Shown here piece after piece: positions 1 to 64,000 of a stretch of DNA of 64,000 nt; positions within the stretch are counted from its first letter, which is position 1; every line of letters starts with the position of its first letter. A model generated the notes under the pieces. The model made no database searches and was not told the DNA's origin. It saw nothing but the letters and a program-made list of their open reading frames with translations. A program made the position numbers and the translations under genes. This DNA is from a candidate division WOR-3 bacterium (lineage in GTDB: Bacteria > Hydrothermota > 32-111). The stretch covers positions 992,001 through 1,056,000 of the forward strand of contig JBDRZU010000001.1 of the NCBI GenBank assembly GCA_039804105.1, in the 5' to 3' direction.

Positions 1-1
1 T

Positions 2-889
2 CCATTTTTCTATAGAAACAAAATCACTTTAAGAGTTAACGAAAAAGGTTTATCACTTTTAAAAGAAAAATCAAATGAGTTTGTTAACATTGATTCCTGT
101 CAGATTGTAAACCAAAAGATAAATGAAATCATTCATGTTTTAAATCGGATGAATCTTTATGGAAAAAATGTCCATAAGGTAAGTATAAGGTTATCAAGAG
201 CAGGAAAAATTTTACTAACTTTTTACACTGATATTATTGATCTTTCTTTTTCCTCTTTATTTTTTGAATCTTTAAATGTTGATAATTTGATTGTTTTTTT
301 AAAAAACCAAAAACCAGTATATTTGAAGGGAAAAGGTGAACTTGTAAACCTTATAGATGAAAATATTTTTCATTTTTCACATTCAAACTTTTTACAGGTT
401 AACGATTTTATTGCAGAAAAACTTTACACATATTTACATAGTGTTGTAAAAAAAGGAGAAAATCTTCTTGACCTTTTCTCAGGGATTGGGATATATTCAA
501 TAATTTTCAATAGAATGTTTAAAAAAATATATTCCGTTGAAGGTAACACATCTTCAGTTCATTTCCAGAGAAAAAATATTAAGGAAAACAAAATAAACAA
601 CATTTCCGTTATCAACAGATTTATAGATTCAACATTTGAATTAGGGAAAAATATTTATTTTGATACTGTGATAATTGATCCTCCTCGTGAAGGAGTCGAT
701 AAAATATTTTTAAAATCGATTCTTCCTAAAATAAAAGATCAGTTAATTTACATCTCTTGTGACCCTGCGACTCTAACAAGGGATATTAATACAATCAAAG
801 AAGAATTTTTCATAAAGGAGATAAAAATTTTTGACATGTTTCCCCAAACAAAACACTTTGAAACTGTTGTTATTTTTGAAAGGATTTAA
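2..889 (+). CDS. rlmD: 23S rRNA (uracil-C5)-methyltransferase RlmD/TrmA family, 5'-truncated by window edge
   Basis: Frame is open from nt 2 (PFFYRNK...). Motifs LDLFSGIG, IIDPPREG, YISCDPATLTRD, DMFPQTKHFE. Confidence 0.85.
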   Translation, partial: PFFYRNKITLRVNEKGLSLLKEKSNEFVNIDSCQIVNQKINEIIHVLNRMNLYGKNVHKVSIRLSRAGKILLTFYTDIIDLSFSSLFFESLNVDNLIVFLKNQKPVYLKGKGELVNLIDENIFHFSHSNFLQVNDFIAEKLYTYLHSVVKKGENLLDLFSGIGIYSIIFNRMFKKIYSVEGNTSSVHFQRKNIKENKINNISVINRFIDSTFELGKNIYFDTVIIDPPREGVDKIFLKSILPKIKDQLIYISCDPATLTRDINTIKEEFFIKEIKIFDMFPQTKHFETVVIFERI

Positions 890-1808
890 ATTTTAATAAA
901 ATTTTTACAGATTCTTCTGTTGACCTTGAATCAACGCATTCAATCCTATCACAAAGATCATAAGCAGGCCCATGGTCTGGAGATACTCTCAAAAAATCAA
1001 GACCCAAAGTTATATTAACCCCACTATTGAAAGATAACATTTTAAAAGGTATAAGAACTTGATCATGATATGTTCCAACAAAAAGATCGTATTCCTGTAT
1101 ATTGTTTTTATTGAAAGCGGAATCAGCAGAAACTGGACCATCTATTTTAAAATCTTTTTTTAGGGAGCAGATTATCCTTTTCAACCTGTAATCAGATAAC
1201 CCAAGAAGTTTTCCGTCTGAACAATGTGGATTAACACATAAAAGCAATATCTTTGGTTCTTTTTTCAAAAAGTTTCTATAAAATTCCTGTACATTTTTTA
1301 TTTGTTTCCGAATATTCGACTGAAAGAGTTCGTTTTCAACTTTTTCAAGTTTTATATGTCTCGTTAAAGGCAAAACAGAAATTTTTTTTGAATAAAGAAG
1401 CATGCTCAATTTTTTTCTAAATTTTTCTTCTAAATATTCTGTATGCCCAGAAAAACCAATTTTAAATTTTGCAATCTGTTCTTTATTTATAGGCATAGTT
1501 AAAAGACCATAATAATTATCTTTTTTCTTTATCATCTTCTCAATTGAAAAATCAAGTGATTTTATCGATAACAATGTTGATTCTTTTGTTGGTTTTCCTA
1601 ATTCTAATTTTATATTTTTTGACTGTAAAAAATCAAAAAAAATGTTTTTCAATTTCTTTTCAATTTTAAAATTTTTTAATACATCATAGAAAATTTTTTC
1701 AGAAACTGAAATTTCAAAATCAATATTTTGATATTTTTTTGCAGCAACATATATCAGATATGAGTTGATCCCTCCAATATCTCCAATTGAAACCAGAATT
1801 CTTTTCAT
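870..1808 (-). CDS. pdxA: 4-hydroxythreonine-4-phosphate dehydrogenase
   Basis: GHTEYL, NPHCSD, YHDQVLIPFK, RVSPDHGPAYD; follows a SurA-like gene. Confidence 0.9.
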   Translation of the reverse strand: MKRILVSIGDIGGINSYLIYVAAKKYQNIDFEISVSEKIFYDVLKNFKIEKKLKNIFFDFLQSKNIKLELGKPTKESTLLSIKSLDFSIEKMIKKKDNYYGLLTMPINKEQIAKFKIGFSGHTEYLEEKFRKKLSMLLYSKKISVLPLTRHIKLEKVENELFQSNIRKQIKNVQEFYRNFLKKEPKILLLCVNPHCSDGKLLGLSDYRLKRIICSLKKDFKIDGPVSADSAFNKNNIQEYDLFVGTYHDQVLIPFKMLSFNSGVNITLGLDFLRVSPDHGPAYDLCDRIECVDSRSTEESVKILLKFKSFQK

Positions 1809-3070
1809 TCGGAATATACTTTGATAAAAGATTTTCCCTTTTCTCTATCGATTAATTTTTGGATCTCTTCTTCAACCTTTCTGCTTTCAAGAACCGATGC
1901 TATTAATTCTCTAACTTCCTCATAGGAACTGATCTTCCCTCCAGAAATGTTTTTAACCATAAAGAGTTCATATCCAAAATCACCTTTTATCACATCGGAT
2001 ACCTCGTTCTCCATTAAATTTTTTAAGACACCTCGAACATTTTCAGATACCATTTCATACACAACTCTTCCAACGAATCCACCTTTATCTTTTGTCCACT
2101 CATCGTTTGAATATTTTTTCGCTGCTTCTTCAAATGATATTTTTTTACTAATAATTTCTTTTCTTATGTTGCTAATTTTATTATACGCTAACACCGAATC
2201 ATCTTTCGTTACAGGAAATTTTAAAAGTATCTGCTTATAGTTTATAGAATCTTCATTTCCATCGATTATTTTTATTATATGCATTCCATCTCTTGATTGT
2301 GTAAAAATAAGAGTATCCGATTTTCTATTCTGATAAAGAAAATTTGCAAGTTCAACTGGTAAATCACTATACTTTTTATAACCAACAATACCACCTTTTT
2401 TTGCATACTTATCTTCAGAATAGATTTTTGCAAATTGTGCAAAGTCCTTCCCATTTTTCAAATCCAATACGATAGATTCAAACTTTTGTAAGAGATCAAA
2501 CAATCTTATACTGTCGGGCTGAATTATTATAGAGATATGGTAAAGATCAGCAGCAGGTTGAACATAAAAAGAATCTTTATTCTGTTCATAAAAGTTTTTT
2601 ATTTCATTTTCATTCACAGATGTTTTTATCATTCTTTTATTCAGAATCTGTCTTTTAAGATATAAACTGGTTGCTTGCTGGAAATAATTTTTTCTTAGAT
2701 CTTCTATTTTTATTCCATTTTTTGACAGATAATCATAAAACTCTGTAGTATCATTAAAATTCTTTTTTAACTCTTCTATCCTTCTATCAACTTCTTTTAA
2801 TAACATTAAACTATCAATTGATATTGAATCTTTATCTGCAATTATCTGAAGAACTTTTGAATCAATGAGAATCTGGATCAAATTTCTTTTTAAAGAATCA
2901 ATTGTCTCCTTATTAAAAAGCGAAGAGTTTTCTAAAAGAAAAAGTTTTTCTTTATATTCTGATTCAAGAATAATCGAATCGTTTACTTGAATAAAAATCC
3001 TATCCGCTTTTAGGTTTAAAGCGGATAGGAAAACTATAAAGAAAAAAAGATTGAAAATTTTACTTTTCAA
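1805..3070 (-). CDS. surA: SurA-like periplasmic chaperone / parvulin PPIase (two PPIase domains)
   Basis: Signal peptide, VNDSIILESE N-domain, two FxxxAKxYSxD...GG motifs, immediately upstream of pdxA. Confidence 0.7.
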   Translation of the reverse strand: MKSKIFNLFFFIVFLSALNLKADRIFIQVNDSIILESEYKEKLFLLENSSLFNKETIDSLKRNLIQILIDSKVLQIIADKDSISIDSLMLLKEVDRRIEELKKNFNDTTEFYDYLSKNGIKIEDLRKNYFQQATSLYLKRQILNKRMIKTSVNENEIKNFYEQNKDSFYVQPAADLYHISIIIQPDSIRLFDLLQKFESIVLDLKNGKDFAQFAKIYSEDKYAKKGGIVGYKKYSDLPVELANFLYQNRKSDTLIFTQSRDGMHIIKIIDGNEDSINYKQILLKFPVTKDDSVLAYNKISNIRKEIISKKISFEEAAKKYSNDEWTKDKGGFVGRVVYEMVSENVRGVLKNLMENEVSDVIKGDFGYELFMVKNISGGKISSYEEVRELIASVLESRKVEEEIQKLIDREKGKSFIKVYSE

Positions 3071-3926
3071 ATTTGTACTCTATCTTTGCTTTTTCTCTTA
3101 ACTGCTGTGTATACGCTTGTATAAATGATTTTGATTTTTCAGAATATAAAAGATTTGTAAGCATTCCCTTGATCGTATTTTCATCAAGATTTGATGGTTT
3201 AAAATCAACAAGTTTAACTATATTGTATGTTCCATTTATTTCAGCAAAAGGTGTTGATATTTCCCCTTTATTTTTCAATGAGAAGGCAACAGAATCAATG
3301 TTGGCAAATCCTATACTTGTCAACTGTTTGAAGGTAAACCATGTATCGATTGCTCCGCCTTTTTGTCCCGTCTGTTTATCAAGCGATACCTCTTTTGCAA
3401 CAGTTTCAAAACTCTTTTTACCTGACTTTATCAAATTGTATATGGAATCAGCATACCCTTTATCAGCTGGAAGAACAATGATTGCTATTTTTATATTTTT
3501 ATCAAAATTTGGTTTGTTCAACTGGAAATATGCTGTTATTTCATCCTGTGTTGGTGCAGGCATTTCTTTAATTTTCTTTTCCATATATTTGCTTGCAAGA
3601 GTTATAATTTCTTGTAATTTAAGTTGATTCATCAAATTTGTATCGTTTTCGATTCCACTTTTCAACGCCTCATGGTATATTAGAATGTTGTCGATCAACT
3701 CATCAACTACCAGTTTTTTGTTTTCTTCTGGAACCGGTTGTCCCTGTGTTACAATGTTGACCAACCCTTCAGAAATGTTTATACCATTAACTGTTGCAAG
3801 AACTTTACCTGAAGTTTTTAAACTAACTTTTTCTTCCTGTGTGTTTTTCAAAACTATGTATCCAAGAAGGATAACTACGATTAATGAAAGCACAAGGATT
3901 ATGATAACTTTTGTGTCTTTTTTCAT
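3060..3926 (-). CDS. Membrane-anchored parvulin-type PPIase (PrsA/PpiC-like)
   Basis: N-terminal TM helix, LATVNG, FETVAKEVSLD...GG. Start moved to ATG 3926 behind AAGGAG. Confidence 0.75.
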   Translation of the reverse strand: MKKDTKVIIILVLSLIVVILLGYIVLKNTQEEKVSLKTSGKVLATVNGINISEGLVNIVTQGQPVPEENKKLVVDELIDNILIYHEALKSGIENDTNLMNQLKLQEIITLASKYMEKKIKEMPAPTQDEITAYFQLNKPNFDKNIKIAIIVLPADKGYADSIYNLIKSGKKSFETVAKEVSLDKQTGQKGGAIDTWFTFKQLTSIGFANIDSVAFSLKNKGEISTPFAEINGTYNIVKLVDFKPSNLDENTIKGMLTNLLYSEKSKSFIQAYTQQLREKAKIEYKFEK

Positions 3927-3930
3927 TTTT

Positions 3931-5604
3931 TTACTCCTTATTTTCACTGATTGTTTGGTTAACTATTTTGTCAAAAAGATTTCTGTTAACAAATATCTTG
4001 ATATTTTTCTTTTCTTTTTCTATCTGATCATAATATATACTATCAGTATAAAATTTCAGATATTCATTTTTCAACTGTCTTGATTTGAATTCGTCGGTTA
4101 AATCTTTTGGTCTTGGTGGAATCACATCAACAACATATATTATATTATATCCCTTTGAATTCTGGAAAATATCGGATATCTTTCCTTTTCCTGTTTCGAC
4201 TGCTTTTTGGTAATATCCTGTTGTATCGGTTTCATCGAAAATAAAATAATCAGGTTTTGCAAACTCCTTAGGTTTTATCGTAGAATACAATCTTGCAAAA
4301 CGTTGAAAATCTTTTTTCTTGATCTTCAAAGAATCTTTAACCATATTCACTTTTTGGAGATCATTGTTTGAAACAATGTAAACATACGCCTTTCCTTTTT
4401 CCATAAATCTATCGATTTTTTCTTTATAAAATTTGACCAGAAGTGAATCATCTGTTGGGATCGAATTCATTATATCTTTTCGAACTCTCTGATCACAGAT
4501 AATAGCCATTTTAACATCGGTTTCCTTAGCAAATTCTTTTGAAAGGTTTCCTCCCATCCTTCTTCCTTTTTCATAAACTGTCATAAAGAATAGCATCCTA
4601 TCTATGAAGTTCTTCATAACCTCTGGTTGAGAGAATGGAACTTTTCCAAAACCACCTTTCTGTGCTTCTCTGATAACATCATCTATAGTCCATGCACCGA
4701 ATATTGAAGTTGCAAGAACAAGTTTTCTTTCATCTTTTAATGAATCGAGTATTACATTGCCAACAGAATCATATTTGAATGCCTGGAAAAGTTTGTTTAT
4801 GTTTTCTAGATTAACATTTATCTTTCCCATTTTTCTCAACTTTTCTTCTGACTTTACAGCAACTTCATTAAGTTTTTTTCTTTTTAATGTATTCTCAACA
4901 GCTTTTATCTCACTCTGATATTTTGATGTATCCTTTTTTTCTCTTTTTAAGACCCTTATGATATGATATCCAAAAGGAGATTTGACAGGTTTTCCAATAA
5001 CATTTATAGGTTGTTTAAAACATGCATCCTCAAACGGTTTCACCATTACTCCACCTGAAAATTCTCTAAGCATTCCCTCATTGTTTTTGTTGTTTGTATC
5101 TAAAGAATATAAGGCTGCAAGTTCTCCAAACCTTTCGGGTTGTTTTTTCAGTATTTCATAGAGTGAATCTGCAAGTTTTTTTTCTTCAACAAGTATATGC
5201 TGAGCCCATATTGTCGTTTTATTTCTGATATATGTGTCCCATAATTCCTTTTCACTTATCTTAACTTTTTTTGTAACCTCATTGTCATATACTAGCCCTA
5301 TCAACCTGCTGTTTTCTGACTGAACTTTTTGGGTAATCAGATCTTCTGTAAGAAGATTATTCTTTTCCATATAGTTATAAACTATCATCTGGTTTATCAG
5401 GTTGTTCAAAACATCCTCTGCCTTTTTCAAATTTTCTTCTTTGGTAAGGTTTGGCATCGGTACATACATCTTTTTAAAAGTGCTTTCAAACAAAACTTTA
5501 TTATCAACTTTTGCAATCACATTATCTTTTTTTGAACAACCAGAAAAATTAAAGAGAATAAAAAATAGCGTTGTCAGAACTATAACATTTTTTGAAACTT
5601 TCAT
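3931..5604 (-). CDS. Lipoprotein parvulin-type PPIase
   Basis: Lipobox FSGC; AQHILV, FGELAALYSLD, MVKPFEDA, SPFGYHII. Confidence 0.8.
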   Translation of the reverse strand: MKVSKNVIVLTTLFFILFNFSGCSKKDNVIAKVDNKVLFESTFKKMYVPMPNLTKEENLKKAEDVLNNLINQMIVYNYMEKNNLLTEDLITQKVQSENSRLIGLVYDNEVTKKVKISEKELWDTYIRNKTTIWAQHILVEEKKLADSLYEILKKQPERFGELAALYSLDTNNKNNEGMLREFSGGVMVKPFEDACFKQPINVIGKPVKSPFGYHIIRVLKREKKDTSKYQSEIKAVENTLKRKKLNEVAVKSEEKLRKMGKINVNLENINKLFQAFKYDSVGNVILDSLKDERKLVLATSIFGAWTIDDVIREAQKGGFGKVPFSQPEVMKNFIDRMLFFMTVYEKGRRMGGNLSKEFAKETDVKMAIICDQRVRKDIMNSIPTDDSLLVKFYKEKIDRFMEKGKAYVYIVSNNDLQKVNMVKDSLKIKKKDFQRFARLYSTIKPKEFAKPDYFIFDETDTTGYYQKAVETGKGKISDIFQNSKGYNIIYVVDVIPPRPKDLTDEFKSRQLKNEYLKFYTDSIYYDQIEKEKKNIKIFVNRNLFDKIVNQTISENKE

Positions 5605-5637
5605 CAAACCTCCTTACAAGATGATTTTTAATTATAA

Positions 5638-8625
5638 CTATAATAATATTTTTTTCAAGTATTCATAAACCCAATTAAAAATTCGTTCATCTGTAGTCAA
5701 TTTTACTACAACCGTGAAAGATGGATCATAAAAAATTTCAAAATTTTCTTCTATCCTTGGTATAATCTTTTTTATTGCAGAATTTACACTCTCATCGATA
5801 CCAGTATAAAATTCTATGATGAGTTTTGAGTTTCCATATTCTAATCTTGAAATTTTATTATTTTTACAGAGTATTTTCAATTCCTGAAATTTAAAAAAGT
5901 TTTCAACATCATAATATATTTTTCCATATATATCTTTGACCTCCTTTTTTCTTTTCTCAAGTGTTTCAAAACTATCTATAGAGTTTATAGACCTATAAAG
6001 TTTTATTTTCGAACTTTTTGTCATATTGTAATGTTCTGAAATATATGAATCAAAAGGTATATTTATTGTTGGTTCTATGATATTTGATTTTTTAATCCCT
6101 TTTATCTCTTCAATCGCTTCATTTAAAAGTTTAAAATACAGCGAGTATCCAACATTACCTATATATCCATGTTGTTCTGTTCCAAGTATTTTCCCTGCCC
6201 CTCTAATCTCTATATCTTTCATTGCAAGGGAAAGACCTGCTCCAAGTGAAGGATATGAGGAAAAAACCGAGATCCTCTTTTTCGCATTATCACTCAAAAA
6301 TTCTTTTGATGGAATTATAAGATAACAATATGCTTCCCTTTCTGATCTACCAACCCTTCCTCTCAACTGATGAAGTTCTGCAAGTCCAAATCTATCAGCA
6401 TTGTTTATAAAAATTGTATTCACATTTGGATTGTCTATTCCAGATTCAATTATTGAGGTGGATAGAAGTATATCAAACTCTTTTCTTTTAAAACGATGCA
6501 TCATAAGATCGATATGTTTTGAACTCATCTTTGCATGTAAAGTCACAATCCTGACATTGGGTAAAATTTTTAAAAGATGTTGTTCCAAGGATTTTATATT
6601 TTCGATTTTATTGTTCACAAAATAAATCTGACCCTCCCTTTCGATCTCTTTCAGTACAGCATACTTTATGATGTTGTCATCCCATTTTATTATAGAGGTT
6701 TTTATATTTTTTCGTCCTGGAGGTGGAGTGTTTATACTACTTATATCTCTCACACCCATAAGTGACATTTCAAGTGTCCTTGGAATCGGAGTTGCTGATA
6801 AAGATAAGACATCTATATTTTTCTTCAATATTTTTAACTTTTCTTTCTGTTTTACTCCAAAACGGTGCTCCTCATCGATTATTAAAAGTCCCAAATCTTT
6901 AAACTCAATTCCTTTTGATAATAGAGAGTGTGTTCCAATGATTATATCTATTTTTCCATTTTTCAAATCATCTTTGATTTTTCTTTTTTGAAACTCATTT
7001 TTAAATCTGCTCATAACCTCTACAACAACACCAAAATCTTTCAATCTTGATATAAAAGTTTCGTAATGTTGTTGTGCAAGGATTGTTGTTGGAACCAAAA
7101 AAGCTACCTGCTTATCGGAAAGCACCGCTTTAAAAGCTGCCCTCAAAGCAACTTCAGTTTTACCATAACCAACTTCACCAACAACCAATCTGTCCATCGG
7201 TTTTGGTCGTTCCATATCTTTTTTGACTTCTTCTATCACTCTCAACTGATCTTCTGTCTCTTCATATTCAAAACTCTCTTCAAGTTCAAGTTGTAAAAGA
7301 TCATCTTTTTTGAAAGGAAAACCTTTAACAAGATTTCTTTCAGCATACAATCTTAAAAGTTCGCCAGCAATAGTTTTTATCGAATTTTTTATCTTCTCTT
7401 TTTCTTTTATAAAAGAATTTGATCTAAGAGAAGATAGTTTCAAATGTTCACCTTTATCTCCAACATACTTATCAACAAGATATATCTGTTCAACCGGTAC
7501 AAAAAGTTTATCATTATCAGCGTAGATTATTTTCAAACAGTCCGTTGTTCGATTGTTGTATTCTATCTTTTCGATTCCTGCATATATTCCGATTCCGTAG
7601 GTCTGATGAACCACAAGATCACCATTTTCAATCTCGTCGAGTTGCTCAAGATATATCGGGCTTAACTTTAGATGTGAATATCTTATATTTCTTGATCTGT
7701 TAAAAAGTTCAAAATCGTTTATATATATTTCTTTCGAATAGTGTGATATAAAACCTTTAAAAATATTGAATTCAAAATATTCAAATTCATTCTTTGTGAG
7801 TTTTTCAATTTTTTCCCTTTCATATTTTGATGAGCAAAAGATTTTCACTCTATAACTGGAAAAATTTTTCCTGTAATATTCCAAAAAATTTGTAAAACCA
7901 GAATCTTTTAAGGATAATGGTCCAAAAAGTTTAAAATCTGGTTCAAGTTTTAAAATTTCATCTGAAAAATTAAATATTCTGTAATCGGAAAAGAAAGAAT
8001 CAAATTCAACTGTTTTAGAAACATTTGAATCAAAATCTGGTGGAATAAAAATTTCTTCAACTTCTTCCTGGCTCAGTTGAGTATCCAAAGAAAACTTCCT
8101 TATCGATTCTATTTTTTCTTCGTTAAGTTCAATTCTATACGGTTCATCTCCATAAGGAAAAATATCTATTATGAAACCTCTAACAGCGAATTCCCCCTTT
8201 TCGAAAACATTATCAACTCTTTCAAAATTCAAACTCTCAACATTCTGAATGAATGTTTCAATGTTCAGTTCATCACCTTTTTTTAAAACTATTCCTTTTT
8301 CTTGAACATAATTTTGTGTTGGATATTTAAAATCTTTTAACCTTTTTTGAGATACTATATTTTTTTTTAAGTTTTTTAGTAAAAAGAGTTTTTTATAAAA
8401 CTCATCTTCGCTCCCACTATCAAGAAACGATATTTTTTCTCCAAGGAAATTTTTTAAATGTTCAAAAAGATATAAAGATTCATCAAAAGAATCATTTAAA
8501 ATTAAATATTTTTCATCAGATTTAAAAATTTTACTTGTTAGAATAAAAGGCAAAACTTCAGGAATCACCTTTTTTTTATCCAATTTATTAAATTTTTCTA
8601 ATAATTTCACTAATTCTGTTGACAT
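5638..8625 (-). CDS. mfd: Transcription-repair coupling factor
   Basis: GEFAVRGFIIDIFP, DLVVHQTYGIG, GEVGYGKTEVA, IIDEEHRFGV, SATPIPRT, QLRGRVGR. Confidence 0.95.
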   Translation of the reverse strand: MSTELVKLLEKFNKLDKKKVIPEVLPFILTSKIFKSDEKYLILNDSFDESLYLFEHLKNFLGEKISFLDSGSEDEFYKKLFLLKNLKKNIVSQKRLKDFKYPTQNYVQEKGIVLKKGDELNIETFIQNVESLNFERVDNVFEKGEFAVRGFIIDIFPYGDEPYRIELNEEKIESIRKFSLDTQLSQEEVEEIFIPPDFDSNVSKTVEFDSFFSDYRIFNFSDEILKLEPDFKLFGPLSLKDSGFTNFLEYYRKNFSSYRVKIFCSSKYEREKIEKLTKNEFEYFEFNIFKGFISHYSKEIYINDFELFNRSRNIRYSHLKLSPIYLEQLDEIENGDLVVHQTYGIGIYAGIEKIEYNNRTTDCLKIIYADNDKLFVPVEQIYLVDKYVGDKGEHLKLSSLRSNSFIKEKEKIKNSIKTIAGELLRLYAERNLVKGFPFKKDDLLQLELEESFEYEETEDQLRVIEEVKKDMERPKPMDRLVVGEVGYGKTEVALRAAFKAVLSDKQVAFLVPTTILAQQHYETFISRLKDFGVVVEVMSRFKNEFQKRKIKDDLKNGKIDIIIGTHSLLSKGIEFKDLGLLIIDEEHRFGVKQKEKLKILKKNIDVLSLSATPIPRTLEMSLMGVRDISSINTPPPGRKNIKTSIIKWDDNIIKYAVLKEIEREGQIYFVNNKIENIKSLEQHLLKILPNVRIVTLHAKMSSKHIDLMMHRFKRKEFDILLSTSIIESGIDNPNVNTIFINNADRFGLAELHQLRGRVGRSEREAYCYLIIPSKEFLSDNAKKRISVFSSYPSLGAGLSLAMKDIEIRGAGKILGTEQHGYIGNVGYSLYFKLLNEAIEEIKGIKKSNIIEPTINIPFDSYISEHYNMTKSSKIKLYRSINSIDSFETLEKRKKEVKDIYGKIYYDVENFFKFQELKILCKNNKISRLEYGNSKLIIEFYTGIDESVNSAIKKIIPRIEENFEIFYDPSFTVVVKLTTDERIFNWVYEYLKKILL

Positions 8626-8654
8626 ACAACTTCTTTTCAGTTAAGTTATTATAT

Positions 8655-9110
8655 ATGTATAAAATTTTTCTTTCAATACTCGTTCTGATTCTTCTGAGTT
8701 GTTCCATGGATTATTCTCTTGAAAAAGCAACAGTAACATATATAGGTTTTGACTTTTCGAACAATGGTGCAAACTCTGATCCAACCCAGAACGATATTGT
8801 ATCTATACTTGATTACAATCCATCATCTTCAACGATAACAAGGGAAGGGTATATTTATTTTTTGATAAATGAAAAATCAAAAAAACAGGACATCGTTGAC
8901 TTAGGTGAAGCGCCTTTTAACTCAATCGATAGGGTGTCCTATTCAATGTTTACTGATTCAGTTTGTCCTCCAATAATGGCGGGGCATCTTTATGTAATAA
9001 AGTGTAAAGATGGATACGCAAAAGTTTATGTTGTATCGTTTAGAGGAGAATCACTTCTGAGATTGCAGGTGAATATTATGTACGAATTTTCCTCAGATTC
9101 TGTATTCTAA
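8655..9110 (+). CDS. Hypothetical lipoprotein
   Basis: ATG 8655 gives MYKIFLSILVLILLSC (lipobox); fills the gap between mfd and korC. Confidence 0.6.
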   Translation: MYKIFLSILVLILLSCSMDYSLEKATVTYIGFDFSNNGANSDPTQNDIVSILDYNPSSSTITREGYIYFLINEKSKKQDIVDLGEAPFNSIDRVSYSMFTDSVCPPIMAGHLYVIKCKDGYAKVYVVSFRGESLLRLQVNIMYEFSSDSVF

Positions 9111-9664
9111 CTTCCGCAAATATCAGGATACTTACTCTTTGCCCTTTCAAAACCAACCTGAACCGCTTTTATATTCATATCGAGAAAATTTTTCGGAACA
9201 TTTTTTTCAACCGATTTTAGAACACTCTCTTCAGAAAAATATTTCCCAACAACGGTTATTATCCCAACTGAGATCATATTTGAAAAAAGTTCAGAGTTAG
9301 CAAGTTCTTTTGACATCTCAGAAATTGGAAAAGAAAGAATCCTTCTATCGAGTTGATCATAGTTTTTCACATAGAAAGAATCTATTATCAATTTTCCATC
9401 TTCTTTCAGTTCTTTTGAATAACGGTCATAAGCTTCCTGTGATAGGCACAATAAAATATCAGCAGCAGCAATTTCAAGTGTATATATATCTCCATCATCT
9501 ATAATAACATCAGCTTTTGAAAGTTCACCTCTTGCTGCAGCACCATATATCTGTGATTGAACAACATTCAGATTTGAGAAAATACCTGCTGCTTCAGCAA
9601 TCACTTTTGCAGCGAGTATTATTCCCTGACCACCGCTACCTGCCAATCGTATTTCTGCTCTCAT
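9107..9664 (-). CDS. korC: 2-oxoacid:ferredoxin oxidoreductase gamma subunit
   Basis: EIRLAGSGGQG, YGAAARG. Confidence 0.9.
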   Translation of the reverse strand: MRAEIRLAGSGGQGIILAAKVIAEAAGIFSNLNVVQSQIYGAAARGELSKADVIIDDGDIYTLEIAAADILLCLSQEAYDRYSKELKEDGKLIIDSFYVKNYDQLDRRILSFPISEMSKELANSELFSNMISVGIITVVGKYFSEESVLKSVEKNVPKNFLDMNIKAVQVGFERAKSKYPDICGS

Positions 9665-10488
9665 CTCTCACCCCTTTTTGCTTTTTCTATAACATTTTTT
9701 TCATAGGATTCAACATATTCTTCTCGCTGTTCATCAACAAAAATACCTATTGGAAATTTTCCCTTCTTCTCTTCTTCACTCATCTCCTGCCATTTTTTCA
9801 AAGATACAGCCCTTTCAGCAACAAAATCAAGCATCTGATATGGTTCTTTCAACTTATTTCTTCTACCGAACTGAGTTGGACAGGTAGCCATAACTTCTAC
9901 AACTGAAAATCCTTTGTGAGATAATGCTTTTTCCATCACATTGTCAAGAAGAGCGATATGGTAAGCATCAGCCCTTGCAACGAAGGAGGCACCTGCTCCA
10001 ATTGCAAGTTTAACAATATCAAAAGGCGGTTCTACATTACCATATGGTGCTGTTGAAGCATAATAATCTTTGGGAGTTGTTGGAGAGTACTGTCCTCCGG
10101 TCATACCATAAATATTGTTGTTAAAAATTATTGCTTTAATATCAATATTTCTCCTGCATGCATGTATAAAATGGTTACCCCCTATTGCAACAGCATCACC
10201 ATCACCCATCACATCTATAACCATCAATTCGGGTTTTGCCATCTTAATTCCTGTTGCAAAGGTCAAAGATCTTCCATGTGTTGTATGTAAAGTGTTCATA
10301 TCAAGATATCCTGGTGTTCTTCCAGAACATCCGATTCCAGAGAGAACAGCGACCTTGTTTTTATCAAGTTTCAACTTTTCAATTGAACGAAGGAGTGCTC
10401 CTACAATGATTCCATGGGCACACCCTGGACACCAGATATGTGGTAATTTATCGGTTCTAAGATAATCAAAAATATGTTCATTATACAT
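9661..10488 (-). CDS. korB: 2-oxoacid:ferredoxin oxidoreductase beta subunit
   Basis: WCPGC, SGIGCS, GDGD TPP motif, YGMTGGQ, CPT. Confidence 0.93.
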   Translation of the reverse strand: MYNEHIFDYLRTDKLPHIWCPGCAHGIIVGALLRSIEKLKLDKNKVAVLSGIGCSGRTPGYLDMNTLHTTHGRSLTFATGIKMAKPELMVIDVMGDGDAVAIGGNHFIHACRRNIDIKAIIFNNNIYGMTGGQYSPTTPKDYYASTAPYGNVEPPFDIVKLAIGAGASFVARADAYHIALLDNVMEKALSHKGFSVVEVMATCPTQFGRRNKLKEPYQMLDFVAERAVSLKKWQEMSEEEKKGKFPIGIFVDEQREEYVESYEKNVIEKAKRGER

Positions 10489-11620
10489 TCATTACCTCCC
10501 GAATCTTTGATAAAATCTCAGTTGGAGTTATAAATTCTCCATTTGCTTTTCCAAGAAACTCCACTTTCATCTTCGTTCCACATGCTCCCCTTTCAACTTC
10601 ACCAACGATCTGTCCAAGATTCATTTCAACAACAAGAAACTTTTTACAATGTTTTGAAAGTTTTTTGATCCTATCATAGTTGAATGGCCAGAGTGTAATC
10701 GGTCTGAAAAGTCCTGCCTTAATGTTTTCTCTTCTTGCATCCTTTATAGCCCTCATTGCACTTCTTGCAACTGATCCATAAGCAACAACAATTATTTCAG
10801 CATCATCGGTCATTCTTTCCTCATACCAATCAAAATTTTTCCTATTTTTTAAAATTTTATCTTTCAACCTTTCTTGAAGTTTTTCAACTATATTTGGATT
10901 CGAGGTAGGAAATCCGGTTTCATCATGTGTTAAACCTGTTATATGAAATCTATAACCTTCACCGTATGGAGCAAGTGGTGGAACAAGCCCATATTTGTTA
11001 TCAAAAGGTTTATATTGTTCACTCTGAACTGACGGCTTTACTCTATCTATTATCTTATAATTTTTTGCTTCATCGAGTATAACTTTTTCTCTCATATGAG
11101 CGATTATTTCATCTGTAAGAAGTATTACAGGTGTTCGATACATTTCAGACAGATTAAATGCTTCAAAAGTCAATTTAAAAGTTTCCTGTACTGAACACGG
11201 AGTTAAAACAATGATCTGATGGTCTCCATGGGTTCCCCATCTTGCCTGCATCACATCACCCTGTGAAGGATAAGTTGGCATTCCAGTTGAAGGTCCTCCC
11301 CTCATAACATTAACTATCACAACCGGAATCTCCCCCATTATAGCATAACCGATATGCTCCTGTTTTAAAGAGAATCCGGGCCCACTCGTTGCTGTCATTG
11401 ATTTTACCCCAGTTAAAGATGCACCTATTGCAGCACCTATTCCTGCAATTTCATCCTCCATCTGGATGAATTTACCTCCAACTTTTGGAAGTTCTTTTGA
11501 CATCCCTTCAGCGATTTCTGAAGAAGGAGTAATTGGATAACCTGCATAAAATTTACATCCACACATTATTGCAGCTTTTACAACCGCTTCATTTCCTGAT
11601 ATCAATTCTATATTTGACAT
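10481..11620 (-). CDS. korA: 2-oxoacid:ferredoxin oxidoreductase alpha subunit
   Basis: YAGYPITPSSE, QMEDE, ATSGPGFSL, RGGPSTG. Confidence 0.93.
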   Translation of the reverse strand: MSNIELISGNEAVVKAAIMCGCKFYAGYPITPSSEIAEGMSKELPKVGGKFIQMEDEIAGIGAAIGASLTGVKSMTATSGPGFSLKQEHIGYAIMGEIPVVIVNVMRGGPSTGMPTYPSQGDVMQARWGTHGDHQIIVLTPCSVQETFKLTFEAFNLSEMYRTPVILLTDEIIAHMREKVILDEAKNYKIIDRVKPSVQSEQYKPFDNKYGLVPPLAPYGEGYRFHITGLTHDETGFPTSNPNIVEKLQERLKDKILKNRKNFDWYEERMTDDAEIIVVAYGSVARSAMRAIKDARRENIKAGLFRPITLWPFNYDRIKKLSKHCKKFLVVEMNLGQIVGEVERGACGTKMKVEFLGKANGEFITPTEILSKIREVMNV

Positions 11621-12123
11621 TATTTCTCCTGTTTTATCATTGTTTTTCCATTTTTATCTATAAAAACTATCAGTGGAAACCCATCTATTTTCGCTTTGAA
11701 AAGTGCTTCACTCTTAAATTCTTTGAAAAGAACAGGTTCAATATGTTTTACTCTACTACCATACAAACTTCCAAGTCCACCAAATGCTAAAAAATATATT
11801 TTACCATATTTTTTATGTATATCAATATTTCTTTCTCCTTTACCTATGGTTCCTAAAATTCCATTTTCAAAAAGAAATGGTAAAAATCTATCCATTCTTT
11901 TTGAAGTCGTTGGACCAAAAGAAAAAAAACCTTTTTCATTTTTTTCTGTTGGTCCCGCATGATAAATAATACTATTTTTCAAAAAATCTGGAAAAATATT
12001 TTTTTTTTCCATAACTTTTAAAACTCTATCCCTTGCAACGAAGATTTCTCCTGATAATAATATACATTCTCCACTTTTGAGTTTTTTTATTTTTTCAATT
12101 TCAAAACTGTTCAATTCTTTCAT
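11620..12123 (-). CDS. Fe-S fumarate/tartrate hydratase beta subunit
   Basis: ARD, YHAGP, GPTTSKRMD, IGKG. Confidence 0.85.
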   Translation of the reverse strand: MKELNSFEIEKIKKLKSGECILLSGEIFVARDRVLKVMEKKNIFPDFLKNSIIYHAGPTEKNEKGFFSFGPTTSKRMDRFLPFLFENGILGTIGKGERNIDIHKKYGKIYFLAFGGLGSLYGSRVKHIEPVLFKEFKSEALFKAKIDGFPLIVFIDKNGKTMIKQEK

Positions 12124-12932
12124 AGATATATAACACCAATCCTTTCCTGATAACAGTTAAACTGAATCGACAACGGAAATGTTGCAATATGTCTTTCACC
12201 AAAAATAACTCTGCAATCAAGAACCGTTTTACCAAAACCCAATCCCATAAAGCCCGTTTTTATATCAAGCGATTTTTCTAATACTTTTTCACTAATCCTT
12301 TTTTCAAAATACTTTTTGTTATGAAAAAATTTTCCTGTCAAAGCCAATTTTGAAAGCATTACAGATTCTAAACTACTTTTTCCTGAACCAATTCCAAGAA
12401 TATAAGGTGGACAACCTCTATCTTTTGCATCTTTAACACTCTCTATGATTTTAAAAACAATTTCATCCTCTGTTGTTGAAGGATTCAACATAAAAAGTTT
12501 TGAAAGATTTTCACTTCCACCACCTTTTGCCAGCAAAACAATTTTTACATTTTTTCTTTTTCTTTGAAAAATATAAACAGATGGAGAGTTTGAATATTTA
12601 CCATTATTATCAACTATCGAGTATCTTAAACCTAAAAGTTTTGTTTCTTTGTTCAAACTTTTTCGCAATTCACTTTCAAGATCAAATCCAAAACAAAAAT
12701 TTTCTGGAATTTCTATAAAAACCGAAAGATGGCCTGTGTCCTGACATAAAGGTGTTTTATTTTTTATTGATAATAGGTTATTTTCTTTATAGGAATCTAT
12801 AAAAAATTTTTCAACTTCGTTTGAAGTTTTTTGATTTTCAATTTTCTTTTTTACAAAAGAGGAAGGTTTTAAATTTATATTTTGATATAATTGAATAATT
12901 TTTCCAACAACACTTTTATCTATCTTTTTCAA
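12120..12932 (-). CDS. Fe-S fumarate/tartrate hydratase alpha subunit
   Basis: PLCQDTG, KGGGSEN, CPP, HIA, C-terminal Cys. Confidence 0.85.
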   Translation of the reverse strand: MKKIDKSVVGKIIQLYQNINLKPSSFVKKKIENQKTSNEVEKFFIDSYKENNLLSIKNKTPLCQDTGHLSVFIEIPENFCFGFDLESELRKSLNKETKLLGLRYSIVDNNGKYSNSPSVYIFQRKRKNVKIVLLAKGGGSENLSKLFMLNPSTTEDEIVFKIIESVKDAKDRGCPPYILGIGSGKSSLESVMLSKLALTGKFFHNKKYFEKRISEKVLEKSLDIKTGFMGLGFGKTVLDCRVIFGERHIATFPLSIQFNCYQERIGVIYL

Positions 12933-12949
12933 GAGAAACCCACTTGAAA

Positions 12950-13171
12950 TTATTTAACTTCTTCTTTCTGCTCTTCACATGTATGAACCTGAATTGCAAA
13001 ATCAGGACATCTGAGTTCGCACATATGGCAACCGATGCAATCATCAGGTCTTGCAGCAACTACTTTTCTGTCCTCTCCAATCTCAAGGACCTTTTTTGGA
13101 CAGTAGTGAACACAAAGAGAACATCCTTTACAAAGATTTTTAAAAATTTTATGTGTATATCTTTTTTTCAT
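12950..13171 (-). CDS. korD: 2x[4Fe-4S] ferredoxin, oxidoreductase delta subunit
   Basis: CKGCSLCVHYCP and CIGCHMCELRCPDFAI. Confidence 0.88.
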   Translation of the reverse strand: MKKRYTHKIFKNLCKGCSLCVHYCPKKVLEIGEDRKVVAARPDDCIGCHMCELRCPDFAIQVHTCEEQKEEVK

Positions 13172-13228
13172 AAAACCTCATTTTGTTAGTTTTATGATTT
13201 TATAAAACCATAGATTAAAGTCAATAGT

Positions 13229-15520
13229 TTAGTTGTCTTTATCTTTAAAAGTGTTGGGCAAAATGAAAAGAAAGAGTGAAAATAATGAAAGCTTTATATA
13301 TGATTCTGGAAGCATCGGAATGCCATTTGTGAACGCTAAAAACCATAAAAATATAAGAAGATTTAGCCATGCTAATAATATAAAAATGCTTTTCACAAAA
13401 GATGGAAGAAAAATGATATTTTTTAAAATTGAAACAACAACAAAAAATATTATTAAAAATATCAGAGATTGAATTATGTTAAACCTTAAAAAGTAAAGAG
13501 GATTCTGTATTTTTTCATATTTAAGTATCAAAAAATTCAACCTATCAAAAAAATCTCCCTTTTCATTTATTATCATATTGTAAGTTAAATTATCAAAACT
13601 TTCTTTTTTTCCTGTTATAAAATAATAGCCATATTTTACTTTTTCGTTTTTTATACTACCAAGTAATTTTATCTCTTTTTCTTTTTCCTGCTTCATATTC
13701 AATCTATCATATATACCTGCAAAAGTTGTTGTTCCCCAAAAATTGACTCTAAAATTTGTGTCCTTAACACTTTTTTGATAAAGCAATATTGAAGAAAAAA
13801 TTATTATAAAAAGATAAAAAAGCCCAGGAATTATTTTGAAAAAGTTTAAAATTTTCCTATTTTTTCTTTGTTTTGAAATAATCTGTCCTACTCTTTTCGG
13901 ATCATCCCACAAGTTTTCAACTTCATCACTTGATTTCAGATTTATTGATTGTTCAAAACCTAAAATTTTCTTTAAAATTTTAACAGATTTCAAATCGATC
14001 TCATTTTTTTCAAGTATTGATATTATTTTTCTGTTTTCAATACTGGTGAGTTGATCCTTTTCTGAATATCTTTCAAGAAGAATTCTCAAACAGGTAATTT
14101 TATCCTTTTCTGACAATCCTGAACTATAAACAAAAATAGTTATATTTCTTATCACTTTTACTTCATTATTCGAACTCTTTGTTAAATCTATATATTCATC
14201 TATAAAACTTATAAATTCTCCGTTCAGCATTAAATCGATTATTTTGTTCTCAGCGGCAGTAGATTTTCGTGATAGATATTTGAAAAGAAAACTTTTTAAA
14301 TTGTTAACAGTTATTTTTTTCCCAAAAATAACAAAAGGCAAACTTTTATTGTATTGATAGATCAACCTCATTATTTTTAAATCTTCATTTATACCCGAAT
14401 CTTTTAAACTTTGAATGAATTTTAAATCTTTTTTCTGTTTATTGAAATCACAAACTGATGAAAATTCACCTCGACCGAGATTTTTAATCGCCAAATTCCA
14501 GTTTTCTTCATTTTCAGCAATCCCATAAGAAAGATCTTTTAAAGAATTATAAAATTTCCCATTTAACTCAAAAGGTTTTGTTATACTTTCAGTTTCATCT
14601 TCCTCAACAACTTTTTCTATTTTTCCGATTATCCAATTATTGACCTGCTGAAAACCCCATCTTTTTTCGTAATCTCTAAGAAGTAATCCTTTTATCAGGA
14701 TTCTTAAATTTTGATCTATTTTTTCAGGTATCTCTATATTTTTTGTTGTGATATTCACAAAAACTACTTGTTGCGTAGCACCTTTAAAAGGTAACTCACC
14801 AAAAACCAACTCATAAAGAGTCATTCCCAATGTCCAATAATCCGATTCTTTTCTCATAGCACCAGATAACATTTCTGGAGACATATAACTTGTTGTTCCT
14901 CTGACCTGTGTGAACCTCATAGTTTGTTCATCATCAAGAAGGTTTGAAATTCCAAAATCAGAAAATATTACAGATTTAATATTGTCATTTCTTAACAATA
15001 GATTTGATGGTTTCAGATCAAGATAGATTATTCCTTCATCATGTAAAATTTTTAACCCTTTATTAACCTTTTTAACAAATTCTTTAGTTTCATTGAGCGA
15101 TAATTTTCTTTTTTTAACAAAATCTTTTAATGTCCCCGCTTGAGCGTACTCCATTACTTCATAATATCTTTCATTAACATCATCATATTCGAACTCATAA
15201 ATTTGAACAAAAAAATCTTTATTATTTTTGCTTAGGTTCATTATCTTTTTTATAACTTCACTCTTGGGTACTATGCCCTTTCTATAAAATTTTAGAAAAT
15301 ATTTTTCATTGTTCTTTGAAACAAGATATGTATCCGATTCTCCTCCTTGAGCAGGGAATTCCTTTTCAATGATATAATCTTTAATCTTTGTAGGTCTGAC
15401 AGAATTTTCTTGAACATTTTCTTTTCTTGACACTGAATAATTTTTTACTATTGTTTTTTCATCTTGTAAAATTTCATTATTTTCAAAATTTTTCCTTATA
15501 GTTTTATCATTATCAAACAT
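13229..15520 (-). CDS. Hanks-type Ser/Thr protein kinase with C-terminal TM helices
   Basis: QGGESDTY, FLKFY, YLDLKPSN, DFG, GTTSYMSPE, SDYWTLG; hydrophobic segments near the C-terminus. Confidence 0.9.
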   Translation of the reverse strand: MFDNDKTIRKNFENNEILQDEKTIVKNYSVSRKENVQENSVRPTKIKDYIIEKEFPAQGGESDTYLVSKNNEKYFLKFYRKGIVPKSEVIKKIMNLSKNNKDFFVQIYEFEYDDVNERYYEVMEYAQAGTLKDFVKKRKLSLNETKEFVKKVNKGLKILHDEGIIYLDLKPSNLLLRNDNIKSVIFSDFGISNLLDDEQTMRFTQVRGTTSYMSPEMLSGAMRKESDYWTLGMTLYELVFGELPFKGATQQVVFVNITTKNIEIPEKIDQNLRILIKGLLLRDYEKRWGFQQVNNWIIGKIEKVVEEDETESITKPFELNGKFYNSLKDLSYGIAENEENWNLAIKNLGRGEFSSVCDFNKQKKDLKFIQSLKDSGINEDLKIMRLIYQYNKSLPFVIFGKKITVNNLKSFLFKYLSRKSTAAENKIIDLMLNGEFISFIDEYIDLTKSSNNEVKVIRNITIFVYSSGLSEKDKITCLRILLERYSEKDQLTSIENRKIISILEKNEIDLKSVKILKKILGFEQSINLKSSDEVENLWDDPKRVGQIISKQRKNRKILNFFKIIPGLFYLFIIIFSSILLYQKSVKDTNFRVNFWGTTTFAGIYDRLNMKQEKEKEIKLLGSIKNEKVKYGYYFITGKKESFDNLTYNMIINEKGDFFDRLNFLILKYEKIQNPLYFLRFNIIQSLIFLIIFFVVVSILKNIIFLPSFVKSIFILLAWLNLLIFLWFLAFTNGIPMLPESYIKLSLFSLFLFILPNTFKDKDN

Positions 15521-15523
15521 CTA

Positions 15524-15964
15524 TTACCCCTCCTTTTCCACCTCTATTAAAAGGTCCCCGGCAAGTGAGATTTTATCTCCTTCTTTAATTTTATATTGTT
15601 TGTATTCTTCACATTTTTTTTCGTTTAAAAATGTTCCATTTGAACTTCCAAGATCCTCGATGAACCATTCGTTTCCTTTTTTCTCAACTCTAATATGTTC
15701 TCGTGATACTGTTTTTATATTTGAACAATCAATCTTTACCCCTTTTCGACCAATGATATCTCCACTTTCAATCTCAAATTTTTTGTTCATACAACTAAAA
15801 ATAATCGTTGTAATATTTTCATTTTCTTCTTTAACTACTTTATTATTCAAATCGTTTTCATCAACAGGTGAAATATCCGCAATATTATTATTACATTTTG
15901 AACAATTCATTTGAGTTATTTCATTCTTTTCATTACAAACTGGACAGATTTTTATCAATCCCAT
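15524..15964 (-). CDS. Zinc-ribbon + FHA domain protein
   Basis: CPVC...CSKC; IGR, VSREH, DLGSSNGT. Confidence 0.9.
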   Translation of the reverse strand: MGLIKICPVCNEKNEITQMNCSKCNNNIADISPVDENDLNNKVVKEENENITTIIFSCMNKKFEIESGDIIGRKGVKIDCSNIKTVSREHIRVEKKGNEWFIEDLGSSNGTFLNEKKCEEYKQYKIKEGDKISLAGDLLIEVEKEG

Positions 15965-15972
15965 AAAAACCT

Positions 15973-16527
15973 CTATTTTGGTATTCCTGAAATTATAAAC
16001 TCGTTTTCAAACTTAAATTTCTGAAAAATATTGTTTTTTCTTGTTCTTCTATATTTTTCATATTTTTCCCTTATCATATTTTTCTTGCTCAAAATTATCA
16101 TTTTTTGATTGTTCGATCCTCTCCAGATAAGGTTCGATTTTTTATCTTTTATGTAATTTCCATCGATTAAAACTGAAATATATTTCAAACAAGTTTTAAA
16201 ATTATTCCTTATATTCTCAAATCTATAACCGGTGTAAACTAAAATGTCATCATATTCTTGTTTTATTTCTTTTAATAGGATCAAAAGAGATGAATACTGT
16301 AAAAAAGGTTCTCCACCCGATATTGTTATTCCTTCACAACCAGATTTTTTAGATACAATCATTTTTTTTATCAGATCCTCAACCAAAATTTCAAAGCCAC
16401 CTTTTTTATCCCATGTGTGTTGTGACATACATCCCTTACATCTTATATCACATCCCTGTGTCCATAGAACAAACCTTTTCCCGGGTCCAAGATTGTAAAT
16501 TGGAAAATAAAAAGCACTTATTCTCAT
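15973..16527 (-). CDS. Radical SAM protein, NrdG-like activase fold
   Basis: WTQGCDIRCKGC (CxxxCxxC), TISGGEPF, YTGY, RGSNNQ. ATGA overlap with upstream stop supports start 16527. Confidence 0.85.
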   Translation of the reverse strand: MRISAFYFPIYNLGPGKRFVLWTQGCDIRCKGCMSQHTWDKKGGFEILVEDLIKKMIVSKKSGCEGITISGGEPFLQYSSLLILLKEIKQEYDDILVYTGYRFENIRNNFKTCLKYISVLIDGNYIKDKKSNLIWRGSNNQKMIILSKKNMIREKYEKYRRTRKNNIFQKFKFENEFIISGIPK

Positions 16528-18347
16528 CTTTTTATTAACATTTTCCATCTGTTATCTTCCTTGACTATTTTTTCTATAATTAAATTTTCTCCTTCCTTTG
16601 ACTCTATTTCAAACAGAGTTCTTGAAAGTGTATTTATGAAAACATCTTCTATAACATTTCCTATTCCCCTTCCTCCCATCGATAAATCTTTTGTCGCTTC
16701 AGAATACACAGTTCCTAATGCTTCAGATGTTAAATTTACTGTTATCTTTTTTGTATCCAGAAGTTTGTCTTTTACTCTATTTATCATCTTATTCACGATA
16801 TTCAATGCAACATCTTTCCTGATAAAATCGAACACAACAATATTTTCACCAATTCTGTTTAAAATTTCTGCTCTATTTATTTTATACTTGAAAAAGTCAT
16901 TTATAGCATCTTTAATTCTTTTTTCTATTTCAGAATATTCCATCTCCGGACTTATTCTTTGTATTCTTGTTCCATCATCTTTTCTTTCATAGACACCAAG
17001 ATTACTTGTAAAAATTATCAAAGATTCAGAAAAATAGGCAAGTTCTCCCCTTCCAGAAGTTAATCGACCATCATCTAGTATTTGTAAAAATATATCGAGT
17101 ATTTTACTATGTGCCTTTTCTATCTCATCAAAAAGTATCACGGAAAATGGTTTTGCTTTTATCGAATTAATAAGTTCTCCCCCTGTTTCATATCCAACAT
17201 AACCGGGAGGAGCACCTATCAACCTCTGGTCCGAGTGTTCTTTTGAAAATTCACTCATATCAAATCTTATATAACTTGTCTCATTCCCAAAAATCAATTT
17301 TGTAATTGACTTTGCAAGTTCTGTCTTCCCAACTCCTGTTGGTCCTGCAAAAAACAAAACACCTTTTGGCCTCTGTGAAATAGAGGAATATTGTGAACCT
17401 GATAGATTGAACACTGATCTTTTGATTATATCTGCTGCTTTAGTCACGGCTTTTTCCTGTCCAAAAACATCTTTTTTCAAAATATCTTCACTCTTTTTTA
17501 TAACTTCGAGGTTTAATTTCGACCATGGGTTCTCTTCAATGCCAAGTTTATATCTTCTGATCGCTTCTCCTATTTCAAAAAAAGAAAGGTTTTCTTTTTT
17601 TGCGATCGATACAATCGATGCTATTTCCTGTCCTTGTAATTCTGTTGTTTGACCTATAAAGATTTCCTTAATCTCATTTACTTTTTGATTGTTTTCTTCA
17701 AACCCTTTTATATTTTTTGATAGTAACTCAACGATAATCTTTCTTGTTTCATAATCTGGCTTTGGGATATTTAACGATTTTATTCGATAATTCCCAATGT
17801 TAAACCAGGCAGGTAGATCATTATCTTTTTCAAGAATCCATAATACAAGGTTATATTGAGCCAAATTTTTCTCTTTGATAAACACTGGCTGACATACAAG
17901 CGATAATCTAAAAAGTTTATAATAAAATTCATCTATCTCATTTCTTGAAAGTTCACCATATCTTGATGAGAAACTCAGTTGTACTATTGATAAAATTTTT
18001 TTATTGTTTACTATTTTTTCTATAATCACTGCAGAATCCTTTAATCCACAATCAAGATAATTCTCTTTATTTATACTGTACCCTGTTATCTCTTTTGCAT
18101 AATCCTCTTTTCCTGAAACTAATTTAAAACCATATTTTGGTTCAAATGAAAATACGAGATCATACCCTTCCTCTTTTAAAACATAGTTCAAATAATCTTT
18201 TAGACCAAGAGTTGTCGGAATCACTGTATTCTGACTGTTCATATAATATGGATAAATATCATAAATGTTACCGCATAGTAAAAATTGAGATTTTATCGAA
18301 CAAAACCTTTTTAACTCTTTTGCCCATTTTGGATAGTAACCTGCCAT
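16524..18347 (-). CDS. AAA+ ATPase with ClpB-D2-like C-terminal module
   Basis: GPTGVGKT, RFDMSEF, LIGAPPGYVGY, LFDEIEKAH, DDGRLT. N-terminal half lacks a Walker A. Start 18347 behind GGAGG. Confidence 0.88.
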   Translation of the reverse strand: MAGYYPKWAKELKRFCSIKSQFLLCGNIYDIYPYYMNSQNTVIPTTLGLKDYLNYVLKEEGYDLVFSFEPKYGFKLVSGKEDYAKEITGYSINKENYLDCGLKDSAVIIEKIVNNKKILSIVQLSFSSRYGELSRNEIDEFYYKLFRLSLVCQPVFIKEKNLAQYNLVLWILEKDNDLPAWFNIGNYRIKSLNIPKPDYETRKIIVELLSKNIKGFEENNQKVNEIKEIFIGQTTELQGQEIASIVSIAKKENLSFFEIGEAIRRYKLGIEENPWSKLNLEVIKKSEDILKKDVFGQEKAVTKAADIIKRSVFNLSGSQYSSISQRPKGVLFFAGPTGVGKTELAKSITKLIFGNETSYIRFDMSEFSKEHSDQRLIGAPPGYVGYETGGELINSIKAKPFSVILFDEIEKAHSKILDIFLQILDDGRLTSGRGELAYFSESLIIFTSNLGVYERKDDGTRIQRISPEMEYSEIEKRIKDAINDFFKYKINRAEILNRIGENIVVFDFIRKDVALNIVNKMINRVKDKLLDTKKITVNLTSEALGTVYSEATKDLSMGGRGIGNVIEDVFINTLSRTLFEIESKEGENLIIEKIVKEDNRWKMLIKR

Positions 18348-18413
18348 TTTTATTTCCTCCCCTTGTACTTTTTTCAATTAAAATAAACTTAAATTTTTCA
18401 TTAAAAGTAAATT

Positions 18414-19781
18414 TTATTCAAAAGAAGATTTTATATTTTTCTTTTCCTCTTGTCTTTTTTCTTTTAGATTTTCTTCTATTAAAACTTCATATTCTATGTT
18501 ATCAAATTCTGGTTCAACTACTATTAGGTCTTCAAACATTATTTCTTCCAAACTTATTTCTTTTAATATGTTTTTGTACAGATTGCACCATTTTCTTGCA
18601 TTATTTTCATCTTCTTTTTTTTCAAAGTCACTGACAGAATCCTTTCTTTTTGTACTTCTTTTTACATACTTTGTAATTATCTTTCCATCACTATAAGATA
18701 CTTTCACAACATATTCACCTTTTTTTATCTCTACATTTTCACCTTCAACAAGTTTTTCAAAAAGTTTTTCATCAAGTATAATCCATCCTTCCTCTTTTAC
18801 TTTTTTTTCAAATAAAGGCAATTTTTCTTTTAACTTGTTTTTTCTTTCCTCTTCATATAAAAATTGTTCAATTTCATCTTCCAACTTTTCATACTGGTTA
18901 GGATCAATTAAATCCTTTCGCATCAAATTCCCTAAATTTCTCATTAAAATCTGGTATTTTTGATTTTTATTTTCAATATTCATAACATTATTTCGATATT
19001 CCGATAATTTTTCTTTCAAAATTTCGTTCATCACAGATATTTTTTTTATGTTTTCAAAGTTGTAAACAAGTTGTGTATATAATGTATCAACTCTTGTTTT
19101 ATTGTCTGACTTCAAAATCTCTTCAAGAATTTTTTGATTTTCATTTTCATCTGATCCAGTAAAATTCTTTATTTTTTCATATATTAATTTTGCTTTTTCC
19201 TTTTTTTGTTGTAATTGAAGATTTTCATTTTTTGCATAAGAAATGTTTGAAATAACTTTTTCTTCTTTCAAATTCGAACCTTTCATTGCCAGATAGTTTT
19301 GATACTTATTCACTATATCATCATTTTTGATTTTTAGTTTCTCAAGTTTTTGTTTTTGTATATAAATATCTTTTTCATTTTTAATTTCATCAAGTTCTTT
19401 TTTTATTACATTTACCTCATTAAAAAAAATATTTCCAATATCACCAAAATTCAAATCACTTTCAATCTTTGTTATATTTGCATTGTTATTTAAAATAATT
19501 TCATTTTCCTCATTTTCAATTTTTTTTATTTCAGTAAACAACTTATGAAAATTTCTCCTCATATTTTTTTCAACCTGTTCCATAACGATTGAACTTCTTT
19601 CATATCTAATTTCACTGTTTATTTTTTTAGCAAGATCATTTATCTTAACTTGAATTTCATTTTTTCTTTTATCAGAAATTTTTGATATTTTTCTCTCACA
19701 TTTCATCAAGTTGTTAGTTAAAATGTTCATGATCCTTTTCTTCTCGTTCAAATAAATTCTTGTTTCTACATAACTACTCAT
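18414..19781 (-). CDS. Coiled-coil-rich hypothetical protein
   Basis: 455 aa, E/K-rich; overlaps the PP2C stop. Confidence 0.7.
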   Translation of the reverse strand: MSSYVETRIYLNEKKRIMNILTNNLMKCERKISKISDKRKNEIQVKINDLAKKINSEIRYERSSIVMEQVEKNMRRNFHKLFTEIKKIENEENEIILNNNANITKIESDLNFGDIGNIFFNEVNVIKKELDEIKNEKDIYIQKQKLEKLKIKNDDIVNKYQNYLAMKGSNLKEEKVISNISYAKNENLQLQQKKEKAKLIYEKIKNFTGSDENENQKILEEILKSDNKTRVDTLYTQLVYNFENIKKISVMNEILKEKLSEYRNNVMNIENKNQKYQILMRNLGNLMRKDLIDPNQYEKLEDEIEQFLYEEERKNKLKEKLPLFEKKVKEEGWIILDEKLFEKLVEGENVEIKKGEYVVKVSYSDGKIITKYVKRSTKRKDSVSDFEKKEDENNARKWCNLYKNILKEISLEEIMFEDLIVVEPEFDNIEYEVLIEENLKEKRQEEKKNIKSSFE

Positions 19782-20538
19782 CTAAACACCTCACTATAAT
19801 AAAGGTTATATTATCTTTTCCTCCATTTTCGAGTGCTTTTTCAAGTAAAAATTTTCCTGTTTCTTCAAGATTTTCTTTTTGAAATCCCTCTTCCATTGTA
19901 TCGATTTCTACACTATCCCAGAGTCCATCGGAACATATTAAAAATGTATCTCCCTTTTCAAAACTTTTTTCAACTATATTCATTTGTGGTATATTTCCCG
20001 CTCCGTCCCCTGAAATTGATGAAGTGATAACATTATGGGGAACATTTTCTATCTTGTCAGATATTCCATTATCCTTCATCATTTCAAGAACAGAATGATC
20101 TTTTGATAACCTTTCAAGATATTTACCTGAAAGTTTATAAACTCTTGAATCACCAACATTAAAAACAACGATCTTCTCTTTGTCAAATGTAATTCCTGCA
20201 ACAGTTGTTCCAAGTCCCGATAATTTTTCATCATTTTGGGAAATATTGTCAAGTTCGATTTTTGATGATTTTATAAATTCTTCAATTTTTTTATCATTTT
20301 TTTCTATGATATAACCTCTTAAATGTTCAAGAACGATTTTACTTGCTATTTCTCCTCCCTTATTCCCTCCAATCCCATCAGTCACTGAAAAAATCGTTTT
20401 ACTTTTCTCAAAACAATGCGATGTTACAACCTCCATATTTGTTCTATTAAATATCATATCATCAACAAGTAAAGAATCTTCATTGTTTTCTCTTTTTAAT
20501 CCAATATTGGTAACAAATACCACCTTAAATTTTGTCAT
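19774..20538 (-). CDS. PP2C/PPM Ser/Thr protein phosphatase
   Basis: RENNED, TDGIGG, GTT, NVGDSR, CSDGLWD, GGKDNIT. Confidence 0.92.
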   Translation of the reverse strand: MTKFKVVFVTNIGLKRENNEDSLLVDDMIFNRTNMEVVTSHCFEKSKTIFSVTDGIGGNKGGEIASKIVLEHLRGYIIEKNDKKIEEFIKSSKIELDNISQNDEKLSGLGTTVAGITFDKEKIVVFNVGDSRVYKLSGKYLERLSKDHSVLEMMKDNGISDKIENVPHNVITSSISGDGAGNIPQMNIVEKSFEKGDTFLICSDGLWDSVEIDTMEEGFQKENLEETGKFLLEKALENGGKDNITFIIVRCLDE

Positions 20539-21514
20539 ATTCCTTCTCCCTGAATCTTTTGATATTCTCTTTTACCTTCTCTTCAGAAAAGTTCGCATAA
20601 CAATAAACACAAAGATGCATACATGTGTTATATTCTCCAACATCCTTACTAATAATACAACCACAATCAGCCCTCTGTCCTTTATCCTTCAATTTTTTGT
20701 TTTCAACATAGTCGGAAAAAAGATTTTCATCATACCCCAAAAATTCCATCAACTTTTTGTCATCCTTGAACAATCTAACCATAAATTCATCATCAACACA
20801 TTTATTCTTTTTTATTCCATAAACTGACAGATCAATGTTTTCAGCACATGTTGCAACTTCAAAATTATATTTTCCCCCAATCTCAGAAACATTCTTTGCT
20901 ATTTCAATTTTTTTATCATCATCAAATTCAATATATTTTATATTTTTTTTGCTTAAATTATTTTTTACCTTTGAGTAAATCTGAATATCAGCATAACTGA
21001 AAACAAGTTTTTCAGTATATCCTTTCAATTCTTTAGCAATATTTTCAATTTTTTTAGTCAATTTACCTATACTAAGTTGATCAGTCAGAATCAACGGATC
21101 AAATCTCCATATCACTTTCTCTTTTCCAATTTTTTCAGACAATTTTTTAAATATCTTAACTCTCTCTCTAAGATTTATCACATTTGGCTCAAACCCTTCT
21201 TCTTCATAATCGTTCAAAGTGAACTGAAAATAGTATCCAATGTTTCTTTCATCAAGCAGTTTTAAGTATGGGATTATCGGTTTCGGATTTTTTGTCCAGA
21301 AAACTATAACTCTCGTCTCATCAAAAAAGACATACGACTCTTTGTTGTTGAAAGGGTTCACCCATTTTATATAGCCCTTCTCAAAGCATCTAAAAAACCA
21401 CTCAGAATGAAACGCAGGTATATCGGTTGCTCTACTTGCTGAAATTATCACAGGGCAAACACCTTCCTTTTTTTGTCCATCAATAATCTTTTCAATTTTT
21501 TTCCATTTATACAT
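20525..21514 (-). CDS. DUF1848 family protein (Cys-rich C-terminus, putative Fe-S)
   Basis: IISASRATDIPAFHSEWF, VFWTKNP, WRFDP, CGC...CMHLCVYCYAN. Confidence 0.85.
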   Translation of the reverse strand: MYKWKKIEKIIDGQKKEGVCPVIISASRATDIPAFHSEWFFRCFEKGYIKWVNPFNNKESYVFFDETRVIVFWTKNPKPIIPYLKLLDERNIGYYFQFTLNDYEEEGFEPNVINLRERVKIFKKLSEKIGKEKVIWRFDPLILTDQLSIGKLTKKIENIAKELKGYTEKLVFSYADIQIYSKVKNNLSKKNIKYIEFDDDKKIEIAKNVSEIGGKYNFEVATCAENIDLSVYGIKKNKCVDDEFMVRLFKDDKKLMEFLGYDENLFSDYVENKKLKDKGQRADCGCIISKDVGEYNTCMHLCVYCYANFSEEKVKENIKRFREKEYDKI

Positions 21515-22549
21515 ATAAACTCCAAAAATATCCTTCTTTTGTATTTTTTGTTAGTTCATTACATTTTTCAATCTTACCATTTTTACAAATGTTAAAACCT
21601 GAAGATGTTTCAGCAGCAAGATATTTTGAATTATCAGAAACTTTTTTATTTATCAATTTCAAAGCAATTTCTTTTTCAAGGATTATTTTATAATTTGTTT
21701 TAAAACTATCATAAATCATTGATCCAAACCCAAAATCTCTTATTATTTGAAAATTTATCTGTGTGAAGCAATCTCCATTATTGTTAACGCAATTGTGATG
21801 ATTTAAATTGCATTGAACAGGTAGTAAAGTTGTATAATTTTTATTGTTTCTGTAAAATTTTTTTAATTCCTGATTCATAATTATCGGGAAAAATCTCCCA
21901 TCATTGTTTTTATCGCAAACATCTGTTAAAAATATTACACCATCTTTGTTTAAGTATTTTACCATTTCTTCTGTAAAAATTCTATAATTTTCTTCTTTAT
22001 TTCCTGTTCTGTAAAATTCATTGATCATATTGAAACATAAAATGATATCAAATTTTTCTTTTAGTGATTCCATCAAATTTTTCAATCTGTTAGAAAATTT
22101 TTCTTCTGATGTAAAATCATAAAGTAGATAAGTTGAATTTGTGCTTGTATTATTTTTTATATCAAAATAATATTTATACTTAAAAAAGTATTTTTTCATT
22201 ATAGGGTTTGAATCAATAAGATAAAACTTAAAATTTCATAATTGAATTTGTTATTTATAAATGCTTTAATCATTCCAAAAATTTCAGGTGCTACACCAGA
22301 CCCAATATCGAGTATTTTTAATTCTTTTTTATTTTTAATAATTTCAGTATAGTCAGTATTTTCTATCAAATTATTGAACACAAGATATGAAACAACTTTG
22401 CTTCTCACAAAATATGTTCCAAGATATTCTAAAACTGTCTCCTCATCAGCATTTTTAAAAGTGATTATCCCACCACCCCTTTGTTTGTATTTTCCTCCAA
22501 TTGTCTCAAGAAACCTAAAAACTTCATTACTTATTCTTATGTTTATCAT
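21507..22549 (-). pseudogene. Frameshifted SAM-dependent methyltransferase-like gene (two ORFs)
   Basis: Upstream ORF has ILDIGSG (motif I). The downstream frame is open 12 codons before its ATG (NFKFYLIDSNPI-M), giving a motif-II-like LID, then FDIILC. One-base shift near 22228-22237. Confidence 0.6.
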
Positions 22550-22567
22550 ACCCCTCCCTTTAAATTT

Positions 22568-22756
22568 TTATTTTACCTTCTTAAATATTTTTCTCCAAAA
22601 AAGTCCTGTTCCTGGAATTCCAACACTTATTGATTTTTCTTTACCTGATGTAAATTTTAAACCTCTAACCCCTGACGAAACACTAACACCACCTTTATTG
22701 ATATTCAACCATAAACCCGGTAAAATTTTTATAACTTTTTTAAACCTTATTCCCAA
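22568..22756 (-). CDS. DUF4236 family small protein
   Basis: GIRFKKVIKILPGLWLNINKGGVSVS...GIPGTGL; GGAGG before TTG start. Confidence 0.8.
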   Translation of the reverse strand: MGIRFKKVIKILPGLWLNINKGGVSVSSGVRGLKFTSGKEKSISVGIPGTGLFWRKIFKKVK

Positions 22757-22768
22757 TTTTGCCTCCTT

Positions 22769-22942
22769 TTATGGATTGAAAATTTTATATACTATTCCAA
22801 TAAAAATAAAACCAATTATGATTCCAAATATTCCAAATGACGGATCAAAAACAAAAAGCAAAAATCTACCAATAATTATCATCAAAAAAAGTAATCCAAT
22901 CATAGTCAGAATAAACTTTATAAAGATTTTTAAATTTTCCAT
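22769..22942 (-). CDS. Small two-TM membrane protein
   Basis: GGAGG before ATG 22942; two hydrophobic stretches. Confidence 0.6.
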   Translation of the reverse strand: MENLKIFIKFILTMIGLLFLMIIIGRFLLFVFDPSFGIFGIIIGFIFIGIVYKIFNP

Positions 22943-22998
22943 ATCCCTCCCTTTACACAAATAAAACTGAAATTTATTTTAAAAAACAAAAATATTTT

Positions 22999-23553
22999 TT
23001 AGTAAGGTAAATCTTCTTCATCAACATCATAGAATTCATCAAAATCATAAATAAAATAATTCTTTATTCTTTCTCCAATATCTTTTTTTATTTCATTTTC
23101 AAGTACCTTCAAATTTGTTGAAATATCATTTAGTAGATTTTCAATTTCAATTCTAAATATAGGGAAATATCTAATTTCATAAAGTTCGCCAATCATTATA
23201 TTTTTCTTTCTCATCTCAACTTCAAAAATATCAGCTAATATTGGAAAGAAAGTTTTGTTGCATATTACAGTGTAAATAAAATCCGATTTAATAATTGCTG
23301 GAGCATTTGCAATTTCTTTATTATATAAAATAACCGAAGCAATATCTCTTGGCTCAGATAAAAAATTTGTTAAAACAAATTTTAATATATCTTTGTTTTT
23401 ATCATTGCAAAAAAGATATTCAAACAATTGATCAAGATTCATAATGTTTTTTATATCATAATTTTTACCAAAAAGATAAAATGTGAAATCAGCATATTTC
23501 AAGAGGTAATTGCAGATTGTTTCAACAGTGATCTGTTTTCTTCCGTTTAACAT
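22999..23553 (-). CDS. Hypothetical protein, paralog of 23684-24247
   Basis: AAGGAG RBS; aligns by eye with the neighbouring ORF. Confidence 0.65.
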   Translation of the reverse strand: MLNGRKQITVETICNYLLKYADFTFYLFGKNYDIKNIMNLDQLFEYLFCNDKNKDILKFVLTNFLSEPRDIASVILYNKEIANAPAIIKSDFIYTVICNKTFFPILADIFEVEMRKKNIMIGELYEIRYFPIFRIEIENLLNDISTNLKVLENEIKKDIGERIKNYFIYDFDEFYDVDEEDLPY

Positions 23554-23683
23554 ATTACTCCTTTTTTAAATTTTTTAATATGATAAATCTGACAACAATC
23601 ATTTTAGAAACAATAAAAATTACACATAAAAATACTGGTAAAAAATTTACCATTATCTCTTCCCTCCCTTTTTATTTAATTTT

Positions 23684-24247
23684 CTAAACAAAACAAAATG
23701 GATCTATAAAATCATCGTAAATGAAAGATTTATAAGTACCTTTAATAAAAAAAGATCTATTTTTTAATTCCTCTATAAATATTGTTGTATAAATGTTATA
23801 AATATCTTTAAAATTTTTCTCTATATCTTTCACAGCATTTTTAAAATCTGGTGTTGTATTACCAGTTTTTATTATATCTATTAAAATAGTCTCTTTTATG
23901 TTATAACGATTAAGAATTCTACCGAGTTCAAAAGAACAATGTACCATTTCATTTATCGGCCTTATAAAATAAAGAAACTTTGCAACCTGTTTTAAATTTT
24001 CAGTATCTATTTTACTAAAAAAATAATAAGGAATACCCGTACGAACAATATGAATATGAAAATCTATTAAAAATTTATATACTTCTCTATTTTCTTCATT
24101 GCTAAAAATACTTCTAAGTATTTCATCTGCACTTCTTTCATCATCTGAAAATTTATGATTATATAATTTACAATAGAATTCCATATACTCAATAAGAAAC
24201 TTTATTATCCCATCCATTGTTACTTGATTATTTTTTTTCTTTTCCAT
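23684..24247 (-). CDS. Hypothetical protein, paralog of 22999-23553
   Basis: GGAGG RBS; QVTMDGIIKFLIEYMEF vs QITVETICNYLLKYADF. Confidence 0.65.
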   Translation of the reverse strand: MEKKKNNQVTMDGIIKFLIEYMEFYCKLYNHKFSDDERSADEILRSIFSNEENREVYKFLIDFHIHIVRTGIPYYFFSKIDTENLKQVAKFLYFIRPINEMVHCSFELGRILNRYNIKETILIDIIKTGNTTPDFKNAVKDIEKNFKDIYNIYTTIFIEELKNRSFFIKGTYKSFIYDDFIDPFCFV

Positions 24248-24861
24248 TTACCCTCCTTTTTTGTTATTTTTTCAAAAAACAAAACCTTATGACTTCCAGT
24301 AAAATTGTTCAGATGAATTTGAATTTTGAGGGTTTTTAATATAAATAAACTTAAATTTTTTTGAAAAACAAAAAATTTTTAAAATTTTTTTTATCTCCAG
24401 TTTATTCTAATAACACAACTTCTTTCTGAATTATTTAATAATTTAAAAGCAATTATTTTTCAAGAAAGGTTAGACATCCTGTTTGAAAACTATCATAATT
24501 AAAGATTGAAGAAAAAAATTTAGGGAAATTTGATACATATAAATTTTATAAGTTTCATCTTTAGAAATTTCTTTTTTTAGTTTTTCAAATTCTATATTGC
24601 CATAACAAAATAAATATTTCACCTTTTCAAATAAATCATTGACCTTTTTCCTGCACTATCTCTTTTAATTTACAAAATTTATAAATTTTAGGTGAAATTT
24701 TCATCTATTTATCCACTTAGAAAAATTCTTTTTTCTTTCTAAAACAAAAGAAATTTTACAAAACAAGAAAATGTTTCAAAATTAGGATCTTGATATTAGA
24801 ATTTTTTAAAATTTTTATTTTTTACTATCCTTATAACCTAAGGTTTTAAATACAGTTACAG

Positions 24862-24890
24862 AAAAATGTCAAAAAGTCAAGCACCGTCCC
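24862..24890. repeat. Dispersed 29-bp element, copy 1
   Basis: AAAAATGTCAAAAAGTCAAGCACCGTCCC, identical at 62048-62076 and 63924-63952. Confidence 0.9.
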
Positions 24891-24920
24891 TAAATTAACC
24901 AAATTATAATAATAATAAAA

Positions 24921-26048
24921 TTATTCGTTTCCATATTCTCTATTTAGATAATCTGCTGCCCAATTTAAATTTACACTATTATTATCAGATATTTCGATTC
25001 CAAATCTTCCTCCAAAATCATCTCCTTTTTTATATATTCCAATTAATATTTTCTTATCAGTATCAACTTTGAAATAGATTCCTTTTATTGCTGCCTGTCC
25101 ATAATAGGGCATCGAATAGCAGGTTTTGATCCATTTATTTTTCTTCCAAATCTTATAGACAAAATCTTCAAGACCTTTTGGATAATGATGTTCACTAAAT
25201 GTTGGTTCTTTTCTTTCATCATCATTCAAACTAATTAAATTTGGAGCTTTAGGATACCTAATTCTAAAAGATTCAAGATATATAGTTCCAAGTGTATTTA
25301 ATGAATACAAACGTCCTTCTTTTGTATCGATTGTATCAATAAAGACTTTCAATTTTTCATCCAATACAATTTCATTAATATTATCAATAGTATCTTCTCT
25401 TTCTAAGAGCGACAACAGATCAGCATTTTTCCCTAAAATATCATAGTCCAACGAAATAGGTAATGGGGGAAAATCTATAATCTCATTAAATTTTTCATGT
25501 TTATAAAATACTGGAATATTTAATGTTTGTCCTAAAATTACTGCAACTGCTATTTGTGCCTTATATCCTCCAGTTGCATCTATTGCAATATATTCAGATC
25601 CATATTTTTTAATCATTTTACCAAGTTTCTTAACAAGATTTCTTAAACCTTCTTTTTTAAATTTTTTAGGATCTTTATCTTGAAGCAATTCAATTATTTC
25701 AACTTCAACATTTTTAAGATTTAAATCTTTTCTATTTTCATAGTATAGTTGTAGAAATTTGCCTGTATTTTTGCCATCTTCAGTATCAGAGACAAAAAAT
25801 ACAATATTTTCTAATGTTAACCATCTTTTCTTTCTTATTTCTTCAATTGTATTTATCTCTGCACCACAAAATCTTTCTGAAGGATTTATGGATTGAAATA
25901 GTTCAGATAATTTGTCCCATTGCTTTTTTTCAAAAGAATCTTTAATTTCTTTCCAATATTCTGGTTTATTTTCAAAATTTTCATTTAATTTTTTCAAATT
26001 TCCTTCAAATAAACTTGCTCCAACAGTACACAATAAAGTCGTTTTCAT
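24921..26048 (-). CDS. CARF (APE2256/CARF7-type) effector with wHTH-like linker and C-terminal domain; Cami1-like layout
   Basis: LCTVGAS, GAEINT, SDTEDG, DATGGYKA, YKHEKF. Start 26048 behind AGAGGA; lies just past the array 1 trailer. Confidence 0.8.
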   Translation of the reverse strand: MKTTLLCTVGASLFEGNLKKLNENFENKPEYWKEIKDSFEKKQWDKLSELFQSINPSERFCGAEINTIEEIRKKRWLTLENIVFFVSDTEDGKNTGKFLQLYYENRKDLNLKNVEVEIIELLQDKDPKKFKKEGLRNLVKKLGKMIKKYGSEYIAIDATGGYKAQIAVAVILGQTLNIPVFYKHEKFNEIIDFPPLPISLDYDILGKNADLLSLLEREDTIDNINEIVLDEKLKVFIDTIDTKEGRLYSLNTLGTIYLESFRIRYPKAPNLISLNDDERKEPTFSEHHYPKGLEDFVYKIWKKNKWIKTCYSMPYYGQAAIKGIYFKVDTDKKILIGIYKKGDDFGGRFGIEISDNNSVNLNWAADYLNREYGNE

Positions 26049-26154
26049 ATTTTTTCCTCTTTTAATTTTTTTAATATTAAATTCTATCAATTTTTAAAAA
26101 TATCATCCAACTTTTAGATTATCCAGTTTCAAAAATATTATATAAACACCAATG

Positions 26155-29006
26155 ACCAAAAATGGTGCGATTAAGACCCAGATTAAGAGGCTGTTCCATA
26201 AGATTTCGCCACAGGGCATCTGGTTTCCATACCAAAAATGGTGCGATTAAGACAGATACCATCAAACATCAAATGGAAAGGGAACATTAGCAGTAGTTTC
26301 CATACCAAAAATGGTGCGATTAAGACTAGTGGAAAATAAAGAAGTAGATGTTCAGAAATGACTTATTATGTTTCCATACCAAAAATGGTGCGATTAAGAC
26401 CTTGACAAGAAAGTGAGTTTTAAAACTTTAAATTTCGAAGTGTTTCCATACCAAAAATGGTGCGATTAAGACGTATAGAGTAATTGGCTTAGATAGGAAA
26501 GTATCTTTTATAGTTTCCATACCAAAAATGGTGCGATTAAGACTTAAAATTGAAACTAAAAATTTTACATATTATTACGAAATGTTTCCATACCAAAAAT
26601 GGTGCGATTAAGACGAAAAAATGAAAAAAGAGGTTTTAAAAGAAAAACTTTTTAATGGTTTCCATACCAAAAATGGTGCGATTAAGACTCCAAAAAATGT
26701 ATCAGCATACATATTGCTGTCAGAAATGTTTCCATACCAAAAATGGTGCGATTAAGACGTTACCAGAGAACAAATCATTAACTTTCTTATGCCAGCTCGT
26801 TTCCATACCAAAAATGGTGCGATTAAGACCGAAGTGGGGATTGTATTTTTGACTGCTATTTCTTAACAAGGTTTCCATACCAAAAATGGTGCGATTAAGA
26901 CTGGAAGACATTGACAAATGGACTGTTGCACACGAATTGGCAAGGTTTCCATACCAAAAATGGTGCGATTAAGACAGAAGAAGACATAGAACAAATAGAA
27001 ATGATTGAACAACGTTTCCATACCAAAAATGGTGCGATTAAGACATTATTTTCTTCAAATTCTGATGGTTTTAAATTGAAAAGAGTTTCCATACCAAAAA
27101 TGGTGCGATTAAGACGGAGGTAAAAATGATACTTGACATTTCAAGAAATTGTGATGAGTTTCCATACCAAAAATGGTGCGATTAAGACCATCTTGGTATA
27201 TCTGATGGTAGTGTTGAAGTATGTGGCGAACCGTTTCCATACCAAAAATGGTGCGATTAAGACGGAGAAAGAGCCGAATATTGCATGGCAAAATCTCTTA
27301 ACCAAATAGGTTTCCATACCAAAAATGGTGCGATTAAGACGTGAGGAGGAAAAAATGAGACCAATGCCAAGAAAACTATATTATAGGTTTCCATACCAAA
27401 AATGGTGCGATTAAGACCTTGGAACATATGGTAAAAAGTTGGCAATAACTAGTATAAGTTTCCATACCAAAAATGGTGCGATTAAGACTGGATACGCATA
27501 TCCTCTAGTTGCAGATAATGACATACCAGTTTCCATACCAAAAATGGTGCGATTAAGACGGTATTATCTGCCCCCGTCATTTCTGTCTAATGGTAAAGTT
27601 TCCATACCAAAAATGGTGCGATTAAGACGTACAGTACATGTTGGTCTACATGTGATATACATGTGTAGGTTTCCATACCAAAAATGGTGCGATTAAGACC
27701 AAGAAGCACAGATATTAGTAAACGAGAACGTGCCAGATAAGTTTCCATACCAAAAATGGTGCGATTAAGACCAGTGGAGGAAAAAAGGATGAATAAAATA
27801 GAAAACATTATAAGGTTTCCATACCAAAAATGGTGCGATTAAGACACATAGAAAGGTATATGTTGTATATGTGACAAGATTTTCTGTGTTTCCATACCAA
27901 AAATGGTGCGATTAAGACATAATGTCAATTATGATTTTCCAGAAGCGCCATATGTTGGAAATGTTTCCATACCAAAAATGGTGCGATTAAGACCAAATAA
28001 AAGAAATAGGTTGGATTTTATTCCAGATAAAGTAGTTTCCATACCAAAAATGGTGCGATTAAGACCTATAGAAGCAAAAAATGAAAAGAAAGCAGAAATG
28101 ATAGCAAGTTTCCATACCAAAAATGGTGCGATTAAGACCTGATATAATATACCACATTGAATGGTATTTTTTCTCTTAGTAGTTTCCATACCAAAAATGG
28201 TGCGATTAAGACTCATCAATATATGATTCTGGCATCGAATACTGGGTTCCTGGTTTCCATACCAAAAATGGTGCGATTAAGACTATGGTTTATAAAAATA
28301 AAAAAATGGTTAATAAAGGAGGAAAAGTTTCCATACCAAAAATGGTGCGATTAAGACAATAAAAGAAATAGGTTGGATTTTATTCCAGATAAAGTATAAG
28401 TTTCCATACCAAAAATGGTGCGATTAAGACAGGAAAAGATGAATAAAATAGAAAACATTATAAGAGTTATTAATGGTTTCCATACCAAAAATGGTGCGAT
28501 TAAGACTGTAAAGAAAATAAAATTGGTATAGATATTTTACAAAAAAGTTTCCATACCAAAAATGGTGCGATTAAGACATTGTTTGAAAGAGTATCTCCTA
28601 TTAAACTTACATCATCATGTTTCCATACCAAAAATGGTGCGATTAAGACCAAAAAATTATAAAACCAGAAAAATTACCTGTTATAGCAGTTTCCATACCA
28701 AAAATGGTGCGATTAAGACTTGAAGCAGAACTAGATATATCATTGACAATATCATCAAGTTTCCATACCAAAAATGGTGCGATTAAGACTTTCATTAGAA
28801 TAGAACGTATCCAACATACTATCATTCCGTTTCCATACCAAAAATGGTGCGATTAAGACGACATCCCAGAATACATAAGACCAGCAGTGGATGCTGCTAT
28901 AGGTTTCCATACCAAAAATGGTGCGATTAAGACAAAAACAATGAAAAATTGGCATCATATGCTGCAACTATTATTGTTTCCATACCAAAAATGGTGCGAT
29001 TAAGAC
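26155..29006 (-). CRISPR. CRISPR array 1: 39 perfect repeats + 1 degenerate trailer repeat, 39 spacers of 38-46 nt
   Basis: 31-bp repeat, minus strand GTCTTAATCGCACCATTTTTGGTATGGAAAC (ACCA/TGGT stem, then 8-nt tag ATGGAAAC). Degenerate repeat at left and leader at right indicate minus-strand transcription. Confidence 0.98.
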
Positions 29007-29107
29007 AGGATCATAAATTTAATCTTATTATATACTTATTTTAAAATTTGTCAAGATTTTTCTGTCGATCGGTGGTCGTGCAAAAAACCCGGGGGATCGA
29101 CAGAAAA
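29007..29107 (-). promoter_or_regulatory. CRISPR leader 1 with sigma70 promoter and 13-bp inverted repeat
   Basis: Minus-strand TTGACA (29049-29054)-N16-TATAAT (29027-29032); arms TTTTCTGTCGATC 29058-29070 and GATCGACAGAAAA 29095-29107; 100/101 identical to 46894-46994. Confidence 0.9.
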
Positions 29108-29158
29108 CTAAGTTGCTATAATTAAATTTAATAATATTAAATAAAAATTTAAAAAAAA

Positions 29159-29428
29159 TTATAGAAAATTATCCATTTCTTCGGAAGTTATCCCCACTCC
29201 ATGCAATTCTCTGTAAAGCCATCTTTTGTCTCTCATATAATAAATTATTAAACCATCTTCATTTTGATCACAGTTTTGAGAAAAATAATGTTTTATCTCT
29301 CTGATTTCCGACTCTGTCAATTCACCTTCAAAAACAGATCTCTGAACCCATTTTAAATATTTTTTTAAAAACTTATGAAATTTGTTAACTCTTTTTTCAC
29401 CAACATCATAAACAATAATCACATACAT
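29159..29428 (-). CDS. cas2: Cas2
   Basis: YVIIVYDV, WVQRSVFEGELT. Confidence 0.95.
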   Translation of the reverse strand: MYVIIVYDVGEKRVNKFHKFLKKYLKWVQRSVFEGELTESEIREIKHYFSQNCDQNEDGLIIYYMRDKRWLYRELHGVGITSEEMDNFL

Positions 29429-30418
29429 TTAATATTCCATTTTAAAAGGTGTATATTTTTCAAGTCCAATGATATGTTTTAAAATTTTATAACACTCAGT
29501 CCTGATAAGCATTCTGTATGATATATATTTTTCCATTTTTTTGTAATAAATTGTCTGCCCCAACCTTTTATCATATTCCTTCAAAACAATTCTTTTTCCT
29601 TTGTCGTTAAGAAAACAGATTTCTTGTTCACTTTCAAAATGAGAGTCATCAACCATATTTTTGTTTAAAATGTAAAAAATTATCCTATCAACAACTATCG
29701 GTTTAAAAATATCTGCTATATCAAGTGATAAAGAGTATCTCCGTTCTCCTGGCTCATGCAAAAAACTGATTGTTGGATCAAGTTGAGTTATATAAATTTC
29801 AGAAAGCACAGTCGAATATAAAACAGAATTTAAAAATGAAATCAAAGTGTTAACAATATTATTTGGAGGATTTTTTATTCTTTTTTCAAATTCAAACTCT
29901 TCATTTAGCCATTTTTTCCATGAATCATAATAAATCTTTCTTATGTTTGCTTCTGTTCCCATAATCTCGTTTATACTCTCTTTTGTATCAAGTTTTTCAA
30001 TAAAAAGTTTTATATTTTCGATTTCATTTTTTAAATCAATTTCTCTTCTGTTATAATATTGCATAATACTCAATATGTTTTCAGAACTTCCTTTAACAAT
30101 ATTTTTTGCAAGATATGATCTTTGTTCTATGTTTTTATAATGTTCAATTTGACATAAAAGAGTTTTACCTGAAACAGTTCTATCCATCGGGAAAAAACTT
30201 CCTGTATAATACCCATAATAACTGAAAAAATGTATAGGTATCTGATGACCTGCTAAAAGATTAACAAAATGAGTGTTCAAATCTATACTTCCAAAAAGAT
30301 ATAAGTTTTCAATATTTTCTATTGGAATTGCCTCCTCTTTTCCATCACTTTCAAAATATACAGTATTATCCTTTCTCTTTAATCTTCCATTTGAAATGAT
30401 AAAATAATTTTTGTCCAT
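29429..30418 (-). CDS. cas1: Cas1, type I-B-like
   Basis: GRLKRKDNTVYF, FFSYYGYYTGSF, NTLISFLNS, ISFLHE, LSLDIADIFKP. Start moved to ATG 30418. Confidence 0.95.
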   Translation of the reverse strand: MDKNYFIISNGRLKRKDNTVYFESDGKEEAIPIENIENLYLFGSIDLNTHFVNLLAGHQIPIHFFSYYGYYTGSFFPMDRTVSGKTLLCQIEHYKNIEQRSYLAKNIVKGSSENILSIMQYYNRREIDLKNEIENIKLFIEKLDTKESINEIMGTEANIRKIYYDSWKKWLNEEFEFEKRIKNPPNNIVNTLISFLNSVLYSTVLSEIYITQLDPTISFLHEPGERRYSLSLDIADIFKPIVVDRIIFYILNKNMVDDSHFESEQEICFLNDKGKRIVLKEYDKRLGQTIYYKKMEKYISYRMLIRTECYKILKHIIGLEKYTPFKMEY

Positions 30419-30423
30419 AAAAA

Positions 30424-30915
30424 TCAACTCCTGCATATCATAAGGTAAGAACATTTTTTACATTTATACATCTCTGAAAGTTCGGGTGGATTTTCATCCT
30501 CTTCTACCTTCTTCATTTCATCGGTCAAATTTTTTATTTTTTCTTCATCTCCTTCTTCAAGTTTGACTTCTATAACCTTTTTCTCTTCAGGGAAATTTAA
30601 AACACCTTCGATTTCTTTATTATAGATTTTTTTATAAATCAAAAGATAGAATTTTAATTGAATTTTATGATTTTCTATAAAAGCAGAGGACTTTTTTATC
30701 TCATGAATTTTTCCATCAGGTCCAACAAAATCAATAATATTCTTTCCAAGCAGTATATTTCTTTCCTCTCTTGGATAACTCGTTTTGTCAATCAGTTGAC
30801 CTATTATCAAGTCCTCATTTTTTCCGTCTGGAGAAATCCCTTTTGTAATAAGATAAAACTTCCTCTTACAAAAAAGATAATCTCCAACCAAACTCCCTGT
30901 ATAAAAAAAGTCCAT
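30424..30915 (-). CDS. cas4: Cas4
   Basis: YLFCKRK, IDFV...EIKKS, QLKFYL, CKKCSYLMIC. Confidence 0.93.
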   Translation of the reverse strand: MDFFYTGSLVGDYLFCKRKFYLITKGISPDGKNEDLIIGQLIDKTSYPREERNILLGKNIIDFVGPDGKIHEIKKSSAFIENHKIQLKFYLLIYKKIYNKEIEGVLNFPEEKKVIEVKLEEGDEEKIKNLTDEMKKVEEDENPPELSEMYKCKKCSYLMICRS

Positions 30916-30933
30916 CAGAAATTCAATAACTGA

Positions 30934-32700
30934 TTAATATTTCTGGTTGTTATTTATAAATTTATATTTTTTAATTTTTTGATCTTTTTTAATTTCAGGT
31001 AAAACTTGATTAATAACAGGTTTTGTGCCAGTACTTTTGATAGATCTGTTTGCTACAAACCATTCAAAAGTTTTATCACTATTTTCATTTAAAGGATAAG
31101 AAATATTTGTTGGTGCTTCTTTATAATTTGTGATTATCAATAATTCATTTAAAATTTCTTCATTTGTTTCAGGAATAAAATTATTATCTAATTGATAATC
31201 CTCAAATTTGTATATGACTTTCTCATTTGAATTTTCCAACTTTCTTATCTTAACTTTTATTACATTTATCTTAACACTTCCCAATCCAAGTGGTTTTCCT
31301 AAACCAATCTTATGTGCATTATCTTTTCTTGCTCCAAAATTTAAAGACCAAATTAAATTTTTTAACTCATTTTCCGTGAGATTATTAAAATAAACTTTAA
31401 AATCAAATTTACATTCTGGATTAACAAGAGGTCTAATACAGACATTTCTTTTTGTTCCCTTTTCAATTTTAATCAAATTCAAATCTTTAAAATTATTATG
31501 ATGCCAATAAAATTTTCTTCCTTTTATTTCAGGTTTATAATCTATCTGTATTTGGTATTGATTATTTTCAAAACTTAATGCATAGTCATAATTCCATAAT
31601 CCAAGTTTTATATTTAAAGGTTTTTTTAAATAAAACTCTGTTGCTGTTAATTTGGGAGAAGCTTGTTCCTTTACAACTATTGGTTCTTTTGAATACAATT
31701 CTTCTAATTTGATATTATCATTTGAAAGTTGTGCATCAGTAAACCTTACTTTTGAAGAAATTGAATCCTCCTTATTTGCAAATCCAAAGACTTGACATGC
31801 AGGACAAAGTTCTTCTTTTTTATCGCAAGGAGAATGTTTCCCTATTAAACTTTTTAAATTATTGTAAAAAACTTCTCTTCCAATGCATGCTGGAGATAAA
31901 TAAATTAAACGTTTATTTCCTAAATTTAATATACTGTAATATACTAAAGCACCTTCATTTCTTATTCTGTTAATAGTCATTTCTCCAACTTTTTTATATT
32001 GGTTATGTTTTGAATCTCTTTGAGGGTTATCTTCCTTATAAACTTTATAATTTTTTATTAAATTTTCTACAGTTTTCTCATCTATTTTTATAGGATCTTT
32101 TCCATTGGGAACAAAAATTGATTCATATTTTTTGTTTATAAAACTTTCCCCATGATGAAAATAACCAATACCTTGGCCAAGATTCAAACTATTTAAAGAT
32201 ATCCGTTCTCCTTCTTTAAAATTTTGAATATTTACATTATTTTTTTTAATTTTTTTTCTATCACATGGTTTTATAATCCATTGATTTTGCTCAAAAGAAA
32301 CTATTCCAGGCATTGCTGGTTTTGGTGTCCTTTTATAAAGTATTTTTTCTTCATCTATACTTGAAAGACATGAATTCGTTATTGTTTCATAAATATTTCT
32401 TATTACTCCTCTTATTTCACTTCCTGGAATAACCGGTTTAGGCGGTTTAGGATCTTTTTGGTTTTTCAAATTATTATATGAATAAAAATCATAACTTTTA
32501 ATTTCATCATCTACTGTACTAAATGTTTTATCATTACTTGTATTAGGTATAAAAATAGGTGTTAAAGGTTTAAGTTCACATTCAATGAATCCAGTAAATT
32601 TGCCTTTTACTCTTTTTCCCCTTTTTGGTGGATTACTCTCAATAGATACAAAATTATATGGATTTACAAAAGTTTGATTACTCTCTAGATATTTCCCCAT
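30934..32700 (-). CDS. Type III-D Cas7-group RAMP with large insertion
   Basis: NPYNFV, IPGSEIRG, CPACQVFG, GRKFYWHH, IGLGKPLGLG. Confidence 0.88.
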   Translation of the reverse strand: MGKYLESNQTFVNPYNFVSIESNPPKRGKRVKGKFTGFIECELKPLTPIFIPNTSNDKTFSTVDDEIKSYDFYSYNNLKNQKDPKPPKPVIPGSEIRGVIRNIYETITNSCLSSIDEEKILYKRTPKPAMPGIVSFEQNQWIIKPCDRKKIKKNNVNIQNFKEGERISLNSLNLGQGIGYFHHGESFINKKYESIFVPNGKDPIKIDEKTVENLIKNYKVYKEDNPQRDSKHNQYKKVGEMTINRIRNEGALVYYSILNLGNKRLIYLSPACIGREVFYNNLKSLIGKHSPCDKKEELCPACQVFGFANKEDSISSKVRFTDAQLSNDNIKLEELYSKEPIVVKEQASPKLTATEFYLKKPLNIKLGLWNYDYALSFENNQYQIQIDYKPEIKGRKFYWHHNNFKDLNLIKIEKGTKRNVCIRPLVNPECKFDFKVYFNNLTENELKNLIWSLNFGARKDNAHKIGLGKPLGLGSVKINVIKVKIRKLENSNEKVIYKFEDYQLDNNFIPETNEEILNELLIITNYKEAPTNISYPLNENSDKTFEWFVANRSIKSTGTKPVINQVLPEIKKDQKIKKYKFINNNQKY

Positions 32701-32708
32701 TTTTCCTC

Positions 32709-33143
32709 CTATTTAAATTTTAATATTCGTGCATCAAAAAACTCTATTAAACCATCTTCGGTATATTTATAATAATTTCTAATTTTGTATTTTTCCTTTT
32801 TTTCTAAATTGTAATAATTTAAAGAAATGCCTCTTTCTTTTTCTTCATTCCAGAGGTAATATTCTTCATCAATAAAACCATCAAAACTAAAATTTTCAGG
32901 AAAGGTTATTTTATCGATCTCAATTATTCTATAATTTATAAGGTCATTGGAAGTCCATAAATATATTTCTCTATCAGTGTTGAAAAATCTTGCCTCAATC
33001 AAATTATTATCATCGATTTTTAAATCATTAAATAAATTTTGATCGCTTAATCCTAAAACAACCTTTTCATATGAATATAAAATAAAAAACATTTCTTTTA
33101 AATTCAATTCTTTAAAAATTTCGTTTAATTTTTTATTTTCCAT
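32709..33143 (-). CDS. csx19: Csx19-like III-D subunit
   Basis: EARFFN..EIYLW, DEEYYLW, IRNYY...DAR; size and position between RAMP genes. Confidence 0.75.
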   Translation of the reverse strand: MENKKLNEIFKELNLKEMFFILYSYEKVVLGLSDQNLFNDLKIDDNNLIEARFFNTDREIYLWTSNDLINYRIIEIDKITFPENFSFDGFIDEEYYLWNEEKERGISLNYYNLEKKEKYKIRNYYKYTEDGLIEFFDARILKFK

Positions 33144-33155
33144 AAAAAACTCCTT

Positions 33156-34451
33156 TTATCTAATTTTCATTAAATTTTCATAACCATTTTTTTCAAAATC
33201 TTTTATATATTTTTCTTTATCATTAACTAAAACTTTCGAAATTTTAAGTAAACCTCTACCCACATTAGTTTCACCACCTATTGCATAGATTCCATTATCT
33301 ATTTCTCTCAAAACTAACATCAGAAGTTCAATATATGAATTCATTAAAGATTCATCTTTTTCTTTTAAAAAAATTTTCAACTTTGTTTTACCATTAAAAC
33401 ATGGTTCATTACAAAACAAAGCACTTTCAATATTTCCTCCTGTAAATCTATCAATCCTGATCCTTGTGTTTGGGATCAATTTGCCGTTTTCTATAACACT
33501 TTCTTCGAAAACAATTTTTGATGGTTTGCTTGTTTTATCGCTTTCTTTAACATAGCCAAATAAATCGTTAATAACTTTTTCAGCATCTTTATTTAGTTCT
33601 TTCAAAACCTGATAACATGAACTTCTAAAAAAACCAGCCCAACTTGTTCCTGGGATAATTGGCCTTCCGTTACTTTGGATTTGTGTTGCATCAACATCTT
33701 CTTCAATTTTATACTCTCTGATCAAAATAGAGTAAGGAATATCAAAAAAAACTTCGATTTTACAAATGTCGCTTTTATCAAGATTAAAAATTTTATGATT
33801 CAAATCTTCGTATCGGATATTTTCCTTTATAGAATTCCATTGAAAATTAATCCACTCTTTGATATTTTTAGAAACATCAACCTTTTGAATTTTTTCATCT
33901 TGTAAAATTACTTTTCCTAATCCTCTATTTGTTTTCGCGCCAAAAGAAATTTCACCATTTTTTAAAGAAGAAATGATTATATAAATAATTTCTTCTATTT
34001 CTTTTTCCTTATATAAAATGTTTTCTCTTAGAACAACTTCTAACCTTAATAAAAATTTATTTGAAACATCAACAATTTCATAATCAAATTTACTTTTATC
34101 AATAGATGTTTTTGTTTCGTAATCAATTGATACTCCTTCCCTAACTTTATTTTTTTCTTTCTCACAGACATTTCCATCATAAAACTTGAAAATACTTTGA
34201 TTACCAACATCACCATTTTCATCGATTAAATTTCCAAAACAATAATCGATTAAATCATCTTTAATACAATTTTTCAAGAAAGATCTTATTTTGCCTGCAA
34301 TGGTTGTTGCTGGTACAAATATTTTGCCTTCTCCATCTCTAACAAAGTCAATATCAGTTAATTCGTCTTCCCCATTTCCAATTAATATAGGAGAAATTGC
34401 TTCCAAAATTCCCTTAATATAATAAATTTTACATATTTTGTTTTCTTTCAT
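33156..34451 (-). CDS. csm3: Cas7-Cas7 (tandem Csm3-like) fusion
   Basis: Two RAMP units: SPILIG..D..VPATTIAG..FGAKTNRGLG and IPGTSWAG..RIRIDRFTG..IGGETNVGRG. Confidence 0.85.
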   Translation of the reverse strand: MKENKICKIYYIKGILEAISPILIGNGEDELTDIDFVRDGEGKIFVPATTIAGKIRSFLKNCIKDDLIDYCFGNLIDENGDVGNQSIFKFYDGNVCEKEKNKVREGVSIDYETKTSIDKSKFDYEIVDVSNKFLLRLEVVLRENILYKEKEIEEIIYIIISSLKNGEISFGAKTNRGLGKVILQDEKIQKVDVSKNIKEWINFQWNSIKENIRYEDLNHKIFNLDKSDICKIEVFFDIPYSILIREYKIEEDVDATQIQSNGRPIIPGTSWAGFFRSSCYQVLKELNKDAEKVINDLFGYVKESDKTSKPSKIVFEESVIENGKLIPNTRIRIDRFTGGNIESALFCNEPCFNGKTKLKIFLKEKDESLMNSYIELLMLVLREIDNGIYAIGGETNVGRGLLKISKVLVNDKEKYIKDFEKNGYENLMKIR

Positions 34452-34460
34452 TTTTGCTCC

Positions 34461-36560
34461 TTATTTTTTACTTTTGTAAATTAAAAGAGTAAACAAATTA
34501 CTAACATAAAATTTATAAAATTCTAACTTTTTCTCTTCAGTTAATTCACCCAATTCTTTAATTAAATTTTGAAATTCTTTGTTTTCAATAAAATTATTAA
34601 TATCTATTGTTATATTAGAACCTTGATTACTCATCCATAAATACGCTTTTAACTTTTCCAATTCTTTTACTCTACTTTTCCCCATTTTTTCCAACTTTGA
34701 TTTTAATTCAGATAAACTTTCCGATGTTTGGAAAATATTGTTTAATCTATATAAAAAACTTTTATTTATCTTAATTGGAGCATTATTTATTTTTTTCATA
34801 GCAGTTGAAATCAATATTTCTTTTAATTTTTCTTCAAATAAATATTTTTTTATTGCTTTAAATTCTGGGCATTCAACAGAAAATTCAGTATTGATATTTT
34901 TTTCAATATATTGTTTGTTTAACTTTTTATTTCCATGATAGTTTAAAATTATTTGTCCAAAACCTTCATTTGTCCTTTCTCCAAAACCTTTTAGTATATC
35001 TAATTTATTAATTTGAAAAGTTTTATTGTTTTTAATAATTATTTCACTACCTGCAGATATACATTCAATTTGTTGTTTCGGTAAACCCCACACACTTAAA
35101 AATCCTCCAACAAATTTTGTTTTAATAAAAGATTTTACAATAACTAAATCATTAAAATCAACTTTAAATCTTTCACTTAATTCTTTTTTTAAAATGTTTA
35201 AATCATTTGTAATATACCCAGTAGTAGGGTTTCTTAAAATTATATCACTTTTAAAAGTGAGCACTAAATTTGAATTTTTTTCTATTTGCTTAAGATTTTC
35301 AATTAGTTTGTTAAGTTTTATTTCTAAAATGTTTAAACTTCCATATTGAGAATTTTTGGACCTTCCTAAGTAAATAACTCCATTTTCATTAAGCAAATCA
35401 AGTAAAATTTTTAAATATTTATATTTACCAATTATTGTTCCAACAAACTCATTATCTTCTTTTAAACATTCATATTGAAAAAACTCTCCTTCTTCTTTTG
35501 ATGATTTTCCTAAAGATCTATCAACTGGTCTTTTGTGATGATAATTTATTTCTTTTTCTAAATTTTTTATATATAAATTTTCATTTTCAATAGATACCAA
35601 ATCTGAAACAGTTCCTTTCAAAATTTTATTATCATTCTCATTAAAGGTTAAATCAACAATATCATCAGAATCTTTTATCTTTTGTATCGATAATGGACAA
35701 GGGATGTATTCTCTATTATTTTCCTGAATGTAAAAGTTATTAAAAATAACTTCTTTTTTTAAAAATAGATTCGTAAAAAAATTGTCTTTTCCTTTTTTCT
35801 GTAAATATTTATTAGCCAAAAATCCTAAAATAAAACTACCTGGAATAAAATTTTCACTTTTTTCTTTTTTAATGAAGTTTGTATTGACTATTAAACCCTC
35901 TTTTGCTATCCCTCTTATACTAATCTCATAAAGATCTTCATCATTATATTTTGGATAATTTATTTGTAATTTAACTTCATTTTTAGATTCAATTTCTTTT
36001 ATCTCTTCAAGAAAAATTTCTCCAAAACCTCTATTTCTTTTAAGTCCCATAGATCTTGTAATTTTTAATAAATCATTTATAAAACTTTTATATTTCTCAT
36101 CAAAATCAATTTTAAAAACAAATTCTAAATTTTTCTTCAAAACTCTTGATGTTCTCAAAGAATTTTTTAAAGCTACTCCATTTTCATCTATTGAAGTTTG
36201 ATTTCTTAAATAAGTATAGTAAGAGATTATTCTTTCTTTATTAAAAAGAGTTTTATCTTTTTGACTTTTTATATTGTTTTTAATATTTTCATAGTTATTT
36301 ATATAAGCGTTTGATATTCTTAGATTACCAAAAACCTTATCACCACTTTTGCCAAACAAATAATCTATATCTTTTTTTTCAATTTTATAACCATTATCCA
36401 AAAGTTCCATAGCATTTTCTTTTAATAAACCTTTTATTCTCTTCGCTGGGATATAAGGAATTCCAAATTCATCATAAAAAACATCTGTATCTATTATTCC
36501 TGAAAGTCCTTGACCTGAATAAGGTATCGTATCTGATAATAATTTAATTTTTATAAACAT
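34461..36560 (-). CDS. csx10: Csx10 (Cas7-Cas5 fusion) with helical, possibly Cas11-like, C-terminus
   Basis: GIPYIPAKRIKG..GLKRNRGFG, then IPGSFILG..LGRSKNSQYG..GFGERTNEGFG. Confidence 0.8.
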   Translation of the reverse strand: MFIKIKLLSDTIPYSGQGLSGIIDTDVFYDEFGIPYIPAKRIKGLLKENAMELLDNGYKIEKKDIDYLFGKSGDKVFGNLRISNAYINNYENIKNNIKSQKDKTLFNKERIISYYTYLRNQTSIDENGVALKNSLRTSRVLKKNLEFVFKIDFDEKYKSFINDLLKITRSMGLKRNRGFGEIFLEEIKEIESKNEVKLQINYPKYNDEDLYEISIRGIAKEGLIVNTNFIKKEKSENFIPGSFILGFLANKYLQKKGKDNFFTNLFLKKEVIFNNFYIQENNREYIPCPLSIQKIKDSDDIVDLTFNENDNKILKGTVSDLVSIENENLYIKNLEKEINYHHKRPVDRSLGKSSKEEGEFFQYECLKEDNEFVGTIIGKYKYLKILLDLLNENGVIYLGRSKNSQYGSLNILEIKLNKLIENLKQIEKNSNLVLTFKSDIILRNPTTGYITNDLNILKKELSERFKVDFNDLVIVKSFIKTKFVGGFLSVWGLPKQQIECISAGSEIIIKNNKTFQINKLDILKGFGERTNEGFGQIILNYHGNKKLNKQYIEKNINTEFSVECPEFKAIKKYLFEEKLKEILISTAMKKINNAPIKINKSFLYRLNNIFQTSESLSELKSKLEKMGKSRVKELEKLKAYLWMSNQGSNITIDINNFIENKEFQNLIKELGELTEEKKLEFYKFYVSNLFTLLIYKSKK

Positions 36561-36575
36561 AATTTATCTCCTTAT

Positions 36576-38087
36576 TTAAATATTTTCCAAAAATTCCATA
36601 ATTTCGATTGCATCATAGTATGGCGTTATTTTTTCTTCAGTAAAAATTTTATTTGAATTATCATAAGTTGGTAAACAAAAATTTCTACTATTTAAAAAGT
36701 TTATGTAAAATTCAACATCTTCTTTTGATTTTATAAGATAGGAACGCAACTTTTTTATTTTATTTTTTGGTTTATTATTAAAATCGTTAACTAATTTTTT
36801 TAAATTATTAAAATTAAATTTTTCCAATATTTTTTCACCACCTATATAATATGGCCTCCAAAGCAAATTATACGAATCATAGCCTTCTTTAGGTTCTGGT
36901 TTTTGCATATTTGGAACAGAATAAATTTTATTTCTTAATGTTTTAAGATCCGTTGTTATTCCTGAAAAAACAATATGAAAATCTATCCAACTACCTATAT
37001 AATTTAATTTATAATAACTTGAAATTCTTTTTCCTTTTTCCTTTGCACTTTTACATAATTCTTCTGCCAATTCATATCCTCTATAAAATGGAAAATGGGC
37101 TTTTACCAAAGCAACACCAGCAGATGCGGTTAAAGTTAATTCTTTACCATCAATTTTTATCCTTTCTTGTTCAATATTTTTAAGAATATCTTCCGCAATA
37201 CTTAAGCCATATTTACCTTCACAAATTAGGGTAATATCATCCCCTCCAAAAATTATAGGTCTAATTTTTATTTTATTATTGGCTATAAAATGCTTTTTAT
37301 TTTTCATTTTTTTTAAAGTTTCTGAAAACGCTTTTTCATAAATTTTATTTATATCAAATGATATTTTTTTAATTAATCGAATAGAATCTTTAAAATCTTT
37401 TGAATTTTGTAATATTCCTTTAATAAAATTACCCATACTATTTCCATCAATATGAATATAGGCAAGGTGTCCATCTTCTTTACCTCTGAATTTTTCTATA
37501 TTTTTTTCAAAAGTCAAACCATCAAGAACTTCTTTAAATTTTTCTTCAAAAATATTAATTTCTTCTTCTCTCCTCATTAAATATGCTGGTTTTGAAATAT
37601 AACCATCTTCATCTTTATAATAAGCGGGTAGATTATCCAAAAAACTTTCTCTCGTTATTGATATTCCAAGAAGTGATGTCTTTTTAGGTAACTTATTTTT
37701 TCTTATATTCGCTTGTTTTATTAACTCATCAAAATCTTTTTGATAATCCTGTAAATTAGTTTCTTTATATGAAACTGCGAAAGAAACAAGACCATAAGTA
37801 TAATCATAAAAATTTTTAGACAGTTTTTTAGTAAAATTTATTGCGCTTTCCTTATCATTGAACATTAAAAGTAAATTTCCTCCTCCAGAAAATATTATTT
37901 TGCCTTCTTTTGAATCTGATTCAAATCCTTTGTCAAGATCAATTTCTGTCACCCCCAGACTTTTTAAATTTTCATTAGAAAATAATTTTGAAACGATGGA
38001 AGATGCTCCAATATTTTCACGCATTTTTTTTGAAAGAAAAATAAAATTCTGAATCCCTGTCATATCATAATAGGCCAATGTCTTCAT
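36576..38087 (-). CDS. cas10: Cas10 (III-D-like), no HD domain, intact GGDD
   Basis: Begins at DMTGIQNFIF; SGGGN, HIDGNSMG, IIFGGDD, SAGVA, AEELCKSAK. Confidence 0.92.
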   Translation of the reverse strand: MKTLAYYDMTGIQNFIFLSKKMRENIGASSIVSKLFSNENLKSLGVTEIDLDKGFESDSKEGKIIFSGGGNLLLMFNDKESAINFTKKLSKNFYDYTYGLVSFAVSYKETNLQDYQKDFDELIKQANIRKNKLPKKTSLLGISITRESFLDNLPAYYKDEDGYISKPAYLMRREEEINIFEEKFKEVLDGLTFEKNIEKFRGKEDGHLAYIHIDGNSMGNFIKGILQNSKDFKDSIRLIKKISFDINKIYEKAFSETLKKMKNKKHFIANNKIKIRPIIFGGDDITLICEGKYGLSIAEDILKNIEQERIKIDGKELTLTASAGVALVKAHFPFYRGYELAEELCKSAKEKGKRISSYYKLNYIGSWIDFHIVFSGITTDLKTLRNKIYSVPNMQKPEPKEGYDSYNLLWRPYYIGGEKILEKFNFNNLKKLVNDFNNKPKNKIKKLRSYLIKSKEDVEFYINFLNSRNFCLPTYDNSNKIFTEEKITPYYDAIEIMEFLENI

Positions 38088-38096
38088 CTCTCCTCC

Positions 38097-40472
38097 TTAT
38101 TCATAAATCTTTTTTCCAATCAATTCTATTAACAGATCATTCATTCCTGTTTTAGTATATATATTCAATCTCTGTTTACCACTTTTGGTGACTATCCAGT
38201 AAGAAACACCCTTTTCACCTATCATCTTTTCAAATTCAAGATGGTTTTCATCAACTTTACATTTTCTCATCTCATCGAGGATAAATTCCGTAATCAGGTT
38301 TCTTCCAATTCTGTATATTCTTTTAATAATTTCTCTGATATCTTTATCTGTTATATCATTGATTCCACTGAAACCATCGCCCCATAAAGTTGAATGGCTT
38401 TTTTTCTCTCCAATTCTTATCGGAACTTCTTCCTGATCAATTATATAACTCTTATAATAATCAAAAATCATCTTACCAACAGGAGAATCTGTAAAACTTT
38501 TTATGTTTTTATCGTTGTTAAGTAATATTCTAAAATTTTGTGGCAAATTATTTTTAAATAAATTTTTTGCTCTTTCATAGTCAGTTTCATTTTTTATTTC
38601 CTGTATCAATTCATAATACTTCTCATAAAGTTTGAAATCAAACTCAATTGGAATTTCGGGAAGTTTTACAATAGAATTAAAATCCTCAAAAACATAGTAA
38701 ACTGGAACCTTGTATAGTACTGCAAGTATTGTTGCATAAGCGATCTCTGCTTTGAATCCACCGGTTGCAAGTATTTCAATGTTTCTTCCAGTATTATCGA
38801 TTATGTTCGTAACTTTTTTGATAAAATTTATCAGCCCTCTTGTTTCAAATTCATTTGCATCATATTTTAATCCCTCAATTTTTACCCTTTCAACATTTGC
38901 TTTATATTTTTCAAGAATATACTTTTCAAGTAATTTACACGACTTCTCTCCCTCTTCAGTATCACTTTCTATTAAGTAAAACCAGGAGTTTTTATTTACT
39001 TCTTTTTTTAACTTATGGATTGTATTTGTTTCTGCTGAGACCTTTTCTGGAGGATTTGAAAGCATAAAATCCAAAATATGTTCGAAAGTTTCCTCTTTAC
39101 CAGGACACATCTTTCTAAAATTTCCAAACACCGCAGTTCCAACTGTTACAATATAACTTTTCATATCTTTTCTCCTTAAAAGTTTTCCTTTTTTAAAAAT
39201 CAGTTCTTTCCCATTCTCCCCAATTATCGTTCTAACTTCCTTTTTCAATTTTTGTTTCACATTTTTAATCGCATCCAAATCTCCATGAACAAGCAAAACA
39301 TTTTTCGGAGTAGTTCTGTTGACATAAGATATTATACCTTTCAAACTTGAATGGAGTGACAAAGGAAAGTGTTCAACATTGACTTTTTTCACATACTCCT
39401 TCTCATCTATATATATAACTCCATTTTTTTCAGTTTTTAAAAGTTCATATCCTAAAGTTCCTTTTGCAAGATAACCTGTGAAAAGAACAGAGGATGTCTC
39501 ATCCTCAATAAGATGTTTTAAAATTTGATATGAAGGAGTATGAGGATTCAGCATTCCACTTGAAGCAATTATTATCGATTTTCGAGGTATAGAATCAATT
39601 TTTTCAATATATTTAGATTTTAACGATTTAGAATGACATTCTCTATAAATCGGGGTTATTTTATTTGCCATTCCAACCGTATATATCTTTTTAGTTAACA
39701 ATTCTTTACTTCTTCTTTCAAAAAGAAATAGTATTTCCTGTGTTTTTCCAAGTGCAAAAGCAGGTATCAAAACAATTCCGTTTTTTTCTAATGTTTTATT
39801 TATCGATTCTATAAATCTACTTTCATATTTTTCTCTCATCTTTTCTTCATATTCTGAGTTTCCATTTGTTGTTTCTGTTATCATAATATCAACATTTTTT
39901 TTATAATAGTTTAATTTTCCTGTCATAATATTGTTCGAAACAGAAAAATCACCTGTATAAATCAAAGAGTTCCCTTTGTTATCAAAAATATGTATTCCAC
40001 AACTCCCAATAACATGTCCTGATTTAAAAAGTTTAAAATTTATATTAGAATTCAATTGATTAACCTTGTTCAGTTCAATACATTCTATCTTTCTGTCAAG
40101 TTCAAAAAGATTTAATTTATTAAAATAAATTTCATAGAACCTTTTATTATAGTCATTCATCATTAAAACCTTTGCACTATCAAGAAGCATGATTTTATAG
40201 ATTTCTTTCGAATTCTGACTCATCACAATTCTTTTCACATCAAAAATTTTTTCTATAACAGGCAATGAACCAAGATGATCAAGATGGGGATGAGATACAA
40301 ATAAGAGATCAATTTTTTCATCTTCAATTTTATGAAGTAAAGGTAATTTGTTATATCCAGATTTATTTGGATCCATACCACAATCAAGCATAATTTTTAT
40401 TCCTTCCCAATCAACATAATAAGAGTTTGCCCCAATCTCCTGTGCCCCGCCAAGCGGCATAATTTTTATCAA
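38097..40472 (-). CDS. MBL/beta-CASP nuclease fused to APE2256-type CARF + C-terminal domain
   Basis: LDCG, SHPHLDHLG, GHVIG, YTGDF, PAFALGKTQE, SLHS, VHGD. From Met437: VTVGTA, SAETNT, SDTEEG, ATGGFKAE. Confidence 0.85.
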   Translation of the reverse strand: MIKIMPLGGAQEIGANSYYVDWEGIKIMLDCGMDPNKSGYNKLPLLHKIEDEKIDLLFVSHPHLDHLGSLPVIEKIFDVKRIVMSQNSKEIYKIMLLDSAKVLMMNDYNKRFYEIYFNKLNLFELDRKIECIELNKVNQLNSNINFKLFKSGHVIGSCGIHIFDNKGNSLIYTGDFSVSNNIMTGKLNYYKKNVDIMITETTNGNSEYEEKMREKYESRFIESINKTLEKNGIVLIPAFALGKTQEILFLFERRSKELLTKKIYTVGMANKITPIYRECHSKSLKSKYIEKIDSIPRKSIIIASSGMLNPHTPSYQILKHLIEDETSSVLFTGYLAKGTLGYELLKTEKNGVIYIDEKEYVKKVNVEHFPLSLHSSLKGIISYVNRTTPKNVLLVHGDLDAIKNVKQKLKKEVRTIIGENGKELIFKKGKLLRRKDMKSYIVTVGTAVFGNFRKMCPGKEETFEHILDFMLSNPPEKVSAETNTIHKLKKEVNKNSWFYLIESDTEEGEKSCKLLEKYILEKYKANVERVKIEGLKYDANEFETRGLINFIKKVTNIIDNTGRNIEILATGGFKAEIAYATILAVLYKVPVYYVFEDFNSIVKLPEIPIEFDFKLYEKYYELIQEIKNETDYERAKNLFKNNLPQNFRILLNNDKNIKSFTDSPVGKMIFDYYKSYIIDQEEVPIRIGEKKSHSTLWGDGFSGINDITDKDIREIIKRIYRIGRNLITEFILDEMRKCKVDENHLEFEKMIGEKGVSYWIVTKSGKQRLNIYTKTGMNDLLIELIGKKIYE

Positions 40473-41869
40473 CGTAACCCCTCTATTGTTATTTTTAATA
40501 ATTCAAAAGATTTTTCTAATTCTTCAAAAGACATGTTTAGGTTATATTTTTTTAAGTAATTGAGTATCAAAAATTTTGCTAATTTTTTTATATCTTCTTG
40601 CTCTTCTTTATTAATAATTTTATCTCCATGAGCCATATTTGAACAGTTTCGTATCTTTGAACAATTAAAAATCCATTTAACATCTATATTTCTTTCTTTA
40701 CTCAAAATATCGTTATTCAAAAGTTTTAATATAAAAACATCATCCATTAGTGCTGTTTTAGGTGGTAAACCAGTTCCTTTATATTCTTCACCAAAAACTT
40801 TTCCAGCAATTTCTTTAAACTTTCCAAAATCTATTTTTATCTTTGAATAATCAGGCTTAGAAGTATCAAATTCATAATCTTTTTTTAAAACTGATTGAAA
40901 AATCATTTCTACTGTTCGATATAACAAAAATGATGAAATTTCATACCGTTCTTTTTTTTCATAAAAAATTCCTAAAAAATAATGATTGAAAATTTTATAT
41001 TCCTCAGTTTCTTTAATGTTTTCCAGTAAATTTACATTAATTTCTAATTTACTTCTTAGATTATTATCTAATTCTTGAAATTTGTTTAATATTTGTTCAT
41101 ATAATTTTTTTGATTCTTCAAAATTAAAATCAATCCAGTTTTTTTGTGCTTGAGATAATAATTTTATTAATTCAATATTATATTGTTTTCTAAAAGTAGT
41201 CTTTTCTTCATATTCTTTTATCAATTTACATGCTTCATTGTAATTGCCTGAATTAAAATAATTTAAAACATCCAACAAAACCTTATCCCCTGAGAGATAA
41301 AAAGGATTATAAATAATTTTTAAAAATTCTGAAGAAAAAAAAGGTTTATTACTTTCTCTTACATATCTTCTATAATCTATATAACATGCGTCTATATTAA
41401 AAATAGCACTGATCATTCCAGATATAGCGCTCATTGTTTTTTTCCCACCTGTTAAATCAATTAAAATTATTTTTTCTTTATTTGAAAGGTATATGTCTAC
41501 AATTTTGTTATAAAAATTAGTTATATCTCTTTCATCTACTTCATGAAATGATATTTTTTCCTTTTCATATTCAATTTTTTCAAGAATAATATCTCTATAT
41601 TTTGAACTTTCCTTAGTAACAATTAAATAAATTGCTTCCTTCGGTTTTACTAATGAACCAGAAAGAATTGAAGTTGCAGGAGAAAGTCCAACTAAAGAAA
41701 TCAAAATATCATATTCTTTTTTTACCTCTTTTTTATTTTCGTCAATAAATTTTTTTAGATATAAAGGTAAAAACTCATTAAAATAAAATCTATCTTTTTC
41801 TTTAAAATCTTTTATTTCATTATATTTTTTGTTCATTTCGTCCATTAATTTTTCAAAATTTTTATCCAC
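40469..41869 (-). CDS. CARF-HEPN ribonuclease (Csm6/Csx1-like, TIGR02710-type)
   Basis: SLVGLSP, IDLTGGKKTMS, HEPN RNCSNMAHG. Start GTG 41869, or the in-frame duplicate GTG 41938. Confidence 0.85.
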   Translation of the reverse strand: MDKNFEKLMDEMNKKYNEIKDFKEKDRFYFNEFLPLYLKKFIDENKKEVKKEYDILISLVGLSPATSILSGSLVKPKEAIYLIVTKESSKYRDIILEKIEYEKEKISFHEVDERDITNFYNKIVDIYLSNKEKIILIDLTGGKKTMSAISGMISAIFNIDACYIDYRRYVRESNKPFFSSEFLKIIYNPFYLSGDKVLLDVLNYFNSGNYNEACKLIKEYEEKTTFRKQYNIELIKLLSQAQKNWIDFNFEESKKLYEQILNKFQELDNNLRSKLEINVNLLENIKETEEYKIFNHYFLGIFYEKKERYEISSFLLYRTVEMIFQSVLKKDYEFDTSKPDYSKIKIDFGKFKEIAGKVFGEEYKGTGLPPKTALMDDVFILKLLNNDILSKERNIDVKWIFNCSKIRNCSNMAHGDKIINKEEQEDIKKLAKFLILNYLKKYNLNMSFEELEKSFELLKITIEGLR

Positions 41870-41969
41870 CTTCACTCCTTTTTTTCTATCATACCAAAAC
41901 GTAAGCAAGCGCGTAATAAGCGATTTCCCAATCAACACCTTCACTCCTTTTTTTCTATCATACCAAAAC
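41867..41969. repeat. 34-bp exact direct repeat around a 35-nt insert
   Basis: CACCTTCACTCCTTTTTTTCTATCATACCAAAAC at 41867-41900 and 41936-41969. Confidence 0.95.
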
Positions 41970-42681
41970 CCATTGAATTTTTTTCTCCTAAACCAGAATC
42001 GTAAGCAATATTTATAAGGTCTGTATCTCCTTCAAGAGTTATTTCATCAAAAATTCCTTTCAATTTAATATCTTTGAATTTTATTAATTTTGTATATGTA
42101 TATTTTTTAGAAGCATAGACATTTACTCCTTTACCGGTATATTTTTCACCAAAAAGAATCTCATATTTTTTTGCAAGATTATTATTCACTCTAATATTAA
42201 ACTCATCATCTATTTTCGTAAGATATTCAACTCTTCCATTTTCATAAAGTTTTGACACAACTATTGGTGAATTGCATATAAATTTATCTTTTCCTTTAAA
42301 TTTTGGGGTTCCTCTTATTTTTATTTCCTGTATTTTAAAATACTCATGTTTTATCTCTAAATAGCCCAATTCATAAAAACCTAAAGCGATTATTTCCAAT
42401 AATCTATTCAATGGAGATGATATAAACCATTTAAAACAACCATTTGACAGTTTCAAGTCAAGATCTTTCACTTTGAAAATATTACCTTTTAAAAATGAAT
42501 AGGTAAAAAGTTTGATATTTTTGTGTTCGTTTTCTTCATAAAAACCATCATCATGTATTTTTTTTGCAAGATCTTTATCGACAACATTTATTGATTTATA
42601 AATCGCAGAAGTCAGATAATAATTGTAGTTAAGTGGAATAGACCTTAACTGGTCATTACAACAAATAATTTCTATTCTCAA
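41941..42681 (-). CDS. cas6: Cas6
   Basis: IPLNYNYYL, KLFTYS, SPIV, GLGEKNSMGFG. Confidence 0.95.
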   Translation of the reverse strand: MRIEIICCNDQLRSIPLNYNYYLTSAIYKSINVVDKDLAKKIHDDGFYEENEHKNIKLFTYSFLKGNIFKVKDLDLKLSNGCFKWFISSPLNRLLEIIALGFYELGYLEIKHEYFKIQEIKIRGTPKFKGKDKFICNSPIVVSKLYENGRVEYLTKIDDEFNIRVNNNLAKKYEILFGEKYTGKGVNVYASKKYTYTKLIKFKDIKLKGIFDEITLEGDTDLINIAYDSGLGEKNSMGFGMIEKKE

Positions 42682-42692
42682 AATTTCCCCTC

Positions 42693-44435
42693 TTATATTA
42701 AGTTTATTAAATCGCTCAATTCCCTTATTTTTTCTATATTTTTTGCATTCAAAAATTTTATGTATCTACAGAAAGTTTGTTTAAAAAGTTTCAGTCCTTT
42801 TAAATTTTTTATTATATCTTCCATAACATCTTCATCTTTGTATTTGATATAATATGTTAACAATCCTCTTATTCCAAAAAGCAAATAATCTTCTTTTTCG
42901 AATTCTTTCATTTTTTTAAAAAAGTAATAATAAAGTTTTTTCGACATCTCTTGATCAGTTTCAAGAAATGAAAATGCATAATACTCAATTGCAAGATAAT
43001 ACATGTAATAGAATCTTGTGTCCTTAACTAATTCAAAGAAATCTTCCCACAAAAACTTCACTTCTTCTGATTTTCCAAGATGTGCATTCAATCTTATCTT
43101 CTCAAAATGGATAAAAACTTTCTGAATATTTTCAGGAGTTGCTTTTTTAAGATAATTTTCAGCAAGACCAATATATTTTTTAGAATTATTATAATTCCCT
43201 TTTAAAGTATTCAATTTTGCAAGATAACAGCAAACTCTTGATACATCAGAAGTAAGATACTTTTTACAAAACTCAAGATTATTTAAAAGATATTTTTCTG
43301 CTTTTTTAAAATCCTTATTGTGTATTAAGTATTGAGATAAAGTTCCATAGGTTGATATAGAAAGGTGTTTTCCTGTATATTTTTTTTCTTCCAAGTTCAA
43401 TTTCAAAAGTTTTAAGCCCTCTTTAAATCTGTAAATGTCTTTTAAAAATACTGCATAAACATTGTTAAATTCGATAGAAATATTATTATACTCAAATAAT
43501 TTTTCTTTTATAAGTTCATTTTTTGTATCATTTGCTCTTTTAAAATAATTTTCAGCAGTTAAAATATCTCCCGATTGATTATAATGTAATGCCAATCTTG
43601 ATAGAACAAGAAAGTAATAATTCTTTGACTTTATATCCTCTCTATTTTTAAGATATGCCTCAAGATTATTGTAAATTGGAAGATAGGAATTTTTATCACT
43701 CTTCAACAGATAATTTTCAGCAATATTGAACATTCTTTCAACACCAGAGAGAAATCTTTTATCGACTGTTTCAGTGTAATCTCCAAAGACATTTTTTATT
43801 ACTTCTTTAAAATTTTTCAATTTTTTATCAGGATAAACAAAGATTCCCTCTTTTATTTCCTTATCAAAACAATATTTTTTTTCTTCTATAAAATCAACTT
43901 CAAGCAGATTACCTTCAAAATCGAGTGCTCCAGTAAAACAAAATTTATCTTCCACATATCTATTCGTTACTGCCAAATATAAAAGCACTGCTATTGGAAG
44001 TTCGAGCGATTCACAATCAAGAGAAAAAATCTTTTCTATCTCATCAAAATTTTCAAGTATTATTTTGTTAGGATTCAAATCAATGATTATCTCTTTTTGG
44101 GCAAAATATTTTTCAACAACCACAACTGCTTTTCTTATAACATTTGCTATGTTTTCCTTATAAATGATTGTTTCATTTTCAGAAAAATTGACTTTTAACG
44201 GAATAAGAACCGGATACTTTTGATTTTTATCTATTATTACCACAGGAGCAAAAACATTATATTCCAAATGTGGATTTAAAATATCTACACTTTTACTCAA
44301 ATTTTTCAAAATTGTCTTCATATCATATGTTTTCACTTCATTTAAAAGTTTATCTATTATTAATTTTGAATGACTATAATTTTGAAATTTCAAAAGTAAA
44401 TTCAAATATTCAAATGACCTTAAATCTGATCTCAA
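42693..44435 (-). CDS. Lon-type (S16) protease domain + C-terminal TPR repeats
   Basis: DCES143LELPIAV...FTGALDFEGNLLEVDFIEEK186 (Ser-Lys 43 apart). TPR-like LALHYNQSGDILTAENYFKRA, GTLSQYLIHNKDFKKAEKYL, YLAKLNTLKGNYNNSKKY. Confidence 0.8.
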   Translation of the reverse strand: MRSDLRSFEYLNLLLKFQNYSHSKLIIDKLLNEVKTYDMKTILKNLSKSVDILNPHLEYNVFAPVVIIDKNQKYPVLIPLKVNFSENETIIYKENIANVIRKAVVVVEKYFAQKEIIIDLNPNKIILENFDEIEKIFSLDCESLELPIAVLLYLAVTNRYVEDKFCFTGALDFEGNLLEVDFIEEKKYCFDKEIKEGIFVYPDKKLKNFKEVIKNVFGDYTETVDKRFLSGVERMFNIAENYLLKSDKNSYLPIYNNLEAYLKNREDIKSKNYYFLVLSRLALHYNQSGDILTAENYFKRANDTKNELIKEKLFEYNNISIEFNNVYAVFLKDIYRFKEGLKLLKLNLEEKKYTGKHLSISTYGTLSQYLIHNKDFKKAEKYLLNNLEFCKKYLTSDVSRVCCYLAKLNTLKGNYNNSKKYIGLAENYLKKATPENIQKVFIHFEKIRLNAHLGKSEEVKFLWEDFFELVKDTRFYYMYYLAIEYYAFSFLETDQEMSKKLYYYFFKKMKEFEKEDYLLFGIRGLLTYYIKYKDEDVMEDIIKNLKGLKLFKQTFCRYIKFLNAKNIEKIRELSDLINLI

Positions 44436-45252
44436 TCATCTCCCCACTTTTTAAAGATTTTACTTTGATAATATTTTCTTTTTCAAAAGATGGAGTCAAA
44501 ATAAGTTCTTTATCTTCTAATTTTTTATTATCTATTAAAAATTTACCTTTTATACTTTTACATATAATTTTTTTGTCTTCAAACTTCAGAAACAAAATAT
44601 TTCCATCATTAAACTTTATTTCTCTCATTTTTTGTAATTTTTCTATATTCTTTATAATTTCGTCTTTTTCTGGTTGTTTCTTTTTTGCTGCCAAAACAGG
44701 TTTTAAAAAATCAACAGGTATTTCCCAGACAAAAACCTTATCTTTTTTAAATTCTTCTATGTAAGTTTTCAAATGGATATATGGAGAAATAAATTTGAAT
44801 TCATCTTCTTTTATTATTTTAAAAACATCATTTAAAATTATATTCAAATTCAAATCTTTCAAATTTGTATCTTCAATATATTTTGAAAAAACGAACGCCT
44901 CTTTCGGCAAAGAAATTTGCACTGGCGCAAAATATATTTTTTGTTTTAATTTTAGGGAGTCATAACACAACTCAGTTTTTCCTTCATATTCTGGGATAAA
45001 TATAACCTCATTATCTAAAATTTCCTTTACAAAAACAAATTTTTCAGGAACTGATTTTAGAATTGGGTTATATAGTGAATAAACTTTTTGGGGTGAGATT
45101 TCAGGAGGACTCTTTCCAATTAAAAATTTTTCAAGCCAATCGTTTAAAGTTTTTAAATACAATTTTTCTTTCTTTTTATCAAATAAAATCTTTTCACCTG
45201 ACTTAAAAAGTATATATTTTTCAAAATCATTAAATTCAATCTGATTTTTCAT
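44410..45252 (-). CDS. CalpT-like putative anti-sigma factor / protease substrate
   Basis: 280 aa between sigma-like and Lon genes; beta-rich N-terminal region, linker PVLAA(189)KK, ~90-aa beta-rich tail. Confidence 0.55.
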   Translation of the reverse strand: MKNQIEFNDFEKYILFKSGEKILFDKKKEKLYLKTLNDWLEKFLIGKSPPEISPQKVYSLYNPILKSVPEKFVFVKEILDNEVIFIPEYEGKTELCYDSLKLKQKIYFAPVQISLPKEAFVFSKYIEDTNLKDLNLNIILNDVFKIIKEDEFKFISPYIHLKTYIEEFKKDKVFVWEIPVDFLKPVLAAKKKQPEKDEIIKNIEKLQKMREIKFNDGNILFLKFEDKKIICKSIKGKFLIDNKKLEDKELILTPSFEKENIIKVKSLKSGEMIEIRFKVI

Positions 45253-45313
45253 AAACTCCTCAATCTTTCTTTCAATAAATATAAACTAAAAAATTTTCAA
45301 AAAACAAAAATTT

Positions 45314-46243
45314 TTATTTATTTTTGTAATTTTTTAAAATATTTTTTAAATCATCACAAGAGAGAGAATTTTTTACAACAAATTCTTCTATTTTTTTTTC
45401 AATCTTTTTTACATAAAACTGTATATTCTGTGGAGAAGTTTTTAATTCCTCTGCAATCTTTACAATTGTTATATCTTGTAAAAATTTAGATATAATACTT
45501 TTTTCATAATCGTTAAACAATGATTCAAATTTTTCATAATAAAAATTCCAATCCATTTCTTCTGTTTTTAATACAATTTCGTTTTCTCTTATACTACCAT
45601 TACCTTGTTCTTGTTCATCATCAATGATATTCACAACATCATTAAAAGCATATTTCAATTCATCCATTACTTTTTTTATCGATATTTTTCCATTTTCTCT
45701 GTATATCAAATAATCAAGATATTCTTGTAAATCTTTTGTTTTAAATAGTTGCTTGTTTCCTCTTAATTTTGGCTTTTGCGGAATTCTATTCTTTTCGAAA
45801 TTTCTAATCTTATTTTTATTGATCAAAATTTCTTGATCAAATTTAATATCTTTTTTAATTCCATAAAATTCTATTAAAATTTTCTTTATAGTAAAAAAAA
45901 GTTTTTTTTCTGGCTTTTTAGAAGTAATATCTTCGACATAATTTTCAAACATTCTGTTGATTAATTTTTTAAAACCTGTTTCATCAGAAAGATGACCTTT
46001 TTCAATTTTTCCCTTAAAGTAATTTAGATTGTTGTATATTTTTTTAGAAATAAAATTATATATCTCTGATTTAGCAAGATCTTCATTTTCTTTATTATAT
46101 ATTTCAAAAATGATGTAGTATTCGGGATTATGGTAAAACTTTTGTAAAAGATATTCTGTTAAAATTGTTATAAATTGTTCATTTAATTTTTTTTTCTGGG
46201 GGGTTTCTTTATTTTCAATTATTTTTTTTAATAATTCAAACAT
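45314..46243 (-). CDS. ECF-like sigma factor (CalpS-like role)
   Basis: Region-2-like ENEDLAKSEIY...FKKLINRMFENYVED; region-4 HTH DYEKSII...TIVKIAEELKTSPQNIQFYVKKI. ATG 46243 follows a promoter. Confidence 0.7.
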   Translation of the reverse strand: MFELLKKIIENKETPQKKKLNEQFITILTEYLLQKFYHNPEYYIIFEIYNKENEDLAKSEIYNFISKKIYNNLNYFKGKIEKGHLSDETGFKKLINRMFENYVEDITSKKPEKKLFFTIKKILIEFYGIKKDIKFDQEILINKNKIRNFEKNRIPQKPKLRGNKQLFKTKDLQEYLDYLIYRENGKISIKKVMDELKYAFNDVVNIIDDEQEQGNGSIRENEIVLKTEEMDWNFYYEKFESLFNDYEKSIISKFLQDITIVKIAEELKTSPQNIQFYVKKIEKKIEEFVVKNSLSCDDLKNILKNYKNK

Positions 46244-46253
46244 AAATATAAAA

Positions 46254-46282
46254 AATATAAAGTATTTTTTTACTATTGTCAA
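46254..46282 (-). promoter_or_regulatory. Putative sigma70 promoter of the sigma-like gene
   Basis: Minus-strand TTGACA (46277-46282)-N17-TATATT (46254-46259), 10 nt before the ATG. Confidence 0.6.
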
Positions 46283-46314
46283 TATATTTTATTTTTTCGA
46301 GAAAAACAATCAAG

Positions 46315-46893
46315 GTTTCCATACCAAAAATGGTGCGATTAAGACCGAGAACGATCCGTTCTCGTCGATTTATAGAATCTTAAAGTTTCCATACCAAAAA
46401 TGGTGCGATTAAGACAAAAAACAATGAAAATTAAAAAAATCATTTCACTTATGTTTCCATACCAAAAATGGTGCGATTAAGACATTTTGAACAACATCGA
46501 CGAAGTTATTTACATCAACCCGTTTCCATACCAAAAATGGTGCGATTAAGACCTAAGATAGGAAGATAGGAAGAGAACAAAAGGAGGCAAAATGTGTTTC
46601 CATACCAAAAATGGTGCGATTAAGACACAACCCCTCTGCTGAGGGCTTCATCACATCTTCTCGAAAGTTTCCATACCAAAAATGGTGCGATTAAGACATT
46701 GATGGATTTATTACTGATTTTTTATGGTCTGATGAAGTTTCCATACCAAAAATGGTGCGATTAAGACGGGGTGAGGAGTTTAGGTACTCCTCTGACTACG
46801 ATAAAGGATTTTGTTTCCATACCAAAAATGGTGCGATTAAGACATAAAATAAAATAAAATAAAAAAATAGGCACCACCGGGTGCGATTAAGAC
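46315..46893 (-). CRISPR. CRISPR array 2: 8 perfect repeats + truncated leader-proximal repeat, 8 spacers
   Basis: Same 31-bp repeat at 46315, 46385, 46453, 46522, 46596, 46667, 46737, 46813; only 14 nt remain at 46880-46893. Confidence 0.97.
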
Positions 46894-46994
46894 AGGATCA
46901 TAAATTTAATTTTATTATATACTTATTTTAAAATTTGTCAAGATTTTTCTGTCGATCGGTGGTCGTGCAAAAAACCCGGGGGATCGACAGAAAA
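46894..46994 (-). promoter_or_regulatory. CRISPR leader 2
   Basis: Near-identical to leader 1; TTGACA 46936-46941, TATAAT 46914-46919. Confidence 0.9.
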
Positions 46995-47044
46995 TTTTCG
47001 CTGTAATATTTACTTTGATATTATAATAAATATAATATCACATT

Positions 47045-47890
47045 ATGATTTATACTTTTTTTGCTGCTTTTTTAATTGGAATTGCAGATGGTTGTTCAAA
47101 GTATGCTATAAGTAAATTGAAAACAGGAAGATTGATGTTCATTTCTGGAACAACTCAAATTTTACTAACCTTTATTTTCTTTAAAATCATGAATGGTAAA
47201 CTTCCTGAGGTATTAACAATTTTTAAACTCTCTTTTATTCAGATTCTTTCAACAATTGCATATCTTTCTTATGTTATAGCACTTTACTATGGAAATGTAT
47301 CAATTATAACCGCTATAATCTCTTCTTCATCAATTTTTACATTTTTACTTGGAACTCTTGTTTTAAAAGAAAAAATAAGTTTTTTTCAGTTTCTCGGAAT
47401 CATTCTGGTTATTGTAGGGAGTATTGGAATTTCGTATGAAAAAAAATCAAACACTCAAAATAACAAAAAAATTCTCTGGCTTACATTAACTGTAATCGCA
47501 ACTATACTCTGGGGAATCTGGGCATTTTTGATCAAAATAATGGTTTCTCATATTAAACCCTTTGAACTCTCTTTTTTTAATTCAACATTCTCTTTTGTTT
47601 TTCTTTTACCATATATGTTTTTTTCTATAAAAACAGAAAAAAATGTTCGAATCGATATTTTTTCAGTTTTTGTTTCAATTCTTTTTGCGGTATTCGTTTT
47701 CACAGGACTTGTTTCTTTTTATTATTCTGCTTCAAGAATACCTGTCTCAATAGCGTTTCCAATATTTTGTTCGTCTCCTCTTGTAACTGCAATATTTTCT
47801 GCAATATTTTTTAAAGAAAAATTACAACTACATCAATATTTTTCTCTGTTTATTATAATTTTTAGTTTATTTTTAATTAATCTGACTTGA
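47045..47890 (+). CDS. EamA/DMT family transporter
   Basis: About 10 TM helices in two repeats; LVLKEKI and IFFKEKL ends. Confidence 0.85.
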   Translation: MIYTFFAAFLIGIADGCSKYAISKLKTGRLMFISGTTQILLTFIFFKIMNGKLPEVLTIFKLSFIQILSTIAYLSYVIALYYGNVSIITAIISSSSIFTFLLGTLVLKEKISFFQFLGIILVIVGSIGISYEKKSNTQNNKKILWLTLTVIATILWGIWAFLIKIMVSHIKPFELSFFNSTFSFVFLLPYMFFSIKTEKNVRIDIFSVFVSILFAVFVFTGLVSFYYSASRIPVSIAFPIFCSSPLVTAIFSAIFFKEKLQLHQYFSLFIIIFSLFLINLT

Positions 47891-47926
47891 ATTGAATTAA
47901 GTAAAAATTTCTGATATAATCAACCA

Positions 47927-48865
47927 ATGCAGATTTTTATATCTACATTCAGTTCAGTTCTTGGATTGCTTGTAATTGGACTATTAGGATTTTTTCTTGT
48001 ATCAAAAAAATTTCTTGATGAAAAAATTTTTTCCTTCCTTTCAACATTATCTCTTGAAATATCTTTGCCTTGTATGATTTTTTCAGATATTATAACAAAG
48101 TTTGATCCAGTAAGACAAGAAAAATGGTTTTTTTATCCACTTTATTGGGTTGCAACTACTACTTTTATTACTTTTATTTCTTTTCTTGGAAAATTTTTAT
48201 CACCAGAAGAAAACAGAAAAGAGTTTTTTGTTTCTTTGTTGTTTCAAAATGGAATATTTTTCCCTCTTGCAATTTTTTCAACAGTTGATTCTTTTATTGG
48301 ATATAAGATAGATCTTTTTCTATTTATGATGTTTTATGCTGCATTCTTGTTTAATACCTTTTCATTTTTTTACTCAGGGAAAATTGAAAAATTAAATATT
48401 TCAAAAACATTTCATCCAGTTCTTATAGCAACTTTAATCGCATTGATCTTAAAACTTTCATCTTTATCAAATTTCATTCCTGATTTTTTTATAGAAGCTT
48501 TGAAAATGGTTGGATCTATGTCTGTTCCGCTACTAATTCTAATTCTTGGAGGAAACATTTATGTTGACTTAAAAAGATCAAAAAAATTTTATGTAAAAAC
48601 AATTCTATCTTTTGTTCTTTTGAAAAATTTTGTTTTTCCCTTTTTAGGAATTTTGATCCTCTATTTCTTAAAATTGCCTCAAAACATTTCCACAATCATA
48701 TTGCTTGAACTTGCAGTTCCACCGATAACTGCATTACCAATCCTTGTTGAAAGAAACAAAGGAAACAGCAGAGTTGCCAATCAACTTATTCTCTTTTCTT
48801 TTTTAGTTTCACCTATATCAATACCTTTTTCTTTATTTTTGCTTTATAAATTTCTTGGATTTTAA
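47927..48865 (+). CDS. AEC (auxin efflux carrier) family transporter
   Basis: ISLPCMIF, FQNGIFFPL, HPVLIA, SVPLLILILG. Confidence 0.85.
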   Translation: MQIFISTFSSVLGLLVIGLLGFFLVSKKFLDEKIFSFLSTLSLEISLPCMIFSDIITKFDPVRQEKWFFYPLYWVATTTFITFISFLGKFLSPEENRKEFFVSLLFQNGIFFPLAIFSTVDSFIGYKIDLFLFMMFYAAFLFNTFSFFYSGKIEKLNISKTFHPVLIATLIALILKLSSLSNFIPDFFIEALKMVGSMSVPLLILILGGNIYVDLKRSKKFYVKTILSFVLLKNFVFPFLGILILYFLKLPQNISTIILLELAVPPITALPILVERNKGNSRVANQLILFSFLVSPISIPFSLFLLYKFLGF

Positions 48866-49612
48866 AACTTTTTTAGATTTATTCCAATAAATATCAAGTT
48901 CATCAAGCGAAAGATTTTCAAAATTTTTACCATCTTTCTTTATGAGTTCTTCCATACATTTGAACCTGTCTGCAAATTTTATCGTTGCTTTCCTCAACGC
49001 TATTTCTGAATCTACATTCAATCTGTTTGCAAGATGAACTATCGTGAAAAATATGTCTCCAATCTCATTTTCAAACTCTTTTTTGTTTCTCGATTTTTTT
49101 AACTCTTCTATCTCCTCTTCAAGTTTTTTATAAACATCTTCTATTTTATCCCATTCAAATTTTTTCGATGATGCTTTTTTTTGAACTTTATATGCAAGGA
49201 TCATAGAAGGAAGATATATCGGAATTTTGTCCATTATAGATTTATGGTTTTTCTCGTTCTTTTTAATTTCCACCCAATTTTTTAAAACTTCTTTTTCATC
49301 TTTAACTTTAACATTTTCAAAAACATGTGGATGTCTTCTGATCAACTTTTTCTCAAGATTTTTTAATACATCCTTTAAAGTGAATTCCCCTTTTTCTTCT
49401 CCTATTGCAGAATGAAGAATTACCTGTAGTAAAATATCTCCAAGTTCATCAACAATTTTTGCTTTATCTTTTTTGTCAATCGCATCAACAAGTTCATAAG
49501 ATTCTTCAACCACAAATCTTCTAAGTGATTTATGTGTCTGTTTTTTATCCCATGGACATTCTTTTCTTAACTTTTTAACAACTTTTACAAGTCTTTCAAA
49601 ATCTTTTTTCAT
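48833..49612 (-). CDS. mazG: Nucleoside triphosphate pyrophosphohydrolase
   Basis: CPWDKKQT, EESYE, ELGDILLQV, RRHPHVF, EIGD. Confidence 0.95.
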   Translation of the reverse strand: MKKDFERLVKVVKKLRKECPWDKKQTHKSLRRFVVEESYELVDAIDKKDKAKIVDELGDILLQVILHSAIGEEKGEFTLKDVLKNLEKKLIRRHPHVFENVKVKDEKEVLKNWVEIKKNEKNHKSIMDKIPIYLPSMILAYKVQKKASSKKFEWDKIEDVYKKLEEEIEELKKSRNKKEFENEIGDIFFTIVHLANRLNVDSEIALRKATIKFADRFKCMEELIKKDGKNFENLSLDELDIYWNKSKKVLKSKKFIKQK

Positions 49613-49995
49613 CTGATCTGTTCTTTTTCTGCCTGTCTTCTTTTATAATCCTCGATCGCCGCTTTTATTCCATCTTCTGCAAGAACAGAACAATGCGTTT
49701 TAATCGCAGGAAGACCACCAAGTTGGTCAACAACATCTTTGTTTGTGATTTTTAAGGCTTCTTCTATAGTTTTTCCTTTCACAAGATCTGTTGTTATCGA
49801 AGAAGATGCGATAGCGGCAACACAACCAAATGTTTCAAATTTCACATCCACAATAACATTGTTTTCAACTTTAATATATATCACCATTTCGTCACCACAC
49901 TGAGGGTTTCCAACTCTTCCTACTCCATCAGGATTTTCCATCTTTCCATAGTTATGTGGATTTCTAAAATGTTCCATGACTGTATTACTGTACAT
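49609..49995 (-). CDS. iscU: Fe-S scaffold IscU/NifU-N
   Basis: HFRNPHN, CGD, FGCVAAIAS, HCSVLA. Confidence 0.93.
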   Translation of the reverse strand: MYSNTVMEHFRNPHNYGKMENPDGVGRVGNPQCGDEMVIYIKVENNVIVDVKFETFGCVAAIASSSITTDLVKGKTIEEALKITNKDVVDQLGGLPAIKTHCSVLAEDGIKAAIEDYKRRQAEKEQIR

Positions 49996-50005
49996 AAAAA
50001 ACTCC

Positions 50006-51169
50006 TTACTGTTTGTATGGCGAAATTTTCCTTATTCTTTCAACAACTTCTTTTAGTTTTTCAACAGTATATTTTATTTCTTCTTCGGTATTATATTTGC
50101 TTAATGAAAATCTTATCGAACCATGACATGTTGCATGGTCTCTCCCCATAGCTTTTATAACATGGCTTGGTTCCAAACTCCCGGAAGTGCATGCTGAACC
50201 AGTTGAAACTCCTATTCCAAAATCGTTTAATGAGAAAAGTATCGACTCTCCTTCTATACCTTTAAAAGAATAGTTTAAAGTGTTAAAAACACTCTTTTCA
50301 GGTGTATTCAAAACTATCCCATCAATATTTTTTTCAATACCTTCTTTTAACATCATCTTCAATTTATAAATCTTTTCTTTATGTTCATCAAATTCTTCGT
50401 ATGCAATTTCAAGTGCCTTTGCAATACCCATAATGTATGGAACATTCTCAGTGGACGGTCTCAAATTTTTCTCATGATGTCCACCATGAAAAAGAGGTAT
50501 GGGATTGATCCCGGTTCTTTTATAAAGTATTCCAACACCTTTTGGAGCATGAAATTTGTGTCCTGATAATGACAGCATATCAACATTCAGTTTTTTTACA
50601 TCAAGTGGTAGTTTACCTGCTGCCTGAACTGCGTCAGTGTGAAAATATATTCCTTTCTCCTTTGCAATTTTTCCAATCTCCTCTATCGGTTGTATCGCTC
50701 CCGTTTCATTGTTTGCATACATAACAGAAATCAAAATCGTATCCTCTCTTATGAGAGATTTCAAATGATCAAGATCAATAATTCCATCACTTCCAACATT
50801 TACGAGCGAATATTCAAACCCTTCCTTCTTCGCAAGATATTCAACAGAATTCAAAACTGCATGATGCTCGATTGCGGATGTTATAATATGTTTACCTTTG
50901 TTCTGATATCTTCTTGCAACTCCTTTGATCGCTATGTTGTCTGACTCTGTTCCAGACCCGGTAAAGAAAACATCCTGCTCAGGACAGTTTAAAATTTTTG
51001 CAACTCTTTTCCTTGCGCTTTCTATAGCTTCTCTTGCCTGCTGTCCAAGATCGTATAGAGAAGATGGATTACCATAAATTTCAGTAAAATATTTTTGCAT
51101 TTCCTCAACAACCCTATCATCAACCCTCGTCGTCGCATTGTTATCAAGATAAACAAATTTCCTTTCCAT
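50006..51169 (-). CDS. iscS: Cysteine desulfurase
   Basis: YLDNNATT, GNPSS, SGHKFHAPKG, STGSACTS. Confidence 0.95.
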   Translation of the reverse strand: MERKFVYLDNNATTRVDDRVVEEMQKYFTEIYGNPSSLYDLGQQAREAIESARKRVAKILNCPEQDVFFTGSGTESDNIAIKGVARRYQNKGKHIITSAIEHHAVLNSVEYLAKKEGFEYSLVNVGSDGIIDLDHLKSLIREDTILISVMYANNETGAIQPIEEIGKIAKEKGIYFHTDAVQAAGKLPLDVKKLNVDMLSLSGHKFHAPKGVGILYKRTGINPIPLFHGGHHEKNLRPSTENVPYIMGIAKALEIAYEEFDEHKEKIYKLKMMLKEGIEKNIDGIVLNTPEKSVFNTLNYSFKGIEGESILFSLNDFGIGVSTGSACTSGSLEPSHVIKAMGRDHATCHGSIRFSLSKYNTEEEIKYTVEKLKEVVERIRKISPYKQ

Positions 51170-51568
51170 TTATTCTCCTTTTATAAAATTTTCAAGTGTA
51201 AAACTTTCAAGAACCTTATCAAGTTCTTTGTTCAACTTATTCATACTTGTACTGATTATACATTTATGTTTCTCAAGACAGATTTTTGAGTTATAACATT
51301 CAACAAATTTTTTTCTGTTCTCAATATCCACTACAAGTTTTTTCAAAGATATTTTTTTAGCATCAATATTTAAAGCATAACCACCCTGTGGTCCCATTTC
51401 ACTCTTTACATAACCCAACTTTAAAATTTTTGCGATTATTTTCCTTGTAAACGGCTTTGGAAAATTGATTATTGAAACAATGTCATTCAATGAAAGATAT
51501 TTACCTTGATTTTTACCAAGTGCTGTTAAAATTGCAATTGTACATTCGAGTTCTTTTGTTATTTTCAT
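51170..51568 (-). CDS. Rrf2-family regulator (IscR-like)
   Basis: GPQGGYAL wing, three C-terminal Cys, heads iscS-iscU. Confidence 0.85.
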   Translation of the reverse strand: MKITKELECTIAILTALGKNQGKYLSLNDIVSIINFPKPFTRKIIAKILKLGYVKSEMGPQGGYALNIDAKKISLKKLVVDIENRKKFVECYNSKICLEKHKCIISTSMNKLNKELDKVLESFTLENFIKGE

Positions 51569-51622
51569 ATTATACCTTTTAAGTATAATATAAACTAAAA
51601 AAACTAAAAGTCAATAGAGTTT

Positions 51623-52264
51623 TTATTTAAACAGAGCATAAAAAATTATGTTCGTTCCCATTTTGAACGACTCTATCCTTTTATATTCCGGATCCTTATA
51701 TTTTTCAGGATAAGTCCATCCATCAGAAATATTTGTATTGTAAAGGAACAGAATTCCGATTTTATCTTTAATGTATATAGCATAAACTTCAGGATTTCCT
51801 GGATAATGCTCATGCATTTTTGGAAATTTTTCCAGTTTAAAATATGTGTTCAGAAGTTCACACTCCTGTCCAAGTGGGAGTTTCACAAGTTCTCTATCAG
51901 GAAAAAGATCTGATAAAAATTTTCTTATATCCTTATCAAACCCATAATCATCATCAATAAGCAAAAAACCACCTTCAAGAATATATTCTCTTATGTTTTT
52001 TATATCTTCAATTTTATATTTCATTCCACCATGACCAACCATGAAAAGGAATGGATACTTTTTTATATTTTTATCTGAAAGTTCAAGAATTATCTCGTTT
52101 GTATCCATCTTTAATGGAGTATTCTGGTTAACATACTTTGCGAGCAACTTCAAATTTTCACCATCGTTATACCAATCTCCACCTTCATATTTTAACCTTA
52201 CTGGTGTAAAATCGAAAGAAAAAATGTTTATTGATAGACCTGTTAAAATGATTAAAACCATCAA
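51623..52264 (-). CDS. DUF4159 family protein
   Basis: YEGGDWY, YPFLFMVGHG, GGFLLIDD, MGTNI. Confidence 0.8.
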   Translation of the reverse strand: MMVLIILTGLSINIFSFDFTPVRLKYEGGDWYNDGENLKLLAKYVNQNTPLKMDTNEIILELSDKNIKKYPFLFMVGHGGMKYKIEDIKNIREYILEGGFLLIDDDYGFDKDIRKFLSDLFPDRELVKLPLGQECELLNTYFKLEKFPKMHEHYPGNPEVYAIYIKDKIGILFLYNTNISDGWTYPEKYKDPEYKRIESFKMGTNIIFYALFK

Positions 52265-53421
52265 TCTAAAAATTTCCAGGAAAATCCTCCTTTTAAAAGG
52301 TATTCTTTACTTTCGAGAAAAAATTTTGAACCTATAAAAAATGATCCATCAACTATTTTAAAATTCAAAAAAACCTCAAACTCTTTCGAACTTTTATAAT
52401 CAAAGGTTGAAGACAGTTCAAAATTGTTCTTAAAAAAGTAACCTTTGAGTTTTGCTCTTAAATCGTAGTATAAAATTGTATCTTTGTAAACTATCGATTG
52501 AAAATCAAAAAATCTCGTTTCATATAGAAAACTCAAATTTGGACTGACTCTGTTCTTATAAAAAGGCATGAAATCGATATACAAATTTTTAGTGGTAAAT
52601 CTTAAACCAGTATTGAAAAACAAATCTTTTTCAGGATAGAAAAAATTAATATTCCCATAGATCGAAAACCATTGAAATATTCTCTGTAAAAGACCTGTTG
52701 TAAAATATAAACTCGAGTCATAAAAAAGTTCGAGATTATAGTTGGTTAAAGAAAAACTTCCAAAATATTTTGAGTATAAAAGATGTTGAAAATTTTTATC
52801 CTCTGGATCAAACTTTTCATACGAGTAAACATAAAAGTTTTTTGCGTACAGGAAAACTTTTGAAACGAATTTTTTTGAAAGATCATAACCGATTTTAGTT
52901 GAAAACAGATCGTTTTGATATCCTAAAAGAAGAGATTTTTCAAAATCACTTAATGATATCTCCCCTGTTAATAATTTGTAATTAAAAGTCATTTGGTTGC
53001 TATAATCATAAAGGTTTCCTGAAACAATTTGAAACTTAGAAAAACCTTTAAAAAATAAAACTGAATCATTCTTAAAAAGTGATGAATAGATTTTTGTAGT
53101 GAACCTATCAGATATAAGATTAACATCATAATTCAAAGATGATGGATTTTTATACTCATAGAATGAAAATCTTAAATCTTTCCTTCTATAAATATTTTCC
53201 AACTGAAAATCATAAAAGTTGTAATTCAAAACTAAATTTTTATTGTAAAAAATTTCACCTTCGGAAGAATAATTTTCGAAATCAAACATCGTATTTATTT
53301 TGTATCTGAACAGAAAATATGGATACCTTTCATAAGAATCTCCGGAGAACATATATGTATCGATTTTAAAAGAAAAAATAATCAAGGGAGAAAACAAAAT
53401 AAAAAATAAAATTTTTCTCAT
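52261..53421 (-). CDS. Hypothetical, possible outer-membrane beta-barrel
   Basis: Signal peptide, aromatic alternating strands, ends GGFSWKFLD. Confidence 0.55.
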   Translation of the reverse strand: MRKILFFILFSPLIIFSFKIDTYMFSGDSYERYPYFLFRYKINTMFDFENYSSEGEIFYNKNLVLNYNFYDFQLENIYRRKDLRFSFYEYKNPSSLNYDVNLISDRFTTKIYSSLFKNDSVLFFKGFSKFQIVSGNLYDYSNQMTFNYKLLTGEISLSDFEKSLLLGYQNDLFSTKIGYDLSKKFVSKVFLYAKNFYVYSYEKFDPEDKNFQHLLYSKYFGSFSLTNYNLELFYDSSLYFTTGLLQRIFQWFSIYGNINFFYPEKDLFFNTGLRFTTKNLYIDFMPFYKNRVSPNLSFLYETRFFDFQSIVYKDTILYYDLRAKLKGYFFKNNFELSSTFDYKSSKEFEVFLNFKIVDGSFFIGSKFFLESKEYLLKGGFSWKFLD

Positions 53422-54014
53422 TTTCTTATAAATTCAAAAAGATCAATTGAAGTTATCTGTTTGAACATTTTTGTGAACAAAAAAATTGGGAAACCAACAA
53501 TATTGAAAAAGTCCCCTTCAATTTTTTCTATAAACATAGATGCCTCTTCCTGTACAGCATAACCACCTGCCTTATCAAGATAGGAAGCATTATTTATATA
53601 CCATTTCAACTCTTTATCAGAAATCTTTTTAAAATATACATCGGTTTTCGCAAAATCTGACAAAATTTTATTTTTATAAAAAAGAGTTATCCCTGTATAA
53701 ACCGAGTGTTTTCTTCCAGAAAGCATTCTCATCATTTTTAAACCATCATTTCTATCAGTTGGTTTTCCTATTATTTTTCTATCGATAAAAACTATGGTAT
53801 CAGCACCAATCACAAGTTGGTTTTCACTTTTTTCAACCGACTTTGCTTTTTCATAAGAACATAGAAGTACAAATTTTCGTGGGTCTTTTATTTCATTATG
53901 TTCTTCGGAGTGTGAATGTTTTGAGATTTTAAAATCAACACCAAGAGATTTCAAAAGTTCAATTCTTCTTTTCGATTCTGAAGCAAGAACTATTTCTATG
54001 TTATTTTTTCTCAT
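53418..54014 (-). CDS. maf: Maf family nucleotide pyrophosphatase
   Basis: [21 protein letters not shown]. Confidence 0.92.
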
Positions 54015-54495
54015 CTATCTTTCTCAACACTCGACAGGGATTACCTGCTGCGATAACATTATCAGGAATATCTTTTGTTACAACAGAACCTGCTCCAATA
54101 ATGCTGTTCTCTCCGACTGTAACATTTGAAAGAATGACAGCATTCGTTCCGATCGAAGCACCTTTCTTGATCAATGTTTTTTCAACTTTCCAATCTTTTT
54201 CTGTTTGCAATTCTCCCTGAGCGTTTGTTGCACGAGGATATTTGTCGTTGATAAACATAACACCATGACCTATAAAAACATTATCTTCGATTTCAACACC
54301 CTCACATATAAAAGAATGTGAAGAGATTTTACAGTTCTTTCCAATTATCGCATTTTTTTGTATTTCAACAAACGCACCAATCTTCGTGTTATCACCTATT
54401 GTGCATCCATAAAGATTTGTGAATTGATATATTTTCACATTTTTCCCAAGTTTTACATCATCCGATATACATCTGAAATCTTTTTCTTTGTCCAT
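54001..54495 (-). CDS. Hexapeptide-repeat N-acetyltransferase
   Basis: Left-handed beta-helix repeats, [19 protein letters not shown]. Confidence 0.88.
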
Positions 54496-54510
54496 TTTTC
54501 CTCCATAGAT

Positions 54511-54539
54511 AAAAAAAAGGGGGAAGTGAACTTCCCCCT
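54511..54539 (-). terminator. Rho-independent terminator after the HU gene
   Basis: AGGGGGAAG-N4-CTTCCCCCT stem followed by a T-run on the minus strand. Confidence 0.85.
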
Positions 54540-54558
54540 GAACAGTGTTTAATCCCTC

Positions 54559-54831
54559 TTACTTCACAGCATCTTTTAGTTTTGCGCCTGGTTTGAAGTG
54601 TGGAACTCTTTTTGCTTTGATCTTGATGACTTCTTTTGTCTGTGGGTTGATTCCCTTACGTGCTTTTCTGTTTTTCACTGAGAAGGTTCCAAAGCCGATC
54701 AATGTGACTGGTTTGTTCTTCTTCAATGATGTTGTGATTCCTTCAATCATTGCATCGATCGCCTCGTTTGCTGCTTTTTTGGAAATTCCCGCTTTCTTTG
54801 CGATTGCATCAATCATCTCTTTTTTGTTCAT
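54559..54831 (-). CDS. hup: DNA-binding protein HU
   Basis: MNKKEMIDAIA, GFGTF, GINPQT, PHFKPG. Confidence 0.95.
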   Translation of the reverse strand: MNKKEMIDAIAKKAGISKKAANEAIDAMIEGITTSLKKNKPVTLIGFGTFSVKNRKARKGINPQTKEVIKIKAKRVPHFKPGAKLKDAVK

Positions 54832-54926
54832 CCTTTCTCCTCCTTTTTATGGTTTACACTTTTATGTTATATCTTTTTATCGCATTTGTCAAGAGGGAAT
54901 CTTCAAAAAACCTCTCAAATAAAGGA

Positions 54927-56954
54927 TTATGGAAGAAGAGGTCCAAAAATTCCTTTATCTATAGATATTTCGGGAATCTCCTTAATTGAAATTTGAAAAT
55001 CGTATTTAAAAATATTTGCGTAAGAAGAAATCATAAATCTCGCTTGCCAACAGTGAAGAGAACGGTTCAAAGATGCCATGAATGAAACAAAATTCTTATC
55101 CTTTAAATTGTAGAGAGATGAGAATGTTGCATTCAAATTTTCTCCAACATTCAGACTCAAACTTCCATTTATTGAATTTGAAACAGTTGTATCATTTCTT
55201 TGTAAAAGATAACTCACACTTATATTCATCCTTTTAAATTCGTTAAAAGGATTGTAAATTTGCTCTGAGAAAGATAAAATGTAATTTTCAGAAATTTTTT
55301 TACTATAAATATTAACAGAATGGTTCATTTGAAAACTTATATTTTTTTCTGGAAATATATGATTAGAGATATTTATGTTTGAAAATGAATCTTTTGTAAA
55401 ATTATAAAAAAGATTAACATTGTTTCTTAAAAGTAAAATTTTTTCCTTTTCGGTCTTTCCTTCAAAAATGTTTGAAAAAGAAAATGATAACTTTCTTTCA
55501 TTTTTTAAACTATCAAAAGAGTTAAAATCTTTAAGAAAAGTTGTAGTACCACCTTCAAAACTCATTTCAGGAATGAATGTGTGTCTGAACTTTTGAAATG
55601 GTTTTAATGAAAAAATTGATGTTCCATAAATTTGAGTGTTCAGTTTTAAAGAGTACTTTCCATCTATAAAATTTTTTGCCAAAAATGAATCCGAATAAAA
55701 AGAAATGTTGTAATTTGGTAAAAAGTTCAGATAGTATAATATTTTGTAGTATGTATCAAAATTGTTTGTTATTTTCAAATTCAAATTTCTTTTCTCAAAA
55801 AGAGTATCCCTTAATACTGTTTGACTTATTGAATGTGAATTTTGATAATATATTCCATTTGGGATGAAATTGTTGATTCTGAAAAAATTCACTTTTTTAA
55901 AATATCCATTGTATATGGGCAGATTCATCCTTATTTCTTTTGTAGCAAAATTCTCTCTTCTGTCAAAACTTATGAAAGAATTATAGAAGTTGAAATTTTT
56001 TTGGATAGATACAAACGAATACGCTTCCCTTTTTAACCGAAGGACAAGAGTATCTGAATAATCGGTATATGTTGAAAAGTCAGATTCGAAATCGATTTTA
56101 CTTTTCAAATTTATATCATAAAAAAGTTTATGCGAGTAATCACCGGTTAGATTCCATCTTCTTTTGTTATCTCTTTCAAATATAAAATTACTCGTTAAAT
56201 TTAAAGAGAGTATCGGATGAAAAAGAACTCTTAACTCGTATCCGAAAAGATAACCCCTTTTTTGAATGTAATCAAAAGAAAAAGTCATATCAGAATAATC
56301 ATTTGTTGCCCAGAAATAAGAAAATTGTTTGATATAAAATCCATCAAGAGATGTATACCCTGGTTTTGGCATCAAAAAACCACTTTTTCTGATCGTTGCT
56401 ATTGGAATCACAAAGAACGGAATAGCAACCAAGGGAACCTCTTTCACAAAAAGCACTATTGGAAGTACCATCGCCCTATCTTCTCTGTAAAGAAAGGTCT
56501 TATATGAATAGAACCAATAGTCGGGCTCATCTTTTTTACATGTTGTGAACATTCCTTTATCTATTTCAAACTCATTTTCATTCTTTACATTTATTACCTC
56601 TCCACTGATTTGAAATTTCTGTATCTGTGTTTTTCCTCTGTAAACAAGTCCTGTTCTTTTTTTATAATTAAAATTTATTGAATCTGCTTCGATTCCAAAG
56701 TCATTAAATTCCATTTTGACTTTTCTATATGCAAAAAGTTTTGAAGAGTCAGGAAAAATTAAAAATGAATCAGCAAAGATTTTAAGCGAATCTGTTATAA
56801 TTTGGGAATTTCCTATAAGATAAACACTTTTATTTGCATTGTTGAAAATTATTTGTTCAGAATTAAAATTAACTTTTTCTTCTTTTGAATCCAGAAGCAG
56901 AAATATAAAAAAAAAACAAAAAAATATCTTTAACTTAAACTTCATCTCTCTCAA
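54927..56954 (-). CDS. lptD: LPS-assembly protein LptD-like
   Basis: OstA-like N-terminus, FTTC, RKSGFLMP, barrel, RSLHCW. Confidence 0.75.
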   Translation of the reverse strand: MREMKFKLKIFFCFFFIFLLLDSKEEKVNFNSEQIIFNNANKSVYLIGNSQIITDSLKIFADSFLIFPDSSKLFAYRKVKMEFNDFGIEADSINFNYKKRTGLVYRGKTQIQKFQISGEVINVKNENEFEIDKGMFTTCKKDEPDYWFYSYKTFLYREDRAMVLPIVLFVKEVPLVAIPFFVIPIATIRKSGFLMPKPGYTSLDGFYIKQFSYFWATNDYSDMTFSFDYIQKRGYLFGYELRVLFHPILSLNLTSNFIFERDNKRRWNLTGDYSHKLFYDINLKSKIDFESDFSTYTDYSDTLVLRLKREAYSFVSIQKNFNFYNSFISFDRRENFATKEIRMNLPIYNGYFKKVNFFRINNFIPNGIYYQNSHSISQTVLRDTLFEKRNLNLKITNNFDTYYKILYYLNFLPNYNISFYSDSFLAKNFIDGKYSLKLNTQIYGTSIFSLKPFQKFRHTFIPEMSFEGGTTTFLKDFNSFDSLKNERKLSFSFSNIFEGKTEKEKILLLRNNVNLFYNFTKDSFSNINISNHIFPEKNISFQMNHSVNIYSKKISENYILSFSEQIYNPFNEFKRMNISVSYLLQRNDTTVSNSINGSLSLNVGENLNATFSSLYNLKDKNFVSFMASLNRSLHCWQARFMISSYANIFKYDFQISIKEIPEISIDKGIFGPLLP

Positions 56955-57429
56955 AAAAGAGAATCGATATTAAAAGTATAGCGATACCTATTGAAATCGA
57001 TGCATCCGCAATATTGAATATAGCAAATCTCCAACTCTTTGTTCCAAGATTTATAAAATCGGTGACAACACCCGCTTTTATTCTGTCATAGTTGTTTCCA
57101 AAAGCACCACCAACTATCATGGATAGTGCAATTATTTTTACAACGCTGAATTTTGTTTTCAAAAAATATATTAAAAGAATAAATATTGCAAGAATATTCA
57201 AAATAAGCATCGTCCAATAGTTTCCTATTTTTATAGAAAAAGCAACATTTGGGTTCAAAACATAAGTTAATTTAAAAAACCATCCCCAGACATCAACGGT
57301 TTCTCCAAGTTCAAGATTGTTCACAACAAGAATTTTTGTTAACCTGTCAAGAAACATTACAAGCAAAACTATCGGTAATCCCAAATTCATCTTTCTCTTA
57401 AAATCAATAATCCCAAACTTTTCCATCAT
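56935..57429 (-). CDS. lspA: Signal peptidase II
   Basis: DRLTK, NPNVAFS, GAFGNNYDR, VTDF, FNIAD. ATGA overlap supports start 57429. Confidence 0.92.
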   Translation of the reverse strand: MMEKFGIIDFKRKMNLGLPIVLLVMFLDRLTKILVVNNLELGETVDVWGWFFKLTYVLNPNVAFSIKIGNYWTMLILNILAIFILLIYFLKTKFSVVKIIALSMIVGGAFGNNYDRIKAGVVTDFINLGTKSWRFAIFNIADASISIGIAILLISILFFERDEV

Positions 57430-57785
57430 TTTGCCTTTTCTGAACATTTTATGCAGAGTTTTGTGAATGGGAGTGCTTTTAATCTTTTTTGAGATATTTC
57501 CTCTCCACATATCTCACATATTCCGTATGTTCCATTTTGTAATCTCAAAAGTGCTTCATCGATTTCCCTTATTTCTTTAATCAGATCGTTCATATTTATT
57601 GAGGTTGTTTCAAGAGAAGCAGCATCTGTTCCTATATCAGCAGAATGGTAAGGATATGCTGATGTTTCAGAAGAGATGTATTCGTTTGAATTTAGCCTTT
57701 CCTGATATTCTTGTAGTATCTGTTGTTTTTCCTGTTTCATTTTTATCAGTTGTTGTTCGATCGCTTTTTTTGTTTTCTTATCCAT
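57426..57785 (-). CDS. DksA/TraR C4 zinc-finger protein
   Basis: HSADIGTD, YGICEICGEEI...RLKALP...CIKC. Confidence 0.9.
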   Translation of the reverse strand: MDKKTKKAIEQQLIKMKQEKQQILQEYQERLNSNEYISSETSAYPYHSADIGTDAASLETTSINMNDLIKEIREIDEALLRLQNGTYGICEICGEEISQKRLKALPFTKLCIKCSEKAK

Positions 57786-57786
57786 A

Positions 57787-60543
57787 CTATTCCTCCATTT
57801 TTACTGCATTATAACATTTATCACATAGTTCAGGATGATCAGAGTGCTTGCCAACACTTTCAAGATGAAGCCAGCATCTTGCACACTTTTTTTCTTCCGC
57901 TTTTTCACTTTTCAAAACGAATTTGTTTTCTCCTTTTTCGACAGGTTCTCCATCATTGTCAACAAATTTTACATTTGAAACTATAAATAGCTGGAACAAA
58001 ATATCTTTATATTTTTCAAGGATTTTGTTACTATATTCATTCAATCCTTTTATCAAAAGATTTGCTTCAATTGATTTTCCTATGACATTTTCACTTCTCA
58101 ATTTTTCAAGTTGTGATAAAACTTTTTCCCTTATAAGATTCAAAATTTCAAAATCTTTTAATATGTTTTCGTCTTCAAGCCTGTAAATATCATCTGTCAA
58201 TATTTCAAAATGTATCGATTCTTTTTTTGATTTTTTGTTGAAATATTTGTACGCTTGCTCAACTGTAAATGGGATTATCGGTGCTATCAATTTTAACATA
58301 TCATCGAGTAAAATGTATAAAGTGAAAAGTCCTGATTTCCTTTCTTTTGAATTTTTTGGATATGTATACAATCTATCCTTCACTATATCAAGATAGAAAG
58401 ATGAAAGATCTGTAACAATAAACGAATAGAATTCTTTAAATACTTTATGAAATTCATAATCATCGTAGTTTTTAATTATCCTTTTTCTCATCTTTACATA
58501 GTTTGCAAGGATATACCTATCGATTGGATGCAAATCTTCTTTTGTAAGGTTAAAATCTTCAGGTTGACTATTTCCCAAATTTCCAAGCATAAATCTTATC
58601 GTGTTTCTGATTTTAAAATATGTTTCTTTTGAACTTGAAAGAAGTTCCTCTCCAAATGGAGCATCAGATGTATAGTCAACAGAAGAAAACCATAATCTTA
58701 TTATCTCAGCACCATATTTTTTACATATCGTTTCAGGTGAGAAAACATTTCCAAGAGATTTTGACATTTTTTTCATATTCTTATCAAGGATCAAACCGTG
58801 CGTCAAAACCTCTTTATAAGGGGCTTTTCCATCCGTCGCAGTTGAAACTATCAATGAGACCTGGAACCAACCTCTATGCTGATCAACCGCCTCAAGATAA
58901 AGGTCGGAAGGCCAGCGTAGTTCTTTTCTTTTTTTAACAACTGCAGAATGACTTAAAGAAGAATCAAACCAAACATCAAAAATGTTAGTTTCCTTTTCAA
59001 ATTCTGTTGAACCACACTTTTCGCATTTTAAATCTTTTGCAAAATAGGAAACATCTTTTTCAAACCAAATATCCGAACCCTCTTTTAAGATTATATCTCG
59101 TATTTTGTCAATCGTTTCTTTTTTGATATGTGGTGTTGAACATTTTTTACAATAGAATACGGGAATTGGAACACCCCAACTCCTCTGTCTTGAAAGGCAC
59201 CAATCGGGTCTGGTTTTTACCATATTATAGATTCTATCCTTTGACCAGACGGGAATCCATTTTGTGTTATCAATCTCCGAAAGAAGATTGTTTCTAAGGT
59301 TATTTTTTTCAACATCTAAAAACCATTGCTCTGTTGCTCTGAATATCAATTCACTTTTGCATCTCCAGCACACAGGATAAGAGTGGATAATTTTTTCAGC
59401 GAAGATCAAAGAACCTTCATTTTTCAAATCCTCAATGATGTGTGGGTTCGCTTCAAAAACATTCATTCCACCATATTTTTTGATTTCATCAAAAAATTTT
59501 CCTTCTTTGTTAACAGGACAAACTATTTCAAGGTCATTCTTGATTCCTGCCTGATAATCATCATATCCATGGCCTGGTGCGATATGAACTATACCTGTTC
59601 CAACATCGGTTGTAACAAAATCTGCTGTTATGACCTTTCCTTTTTTATTTTTGTCTATTGGATGTATATATTTTTTCCCAATGTATTTTTTTGAATCCGT
59701 TTCCTCAACAATTTTAAACTTATCATCTTTCAATTTTTCTTTTACCGTTTGGACAAGTTTTTTCATCATCACAAGTTTTCCAAAACTTGATTCAACCTCA
59801 ACATACTTTTCATCAGGATGAAATGCAATAGCCACATTAGCAGGTAAAGTCCATGGAGTTGTTGTCCAGATAAGGAAAAATTTGTCCTCATCTTCAAACT
59901 TAAATTTTACAAATATTGATGGAGATTCCTTATCTTCATATTCTATCTCATTTCCGGCAAGAGCGGTCTGACATTTCATACACCAATGTATAGGTCTTAA
60001 ACCTCTGTAAATGAAACCCTTTTCAACAAGTTTTCCAAAATTGTCCACTATATCGGCTTCATAATCATTAGACATTGTAATATAAGGGTTGTCCCAATCA
60101 CCAAAAACCCCTAACCTTTTGAATTCAACTTTTTGAGTGTTCACAAATTTTGACGCATAATCTCTACATTTTTTTCTCAATTCAAGAACAGATGTTTCTT
60201 TTAATTTTGGCCCCAATTCTTTTGTAACATTGTGTTCGATAGGCATTCCATGACAATCCCAACCTGGGATGTATGGTGTTTTGTACCCTCTGATACTTTT
60301 ATATTTGATTATAAAATCTTTCAGAATTTTATTGAACGCTGTTCCAATATGTATATGTCCATTTGCGTATGGTGGCCCATCATGTAAAACATAAAGTTCT
60401 TTATCTTCCCTCTCTTTTAAAAGTTTGTTATAGACATCAATCGAATCCCAATACTTCAAAATTTCCTCTTCCAGAACTGGAAGGTTAGCTTTCATTGGGA
60501 AGTCAGTTTTTGGCAAATTCAAACTATCCTTATAATCCATCAC
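57787..60543 (-). CDS. ileS: Isoleucine-tRNA ligase
   Basis: DGPPYANG, HIGT (HIGH-like), WTTTPWT, KMSKS, C-terminal zinc finger. Confidence 0.97.
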   Translation of the reverse strand: MMDYKDSLNLPKTDFPMKANLPVLEEEILKYWDSIDVYNKLLKEREDKELYVLHDGPPYANGHIHIGTAFNKILKDFIIKYKSIRGYKTPYIPGWDCHGMPIEHNVTKELGPKLKETSVLELRKKCRDYASKFVNTQKVEFKRLGVFGDWDNPYITMSNDYEADIVDNFGKLVEKGFIYRGLRPIHWCMKCQTALAGNEIEYEDKESPSIFVKFKFEDEDKFFLIWTTTPWTLPANVAIAFHPDEKYVEVESSFGKLVMMKKLVQTVKEKLKDDKFKIVEETDSKKYIGKKYIHPIDKNKKGKVITADFVTTDVGTGIVHIAPGHGYDDYQAGIKNDLEIVCPVNKEGKFFDEIKKYGGMNVFEANPHIIEDLKNEGSLIFAEKIIHSYPVCWRCKSELIFRATEQWFLDVEKNNLRNNLLSEIDNTKWIPVWSKDRIYNMVKTRPDWCLSRQRSWGVPIPVFYCKKCSTPHIKKETIDKIRDIILKEGSDIWFEKDVSYFAKDLKCEKCGSTEFEKETNIFDVWFDSSLSHSAVVKKRKELRWPSDLYLEAVDQHRGWFQVSLIVSTATDGKAPYKEVLTHGLILDKNMKKMSKSLGNVFSPETICKKYGAEIIRLWFSSVDYTSDAPFGEELLSSSKETYFKIRNTIRFMLGNLGNSQPEDFNLTKEDLHPIDRYILANYVKMRKRIIKNYDDYEFHKVFKEFYSFIVTDLSSFYLDIVKDRLYTYPKNSKERKSGLFTLYILLDDMLKLIAPIIPFTVEQAYKYFNKKSKKESIHFEILTDDIYRLEDENILKDFEILNLIREKVLSQLEKLRSENVIGKSIEANLLIKGLNEYSNKILEKYKDILFQLFIVSNVKFVDNDGEPVEKGENKFVLKSEKAEEKKCARCWLHLESVGKHSDHPELCDKCYNAVKMEE

Positions 60544-61166
60544 TCCTCCGTATTAAAGAATCTATCTCCAGCATCCCCAAGTCCTGGGATGATATAGCCG
60601 TTTTCGTTGAGTTTTTCATCAACTGCAACAGTGTATATATCAAGATTTGGTGTTGACTCCTGAACCGCTTTCAACCCTTCTGGAGCTGAAATTATACTTA
60701 TTACAGCATCGGGTTTCACATTGTATCCTGATAGTATTTCAACTGTTTTTATTATTGATCCACCTGTTGCAAGCATCGGATCGAGAATAAAAACAGAATA
60801 GTTGTTAATATTTTTGGGCAAGTTAACATAGTATGTTATCGGTTTTAATATATGTTCATCTCTTTTTAGTCCAATCATTCCAACATGTGTCTTTGGATAA
60901 AACTTTCTAATAAGTGGAATCATTCCAATTCCCGCTCTTAAAATTGGAACAAGAAGAATCTCTTTTTTTATGAATTCACATTCGATCTCTTTAAATGGAG
61001 TTTCAACTTTTGATTTTTTTGTTAAAAGATTTTTTGTTGCTTCAAGAAAGAGAATCAAAGAAAGTTCTTCAAGATTTTTTGAAAAAATATCGGAACTTGT
61101 TTTTTTATCTCTTAAAATTGCAAGTTTTTCAAGAGCAAGTGGATGTTTTATTTCATGAATAGTCAT
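60540..61166 (-). CDS. upp: Uracil phosphoribosyltransferase
   Basis: VPILRAG, DPMLATGGS, PGLGDAGDR. Confidence 0.96.
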   Translation of the reverse strand: MTIHEIKHPLALEKLAILRDKKTSSDIFSKNLEELSLILFLEATKNLLTKKSKVETPFKEIECEFIKKEILLVPILRAGIGMIPLIRKFYPKTHVGMIGLKRDEHILKPITYYVNLPKNINNYSVFILDPMLATGGSIIKTVEILSGYNVKPDAVISIISAPEGLKAVQESTPNLDIYTVAVDEKLNENGYIIPGLGDAGDRFFNTEE

Positions 61167-61870
61167 TTTGACTCCTTTTTATCTTTTAAAACCTTTAAAT
61201 ATGGAATAACTTTTTTATTCTCAGGAAATTTTTTTAACAGTTGATTCCAGAATTTTTCAGCATCATCATATTTTTTAAGATTATAATAGGAAAGACCAGC
61301 ATAAAAGTATGCTTCTTCCATGTTTTTGTTCAACTCAATACTTTTTTTAAAGTATATCAAAGCATTTGAGTATTTTTTCATCTCATAGTATACTCTTCCA
61401 ATTTTTAGCTTTATATCGGGATATTTTTTTGTTAAGTTATCAGCTTTTTTATAAGTTTCAAGAGCGTTATTAAAATCGTTTGTTTCAAAATAAAGATCTC
61501 CAAGTTGCAATAAAAGTTTTATTATCTTTTCCTTCTTACCAAAACCTGAGTTACCTTGTTTTTTTTCAAGTTTTGATGCTATATCAAACTGTTCCTCAGC
61601 AAGATCGTATTTTCCCATCTCATTATAGGTCAAAGCAAGATTTAAATGTGCTTCAACATAATTCGGATTAAGTTTTATTGCCTCTTTGAATTCTTTCTCG
61701 GCTTCTTCAAGATTATTCAAAAAATTGTAAGCAAGTCCAAGATAGTTTCTAACATCAGGCCAATCAGGGTGTTCTTTCAAAACATTCAGAAATGTAAAAA
61801 GTGCTTTTTTATACTCTCCCTTATCAAGCATTTCCTTCCCATCTTTAATAAGGTCTTTAACATTTTTCAT
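61163..61870 (-). CDS. TPR-repeat protein
   Basis: Several canonical TPRs (YLGLAY, AHLNLA, AYFYAGLSY). Confidence 0.88.
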   Translation of the reverse strand: MKNVKDLIKDGKEMLDKGEYKKALFTFLNVLKEHPDWPDVRNYLGLAYNFLNNLEEAEKEFKEAIKLNPNYVEAHLNLALTYNEMGKYDLAEEQFDIASKLEKKQGNSGFGKKEKIIKLLLQLGDLYFETNDFNNALETYKKADNLTKKYPDIKLKIGRVYYEMKKYSNALIYFKKSIELNKNMEEAYFYAGLSYYNLKKYDDAEKFWNQLLKKFPENKKVIPYLKVLKDKKESK

Positions 61871-62047
61871 AAACACCTCTTTAAAAATTTTAGTTTTTTA
61901 GTTTATCATAAAAATTTTGTAAAATCAATATTTTTAAGGAAAATTTTATTATCCTGTTTTGAGAATAACAGATTATTTAATTGTATAAAATCATCAAATT
62001 TGGTAAAAACCAAAATCCTTTAAGTTATTATTTAAAACAACTTATAA

Positions 62048-62076
62048 AAAAATGTCAAAAAGTCAAGCACCGTCCC
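62048..62076. repeat. Dispersed 29-bp element, copy 2
   Basis: Identical to 24862-24890. Confidence 0.9.
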
Positions 62077-62128
62077 CGGATTGTTGATATGATATTGATT
62101 TTTAGGATAAAAGTTGTAAAATGAATTT

Positions 62129-62533
62129 ATGTTTTATTTTGAATTTTACTTGAACACAAAAAACGACGAAGAAATTATCGATATAACTGATAAAGTTGAA
62201 CAGATTGTAAAAGGTTCAAATGTAAAAGATGGTTTGGTTCATGTTTATGTACCACATGCAACAGCAGGTATAATTTTAAACGAAAGTGCTGATCCAAATA
62301 TCAAAACAGATTTTTTAAACACTTTAAACAAATTTATTCCCAAAAGAGCAGGTTATCTACACGATAGAATCGATGGAAACGCAGCAGCACATATAAAAAG
62401 TTCTCTTGTTGGTTCAAGTATAACTCTACCTTTAAAAGATGGAAGATTGATCCTTGGCACATGGCAATCAATAATGTTTTGTGAATTTGATGGACCTAGA
62501 AACAACAGAAAAATTATCATTCAGATAATTTAA
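62129..62533 (+). CDS. yjbQ: YjbQ/UPF0047 family protein
   Basis: PHATAG, NE, GNAAAH, LGTWQ, EFDGPR. Confidence 0.92.
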   Translation: MFYFEFYLNTKNDEEIIDITDKVEQIVKGSNVKDGLVHVYVPHATAGIILNESADPNIKTDFLNTLNKFIPKRAGYLHDRIDGNAAAHIKSSLVGSSITLPLKDGRLILGTWQSIMFCEFDGPRNNRKIIIQII

Positions 62534-62697
62534 TTTTTGTTGTCACTGTTCTGATCTTTAAAAACAAATATCCAAAGTTTTATTATTACAAAAAACAAAA
62601 ATTGAACTAAAAAAGTTATCGGTATTGCCAATACAATTAAAAACAAACTCTTTGTAACATTGTTACTTTCCTTTATGATTTCTATCATATTATACAT
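62530..62697 (-). CDS. Small membrane protein, possible decarboxylase gamma (OadG-like) subunit; absent from the ORF track
   Basis: 55 aa MYNMIEIIKESNNVTKSLFLIVLAIPITFLVQFLFFVIIKLWIFVFKDQNSDNKN; AAGGA RBS; directly after oadB. Confidence 0.55.
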   Translation of the reverse strand: MYNMIEIIKESNNVTKSLFLIVLAIPITFLVQFLFFVIIKLWIFVFKDQNSDNKN

Positions 62698-62709
62698 CCT
62701 TTATCCTTT

Positions 62710-63831
62710 TTAACCCATCAAAAGTGGAACAAGAGCAAGTACAAGTCCACCTGCTATAACTGAACCAATCTGTCCTGAAAGATTTGCACTAACTGCTTCC
62801 ATAAGAATATAATTATTCTTATCCTCTTCCTGTGCAAGTTTATGAACAACTCTTGCACTCATAGGAAATGCAGAAATTCCAGAAGCACCAACCATTGGAT
62901 TGATTTTGTTTTTTAGAAAAAGGTTTAAAAATTTCGCAAACAGAATTCCACCAGCAGTATCAAAGATAAAAGCAAACAGTCCAAGCAACATAATTTTTAT
63001 AGTATCAAAAGTCAAAAATTTTTCCGCCTGCATAGTTGAACCTATCGCAATACCAAGCAGAAGAGTTGTTATAGACGCAAGTTCATTTTGAGCACTTTTT
63101 GAAAGTTTTTCAACAACTCCCGATTCTCTCAAAAGATTGCCAAGCATAAGAGAACCTATAAGAGGAACACTCATTGGAGCAATAAAACCTGAAATTAAAG
63201 TAACAATAATTGGAAAAGAAATTTTTAAGGATTTAGGAACATTTTTCCCATTCTTTTTCATTCTTATCAATCTTTCTTTTCTCGTTGTTAAAGATTTTAT
63301 CACAACTGGCTGTATCAAAGGAACAAGAGCCATATAGGAGTATGCTGCAACCGAAATTGCTCCAAGATAATTTTTTGCAAATTTTGTTGCGACATAAATT
63401 GAAGTTGGCCCATCAGCAGCACCGATAATTCCAATAGCACTTGAAACCTTAAAATCAAAACCAAGCAGAGTTGCAAAAAGTATTGTCGCAAAAATTCCAA
63501 ACTGTGCTGCTGCACCAAAAAACATCATAACTGGTTGAGTGAACATCGGTGTAAAATCACACATTGCACCAACTGCTATAAAAATGATTATTGGAAAAAG
63601 TTCTGTTGTTATTCCAGTATCAAATAGTATTTTTAAAAAACCGGAGACCCCTTCATGCTCAAGAACAACTGAAAGTGGAAGATTTACAAGTATGGTACTA
63701 AAACCGATTGGTAATAGCAGTAAAGGTTCATACTCTTTTTTGATTGCAAGGTAAATCAAAATCAATCCAACTAAAATCATTACCAACGATTGTATACTGG
63801 TTGATTTGAATCCAACAAAAAGTAAATCCAA
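62710..63831 (-). CDS. oadB: Na+-translocating decarboxylase beta subunit (OadB/MmdB/GcdB)
   Basis: YEPLLLLPIGF, GAAAQFG, IGAADGPT, AYSYMALVP, SAFPMSAR. Confidence 0.92.
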   Translation of the reverse strand: MDLLFVGFKSTSIQSLVMILVGLILIYLAIKKEYEPLLLLPIGFSTILVNLPLSVVLEHEGVSGFLKILFDTGITTELFPIIIFIAVGAMCDFTPMFTQPVMMFFGAAAQFGIFATILFATLLGFDFKVSSAIGIIGAADGPTSIYVATKFAKNYLGAISVAAYSYMALVPLIQPVVIKSLTTRKERLIRMKKNGKNVPKSLKISFPIIVTLISGFIAPMSVPLIGSLMLGNLLRESGVVEKLSKSAQNELASITTLLLGIAIGSTMQAEKFLTFDTIKIMLLGLFAFIFDTAGGILFAKFLNLFLKNKINPMVGASGISAFPMSARVVHKLAQEEDKNNYILMEAVSANLSGQIGSVIAGGLVLALVPLLMG

Positions 63832-63923
63832 TTTTCCTCCACTATCGATATTTCTTTAATAAAACATCTTCTTTTTGCAATCTAAAATTTTTTCTATCTA
63901 TTAAAATTTAAAACACTTACAAA

Positions 63924-63952
63924 AAAAATGTCAAAAAGTCAAGCACCGTCCC
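63924..63952. repeat. Dispersed 29-bp element, copy 3
   Basis: Identical to 24862-24890. Confidence 0.9.
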
Positions 63953-64000
63953 CAGATTTAGTTTTTAACTTTAAAACAAATAGTTTTGTGGTTTCAGATA

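Follow-up and report, generated by a model that had tools for sequence, protein, structure and literature searches.

A six-gene kinase, Clp-like AAA+ and radical SAM cassette beside a type III CRISPR locus as a candidate conflict system

Do the minus-strand genes next to the CRISPR array of a candidate division WOR-3 bacterium form one phospho-switched defence system, and which of them belong to it? Within the window, the stretch of 64,000 nucleotides of contig JBDRZU010000001.1 that was analysed as a whole, the first-pass annotation had described seven such genes and placed them inside a CRISPR island. Both descriptions hold. The seven ORFs are present with the domains assigned to them (ORF list and Pfam, Table 1), and they lie beside a type III CRISPR locus, where a CARF gene (24921-26090) and a CRISPR array (26296-29168) are followed by cas1/cas4 and type III genes. 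The conserved unit consists of six genes (13229-20538) and runs from PP2C, its first gene, through CC, AAA+, radical SAM and Zn-ribbon FHA to the kinase. According to the ORF coordinates, PP2C/CC and AAA+/radical SAM overlap by 8 and 25 nt, while CC/AAA+, radical SAM/FHA and FHA/kinase are separated by 36, 8 and 3 nt. Neither Pfam nor PADLOC recognised a nuclease, NADase, pore former or other effector in the window-type cassette.

Table 1. Coordinates of the cassette genes and of the two genes adjoining them.
Feature	Coordinates	Strand	Match or remark
Hanks-type Ser/Thr kinase, predicted membrane sensor	13229..15520	-	Pkinase 3.2e-41 (Pfam)
Zn-ribbon + FHA adaptor, predicted phosphothreonine reader	15524..15964	-	FHA 5.1e-16 (Pfam)
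Small radical SAM enzyme, GRE-activase type (NrdG/PflA-like)	15973..16548	-	Fer4_12 1e-35, Radical_SAM 2.8e-9 (Pfam)
Two-tier Hsp100/Clp-like AAA+	16524..18377	-	AAA_2 2.2e-45, ClpB_D2-small 1.8e-7 (Pfam)
CC protein, 455 aa, scaffold or substrate candidate	18414..19781	-	without known family
PP2C Ser/Thr phosphatase, predicted eraser	19774..20538	-	PP2C_2 4.9e-12 (Pfam)
DUF1848, Cys-rich, C-terminal CxxxCxxC, resident neighbour	20525..21514	-	PF08902 1.9e-93 (Pfam)
Methyltransferase-like gene paired with DUF1848	21507..22549	-	two ORFs in window

The seventh gene, DUF1848, had been counted as a component of the system. We rejected it as a cassette member, as it adjoins the conserved unit without belonging to it: it was matched in none of the 87 related loci, is absent from a locus in another genus that carries the same six genes (G010, which also lacks the methyltransferase-like gene), and is resident in congeners without the cassette. 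All four congeners have DUF1848. One of them (G004) is fully syntenic, and in the three without the cassette (G001-G003) the gene adjoins a fumarase gene at a distance of at most 400 nt. In the alignment with G002, homology stops in the last DUF1848 codons and restarts at the stop codon of the kinase; the start codon of PP2C lies inside these last codons, at the point where homology to the cassette-free congener ends, and the two ORFs overlap by 14 nt. Judged by these alignments, the six genes are a discrete cassette and a clean presence/absence unit. The methyltransferase-like gene also has a homologue upstream of DUF1848 in G002 (360 aa, 40% identity). Whereas G004 has it as a single 347-aa ORF, a 1-nt deletion near 22235 breaks it in two in the window; contigs from two runs have the extra base at 22235.

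Related loci were collected by the diagnostic N-domain of the AAA+ protein, which gave the set of 87. Among those with room for the following gene, the radical SAM gene comes directly after the AAA+ gene in 55 of 69 and the FHA gene after the radical SAM gene in 39 of 47, although locus counts overstate independence because several loci are near-duplicates (L144/L147, L142/L143, L137/L138 and L116/L118). The kinase, PP2C and CC genes are found on the same strand in variable order, with PP2C homologues in 48 of the 87 loci; in a few loci (L004, L007, L093, L101, L142) the AAA+ gene stands alone or with CC only. Conservation of gene order, on which the first-pass annotation had made its proposal depend, is seen across phyla. 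The organism names among the matches span about seven phyla, and nine plasmid records carry the cassette. Its distribution is patchy: within the phylum it is present in 4 of 271 genomes, and within the genus in one of the four other species. The description as uncharacterised is likewise upheld: no PADLOC or NCBIfam system model fits or names the cassette, nor is it named in RefSeq product names or in the literature reached by targeted full-text searches. The six-gene cassette is widespread across bacterial phyla and undescribed in the sources searched.

The kinase, with the motifs DLKPSN, DFG and SPE (read by eye), comprises a kinase domain, a cassette-specific post-kinase domain that extends to around residue 460-490, and a C-terminal part. 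The post-kinase domain is kept in 28 kinases, including helicase-fused ones, while the C-termini of the relatives are hypervariable and carry TPR, Sel1, RCC1/PQQ/NHL beta-propellers, ankyrin, FGE-sulfatase, FtsK-gamma or decapeptide repeats. In the window protein the C-terminal part contains about four hydrophobic segments with an intervening loop and is predicted to be a membrane-embedded sensor region. The cassette kinases of Pseudomonas, Bradyrhizobium and Rhizobium are fusions with a DUF4011-SF1 helicase-REase (MTES_1575 nuclease), and these fusions match the PADLOC candidate PDC-S37 (4.8e-148) as well as Hhe (8.9e-65) and MkoA (2.3e-51); an Aristaeella plasmid encodes the helicase as a gene of its own next to the cassette. 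The FHA protein shows a weak zinc-ribbon match at its N-terminus (Pfam), and its family keeps GR, SRxH and NGT motifs across 49 members and CxxC...CxxC in 39 of them. The phosphatase has the metal-binding Asp motifs (read by eye) and scores 159.7 bits against the Stp1/IreP-type model of NCBIfam, under its cut-off of 230.

The AAA+ protein had been described as having a single active module, and its motifs bear this out. Read by eye, the D2-like part carries Walker A (GPTGVGKT), Walker B (DEIEKA) and a pore-loop (GYVGY), whereas the N-terminal 290 residues lack a Walker A and have GNIYD at the P-loop position. The whole model aligns over 629-701 columns to the two-ring proteins ClpC1, ClpB and ClpA (Foldseek E 6e-30 to 1e-26). 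By these features the protein is a degenerate D1-like N-domain joined to a predicted active ClpB-D2-like module, and the N-domain is common to 65 full-length relatives. Translation probably begins at an ATG ten codons after the start of the ORF, near 18347; both the protein of the congener and an identical database entry have 607 aa. The CC protein has no match in Pfam, PADLOC or NCBIfam. AlphaFold2 (mean pLDDT 80.6) predicts helices over residues 1-330 and a small C-terminal alpha/beta domain; for the protein, Foldseek returned no match at E<=1e-3 and VIA generic helical matches only. Iterative searching found the protein in 54 of the 87 loci, Pseudomonas and Bradyrhizobium included, and its profile has 1210 representatives at E<=1e-10. 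Conserved are the N-terminus (MSS/MSG) and the C-terminal domain, with the motifs LGY, TRxVR and KD....WC, of which the Trp is invariant and the Cys near-invariant.

Like the NrdG/PflA activases, the radical SAM protein is a small Fer4_12-type enzyme with GPGxR, CxxxCxxC, GGEP and GSxNQ motifs, kept in nearly all of 37 sequences as LGPGxR, CxxxCxxC, SGGEP and GSxNQ. NrdG is its best NCBIfam match, at 116.3 bits vs a cut-off of 126.1, and the nearest solved sequence is PFL activase (1.8e-13; QueE, 2.1e-6). It differs from these activases in falling under the NrdG cut-off, in the position of its gene beside an AAA+ gene, in a conserved, family-specific C-terminal extension of roughly 40 residues ending in GIP, and in the lack of an adjoining glycyl-radical enzyme. 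As had been noted, no such enzyme is encoded beside it or elsewhere in the window; the NrdD of the genome lies on the other contig with its own, different activase adjoining, which is 23% identical to the cassette protein. That NrdD has its own activase supports the cassette protein as a putatively dedicated enzyme. It also speaks against the view that unrelated genes, a spare NrdG among them, came to lie side by side by chance in a variable region. Such a reading could draw on the accessory-gene island and on the score just below the NrdG cut-off; we regard it as extremely improbable, since this gene set reappears, with a fixed AAA+-radical SAM-FHA order, in 87 loci of many phyla.

The closest counterparts share parts of the cassette. 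The threonine-phosphorylation pathway of type VI secretion (T6SS), with the PpkA kinase, the PP2C phosphatase PppA, Fha1 and the AAA+ protein ClpV, likewise combines genes for a Hanks kinase with sensor domain, an eraser, a reader and a ClpB-family AAA+. Sub-threshold matches to the cassette proteins were obtained with the ClpV and T6SS-FHA models of NCBIfam, and the scanned ORFs included no T6SS structural gene. The AAA+ protein of the cassette differs in its degenerate D1 and in an N-domain family of its own, and the cassette has as obligatory partners a radical SAM enzyme and a helical protein of no known family. The TerY-P triad consists of a vWA TerY-like protein, a kinase and a PP2C, and shares the kinase and PP2C pair in a conflict-type neighbourhood. 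Pfam found no vWA gene in the window, as the first reading had it, and among the related loci a VIT-vWA gene occurs near L158 only. MkoA (Mokosh type I), PDC-S37 and Hhe, defence proteins with a kinase and/or an SF1 helicase-nuclease, share the helicase-nuclease of the Pseudomonadota kinase fusions, but the window cassette has neither helicase nor nuclease, and these systems lack its AAA+, radical SAM and CC proteins. Dodola (DolA/DolB) and PDC-M37 are defence candidates with a ClpB-like AAA+; the PADLOC matches to DolB (1.7e-19, residues 275-462) and PDC-M37B (2.9e-29, residues 341-461) cover the ATPase core only, and neither DolA nor M37A was matched among 12 proteins scanned. The best PADLOC match of the kinase is mad6 (1.9e-46), extending into the post-kinase region, from MADS (mad1-mad8 of Pseudomonas aeruginosa; PMC13662399). 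The MAD6 equivalog of NCBIfam, however, scores 101.5 bits vs a cut-off of 460, the cassette has no OLD-like ATPase-nuclease modules, and other MADS matches are at chance level (mad2 4.2e-4, mad8 1.2e-3; PADLOC). AAA+-centred conflict systems with a radical SAM enzyme are also found among the FtsH-type vWA-MoxR ternary systems, whose radical SAM effector was proposed to modify a separately encoded polypeptide; these are built on a MoxR/FtsH AAA+ with a vWA component, and lack both the Hanks kinase/FHA/PP2C switch and the Clp-type AAA+ that the window cassette possesses (Kaur et al. 2020, PMC7159879).

The neighbourhoods of the related loci give some indication of function. A defence, toxin-antitoxin or mobile gene lies within 4 kb in 15 of 30 loci examined. 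Such flanking genes are JetA, GmrSD, RhuM, PtuA-like, DarTG, HKD-Snf2, Cmr1/2 and MzaC/D with Vsr, further Zeta, ParE, PIN, TerB, integrases and transposases; two further loci have MNT-HepT and HicB in their interior, and the G010 cassette has a gene for a type I restriction R-subunit at a distance of about 6 kb. The other half of the flanks holds housekeeping genes or genes of unassigned function, and because of this and of the missing background rate the island context is suggestive only. Together with the sensor-like diversification of the kinase C-termini it points to a conflict system, in support of the earlier proposal. The patchy distribution and the plasmid-borne copies speak for such a role as well.

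Kinase/FHA/PP2C modules also control routine processes of the cell, among them T6SS firing, division and sporulation, and repeat-type extracytoplasmic sensor domains are frequent in environmental signalling as well; both count against a conflict system. A non-defence signalling or stress module is conceivable, in which the receptor kinase responds to a cue from the envelope or the environment and, via FHA and PP2C, controls the Clp-like remodeller and the radical SAM enzyme, which mature, repair or dismantle an assembly built from the helical protein, in parallel to the phosphorylation control of the ClpV-served machine. The resemblance to the T6SS pathway, the hydrophobic segments and loop of the window kinase, the housekeeping flanks and the lack of a known effector domain in the window-type cassette agree with such a role. 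We nevertheless consider it unlikely, given the very patchy distribution even inside one genus, the clean presence or absence of the cassette, its plasmid-borne copies, a whole branch with the kinase fused to a defence-type helicase-nuclease, and toxin-antitoxin and restriction genes inserted in or beside cassettes; moreover, no structural genes of a machine are conserved beside the related loci. A pathway of protein or peptide modification appears less probable still. Here the radical SAM enzyme would post-translationally modify either the helical protein or a small peptide missed by annotation, and the AAA+ protein would present or export the product, with the kinase module merely regulating expression or activity. 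In peptide maturation, radical SAM enzymes can have an ATPase and a substrate from an unknown family as partners, and the conserved CC N-terminus and the Trp and Cys of its C-terminal domain would suit a substrate. The enzyme, however, is of the small GRE-activase and not of the SPASM/RiPP type, CC is a mostly helical protein of about 450 aa, and the related loci contain no conserved precursor-like small ORF, protease or transporter.

In the conflict system that we favour, a kinase/FHA/phosphatase switch would control a Clp-like unfoldase, an activase-like enzyme and a helical protein. The kinase, with its invariant catalytic domain, cassette-specific post-kinase domain and lineage-variable C-terminal part, would act as the sensor and, upon a cue, phosphorylate itself or a partner on threonine. 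The Zn-ribbon FHA protein would read this mark and couple it to the putative output module, formed by the AAA+ unfoldase together with the radical SAM enzyme; the genes of these two share an overlap and are nearly always direct neighbours. The unfoldase would then thread a polypeptide, for which the helical CC protein with its conserved N-terminus, the target proposed in the first-pass annotation, or an invader protein are candidates, and the activase-like enzyme may perform radical chemistry on the exposed backbone, while the PP2C phosphatase would hold the system off and reset it. The block would probably represent a self-contained cassette of a widespread, undescribed conflict system, most likely directed against phages or plasmids.

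Seven minus-strand ORFs lie at the coordinates assigned in the first-pass annotation, and Pfam searches confirmed each of its domain calls. The G+C content of the window is low (about 0.23-0.35), and the names attached to close protein relatives indicate candidate division WOR-3. The CRISPR setting that had been described for this block is real, with a CARF7-type gene and an array followed by cas1, cas4 and a type III locus reaching to ~42.7 kb. The positions of these and other features are collected in the table.

Genes and other features in and around the six-gene cassette (window coordinates)
Feature	Position	Strand	Basis or remark
SurA/PpiC-type peptidyl-prolyl isomerase genes, three in a row	1805-5607	-	downstream of transcription-repair coupling factor gene
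73-aa ORF	12950-13171	-	two Cys clusters, ferredoxin-like by eye
Promoter-like TTGACT-16-TAAAAT	13224-13197		
Hanks Ser/Thr kinase	13229-15520	-	Pfam Pkinase; DLKPSN, DFG, SPE intact by eye
Zn-ribbon FHA	15524-15964	-	Pfam FHA; GR, SRxH, NGT intact by eye
Radical SAM enzyme (rSAM)	15973-16548	-	Pfam Fer4_12/Radical_SAM; CxxxCxxC, GGEP intact by eye
AAA+	16524-18377	-	Pfam AAA_2 + ClpB_D2-small; Walker A/B, GYVGY pore loop by eye
Helical protein (CC), 455 aa	18414-19781	-	no Pfam family
PP2C	19774-20538	-	Pfam; metal-binding Asp residues intact by eye
DUF1848	20525-21514	-	Pfam
Methyltransferase-like gene	21507-22549	-	116-aa and 230-aa ORFs
184-aa and 187-aa ORFs	22999-23553, 23684-24247	-	N-termini weakly alike (BLASTP 3e-5)
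CARF7-type gene	24921-26090		
CRISPR array	26296-29168		
Metallo-beta-lactamase/beta-CASP RNase domain fused to CARF (Cas_APE2256) domain	38097-40472	-	type III CRISPR locus
Csm6-HEPN-like gene	40469-41944		type III CRISPR locus; no CARF

The DUF1848 gene had been counted as a seventh component, and this part of the first-pass annotation had to be given up. DUF1848 is ruled out as a cassette member, being found in none of the 87 related loci described below and present in cassette-free congeners. It is also missing from the copy in another genus (G010), where PP2C, CC, AAA+, rSAM, FHA and kinase follow in identical order. Within the window genus, G004 carries the entire arrangement, DUF1848 included. 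DUF1848 is present in each of the four other species of the genus, the AAA+ N-domain in only one of them; in the three congeners without this domain, DUF1848 directly adjoins a fumarase gene. When the window is aligned with the cassette-free congener G002, homology breaks in the last DUF1848 codons, which coincide with the PP2C start, and resumes at the kinase stop codon. Thus, 13229-20538 (7.3 kb) is a clean presence/absence unit. At the resumption point stands a conserved promoter-like TTGACT-16-TAAAAT, immediately 3' of the kinase gene. A promoter and terminator scan was uninformative as a whole (82 sites vs 69.5 +/- 6.7 expected), and this site alone was retained from it because it aligns with G002. 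Together with the 73-aa ferredoxin-like ORF, which lies 3' of it and upstream of the fumarase genes, it marks the lower cassette edge. As the cassette ends carry no terminal direct or inverted repeats above AT-rich noise and Pfam found no integrase or recombinase in the window block, insertion is not distinguishable from deletion.

DUF1848 pairs with the upstream methyltransferase-like gene in both G004 and G002, a pairing that does not depend on the cassette (window 20525-22549; loci L174 and L176), and in the congener G001 a 351-aa ORF stands in the position of the methyltransferase-like gene. In PMC9226505, DUF1848 is reported to adjoin methylase-fused UG25 reverse transcriptases, so the two genes may form a small module of their own. 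Compared with its intact 347-aa counterpart in G004, the methyltransferase-like gene of the window lacks 1 nt near 22235, which splits it. The extra base is present in contigs from two public runs, and the break is thus either strain-specific or an assembly error. A contig from run X2 aligns to 19777-21092 and from there runs into 29 letters of CRISPR repeat (GTTTCCATACC...), which could reflect a strain with the array abutting DUF1848 or a chimeric contig. Contig joints with sides of 20-25 letters at 90% likeness were disregarded, and no public-run contig covers the whole stretch. The neighbouring 184-aa and 187-aa ORFs are 96-97% identical in G004, and one of them has a chance-level PD-(D/E)XK_2 match.

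A word-based search with the AAA+ N-domain identified 65 full-length relatives, under names including WOR-3, Magnetoovum, Campylobacterales and Calescibacterium; the same domain gave no match in a phage collection of 50,697 records. Gene neighbourhoods were compared at 87 loci, 7 of them full-length among 80 from the species-genome collection and 80 from metagenomes, the low yield from the genome collection being due to the ClpB-core patterns used for that scan. They were searched with twelve window proteins, iteratively in the case of CC. AAA+ was present in 87 loci, rSAM in 64, CC and FHA in 54 each, PP2C in 48 and the kinase in 47, on contigs many of which are short and with several loci near-duplicates, so that these counts are not independent events. 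Gene order, whose conservation the first-pass annotation had proposed as a check, proved conserved at the core: rSAM is the next gene after AAA+ in 55/69 loci that extend 650 nt or more beyond AAA+, and FHA follows rSAM in 39 of the 47 with further room. In four further loci FHA and rSAM are adjacent in another order, downstream (L084, L150) or upstream (L130, L148) of AAA+. The kinase, PP2C and CC keep their strand among loci, with varying order. Reduced versions also occur: in L004 (8810-14209) CC and AAA+ precede RtcB and a PrfH-like release factor, and L142 (6215-11872) has AAA+ alone, adjoining an AEP-TOTE primase-like gene and cas1.

Residues 1-290 of AAA+ match no Pfam family and contain no P-loop when read by eye, and a profile of the N-domain found nothing among PDB sequences at E<=1. 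With Walker A/B intact further on, the single active module of the first-pass annotation stands. Despite the missing P-loop, Foldseek aligned the AlphaFold2 model (pLDDT 80.8) over its whole length to the two-ring proteins ClpC1, ClpB and ClpA (629-701 columns, E as low as 6.2e-30; query-length-normalised TM 0.40-0.53). Hence, AAA+ is a Clp/Hsp100-like protein in which D1 is dead and D2 live. The model places two stacked AAA modules as in Hsp100/Clp proteins, whereas the functional D1 (Walker A/B) of these is missing. The protein scores under the ClpB equivalog cut-off of NCBIfam (250.3 bits vs 1232.1), and no IGF/IGL-type ClpP loop was seen by eye.

The best NCBIfam model for rSAM is NrdG, at 116.3 bits under its cut-off of 126.1; PflA is likewise under cut-off (73.9 vs 231.75). 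The nearest solved sequence is that of the PFL activase (1.8e-13), and QueE also matches (2.1e-6). The motifs LGPGxR, CxxxCxxC, SGGEP and GSxNQ are kept in nearly all of 37 members; GPGxR is typical of activases of glycyl-radical enzymes. The CxxxCxxC cluster, the GGEP SAM motif and the N-terminal GPGxR are thus shared with NrdG and PflA, and rSAM is of the glycyl-radical-enzyme activase type. However, such activases have a cognate glycyl-radical enzyme as partner, and none was found for the cassette rSAM. As noted in the first pass, no such partner lies in the window: the only NrdD of the genome is on the other contig. Its own activase, 23% identical to the cassette rSAM, is encoded directly downstream, which makes the cassette enzyme an extra, dedicated paralogue. 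In contrast to prokaryotic viperin (pVip), rSAM does not belong to the viperin family (PADLOC pVip 2.2e-7; NCBIfam viperin_w_prok 30.3 vs 180).

CC is predicted to be helical over residues 1-330, followed by a small alpha/beta domain at 332-435 (AlphaFold2, pLDDT 80.6). The full model found nothing in the Foldseek pdb set at E<=1e-3 and only generic helical bundles in VIA wide (Z<=11.2), and its C-terminal part reached a best score of 0.87 in the ESM Atlas, where every match was an unnamed cluster. CC represents a real protein family, with a conserved MSS/MSG N-terminus and the C-terminal motifs LGY, TRxVR and KD....WC. A profile of 35 members matched 1823 representatives at E<=1e-3, a weakest tier that may contain coiled-coil noise, 1210 at 1e-10 and 421 at 1e-30, in a search space of 1.84 billion sequences that each represent one cluster at 50% identity. 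In the CC alignment, the one inspected for it, no conserved RVxG[YFW]-type glycyl-radical site was seen by eye. One near-invariant glycine, G332, is followed by an aromatic residue, but it is disfavoured as a glycyl-radical site: three of the 35 sequences have Asn there and their loci still carry the rSAM gene, so this position is unlikely to be the rSAM target.

The type VI secretion (T6SS) threonine-phosphorylation pathway, in which kinase, PP2C and FHA are likewise encoded together (Pfam) and which includes ClpV, is the closest functional analogy, and it is no defence system in the phage sense. The cassette AAA+ is no ClpV (TssH) equivalog (TIGR03345, 199.2 bits vs cut-off 884.95), and neither 51 window ORFs (Pfam) nor the flanking regions of 30 related loci contain T6SS structural genes. 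The first-pass annotation saw no vWA (TerY-like) gene of the kind that accompanies kinase and PP2C in the TerY-P triad, and none is present among the window ORFs scanned. The kinase scores 101.5 vs 460 for the MAD6 equivalog of MADS, and matches to mad2 and mad8 are at chance level; the DolB match of Dodola is confined to the AAA core, with no DolA among 12 proteins scanned. Mokosh type I and PDC-S37 carry an SF1 helicase/nuclease on the kinase, which is absent from the window kinase and present in a Pseudomonadota branch only. In PADLOC, no system model matches the cassette; the matches are to generic components (kinase to mad6, PD-T4-6 and MkoA; AAA core to PDC-M37B and DolB). NCBIfam has no model above cut-off for the cassette proteins, and in RefSeq the plasmid-borne proteins are annotated as 'AAA family ATPase', '4Fe-4S single cluster domain-containing protein' and 'hypothetical protein'. 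The gene set is not described in the portions of the literature searched, including PMC7159879, 10.64898/2026.10.19.760177, PMC10853773 and 10.1101/2025.01.08.631966, whose supplements could list it among unnamed candidates. The core, an unfoldase tied to an activase-like rSAM, has no described counterpart.

A conflict system is the best reading because of the variable kinase C-termini, the patchy and plasmid-borne distribution and the defence-rich flanks. Common to the kinases are the catalytic domain and a post-kinase domain of ~150 residues, after which the C-termini are unrelated (TPR, Sel1, RCC1, PQQ and NHL propellers, ankyrin, FGE-sulfatase, FtsK-gamma, decapeptide repeats); the window kinase has hydrophobic segments instead. 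Cassette kinases from Pseudomonas, Bradyrhizobium and Rhizobium carry a fused DUF4011-SF1 helicase-MTES_1575 nuclease, which matches the PADLOC candidate PDC-S37 (4.8e-148) as well as Hhe and MkoA. This branch lacks FHA and PP2C and retains AAA+, rSAM and CC. An Aristaeella plasmid of 44 kb encodes the helicase separately, adjoining a full cassette. The cassette occurs in 4/271 genomes of the phylum, this one counted, and on nine plasmid records. Within 4 kb, 15 of 30 flank-scanned loci have one or more defence, toxin-antitoxin or mobile-element genes. GmrSD-type and RhuM genes lie between AAA+ and rSAM in a metagenome locus (L085, 12883-16324), MNT/HepT and HicB genes inside L159 and an MNT inside L160, and a type I restriction R subunit gene lies ~6 kb away from the G010 copy; this genomic context, the 15 of 30 loci included, is only suggestive of a conflict role.

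Against the conflict reading, no effector domain can be recognised in the window-type cassette, none of the catalogue models fits it, half of the flanks hold ordinary genes, and kinase/FHA/PP2C modules also govern normal cell processes. On balance we consider that the six genes probably have a conflict function, with considerable room for another role. Of the defence reading in the first-pass annotation, the lack of a name, the conserved gene order and the context were borne out, and the inclusion of DUF1848 (0/87 loci) was not.

In such a system, the kinase would act as sensor, the FHA protein as reader and PP2C as reset, with the translationally coupled AAA+/rSAM pair as output and CC as scaffold or substrate. 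The activase-type motifs of rSAM suggest a protein backbone as its substrate, and the adjoining unfoldase suggests that this substrate needs unfolding to reach the active site. A speculative and rather improbable extension is that the immune output is protein-radical chemistry, in which a phospho-licensed Clp-like unfoldase would feed a host or invader polypeptide to the activase-like rSAM, which would abstract a backbone hydrogen so that the target is activated, cross-linked or cleaved. If true, a radical SAM 'activase' would for the first time be partnered by an AAA+ protein rather than a glycyl-radical enzyme, and prokaryotic immunity would gain a new effector principle.

The six genes of the cassette make up a widespread and unnamed system whose core is unprecedented. 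If it serves defence, a large family (the 1210 CC representatives at E<=1e-10) is absent from current catalogues, and it would offer a tractable bacterial form of receptor-kinase/FHA/PP2C immune signalling with exchangeable sensor domains. Even if it does not, the role of a glycyl-radical-enzyme-type activase that travels with an AAA+ protein and without a glycyl-radical enzyme is a biochemical question in its own right.

Follow-up and report, generated by a model that had tools for sequence, protein, structure and literature searches.

A beta-CASP nuclease fused to a CARF7 sensor in a type III-D CRISPR locus looks like a rare, apparently undescribed effector class

CARF-effector fusions are the route by which type III CRISPR systems pass from target recognition to a cell-wide response. 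The effector domains described for them comprise HEPN, PIN, RelE, PD-(D/E)xK and HD domains, proteases, a deaminase and membrane proteins. In the CARF7 (Crf7) family, cA4 is the ligand of Crn1 and Cami1 (Makarova 2025, Supplementary Table 2). Published accounts describe Cami1 as cA4-activated, dimeric and often co-occurring with Csx1, and the long forms of Crn1 as carrying a wHTH after the CARF domain (PMC9638899). Beta-CASP nucleases have entered CRISPR systems as Cas14, whose C-terminal adaptor domain is a remnant of Cas10; it attaches to the Cas7 backbone and takes its guidance from crRNA, and its operons encode Cas7 and Cas5 but neither Cas10 nor cOA signalling (PMC12669027).

We analysed a stretch of 64,000 nucleotides from a candidate division WOR-3 bacterium (the window), in which one open reading frame joins a beta-CASP nuclease to a CARF7 domain (Table 1). 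Judged by its gene content, the locus is of type III-D, and the fusion lies between a Csx1-type gene and cas10. The Cas10 neighbour scored 379 bits against the PADLOC Cas10d model, while the Csx1-type neighbour matched PADLOC CARF1--CARF_HEPN (183 bits) and, below its cut-off, TIGR02710. In the III-D module, Csx19 (TIGR03984, 44.2 bits, cut-off 35) and the TIGR03986 RAMP (259.6 bits, cut-off 161) were recognized, and the Csx10 and Csx7 models matched genes below their cut-offs; cas1, cas2 and cas4 were identified from ORF translations by reading only. A second CARF7 gene of the window, at 24921-26090, has its Ser intact. The fusion starts with a TTG that shares bases with the stop codon of the gene before it (CGT-TGA / TTG-A), and GAGGGG stands ahead of this TTG; on reading the sequence, an ATG four codons further on offers an alternative start. 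At its other end the stop codon overlaps the ribosome-binding site of cas10 (TAAGGAGGAGAGATG), an arrangement that reads as translational coupling.

Table 1. Features of the fusion gene and its locus (window coordinates)
Feature	Position	Strand	Basis
Whole gene: beta-CASP / CARF7 / wHTH-like / C-terminal-domain fusion	38097..40472 incl. stop codon	-	ORF list, translation
Nuclease half: MBL + beta-CASP + RMMBL module, CPSF73-like, aa 1-436	39165..40472	-	PF00753, PF10996, PF07521
HxHxDH metal-binding motif, H61/H63/D65/H66	40275..40292	-	invariant in 24/24 fusions
T/A homopolymer runs just upstream of the junction	39189..39199	-	sequence reading
Internal AAGGAG + 7 nt + ATG (codon 437), at the domain boundary	39162..39177	-	pattern count
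CARF7 (APE2256, Crf7) sensor, ~aa 437-612; motifs GTA (aa 445-447), TGGFK (K574)	38637..39164	-	Pfam, PADLOC
Ala447 at the Cami1 S11 / Crn1 catalytic-Ser position	39132..39134	-	alignment of 24 fusions
wHTH-like helical linker, ~aa 613-680, common to Cami1 and long Crn1	38433..38636	-	model secondary structure, profile
C-terminal alpha/beta domain, ~aa 681-791: beta, alpha, four beta strands, alpha	38100..38432	-	model
Small Cas10, 503 aa, GGDD, no HD domain, coupled downstream neighbour	36576..38087	-	Pfam Cas10-Cmr2_palm2
Csx1-type CARF-HEPN effector, 491 aa, upstream, stop overlaps fusion start	40469..41944	-	Pfam Csm6 HEPN
III-D remainder: Csx10-like RAMP, Csx7-like RAMP, Csx19, TIGR03986 RAMP, Cas4, Cas1	29429..36560	-	NCBIfam
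Two CRISPR arrays, repeat GTTTCCATACCAAAAATGGTGCGATTAAGAC	26296-27045, 28251-28859	.	Tandem Repeats Finder

The fusion ORF encodes 791 aa on the minus strand, from the TTG to a TAA stop at 38097-38099. Behind an MBL/beta-CASP nuclease come CARF7 (APE2256), a linker resembling a wHTH and an alpha/beta tail of 110 aa. Pfam recognized Lactamase_B (aa 14-85), Beta-Casp (244-344), RMMBL (364-412) and Cas_APE2256 (477-606), each with a score over its cut-off, and the AlphaFold2 model of the whole fusion reached a pLDDT of 92.9 and a pTM of 0.88. These motifs and domains agree with the initial annotation, which had described a complete MBL/beta-CASP motif set in frame with an APE2256-type CARF; the alpha/beta tail is the further C-terminal domain that it had noted after the CARF, and its placing of the fusion next to cas10 holds as well.

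The nuclease half scored 61.5 bits for PF10996 (cut-off 27.7) and 31.7 bits for PF07521 (cut-off 21.6). All nuclease motifs are there (D30, H61xH63xD65H66, H153, D175, E200, H374 and H396). None of these ten residues, which make up the metal-binding and beta-CASP motifs, varies among the 24 fused proteins compared, and the nuclease appears to be under selection. Searches of PDB sequences led to CPSF73 (2i7t, E 5.7e-48), as did Foldseek (6m8q, E 1.6e-35, TM by target 0.81), and the half superposes on CPSF73, IntS11 and aCPSF1 (TM by target 0.81-0.86). Two NCBIfam models matched this half below their own cut-offs, aCPSF1 with 216 bits and Cas14 with 195.3 bits against a cut-off of 800, the best stretch of the latter aligning aa 2-290 only. 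Direct comparison with Cas14 gave E 1.4e-30 for the PDB chain and 2.5e-29 for Foldseek (9j9e). Cas14 (PDB chain) reaches 109 bits with this half, and the stand-alone beta-CASPs of bacteria reach 180-228 bits; by these scores the half descends from the bacterial enzymes rather than from Cas14 of type VII. All 24 fusions have His396 as motif C; a His at this place is said, in a distinction ascribed to Callebaut 2002, to mark the RNA-specific branch of the beta-CASP family. From the RMMBL domain and this RNA-type motif C we infer that RNA is the type of substrate.

The C-terminal half opens with the CARF7 domain (Cas_APE2256 PF09651, 103 bits, cut-off 24.8; TIGR02619, 68.4 bits, cut-off 37.45), and its best PADLOC models were CARF7--CARF_RelE (169 bits) and CARF_RelE. 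A family profile compared with the PDB found 8phb (E 5e-33, profile positions 1-238), 7pq2 (E 1.7e-25) and 3qyf (E 2.3e-22). The Lys of the TGGFK motif is kept in 24/24 fusions. Ala447 stands at the position of the catalytic Ser of Cami1 (S11) and Crn1; this residue is Ser in 22 of the 24 fusions and Ala only in the present protein and P0002. In the PDB chains the same motif reads GTS in 8phb and GTA in 8phj, both of which we take to be AvCami1. The PDB file of 8PHB carries the label 'APE2256 family', and the S-to-A difference between the two entries fits AvCami1-S11A, a change that reportedly disables the ring nuclease of AvCami1. An AvCami1-S11A construct was used for in-vivo cA4 assays in a preprint.

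By analogy with Crn1 and Cami1, the CARF domain of the fusion would bind cA4. Because Ser is replaced by Ala in the present copy, cA4 should be sensed without being degraded; that is, this copy is predicted to be a sensor unable to switch itself off. For the family the balance may be different, since most fusions keep the ring-nuclease Ser, and the family could serve chiefly for signal turnover. Structure prediction paired two C-terminal halves through the CARF domain with an ipSAE of 0.60 versus 0.00 for the best control, a score that may reflect likeness to the CARF dimers already solved. Of solved one-chain pairs, 20 of 30 attained the mark, and of single chains 1 of 23 did. The runs shared at least 90% of contacts, and the partner pLDDT was at least 81.

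Past the CARF domain, the profile alignment with 8phb runs through the wHTH-like region to chain residue 262. The C-terminal domain occupies the place of the RelE effector of Cami1. Alignment with Cami1-like proteins by hhalign (probability 100) covered C-half residues 1-287 and ended after the first helix of the C-terminal domain, leaving the beta-sheet part unaligned. We detected no RelE there with Pfam, nor among the Foldseek and VIA matches listed, searches that a highly diverged RelE could escape. The model of the last 118 aa had a pLDDT of 86.8. Foldseek against the PDB returned no match at E <= 1e-3, VIA wide reached a best Z of 4.3 with thioesterase and roadblock folds, and the nearest Atlas structure clusters were of DUF2103 type (TM 0.59-0.66, below the tool's bar). 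A CARF7-DUF2103 architecture is named in Makarova 2025, Supplementary Table 2, and in PADLOC, whose model PDLC01930 aligned aa 439-766 with its positions 4-337 of 353 (154 bits). Among 25 family members, Pfam gave no DUF2103 match at E <= 1, and when the CARF7-DUF2103-type gene of the window itself was compared by hhalign, the alignment took in only the CARF and the linker. The C-terminal domain could be the true effector, with another role for the beta-CASP half.

We found seven full-length fusion homologues at 29-56% identity, and full-length fusions made up 21 of the best 150 relatives of the C-terminal half, with two truncated fragments in addition. Fusions at 27-56% identity hold one frame across unrelated linker sequences. 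In the tree of the N-terminal half, a branch with an SH-aLRT of 92 sets 25 fused rows apart (one change), and stand-alone bacterial proteins of 450-467 aa adjoin them among the rows sampled; in the tree of the C-terminal half, 15 fused and two stand-alone rows (P0060 and P0063) lie behind a branch with 97* support. The sub-clades are identical between the two trees, and each tree fits one old fusion event. The fusion is present in one of 39 related genomes searched, and the genome of the window has a stand-alone beta-CASP of its own elsewhere (465 aa, G000:C1:656996-658312). Elsewhere, fused genes adjoin cas1 and a TM1812-type CARF gene (L001), cas1 and three CARF genes (L005), cas1 together with Cmr6 and an APE2256 protein (L089, which extends the context of L003/L088/L081) or a TM1812-type CARF gene (L091); no cas genes were seen on the short contigs of L094 and L090.

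The internal ATG that begins at 39164 is in frame and leaves 355 aa. The pattern AAGGAG-N5-9-ATG occurred 15 times in the window versus 2.83 expected, and none of 100 shuffles reached 15. Twelve of these sites start ORFs of at least 90 codons and two head ORFs of 10 and 16 codons; the junction site is the sole one within a long ORF, with 446 open codons upstream. Its Shine-Dalgarno (SD) sequence is unpaired in the predicted RNA fold (z -1.04). By pattern and count, this internal SD site is real and as strong as the true gene starts of the window. An out-of-frame TAA is present at the junction in TTTTAAGG. Read on the sequence, if one A were missing from the A6 run, the beta-CASP frame would stop at this TAA, with a TAAGGAG stop/RBS before the CARF part, as between other genes here. 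In contigs of three other runs, the junction is covered without a gap (X2 rec 11, X6 rec 24 and X10 rec 7, the last two from other studies and ~94% identical), with 1 difference, 102 substitutions and 88 substitutions, respectively. None of the contigs compared over 39189-39199 has an indel.

We consider it probable that the gene encodes a type III ancillary effector, a CPSF73-like beta-CASP ribonuclease controlled by a CARF7 sensor of the Crn1/Cami1 type. Upon binding of target RNA by the III-D complex, the small Cas10 with its GGDD motif would make a cyclic oligoadenylate, most likely cA4 in view of the CARF family and the co-encoded Csx1-type effector. The pocket of the predicted CARF homodimer would hold cA4, as in Cami1 and Crn1, and a conformational change would pass through the wHTH-like linker and the C-terminal domain to the beta-CASP module. 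As in CPSF73, the MBL and beta-CASP lobes of this module would enclose the active site in a cleft that must open for RNA. Once opened, the nuclease may cut RNA non-specifically and slow the infected cell. Because the Ser-to-Ala change should prevent self-degradation of cA4, switching off would be left to other proteins encoded at the locus. The proposal of a cOA-regulated beta-CASP RNase in the initial annotation is the best-supported reading, with the intact active site, the RNA-type motif C and RMMBL domain, the CARF7 sensor and the type III context in its favour, and the gating by cA4 is what we infer from relatives.

The same domains could instead terminate the signal, with CARF7 capturing cA4, which most members would cleave, and the beta-CASP module degrading the oligoadenylates further as an off-switch for the Csx1-type effector. 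The CARF7/Crf7 family includes the ring nuclease Crn1, and many of its members are thought to be ring nucleases; the fusions keep the catalytic Ser in 22/24 and the Lys in 24/24 cases, and fused homologues match NCBIfam NF040951 'CRISPR system ring nuclease', if far below its cut-off. The nuclease half also has a weak NCBIfam match to a cyclic-nucleotide-degrading MBL phosphodiesterase (E 0.0088), and the adjoining CARF-HEPN effector would need switching off. However, this half is of the CPSF73/RMMBL type that acts on long RNA, not of the small MBL phosphodiesterase type, and its 436 aa would be a large addition to a job that Crn1 does alone with 180 aa. The present copy is without the Ser, yet keeps every nuclease motif, and the second CARF7 gene, which has the Ser, could be the ring nuclease instead. 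We therefore regard signal termination as unlikely. We see very little room for a nuclease that works at the III-D complex itself, trimming crRNA or cutting target RNA on the model of Cas14 or of RNase J2 in type III-A; it would replace the missing HD domain of the small Cas10, with CARF as a modulator only. The gene does lie immediately upstream of, and translationally coupled to, this HD-less Cas10, the Cas14 model gives 195 bits on the N-terminal half, and type VII is a case of a beta-CASP that serves a complex derived from III-D. But there is no Cas10-remnant adaptor, the C-terminus being CARF7 plus other domains, and the N-terminal half is nearer bacterial stand-alone enzymes than Cas14. 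The fusions are found beside varied subtypes (III-D here, III-B Cmr6 in L089) and beside other CARF genes, which is the habit of ancillary effectors.

Returning to the junction, we had to consider that an error of sequencing or assembly, or else the recent insertion of 1 nt, in the T5/A6 run had made one frame of two genes, as the initial annotation had proposed from the strong RBS with its ATG, the out-of-frame TAA and the two runs. Those signals are all present, in that the AAGGAG, its 7-nt spacer and the excess of such sites bear out the RBS. A 1-nt deletion in the A6 run recreates a TAA overlapping a perfect SD before the ATG, as between neighbouring genes, and the stand-alone P0060 and P0063 fall on the fused side of the C-half tree. 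Against this stand the one-frame fusions with their unrelated linkers, the gapless independent contigs and the congruent trees of the two halves. We rejected an assembly error on these grounds, and a joining of two genes is very improbable; the ORF is, to judge from these comparisons, a single genuine in-frame gene and no indel artefact. Nor are the homologues always split and without link to CRISPR, another outcome named at the outset: the fusions are conserved and several lie in CRISPR loci.

A second product, on the other hand, is compatible with a cA4-gated nuclease. The 791-aa fusion would be accompanied by an internally initiated 355-aa CARF7 protein, also suggested initially, which would dimerize with itself or with the long form and so tune the response. 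AAGGAG, 7 nt and ATG are arranged as at true starts, with 12 of the 14 other sites heading real ORFs, and the SD is predicted to be unpaired. In alignments the internal Met falls on the start Met of 350-aa stand-alone relatives, which are independent genes in III-A and III-B loci, the motif RR[KR][DS]M is retained in the three closest fusions, and the C-terminal half by itself is predicted to dimerize. By contrast, the distant fusions with readable DNA (L001, L005 and L003/L081) are without a properly spaced SD before the junction Met. A Met lies at most 12 residues upstream of the CARF start in 11 of 22 fused proteins (those parsed out of 26, the window and P0001 being near-duplicates), with ~22% expected by chance, and AGG-AGA is a common spelling of Arg-Arg in an AT-rich genome. 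A 355-aa stand-alone isoform is plausible from its start site, and we hold the two-product reading to be possible but tentative. We are doubtful of a further elaboration, in which a dual-output gene tunes itself, switches between fused and split forms and represents a second, independent recruitment of a beta-CASP by III-D-type CRISPR systems, beside the one behind type VII. Its full-length form would be a cA4-opened CPSF73-like RNase and a new class of type III effector. Its 355-aa form, made from the strong internal start and with its ring-nuclease chemistry naturally lost by the Ser-to-Ala change, would buffer cA4 or else poison or prime the long form through CARF heterodimers, and would set the threshold of the suicide response. 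As a single nucleotide in the A6/T5 run separates the fused from the split state, lineages could move between both.

Full-text literature searches found no description of a CARF-beta-CASP fusion, and a beta-CASP/CPSF73-type nuclease is absent from the published lists of CARF effector domains that we surveyed. The fusion thus looks like a rare, apparently undescribed class of type III effector. If it is gated by cA4, a metal-dependent and structurally well-understood RNase would join the cOA toolbox for sense-and-respond and diagnostic use, a CPSF73-like active site would have a natural example of ligand-controlled opening, and CRISPR systems would have adopted beta-CASP nucleases on at least two occasions. 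Effector tuning could be approached in simple tests through the natural Ser-to-Ala sensor and the internal start.

Among known systems, Cami1, a CARF7-RelE mRNA interferase, has both the CARF7 (APE2256) domain and the following wHTH-like region in common with the fusion, and the present locus likewise has a Csx1-type gene. The fusion differs by its added 436-aa N-terminal beta-CASP nuclease, by the lack of a detected RelE and by the Ala at the S11-equivalent position. Crn1 (Sso2081; Sis0811, PDB 7PQ2; Sso1393, PDB 3QYF) belongs to the same CARF7 family but has no effector domain, whereas the fusion carries both a nuclease and a further domain at its C-terminus, and lacks the catalytic Ser. Cas14 (PDB 8YHD, 8Z4J) is likewise a CRISPR-linked beta-CASP RNase with the full HxHxDH...D...H...H set, and both proteins occur in, or derive from, III-D-like contexts. 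In contrast to Cas14, the partner domain of the fusion is a CARF, and its operon holds Cas10 with GGDD and CARF effectors. The type VII parallel drawn by the initial annotation therefore holds as an analogy and not as ancestry, the nuclease half being nearer bacterial stand-alone enzymes, and CRISPR systems appear to have taken up a beta-CASP here for a second time, independently. CPSF73, IntS11, aCPSF1 (FttA) and the bacterial stand-alone beta-CASPs (450-467 aa; TTHA0252) have its fold and motifs, but serve in housekeeping RNA processing without a nucleotide sensor. Csx1/Csm6 (CARF-HEPN) and Can2/Card1 (CARF-PD-(D/E)xK) follow the same logic, a CARF joined to a non-specific nuclease that cOA from Cas10 activates; their CARF domains are of the CARF1 and CARF4 clades rather than CARF7, their nuclease folds are unrelated, and their order is reversed in the fusion, where the nuclease lies N-terminal to the sensor.

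As the initial annotation had proposed, the fusion gene carries a full MBL/beta-CASP motif set in frame with an APE2256-type CARF and a further C-terminal domain; Pfam and the structural model both bear this out (see table). The APE2256 domain also exceeded its NCBIfam cut-off (TIGR02619), and the N-half (aa 1-436) scored 216 bits against the aCPSF1 model and 195 bits against the type VII Cas14 model, both far under the cut-offs. The AlphaFold2 model of the whole protein, based on a 64-row alignment, was confident throughout (pLDDT 92.9, pTM 0.88). As read from the sequence, the start of the gene shares bases with the stop of the gene before it, and its own stop overlaps the Shine-Dalgarno (SD) site of the downstream cas10.

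Coordinates of the fusion gene, its domains and other features (window-relative nucleotides unless marked otherwise)
Feature	Position	Strand	Remark
Fusion ORF	38097..40472	-	791 aa; start TTG, stop TAA (ORF list, translation)
Lactamase_B	aa 14-85		Pfam, above cut-off
Beta-Casp	aa 244-344		Pfam, above cut-off
RMMBL	aa 364-412		Pfam, above cut-off
Cas_APE2256	aa 477-606		Pfam, above cut-off
Beta-CASP nuclease	aa 1-436		AlphaFold2 model
Rossmann-like CARF	~aa 437-612		AlphaFold2 model
Helical, winged-helix-like stretch	~aa 613-680		AlphaFold2 model
Small C-terminal domain	~aa 681-791		AlphaFold2 model; beta, alpha, four beta strands, alpha
Internal SD/ATG site	39162-39177		AAGGAG-N5-9-ATG
Segment around internal SD/ATG and linker	39136-39257		122 nt
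X2 record 11	38687-39337		1 difference, no gap; other sample, same study as possible source
X6 record 24	38085-39668		102 substitutions, no gap; another study
X10 record 7	38635-40056		88 substitutions, no gap; another study
Second CARF7 gene	24921-26090	-	389 aa; beyond the CRISPR arrays
Two CRISPR arrays	within 26296-28859		one common repeat; ~1.2 kb apart
Repeat-derived pseudo-ORFs	27439-27696; 27929-28219		
Three genes upstream of cas6	42693-46282	-	
MntA/HepT ORF, locus L007	11196-12083 (of L007)	+	295 aa; single ORF matching both MntA antitoxin and HepT toxin models

The ORF list, Pfam, NCBIfam, Tandem Repeats Finder and PADLOC place the fusion gene in one minus-strand operon, and the system is of type III-D. 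The operon opens with a Lon-like/TPR protein, Cas6 and a Csx1-type CARF-HEPN protein. The beta-CASP-CARF7 fusion follows, directly upstream of a 503-aa Cas10 with GGDD and without an HD domain (PADLOC Cas10d, 379 bits), and the adjacency to cas10 that had been claimed therefore stands. Next come Csx10-like and Csx7-like RAMPs, Csx19, a TIGR03986 RAMP and, named by reading their translations, Cas4, Cas1 and Cas2; two CRISPR arrays lie after these genes. The cyclase of the system is apparently active. PADLOC assigned the CARF-HEPN neighbour to the Csx1/CARF1 type, and since this class is described as activated by cA4 and frequently accompanied by Cami1, cA4 fits as the messenger of the locus.

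The window holds further genes of note. The second CARF7 gene aligned end to end with the PADLOC CARF7--CARF_DUF2103 model (341 bits) and keeps the Ser (CTVGAS). Its product shares 37% identity with residues 426-635 of the fusion; it could be the ring nuclease of the locus or a third cOA effector. The three genes upstream of cas6 recall the CalpL/CalpT/CalpS modules of protease and sigma factor. The first encodes 580 aa, with TPR and a stretch weakly resembling Lon protease (PDB 1xhk, E 0.0079; Pfam ChlI, E 5e-4); the second encodes 280 aa that match no family; and the third encodes 322 aa whose C-terminal part weakly matches sigma-70/LuxR-type models. All matches in this group are under cut-offs, and neither a SAVED nor a CARF domain turned up in it. 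The pseudo-ORFs suggest that additional repeat units, degenerate or overlooked, lie between the two arrays.

Four independent lines of evidence argue that the fusion is real. A word-indexed search returned seven full-length homologues (785-855 aa, 29-56% identity), all of which contain both the beta-CASP and the APE2256 domain. Exhaustive phmmer analysis with the C-half (aa 437-791) alone as query yielded 1,670 relatives at E <= 1e-3; the best 150 comprised 21 full-length beta-CASP fusions with HxHxDH, two N-truncated fragments of such fusions and a remainder of mostly stand-alone proteins of ~350 aa. The reading frame is kept across the fusions despite widely differing linker sequences. Finally, contigs from other public runs (X2, X6 and X10) cross the junction with no insertion or deletion, a contig-level result in which rare or minority homopolymer-run alleles could be hidden. 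Read from the sequence, a 1-nt loss in the A6 run, 25-35 nt upstream of the internal start, would make the TAA within TTTTAAGG the end of the nuclease frame, and such a deletion would yield a normal two-gene junction. The initial annotation had considered two genes joined by a 1-nt indel or a sequencing error. The fused homologues, the gapless contigs and the matching trees of the two halves led us to reject an indel or assembly error, and we regard an artefactual join as exceedingly improbable. Nor are the homologues always split and unlinked to CRISPR, as had been envisaged: fused homologues were found, several of them beside cas genes.

Trees of the two halves address the origin of the fusion. 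The N-half tree (61 rows: 25 fused, the window protein included, and 36 sampled stand-alone rows) has the fusions on one side of a branch, with a single change (SH-aLRT 92). In the C-half tree (29 rows, restricted to hits covering C-half positions <=15 through >=335, other listed hits being left out), a starred branch (97) sets off 15 fusions together with two stand-alone proteins; two changes are needed, and the starred branches force at least one. The sub-clades (window, P0002), P0003, (P0004, P0059) were identical in both trees, as were (P0007, P0070), (P0006, P0064, P0073) and (P0077, P0099, P0101). These identical sub-clades indicate that the two halves have travelled together, apparently inherited jointly since one old fusion. 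The two stand-alone proteins on the fused side of the C-half branch, P0060 and P0063 (348-349 aa), may have arisen by secondary splitting of the fusion or may be basal members. Another, separate set of long beta-CASP proteins (P0009-P0011 and others, 800-840 aa), some from Firmicutes, has ~380 aa of C-terminal repeats in place of the CARF and branches apart from the fusion clade.

The strong internal ribosome-binding site with an out-of-frame TAA that had been noted at the junction is present. AAGGAG-N5-9-ATG was observed 15 times in the window versus 2.83 expected; 12 of these sites head real ORFs, two head tiny ORFs, and the one at the junction is the sole site inside a long ORF. It coincides exactly with the point where stand-alone relatives begin. 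RNA folding predicts its SD to be unpaired, in a region no more structured than shuffles (z -1.04). At the junctions of the distant fusions whose DNA was read (loci L001, L005 and L003/L081), no SD at proper distance was found, and a Met lies within 12 residues of the CARF start in 11 of 22 parsed fusions (26 in the set), versus ~22% expected by chance; together, these results argue against a conserved function of the internal start. The motif RR[KR][DS]M is kept in the closest fusions. Production of a 355-aa isoform from the internal start would be compatible with a cA4-gated RNase, and we consider it possible, if doubtful. As a separate observation, none of the listed differences shared by X6 and X10 (~94% identical) falls within the 122-nt segment around this site, and among the differences listed the flanks carry about one per 27 nt, a hint of nucleotide-level constraint.

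Within the nuclease half, the 24 fusions show no variation at any of the ten metal-binding and beta-CASP motif residues. Its top solved sequence relatives were CPSF73 (E 5.7e-48), IntS11, archaeal CPSF/FttA, Cas14 (E 1.4e-30) and TTHA0252, and the predicted structure superposed on CPSF73 with a TM by target of 0.81-0.86. At beta-CASP motif C, His rather than Val marks the RNA type; the RMMBL domain and the His at this motif point to RNA as the substrate. The nearest non-fused relatives were bacterial stand-alone proteins of 450-467 aa (180-228 bits, 30-34% identity) from Ignavibacteria, Bacteroidota and others, and the top 120 relatives of the N-half included no Cas14. A bacterial enzyme of housekeeping type is therefore the most likely source of the beta-CASP half, recruited separately from the event that gave type VII. 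This judgement, like the disfavouring of Cas14 as origin of the N-half, is based on score gaps (NCBIfam, PDB and relatives).

For the sensor half, a profile of the stand-alone relatives matched PDB entries 8phb and 8phj ('APE2256 family', 406 aa; E 5e-33), in an alignment that extends beyond the CARF into the following region, then 7pq2 (the long Crn1 Sis0811, E 1.7e-25) and 3qyf (E 2.3e-22). We take 8phb and 8phj to be Cami1, the CARF7-RelE mRNA interferase. The S11A exchange disables the ring nuclease of Cami1. In the N-terminal GTS motif, the 8phb chain has Ser where the 8phj chain has Ala, and a preprint employs AvCami1-S11A in in-vivo cA4 assays; both fit this assignment. The best PADLOC models for the sensor half were CARF7--CARF_RelE (169 bits) and then CARF_RelE. 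The 2025 CRISPR classification unites Crn1 and Cami1 as Crf7 and describes them as cA4 binders, many of them ring nucleases, often fused to RelE and DUF2103; beta-CASP is not among the fusion partners given there (Makarova 2025, Supplementary Table 2). The conserved Lys of CARF7 is found in all 24 fusions. The catalytic-Ser position holds Ser in 22 of the 24 and Ala in the window protein and P0002, its closest fused relative, so that the window copy should sense cA4 without cleaving it. The C-half was predicted to form a homodimer through the CARF (ipSAE 0.60 versus 0.00 for the best control; runs sharing >=90% of contacts, partner pLDDT >=81), a mark that 20 of 30 solved one-chain pairs attained, as did 1 of 23 single chains; as CARF dimers are already solved, this prediction speaks for likeness, not proof. 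Elsewhere in the CARF7 clade we observed STAND NB-ARC + TPR + CARF7 (970 aa) and CARF7 joined to histidine phosphatase, HD-CE or DUF4062, as well as two-CARF7 proteins (listed carriers P0116, P0160, P0187, P0169 and P0072/P0080).

The C-terminal domain, for which RelE and DUF2103 are both candidate assignments, sits where Cami1 has its RelE effector and is conserved in stand-alone and fused forms. The model of the last 118 aa (pLDDT 86.8) gave no Foldseek match in the PDB at E <= 1e-3. A wide VIA search reached at best Z 4.3, with thioesterase/roadblock among common alpha/beta folds and none prominent, and Pfam at E <= 10 gave chance-level matches only. In hhalign comparisons with Cami1-like proteins, the alignment includes the first helix of the domain and ends there. 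Atlas structure neighbours were DUF2103-type clusters (TM 0.59-0.66, under the tool's bar), and the PADLOC CARF7--CARF_DUF2103 model aligns up to aa 766. Pfam DUF2103 itself matched none of the 25 family members, and hhalign of the second CARF7 gene with the fusion covered the CARF and linker only.

Fused genes occur in varied type III neighbourhoods: beside cas1 and a TM1812-type CARF gene (L001), cas1, three CARF genes and a DinG helicase (L005), Cmr6, an APE2256 protein and cas1 (L089, which extends L003/L088/L081) or a TM1812-type CARF gene (L091). On two short contigs (L094 and L090), no cas gene was found near the fused gene. Stand-alone C-half homologues lie in type III-A (L006, L007, L002) and III-B (L016) loci beside CARF-HEPN genes. 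The fusion gene thus passes from one type III subtype to another, a behaviour typical of ancillary effectors. It is rare within the lineage of the window, with a full-length fusion in only one of the 39 related genomes searched (G021, same phylum). The L007 MntA/HepT ORF, a predicted fused type VII toxin-antitoxin pair, lies in the type III-A locus between a stand-alone CARF7 protein and a CARF-HEPN gene.

We class the fusion as a probable CARF effector that senses cOA and whose nuclease module is new. A full-text search, with the 2020 NAR CARF classification outside its scope, found no CARF-beta-CASP fusion described, and beta-CASP is absent from the published effector lists compared. The supplements of Altae-Tran 2023 list, without further annotation, a 2,046-nt gene named '(betalactamase).gb' as a CRISPR-linked module, which may or may not belong to the same family; the MBL-fold mention in the CoCoNuT paper is unrelated. 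The best-supported reading, which we hold to be somewhat probable, is a cA4-gated RNase effector. Upon target binding, Cas10 would make cA4, which the CARF dimer would bind; the change would be relayed to the CPSF73-like nuclease, whose cleft has to open to admit substrate, and RNA would be degraded.

An off-switch enzyme that breaks down cOA or its linear products seems unlikely to us; ring nucleases abound in Crf7, and the window copy has lost the catalytic Ser. We rate lower still, as quite improbable, a nuclease acting at the effector complex in the manner of Cas14. Both proteins share the beta-CASP fold. In published descriptions (PMC12669027), Cas14 is a beta-CASP protein joined to a remnant of Cas10; it docks on the Cas7 backbone, and its loci lack cOA signalling. 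The window fusion differs from Cas14 on each count, as neither the Cas10 remnant and Cas7 docking nor the absence of cOA signalling applies to it.

Follow-up and report, generated by a model that had tools for sequence, protein, structure and literature searches.

The window, that is, the whole stretch of 64,000 nucleotides analysed here, contains a CRISPR-Cas locus, all genes of which are located on the minus strand. The effector set of this locus is of type III-D and includes a RAMP protein of the TIGR03986 family, Csx19, Csx7-like and Csx10-like RAMPs, and Cas10; the latter protein is 503 aa long and shows a Pfam match to the second palm domain only. The locus further encodes a fusion of a beta-CASP/metallo-beta-lactamase nuclease with CARF, along with three genes that belong to no family. 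The adaptation genes and the arrays within the window are the following:

29159-30915, minus strand: adaptation module, consisting of cas4 (30424-30915), cas1 of the I-B type (29429-30454) and cas2 (29159-29428); the proposed agent of the insertion described below
26152-29006, minus strand: CRISPR array 1, with 39 exact 31-nt repeats and, on the trailer (low-coordinate) side, a single degenerate one; spacers of 38-46 nt
46315-46894, minus strand: CRISPR array 2, with 8 exact repeats and a truncated leader-adjacent repeat (~46880-46894)

The adaptation module is complete, with a Cas1 that matches TIGR03641 (E = 4e-130) and with both Cas4 and Cas2 detected, and lies 11 kb from the insertion site, in the same locus. 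The 31-nt repeat is found in three arrays, two of which are in the window, with a total of 72 exact, identical copies and 69 distinct spacers; the spacers are 37-46 nt long (mode 40-43), and the periods are 68-77 nt. A conserved stretch of ~100 nt is present on the high-coordinate side of all three arrays: in array 1, this leader extends from 29007 to ~29110, and in array 2, the same leader starts at 46895. Arrays 1 and 3 have degenerate repeats at their low-coordinate ends. Given the leader on the high-coordinate side and the degenerate repeats at the opposite ends, the arrays are read on the minus strand, with the repeat as GTCTTAATCGCACCATTTTTGGTATGGAAAC. The identity of the repeats and the 69 distinct spacers, some of which overlap within the same protospacer, suggest that spacer uptake is active. 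A second system, of type II-C, with Cas9, Cas1 and Cas2, is encoded at the end of contig C2 and has a 36-nt repeat and spacers of 29-31 nt.

A duplicated gene junction with a unique insert

Between cas6 and the downstream Csm6-family CARF-HEPN gene of the type III-D locus, the following features are found, listed here in the direction of transcription:

41941-42681, minus strand: cas6, 246 aa, intact (TIGR01877, E = 3.3e-29)
41936-41969, minus strand: copy A of a 34-nt unit, with the true 3' end of cas6, the RBS and a duplicated GTG
41901-41935, minus strand: unique insert of 35 nt, reading TTGATTGGG...GCTTAC on this strand, with 43% GC; missing from the allele of a relative
41867-41900, minus strand: copy B of the 34-nt unit, with the native RBS and native GTG of the Csm6-family gene
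40469-41869, minus strand: Csm6-family CARF-HEPN gene, native form of 466 aa (MDKNFEKL...), as delineated from family matches and the starts of orthologues

The two copies of the direct repeat, CACCTTCACTCCTTTTTTTCTATCATACCAAAAC on the plus strand, are identical at 34 of 34 positions and are separated by 69 nt from start to start. The repeat is exactly 34 nt long, because the bases that adjoin copy A and copy B differ. The 35 nt between the copies occur only once, both in the window and in the complete 1.81-Mb genome, when up to 3 mismatches are allowed, and have a GC content of 15/35 (43%) compared with 30% for the genome. The first-pass annotation of this DNA, made from the sequence alone, had described an exact 34-bp duplication around a unique insert richer in GC than its surroundings, and all parts of this description hold at the level of the whole genome.

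Read on the minus strand, the unit is GTTTTGGTATGATAGAAAAAAAGGAGTGAAGGTG and comprises the codons for the C-terminus of Cas6 (FGMIEKKE), the stop codon TGA, the AAGGAG RBS and a GTG. The stop codon of cas6 (41943-41941) is located within copy A. The native GTG of the Csm6-family gene (41869-41867) belongs to copy B and the duplicate GTG (41938-41936) to copy A; the latter is 23 codons upstream of the former, in frame and with no intervening stop. Because the cas6 stop, the RBS and the GTG all fall within the duplication, cas6 was left untouched and the downstream gene kept its native start, so that both genes are intact despite the insertion. The gene content of the unit and the two in-frame effector starts were already recognized in the first-pass annotation and are readily seen in the sequence. 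Initiation at 41938 could give rise to an isoform of the Csm6-family protein with 23 additional N-terminal residues.

The repeat-insert-repeat structure is the only one of its kind in this genome. A genome-wide scan for exact interspersed repeats (at least 20 nt, period 40-110) yielded six clusters, namely four CRISPR arrays, the 34/35-nt unit and one cluster of REP-like hairpins. With relaxed settings (at least 25 matches of 28, periods 50-94), three hits outside the arrays were obtained: the same unit, the REP cluster and an apparently coding tandem repeat. The structure is real and its occurrence is far above chance expectation.

The source of the insert was sought in several sequence collections. 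In the host genome, with up to 3 mismatches allowed, only the insert itself was retrieved; BLAST against phages and plasmids gave chance-level matches only (E of at least 1); among the IMG/VR viral contigs, the exact 35-mer and three 19-mers from the insert were found at 0, 0, 2 and 0 loci, respectively, and at the 2 loci the match does not extend past the 19-mer; and a 24-mer from the insert had 0 matches in species-representative genomes. These blank results say little, because the 38 canonical spacers of array 1, analysed as a control, likewise have no match in the phage set. The comparison with phage, plasmid and host sequences that the first-pass annotation had suggested has established that the insert is single-copy in the host and, in the collections named, has not led to its source.

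Several local origins of the insert were considered as well. A hairpin mobile element is ruled out by comparison with shuffled sequences (z = 0.0 and -1.2), and templating from cas6 through the shared word TTGCTTACG, located 100 nt away, is not significant. The insert was also compared locally with 1.5 kb on either side, and scores at least as high as its best were obtained with 37 of 500 shuffled sequences and with 41 of the 69 native spacers. The region 41000-43000 has no match to Rfam families.

Filled and empty alleles

The filled allele is represented in contigs from two sequencing runs. In run X1, the insert is contained in a 95-nt piece (41871-41965) with a depth of 7.1, compared with 8.7 and 6.7 for the flanks, and the contig ends, at 41896, 41871-41965 and 41940, are the breaks expected of an exact 34-nt repeat in a 31-mer graph. 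In run X2, a single piece (41765-41952) begins within the Csm6-family gene, crosses copy B and the insert, and ends in copy A, with a depth of 3.4 compared with 3.6 and 3.3 for the flanks. Both runs come from one study, which may include the source sample of the genome, and hence are not independent of the assembly, but they were assembled by a different method. The concern voiced in the first-pass annotation, that reads might fail to span the duplication, is not borne out: the contigs of both runs span the structure at a depth similar to that of the flanks.

The empty allele is found in a 16,977-nt contig from run X4, a metagenome that belongs to another study. In this contig, the sequence corresponding to 41400-41866 is contiguously joined to that corresponding to 41936-42500, with 28 differences in 467 positions and 50 differences in 565 positions, respectively, or ~92% identity overall. 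Exactly 69 nt are omitted, and 34 letters at the joint could be assigned to one side as well as to the other; this precision identifies the contig as a precise empty allele, for which the comparison at the DNA level extends to this one relative. Two orthologues of the Csm6-family protein, P0001 (93% identical) and P0002 (87% identical), are both 466 aa long and begin with MDKNFEKL or MDENFEKL, which corresponds to the start at copy B. The gene for P0001 is located on a 16,977-nt contig, as is the X4 empty allele.

The filled allele thus arose through the gain of 35 new bases, accompanied by an exact 34-bp duplication of the target. The insertion is a recent one, considering that the two copies are identical at 34 of 34 positions although the lineages differ by ~8%. 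The search for an empty allele in relatives that had been proposed in the first-pass annotation has been successful, and the caveat raised along with it, that the insert might be the remnant of an ancestral gene or IS end, does not apply: the relative with ~92% identity has an empty site, and the insert resembles nothing nearby.

Beyond the X4 contig, the searches were less productive. The pattern of the empty junction had 0 matches in the JGI metagenome contigs, and a search with the Csm6-family protein for related loci in genome and metagenome contigs returned no confirmed relative. Among the 271 genomes of the phylum, the protein search gave, besides the genome under study, only two matches, with 24-25% identity. 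In the DNA search of 40 relatives, only the cas6 gene of genome G003 was matched, with 78% identity, and this is not an orthologous junction because an HD-cas10 gene directly follows cas6 in G003. The insert was also compared by eye with the N-terminus of such an HD-cas10, as a potential remnant of the G003 arrangement; nothing convincing was noticed, and this derivation is unnecessary given the X4 allele.

Origin and fate of the insertion

CRISPR spacer integration has as its signature a staggered cut of ~30 bp into which ~35 bp of unrelated DNA are placed, and neither a transposase nor a repair pathway is known that yields an exact 34-bp duplication. The insertion is probably the outcome of a recent, natural, off-target spacer integration by the Cas4-Cas1-Cas2 module of the type III-D locus. 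Under this scenario, the integrase, carrying a short prespacer, would attack both strands at the junction of cas6 and the Csm6-family gene, a stretch of ordinary DNA, at 5'-GTTTT (minus strand) and, 34 bp away, at 5'-CACCT (plus strand). Gap filling would then leave one copy of the 34 bp at each end of the 35-bp insert, in the same manner as with a CRISPR repeat. The natural ectopic acquisition proposed in the first-pass annotation is directly supported as far as the insertion, the duplication, the empty allele and the intact genes are concerned; Cas1-Cas2 as the agent is what we infer, with reasonable but not high confidence.

The dimensions of the unit are close to those of the native CRISPR units without being identical. 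The period of 69 nt is within the native range of 68-77, and 5 of the 69 native periods are no longer than this. The duplication is equal to the 31-nt repeat plus 3 nt, a deviation that falls within the 29-33 bp range reported for a 30-nt I-B repeat (PMC4872114). The insert is shorter than every native spacer (n = 69, 37-46 nt). The earlier statement that the 69-nt period fits the array geometry therefore stands for the sum and does not extend to the parts, that is, 34 nt against 31 for the repeat and 35 nt against 37-46 for the spacer. A canonical split into 31 and 38 nt would require that 3 bases at the end of the spacer match the flank by chance, which we estimate at a few percent.

With respect to sequence, the target and the CRISPR repeat share the 10-nt word TTTTGGTATG (P = 0.0027 against 200,000 random 34-mers of the genome, for a statistic that was picked post hoc), which corresponds to the loop and the 3' arm of the small hairpin of the native repeat. 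The position of the word agrees with neither border: it lies 1 nt from the upstream border in the target but 16 nt from the corresponding border in the repeat. The 5' end of the target is GTTT, as on the other strand of the repeat, and the border bases of the target are G and, less favourably for this scenario, C; on inspection by eye, no likeness to the leader end was seen upstream of the site. The observation in the first-pass annotation that the unit starts with GT on the minus strand and shares a word with the CRISPR repeat is confirmed.

The strongest competitor of this scenario, although an unlikely one, is an insertion with a long target duplication that was produced by a process other than Cas integration, be it a tiny mobile element or an accident of replication or repair; template switching and filler DNA at a staggered break are candidates for such an accident. 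This explanation draws on the incomplete fit outlined above, in which only the sum of 69 matches the arrays and neither size exactly matches the native repeat and spacers, on the shared word being out of register, and on the blank search for a protospacer in the host, in phages and plasmids, in IMG/VR and in species-representative genomes. It has to accommodate, however, an insert that is not a hairpin, that has no further copy in the genome and whose template does not lie within 1.5 kb in either direction, as well as the lack of a second unit of this kind in 1.81 Mb. Furthermore, the duplications made by transposons are shorter and those made by casposons measure 14-15 bp, as opposed to an average of 32 bp for CRISPR repeats (PMC4872114).

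Relative to the minimal canonical combination of 31 and 38, the duplication has 3 nt in excess and the insert lacks as many, so that only the sum matches. One could also conceive, therefore, of an undescribed process, distinct from Cas1-Cas2 integration, that adds ~70 nt with the total length fixed and with compensating sizes of insert and duplication. We regard such a process as improbable, more so than the non-Cas insertion just discussed.

Slightly less plausible again is the opposite polarity, whereby the repeat-insert-repeat structure would be old, its first origin being left aside, and the empty allele would be derived, the relatives having lost the unit via recombination between the 34-nt copies. 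Direct repeats of 34 nt are able to recombine, as in the loss of spacers from arrays, and the DNA comparison is limited to a single relative. The two copies, however, show 0 differences over 34 nt against ~8% divergence between the lineages, and by a rough estimate the probability of 0 changes in 68 nt is ~0.08; furthermore, P0002, at 87% identity, is also called at 466 aa from the downstream start, which lends weak support to an empty site there.

Integration by the second module of this genome, the type II-C Cas1-Cas2 encoded beside Cas9 on contig C2, appears very unlikely. A second Cas1-Cas2 pair is present, and the 34-nt duplication falls just 2 nt short of its 36-nt repeat, but its spacers are 29-31 nt long (30 nt for 28 of the 32) and its period is 66, so that the insert of 35 and the period of 69 fit this system worse; the target shares 5 nt with the 36-nt repeat compared with 10 nt for the 31-nt repeat, and the borders GTTTT and CACCT are unlike the repeat ends GCTGG and ATTCT. 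Finally, a spurious loop created in assembly at a short repeat is hardly credible, even though the 34-nt repeat exceeds the 31-mer, which leaves a 31-mer graph unable to count the turns of a loop, and even though X1 is possibly the genome's own source sample: both X1 and X2 yielded contigs in which the insert, at flank-like depth, is bordered left and right by sequence of the unit, and 35 unique bases would not be invented by an artefact.

Assuming off-target integration by the type III-D module, the question arises whether the product could work as a CRISPR unit. The fold of the native repeat is a small hairpin, whereas the duplicated target (the neo-repeat) is unstructured (0 kcal/mol). The last 8 nt are TGAAGGTG in the neo-repeat and ATGGAAAC in the native repeat, where they presumably constitute the crRNA tag. 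Having neither the hairpin nor the crRNA tag of the repeat, the unit would be a neutral scar rather than a working array. The one-spacer proto-array envisaged in the first-pass annotation is accordingly retained in shape and appears doubtful in function, given the neo-repeat without a hairpin, with its differing last 8 nt and with no leader-like flank seen. Judging from the sequence, the only likely phenotype of the scar is the second translation start of the Csm6-family effector.

Relationship to known cases of Cas1-mediated integration

Off-target integration by Cas1-Cas2 is known in vitro and in E. coli cells that over-produce the integrase, and has been proposed as a route for the birth of CRISPR arrays. 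The phenomenon is already known, and the present case, on the reading favoured here, is a further natural example. Natural cases for which both the filled and the empty allele are in hand are rare; this one supplies a before-and-after pair, a candidate integrase in the same locus and the exact cut positions. It also indicates that a mistake in integration can be harmless, the end of cas6 and the start of the next gene having been rebuilt by the duplication, and the event may have created a 23-residue extension on a CARF-HEPN effector.

Non-canonical integration by Cas1-Cas2 that leads to neo-CRISPR units in E. coli, with the type I-E system, was reportedly described by Nivala, Shipman and Church (Nat Microbiol, 2018). 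As reported, the E. coli units show a spacer-sized insert outside the arrays, a duplication of genomic DNA of about repeat length and a target that is partly repeat-like; the present unit likewise lies outside the arrays and has a duplication of about repeat length, with an insert of near-spacer size and a target of possible likeness to the repeat. Unlike the E. coli units, the present case is natural, with no over-expression of Cas1-Cas2, and the module implicated, a Cas4-Cas1-Cas2 set of the I-B type, works for a type III-D system; the host is an uncultivated bacterium from a hot spring. Other differences from those units are that the duplication exceeds the repeat by 3 nt, that the insert is shorter than all native spacers, and that the unit is positioned on a gene junction in the cas operon, with a translation start duplicated. 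According to a preprint that cites this work, the evidence for natural off-target cases, which came from two other species, was circumstantial.

Further parallels come from casposons and from streptococci. Casposons resemble the present case in that a Cas1-family enzyme, the casposase, integrates DNA and leaves a target duplication, but this duplication is 14-15 bp long and the cargo is a whole element rather than 35 bp (cited in PMC4872114). In the ectopic acquisition described in Streptococcus thermophilus and S. mutans, a spacer is likewise inserted away from the leader-proximal repeat; those insertions, however, occur at true repeats inside arrays, whereas the present one is in non-repeat DNA (PMC7999890, PMC5338259, PMC8265633).

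With regard to the biochemistry of integration, the Cas1-Cas2 complex of Pyrococcus furiosus cuts, in vitro, in pairs spaced 30-31 bp at non-CRISPR sites that have scattered bases in common with the repeat, and the attacked base is preferentially G, and then C (PMC6698737). The present event is similar in that the putative cuts on opposite strands are about one repeat apart and the positions concerned are G and C; it differs in that the P. furiosus reactions were carried out in vitro on plasmids, with a spacing equal to the repeat, whereas the spacing here is the repeat length plus 3 (PMC6698737). Promiscuity in the absence of HU has also been described, in vitro, for a type III-associated Cas1-Cas2 from a thermophile (PMC13769266).

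The type I-B system of Haloarcula hispanica, which has the same Cas1 subtype, offers a precedent for the excess of 3 nt. Displacement of the mid-repeat motifs in this system results in duplications of 29-33 bp instead of 30, that is, the size of the duplication is set by these motifs and can slip by up to +3 bp (PMC4872114). The H. hispanica duplications involve engineered, leader-adjacent repeats of an array (PMC4872114), whereas the target in the present case is non-CRISPR DNA that keeps only one of the inner motifs, and the duplication of repeat length plus 3 could be viewed as a natural reading of the integrase ruler on a non-cognate target.

Gene content and order of the type III-D locus

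Three parts of the locus in the window, all on the minus strand, are considered here:

36576-38087 (-), cas10, 503 aa
38097-40472 (-), metallo-beta-lactamase/beta-CASP nuclease fused to a CARF domain, 791 aa
42693-46282 (-), three genes without an assigned family, 580, 280 and 322 aa, upstream of cas6

The 791-aa fusion gene is flanked by the gene for the Csm6-family CARF-HEPN protein and by cas10. The nuclease part of its product is aCPSF1-like or Cas14-like, with matches under curated cut-offs, and the CARF domain is Cas_APE2256; this protein is probably a second effector under cyclic oligoadenylate control. Cas10 is short and its Pfam match covers the second palm domain only. In G003, a genome of the same genus, a longer cas10 with an N-terminal HD-type motif (LLHDLGK) directly follows cas6 (1828-3336 of the stretch L003). 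From this gene order, both CARF genes therefore seem to have been inserted between cas6 and cas10 in the lineage of the window.

No family could be assigned to the three proteins encoded upstream of cas6, the 580-aa one yielding only faint ChlI/Lon-like and TPR matches. A homologue of this 580-aa protein adjoins cas6 at the equivalent position in G003, and the three genes may represent an uncharacterised type III accessory module.

Repeats and CRISPR-Cas elsewhere in the genome

Two further features lie outside the window in the genome under study (G000):

contig C1, 1289200-1289480 (L018 200-480), cluster of REP-like hairpin repeats
contig C2, 415370-421981 (L017 13171-19782), type II-C CRISPR-Cas (Cas9 of 1038 aa, Cas1, Cas2)

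The REP-like repeat, present in several diverged copies, consists of CGCAACC-TAAA-GGTTGCG followed by GCTAC; in the genome scan, this cluster was the sole non-CRISPR interspersed exact repeat other than the 34-nt unit duplicated at the junction of cas6 and the Csm6-family gene. The type II-C system, whose array comprises at least 33 exact 36-nt repeats, extends into the final 200 nt of its contig.

Spacer uptake in arrays 1 and 2

At 46844-46894, in array 2, the repeat adjoining the conserved leader is truncated to GTCTTAATCGCACCC (minus strand), which is preceded by an unusual A-rich "spacer" built of ATAAA repeats. Because the leader-proximal integration site looks damaged, spacer uptake by this array may have ended.

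Array 1 contains two pairs of spacers, each pair overlapping a single protospacer with an offset of a few nucleotides:

27994-28034 and 28358-28399, 39 bases in common
27772-27814 and 28431-28475, 27 bases in common

Within each pair, the shared target region was sampled more than once, as in primed or hotspot uptake.

Follow-up and report, generated by a model that had tools for sequence, protein, structure and literature searches.

A Lon-TPR protease cassette at the head of a type III-D CRISPR locus in a WOR-3 bacterium, a possible protease-gated regulatory switch

The window, a 64,000-nt stretch of DNA from a candidate division WOR-3 bacterium, contains a minus-strand cassette of three genes that come first in a type III-D cas operon, between CRISPR array 2 and cas6 (Table 1). 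ORF calls and coordinates agree with the original prediction of three co-oriented genes running from array 2 to cas6. The first encodes a sigma-like/HTH protein, whose orthologues share an MFELL start, the second a partner protein and the third a Lon-TPR protease. The partner and Lon-TPR genes overlap by 26 nt and, from ORF coordinates, also overlap in the orthologous locus L001; at the Lon-TPR/cas6 junction, the 11-nt gap of the window compares with a 4-nt overlap in L001. CRISPR repeat matches number 47 across the window versus 0 in shuffled sequence. Array 1 is preceded by the same leader sequence as array 2, and the orientation of the promoter-like site in its leader suggests that array 2 is transcribed from there, on the minus strand. 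A second site lies just upstream of the sigma-like gene, whose L001 orthologue is also preceded by such a site (TTGACA-17-TATTAT). Because the regional total of promoter-like sites is not above chance (38 versus 33.3 +/- 6.5), only these two near-perfect sites of the window are reported. In every array leader, a conserved palindrome stands just upstream of the -35 element.

Table 1. Features of the cassette and its flanks (window coordinates).
Feature	Position	Strand	Details
CRISPR array 2 leader promoter-like site	46914..46941	-	TTGACA-16-TATAAT, 12/12
CRISPR array 2	46315..46843	-	8 perfect repeats of 31 nt; immediately precedes the cassette
Promoter-like site of the sigma-like gene	46254..46282	-	TTGACA-17-TATATT, 11/12
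Sigma-like/HTH gene	45314..46243	-	ATG at 46243; 309 aa, 37.4 kDa
Partner ("T") gene	44410..45252	-	280 aa, 33.4 kDa; matches no known family; putative substrate of Lon-TPR
Conserved linker PVLAAKKK	44677..44700	-	residues 185-192; Ala189 precedes the proposed cut
Lon-TPR protease gene	42693..44435	-	TTG start; 580 aa, 69.3 kDa
Lon (S16) proteolytic domain	43761..44258	-	residues ~60-225; Ser143 + Lys186; no AAA+ module before it
TPR domain	42696..43760	-	residues 226-580; ~355 aa, ~19 helices, about nine repeats
cas6	41941..42681	-	separated by 11 nt from the end of the protease gene; inherited together with the cassette

The 580-aa protein is an ATPase-less Lon-family Ser143/Lys186 protease fused to a TPR domain. 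In an alignment with the Lon protease domain of M. jannaschii (1xhk), Ser143 (codon 44007-44009) and Lys186 (codon 43878-43880) fall on its catalytic Ser and Lys, and S143, G169, G175 and K186 are invariant in all nine aligned members of the Lon-TPR family. Searched against PDB sequences, the family profile finds archaeal LonB-type domains as its best matches (1xhk, E 1.3e-7; A. fulgidus Lon domains, 7e-6 to 1.5e-5), with no CalpL chain among the best 60 of its 66 matches at E<=10. Pfam Lon_C is matched in four of the nine members (best 2.7e-6), and the NCBIfam LonB match is limited to protease positions 450-546. Unlike in canonical LonA/LonB, where an AAA+ module precedes the protease domain, only ~60 residues do so here and AAA+ families give no Pfam match; neither does the CHAT protease family, the catalytic domain being Lon-type. 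The AF2 model of residues 1-230 is unreliable (pLDDT <50), so that support for the S16 fold comes from sequence profiles only. The TPR domain models with block pLDDT values mostly of 74-94, and its Foldseek search returned 83 PDB matches at E<=0.001, with TPR domains of LGN, NprR, Rap and KLC on top. It is the best-conserved region of the protein (52% identity to family member P0007); Pfam TPR_12 is matched in 9/9 members, and one orthologue also matches ComR_TPR (27.0 bits versus the Pfam cut-off of 26.5; E 4.2e-6). SAVED and CARF families gave no Pfam match in the window protein at E<=0.01 or in the nine family members at E<=0.1, and PF18145 gave none in genome G000, in a search run without a positive control. 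Alignment, profiles, model, Foldseek and Pfam therefore agree with the predicted Lon dyad followed by TPR-like repeats; the predicted absence of SAVED/CARF from the protease also holds, as Pfam matches none and the C-terminal region models as TPR.

The 280-aa partner, 38% identical to its L001 orthologue, does contain the linker PVLAA(189) that the prediction had singled out. P185, A189, K190 and K192 are invariant in the four partner sequences, while the motif is not always LAA (LVA in P0009, FTA in L001). The linker holds two of the only four Ala of the protein, and the model gives this stretch low confidence and apparently no structure. From this sequence pattern the partner would be cut after Ala189 (PVLAA/KKK), which would yield fragments with computed masses of 22.5 and 10.8 kDa. 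Published accounts of CalpT give products of 23/24 and 10/11 kDa, describe a cut of CCaCalpT in LAA/A that exposes an LAA degron, and report a MazF-like domain; the anticipated pieces of ~22 and ~10 kDa would match those of CalpT. The CalpT-like label itself was not upheld, since no CalpT homology is detectable and the likeness is one of size, gene position and conserved linker. PemK/MazF has no match at E<=10 in any of the four partner members, and a MazF profile built from 19 sequences of related genomes aligned in hhalign at E 0.23 with a probability of 0.3%; DUF2080 (PF09853) likewise has no match at E<=10 in the partner proteins, nor did PF09853 give one in G000 or G003. Searches of the partner for anti-sigma and toxin families gave no match. 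Its fold model is poor (mean pLDDT 46), too low for fold comparison; for residues 209-280 it shows a small beta-sandwich, and the best matches to this part (FHA-like, Z 6.9) do not rise above noise.

The 309-aa protein had been described as an ECF-like sigma factor with regions 2 and 4, of which a region-4-type HTH is detectable, below threshold, and region 2 is not. TIGR02937 matches the window protein at E 0.006 and its orthologue at 6e-5, both under the 42.9-bit cut-off, and the orthologue matches FliA at 8.8e-5; all sigma matches stay below curated cut-offs and mostly cover the C-terminal HTH. In hhalign, residues 238-285 align to the sigma-4 HTH of ECF sigmas from this phylum (E 0.018), whereas residues 1-140 against the ECF profile, as a check of region 2, gave E 0.06 and a probability of 0.9%. 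GerE/HTH is matched in four of five members (best E 6.4e-4). Both HTH-protein orthologues match sigma-70-family models, and neither matches a repressor family. The protein appears from these matches to be a weakly sigma-like DNA-binding protein, and it may be an ordinary HTH regulator. As a lead only, Sigma70_r2 occurs in 14% of the members of one Atlas look-alike cluster.

Three-gene linkage, the absence of which had been named beforehand as a refutation, held in the second locus. The congeneric genome of TA06 bacterium 32_111 (locus L001) has the cassette as well, together with its cas6 and repeat, and the order array, HTH, partner, Lon-TPR and cas6 is identical to that of the window. Lon-TPR and the HTH protein are each present in the same two of the 271 phylum genomes searched, and searching the other 269 did not turn up the cassette; in a WOR-3 MAG the three proteins carry consecutive locus tags. 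The family is very rare, with 7 matches among 1.84 billion representatives. The genomic context described here covers one genus-level clade, outside which lie five more distant members (P0015-P0019). The window and L001 proteases are 48% identical and the two Cas6 proteins 62%; among the 13 genomes of the family, a close cas6 occurs only in the two with the cassette. The effector module is III-D in the window (Csx10, Csx19, Csx7 and an HD-less Cas10) and III-A in L001 (HD-Cas10 and Csm2-5). The Cas10s are unrelated; GGDD is present in both, and each locus carries its own CARF-HEPN effector. The III-D RAMP fusion of the window is related to III-E gRAMP (E 3.6e-48). By these sequence comparisons, cas6 and the repeat travel with the cassette and Cas10 does not, the effector modules having been swapped.

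The closest known systems include two CRISPR-linked protease relays. Like CalpL/T/S, the cassette comprises three soluble proteins whose genes stand within a type III CRISPR locus. They are a Lon Ser/Lys protease that lacks an ATPase, begins with a short helical stretch and ends in a non-catalytic domain, a partner of ~33 kDa with an Ala-containing linker about two thirds along, and a sigma-like third protein. CalpL senses cA4 through SAVED. Lon-TPR has TPR in place of SAVED at its C-terminus and therefore no known cA4 site or filament-forming mechanism. The partner differs from CalpT in having no detectable MazF-like or DUF2080 domain, and the third protein differs from CalpS in its 309-aa length and weak sigma-4 match. 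III-E Craspase consists of Cas7-11, the TPR-CHAT protease Csx29, its substrate Csx30 and CASP-sigma, with RNA-loaded Cas7-11 activating Csx29. The cassette shares with it a TPR-protease fusion encoded in a type III locus together with a sigma-type factor and a partner open to cleavage, as proposed here, a proposed independence from cOA, and the gRAMP-related fusion of the neighbouring effector module. In contrast to Csx29, Lon-TPR has a Lon serine protease rather than a CHAT cysteine protease, and its domains stand in the opposite order, the protease coming before the TPR; moreover, the Lon-TPR cassette is found next to a III-A Csm module as well, and there is no sign of docking.

In Myxococcus xanthus, an ECF sigma factor, DdvS, and a transmembrane TPR-CHAT anti-sigma, DdvA, control a CBASS/type III-B island as an input turning defence genes on, which likewise puts a sensor of TPR-protease type and a sigma factor beside type III CRISPR. 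DdvA combines its zinc anti-sigma domain and periplasmic TPR-CHAT in one membrane protein, whereas protease and partner are separate here and all three cassette proteins are cytoplasmic, with a maximum 19-residue hydropathy of 1.48 or below. In the DegS/RseP, RseA and sigma-E cascade with ClpXP, a regulated cut exposes a C-terminal Ala-Ala-type degron on the anti-sigma; that cascade spans the envelope and uses unrelated proteases without homology to the cassette. The RRNPP-type peptide receptors NprR and Rap are among the structural matches of the TPR domain, a resemblance that reflects the generic TPR fold (TM 0.38-0.43 by query), and their outputs are HTH or phosphatase-binding rather than protease.

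We tentatively propose, at slightly under an even chance, that the three genes act together as a self-contained regulatory switch gated by a protease, like CalpL/T/S or Craspase, and triggered through TPR. We infer the role of the partner as substrate, the cut position, partner-HTH binding, the action of the HTH protein as a sigma factor and the trigger. In this model the TPR domain would hold or perceive a protein or peptide partner and would not sense cyclic oligoadenylate. On cue, Lon-TPR would cut the translationally coupled 33-kDa partner within P-x-x-x-A/K-x-K into the 22.5- and 10.8-kDa fragments. The new C-terminus, ...VLAA in this genome, would resemble the host ssrA tag ...ALAA, and ClpXP-type host proteases could remove the N-fragment; the tag read from the tmRNA gene ends ...FALAA in both G000 and G003, and ClpX is present. 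The sigma-like/HTH protein, once set free, would alter transcription, plausibly of the CRISPR locus itself. If the switch is real, a TPR-sensed protein or peptide cue that does without Cas10 has about an even chance of being the trigger. Coupling to cOA by some route is unlikely, and docking on the type III complex or Cas6 somewhat more so, as is any other trigger. Docking on the III-D complex, as originally suggested, is disfavoured, since the orthologous cassette adjoins a Csm module of type III-A whose Cas10 is unrelated. It is a rather unlikely, bolder reading that the cassette represents a third, cOA-independent class of CRISPR protease signalling, in which TPR would sense a phage protein or peptide, or crRNA biogenesis via Cas6, and the sigma-like protein would activate the arrays and cas genes, with the palindrome of the array leaders as its candidate site.

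The residence of the cassette inside type III loci in both contexts and the GGDD cyclase motif kept in both Cas10s would also suit a Lon-TPR that acts as a downstream CRISPR effector, activated by docking of its TPR domain on the RNA-loaded effector complex or by cOA at an unrecognised site and cutting its partner in the manner of CalpL, as would the kinship of the III-D RAMP fusion with III-E gRAMP, on which a TPR-protease docks. We regard this as unlikely, because the protease has no SAVED/CARF in Pfam searches, it is cas6 and the repeat rather than Cas10 that accompany the cassette, and dedicated CARF effectors already exist in each locus. Furthermore, a conserved docking surface is unlikely because the two cassettes adjoin effector complexes of different subtypes with unrelated Cas10s.

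Still less likely, the cassette might serve toxin release in abortive infection, with the partner a latent toxic effector or its inhibitor, the Lon-TPR cut setting off growth arrest, and the HTH protein a repressor or activator of the module itself rather than a sigma factor. The sigma assignment is indeed weak and confined to an HTH, the partner has no recognisable anti-sigma domain, CalpT includes a MazF-like domain, and PMC11106740 reports that cleaved Csx30 of Craspase switches on downstream antiviral pathways. Against this stand the lack of a detected toxin family in the partner, a gene order, HTH/sigma-like first and partner next, that is that of sigma/anti-sigma pairs, and the matches of both HTH orthologues to sigma-70-family models and to no repressor family. 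A near-consensus sigma-70-type promoter-like site of its own could even mark the cassette as a regulatory or housekeeping protease operon that hitch-hikes beside the array and is functionally unconnected with CRISPR or defence. The junctions with cas6 in both loci (11 nt in the window, a 4-nt overlap in L001), co-inheritance with cas6 and the repeat while effector modules were swapped, and the failure to find the cassette in the other 269 of 271 phylum genomes searched make this very improbable.

By analogy, the cassette looks like a variant of the protease-operated transcription alarms known from CRISPR systems, and we found no use of the term Lon-TPR in the literature searched. Its practical value is limited, as the family is rare and the lineage uncultured and without an experimental handle. 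Two CRISPR-linked protease/anti-sigma/sigma relays are known, each sensing infection in its own way; a Lon protease with TPR at the sensor position, moving with cas6 between III-A and III-D, would point to a different relay input, and with just three proteins the cassette would lend itself to finding out what that input is. The cassette is also one more instance of a recurring pattern in which type III CRISPR is linked to transcription factors of its own. On the bolder reading, it would tell an adaptive system that an infection has been sensed, an innate input that arms it.

The cassette region lies within a long minus-strand cas operon of a host genome of about 25% G+C, and comprises the genes for an HTH/sigma-like protein, a partner proposed as protease substrate and a Lon-TPR protease, placed between CRISPR array 2 and cas6. 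The cassette coordinates, the PVLAA linker ending at residue 189 of the partner and the Ser143/Lys186 pair of the protease, all given in the original prediction, proved correct when checked against the sequence. Contigs of four hot-spring metagenome runs span the locus near-identically; at the joints the sides are shorter than 30 letters, too short to be informative.

Features of the cassette and the CRISPR locus around it, in window coordinates
Feature	Position	Strand	Remarks
Leader promoter-like site, sigma-70-type	46941-46914	-	12/12; upstream of array 2
CRISPR array 2	46315-46843	-	8 perfect 31-nt repeats
Second promoter-like site	46282-46254	-	near-consensus; between array 2 and 309-aa gene
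HTH/sigma-like gene	45314-46243	-	309 aa
Partner gene	44410-45252	-	280 aa; 61 nt after 309-aa gene
Lon-TPR gene	42693-44435	-	580 aa; 26-nt overlap with partner gene
cas6		-	11 nt past Lon-TPR gene
CARF-HEPN protein, TIGR02710 family			downstream of cas6
Beta-CASP/MBL nuclease with CARF-type domain	38097-40472	-	791 aa; downstream of cas6
Cas10	36576-38087	-	503 aa; HD-less, GGDD kept; downstream of cas6
III-D proteins Csx10, Csx7, Csx19, TIGR03986 RAMP			downstream of cas6
cas4 and cas1			downstream of cas6
Array 1			39 repeats; downstream of cas6

The same row of array, HTH protein, partner, Lon-TPR and cas6 is carried by a record of TA06 bacterium 32_111 (L001), whose genome (G003) belongs to the window's genus. 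The L001 array holds 26 repeats, one base off the window's repeat, and is followed by an HTH protein of 330 aa (29% identity), a partner of 279 aa (38%), a Lon-TPR protein of 581 aa (48%) and a Cas6 with 62% identity to that of the window, whose gene shares 4 nt with that of the protease. Beyond cas6, L001 has a III-A module consisting of an HD-Cas10 with GGDD, Csm2-5 and Csm6; the Cas10s of the two loci are essentially unrelated, and so are their Csm6-like proteins. At E<=1e-10, Lon-TPR was found in 2 of 271 phylum genomes, the HTH protein in the same two, and a close cas6 in just those two among the 13 genomes of the family. One WOR-3 MAG encodes all three proteins on consecutive locus tags, and scans of genome contigs and of metagenome contigs each returned the TA06 record only. 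A scan of viral contigs yielded none of the distant Lon-TPR members (P0015-P0019), and tblastn of P0015 against plasmids gave no match. Because cas6, the repeat and the cassette are conserved but the Cas10 and Csm6-like proteins are unrelated, array, cassette and cas6 are inherited as a unit, with the effector module exchanged.

The overlap between the partner and protease genes is exactly 26 nt in both species (window 44410-44435; L001 9998-10023) although the proteins are just 38-48% identical, which suggests that the two genes are translationally coupled. Within the effector module of the window, Cas10 lacks an HD domain and is only 503 aa long, yet its GGDD motif is intact (IIFGGDDITL), which makes cOA signalling without DNA cleavage the probable mode of the III-D locus. 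In the 791-aa fusion, the nuclease part matches aCPSF1 at 8.6e-64 and, over residues 2-290, the type VII Cas14 model at 1.5e-57, and the CARF-type part is Cas_APE2256/TIGR02619; the protein may be a cOA-gated beta-CASP RNase of the III-D locus.

Taken alone, the 580-aa protein gave weak matches only, i.e., to the Lon protease domain of M. jannaschii (1xhk, E 0.008), ChlI and TPR_12, with Ser143 and Lys186 sitting on the catalytic Ser and Lys in the 1xhk alignment. A word-indexed search of 5.8 billion proteins matched only five clusters, and 1.84 billion representatives, searched exhaustively by HMMER with a two-row profile of residues 1-231, gave seven proteins at E<=0.001, six of which have lengths of 572-589 aa and align over their whole length. 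The remaining one, P0020, contains three Lon-like stretches in a different build and was excluded from the family alignment of nine sequences, from which P0004 (the window's own cluster) and P0006 (a near-duplicate at 89% identity) were also left out. S143, G169, G175 and K186 are invariant throughout this alignment. Its profile matched 1xhk at 1.3e-7 and A. fulgidus Lon protease domains at 7e-6 to 1.5e-5 in the PDB, with no CalpL chain among the best 60 of the 66 matches at E<=10, and Pfam assigned Lon_C to four and TPR_12 to all nine members. An AF2 model built from a five-row alignment has pLDDT <50 over residues 1-230; its confident part is limited to residues ~231-580, a stretch of about 19 helices. 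Foldseek returned 83 matches in the PDB at E<=0.001, and those listed were all TPR-type (such as LGN, NprR, Rap and kinesin light chain). Identity is highest in the TPR domain (52%, against the family member P0007), followed by the Lon domain (46%) and the N-terminus (31%). Collectively, the Lon profile matches, the aligned dyad and the TPR model and Pfam assignments show that the protein consists of a short helical N-terminus, an ATPase-less Lon domain and a TPR domain. PADLOC gave no match for it, and neither a SAVED nor a CARF domain was found.

Having neither the SAVED feature that defines CalpL nor the CHAT feature of Csx29, Lon-TPR belongs to neither family. CalpL was originally described by Rouillon et al. 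(2023). In the literature searched, the terms "Lon-TPR" and "TPR-Lon" did not occur, and no published CRISPR-associated Lon protease with tetratricopeptide and anti-sigma factor was found. In passages of a 2018 survey of genes linked to CRISPR, CARF-Lon membrane fusions and STAND-TPR proteins are named and Lon-TPR is not, and a 2024 survey of type III effectors nowhere mentions TPR.

The 309-aa protein matches the sigma-70/ECF model TIGR02937 at E 0.006, below the curated cut-off, and its L001 orthologue matches TIGR02937 (6e-5) and FliA (8.8e-5), likewise below the curated cut-offs. When aligned by hhalign to a profile of six ECF sigmas (two of the window's genome and four from related phylum genomes), only residues 238-285 were placed, onto the sigma-4 HTH (E 0.018), and the N-terminal 140 residues gave E 0.06. 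PADLOC gave one weak match (PD-Lambda-5_A, E 1.6e-4), and PDB sequence searches gave nothing meaningful. As a lead only, the ESM Atlas lists numerous clusters without a name whose feature scores reach 0.96; their members are 309-369 aa long and come from Bacteroidota, Thermodesulfobacteriota and Acidobacteriota, and in one cluster 14% of the members have Sigma70_r2. Given matches below cut-off and a sigma-4 HTH as the sole aligned part, we describe the protein from its sequence as sigma-like and do not call it a sigma factor.

The 280-aa partner has no match in Pfam, NCBIfam or PADLOC, PDB sequence searches gave nothing meaningful, and sequence searches recovered close relatives and the TA06 orthologue only. 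In hhalign, a profile built from 19 MazF sequences of related genomes gave no match (E 0.23). The AF2 model, built from a four-row alignment, has a mean pLDDT of 46 and is usable only in a C-terminal beta-sandwich (residues 209-280). Foldseek with this model found no match at E<=0.001; the best match via a wide fold search had Z 6.9 (an FHA-like beta-sandwich), at noise level, with CalpT absent among the best 50 matches; and the ESM Atlas offered nothing usable (best feature score 0.77, structure TM <=0.32). With no family match, a poor fold model and this MazF result, no CalpT homology is established. Complex prediction for the sigma-like protein with the partner, whose fold is uncertain, gave ipSAE values of 0.03 and 0.00 against a mark of 0.32, which speaks neither for nor against an interaction.

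A linker about two thirds along the partner is conserved, with P185, A189, K190 and K192 invariant in all four sequences and the variants PVLAAKKK, PVLVAKKK and PIFTAKLK among them. By mass calculation, a hypothetical cut after Ala189 yields 22.5 and 10.8 kDa. ClpX is encoded in the host, and the tmRNA tag frame, read from the gene, ends in ...FALAA in both the window's genome (G000) and G003; given this tag, a cut fragment ending in ...VLAA would look like the tag by which the host marks proteins for degradation. LVA is an efficient ssrA-type tag as well; FTA is not known as one. The tmRNA gene is located at G000:C2:378171-378504, and the tag (...KDNNFALAA, then stop) was read by eye in G000 and G003, aragorn giving no tag.

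Transcription of the arrays from the plus strand, on which the repeat ends ATTAAGAC, was rejected because both arrays carry a 12/12 promoter-like site on the minus strand. Every CRISPR leader of the window's genome contains an identical G+C-rich inverted repeat, TCTGTCGATC-N24-GATCGACAGA, with three copies genome-wide, each at an array leader (window 46948-46991 and 29061-29104, and G000:C1:1093580 outside the window). Six nt separate its end from a perfect TTGACA-16-TATAAT site downstream. The TA06 leader has it too, the two arms having changed in step (TCTGTCTA...TAGACAGA); a regulator site, an integration-host site and a hairpin are all conceivable roles. The leader-proximal "repeat" of array 2 (window 46871-46897) is degenerate (GTCTTAATCGCACCCGGTGGTGCC) and, with the T-run that follows, forms a terminator-like hairpin between leader promoter and array that array 1 does not have. 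A third array, whose repeat and leader are the same, lies outside the window at G000:C1 ~1,091,700-1,093,500, and 47 of the 72 exact repeat copies in the genome are within the window.

The cassette would combine three pieces: a protease under regulation, a partner whose translation is coupled to it and whose linker is conserved and unstructured, and an HTH/sigma-like protein. This anatomy fits a relay of protease, substrate and transcription factor such as has been shown for CalpL/T/S and Craspase Csx29/Csx30/CASP-sigma, and we tentatively read it as such a relay within a CRISPR locus, a reading that falls a little short of probable. The partner equals CalpT in gene position and in size (33.4 kDa) and likewise has a conserved linker about two thirds along, and its predicted fragments resemble those reported for SsCalpT (23 and 10 kDa) and CCaCalpT (24.3 and 10.9 kDa), the latter being cut in LAA|A so that an LAA degron is exposed. 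By analogy, Lon-TPR plausibly works like both CalpL and Csx29.

It is in its sensor that the module would differ from these relays. No domain known to bind cOA was detected in Lon-TPR, and both loci encode CARF effectors of their own. If the protease docked on the effector complex as in III-E, it would need to suit both III-D and III-A complexes. These considerations favour a protein or peptide cue sensed through the TPR domain or, alternatively, a TPR domain that holds the substrate while oligomerisation activates the protease. Every step past architecture and linkage is one that we infer. DdvA is described as a TPR-CHAT anti-sigma acting upstream of a type III-B/CBASS island; by analogy, the module proposed here as a relay may likewise act upstream of CRISPR.
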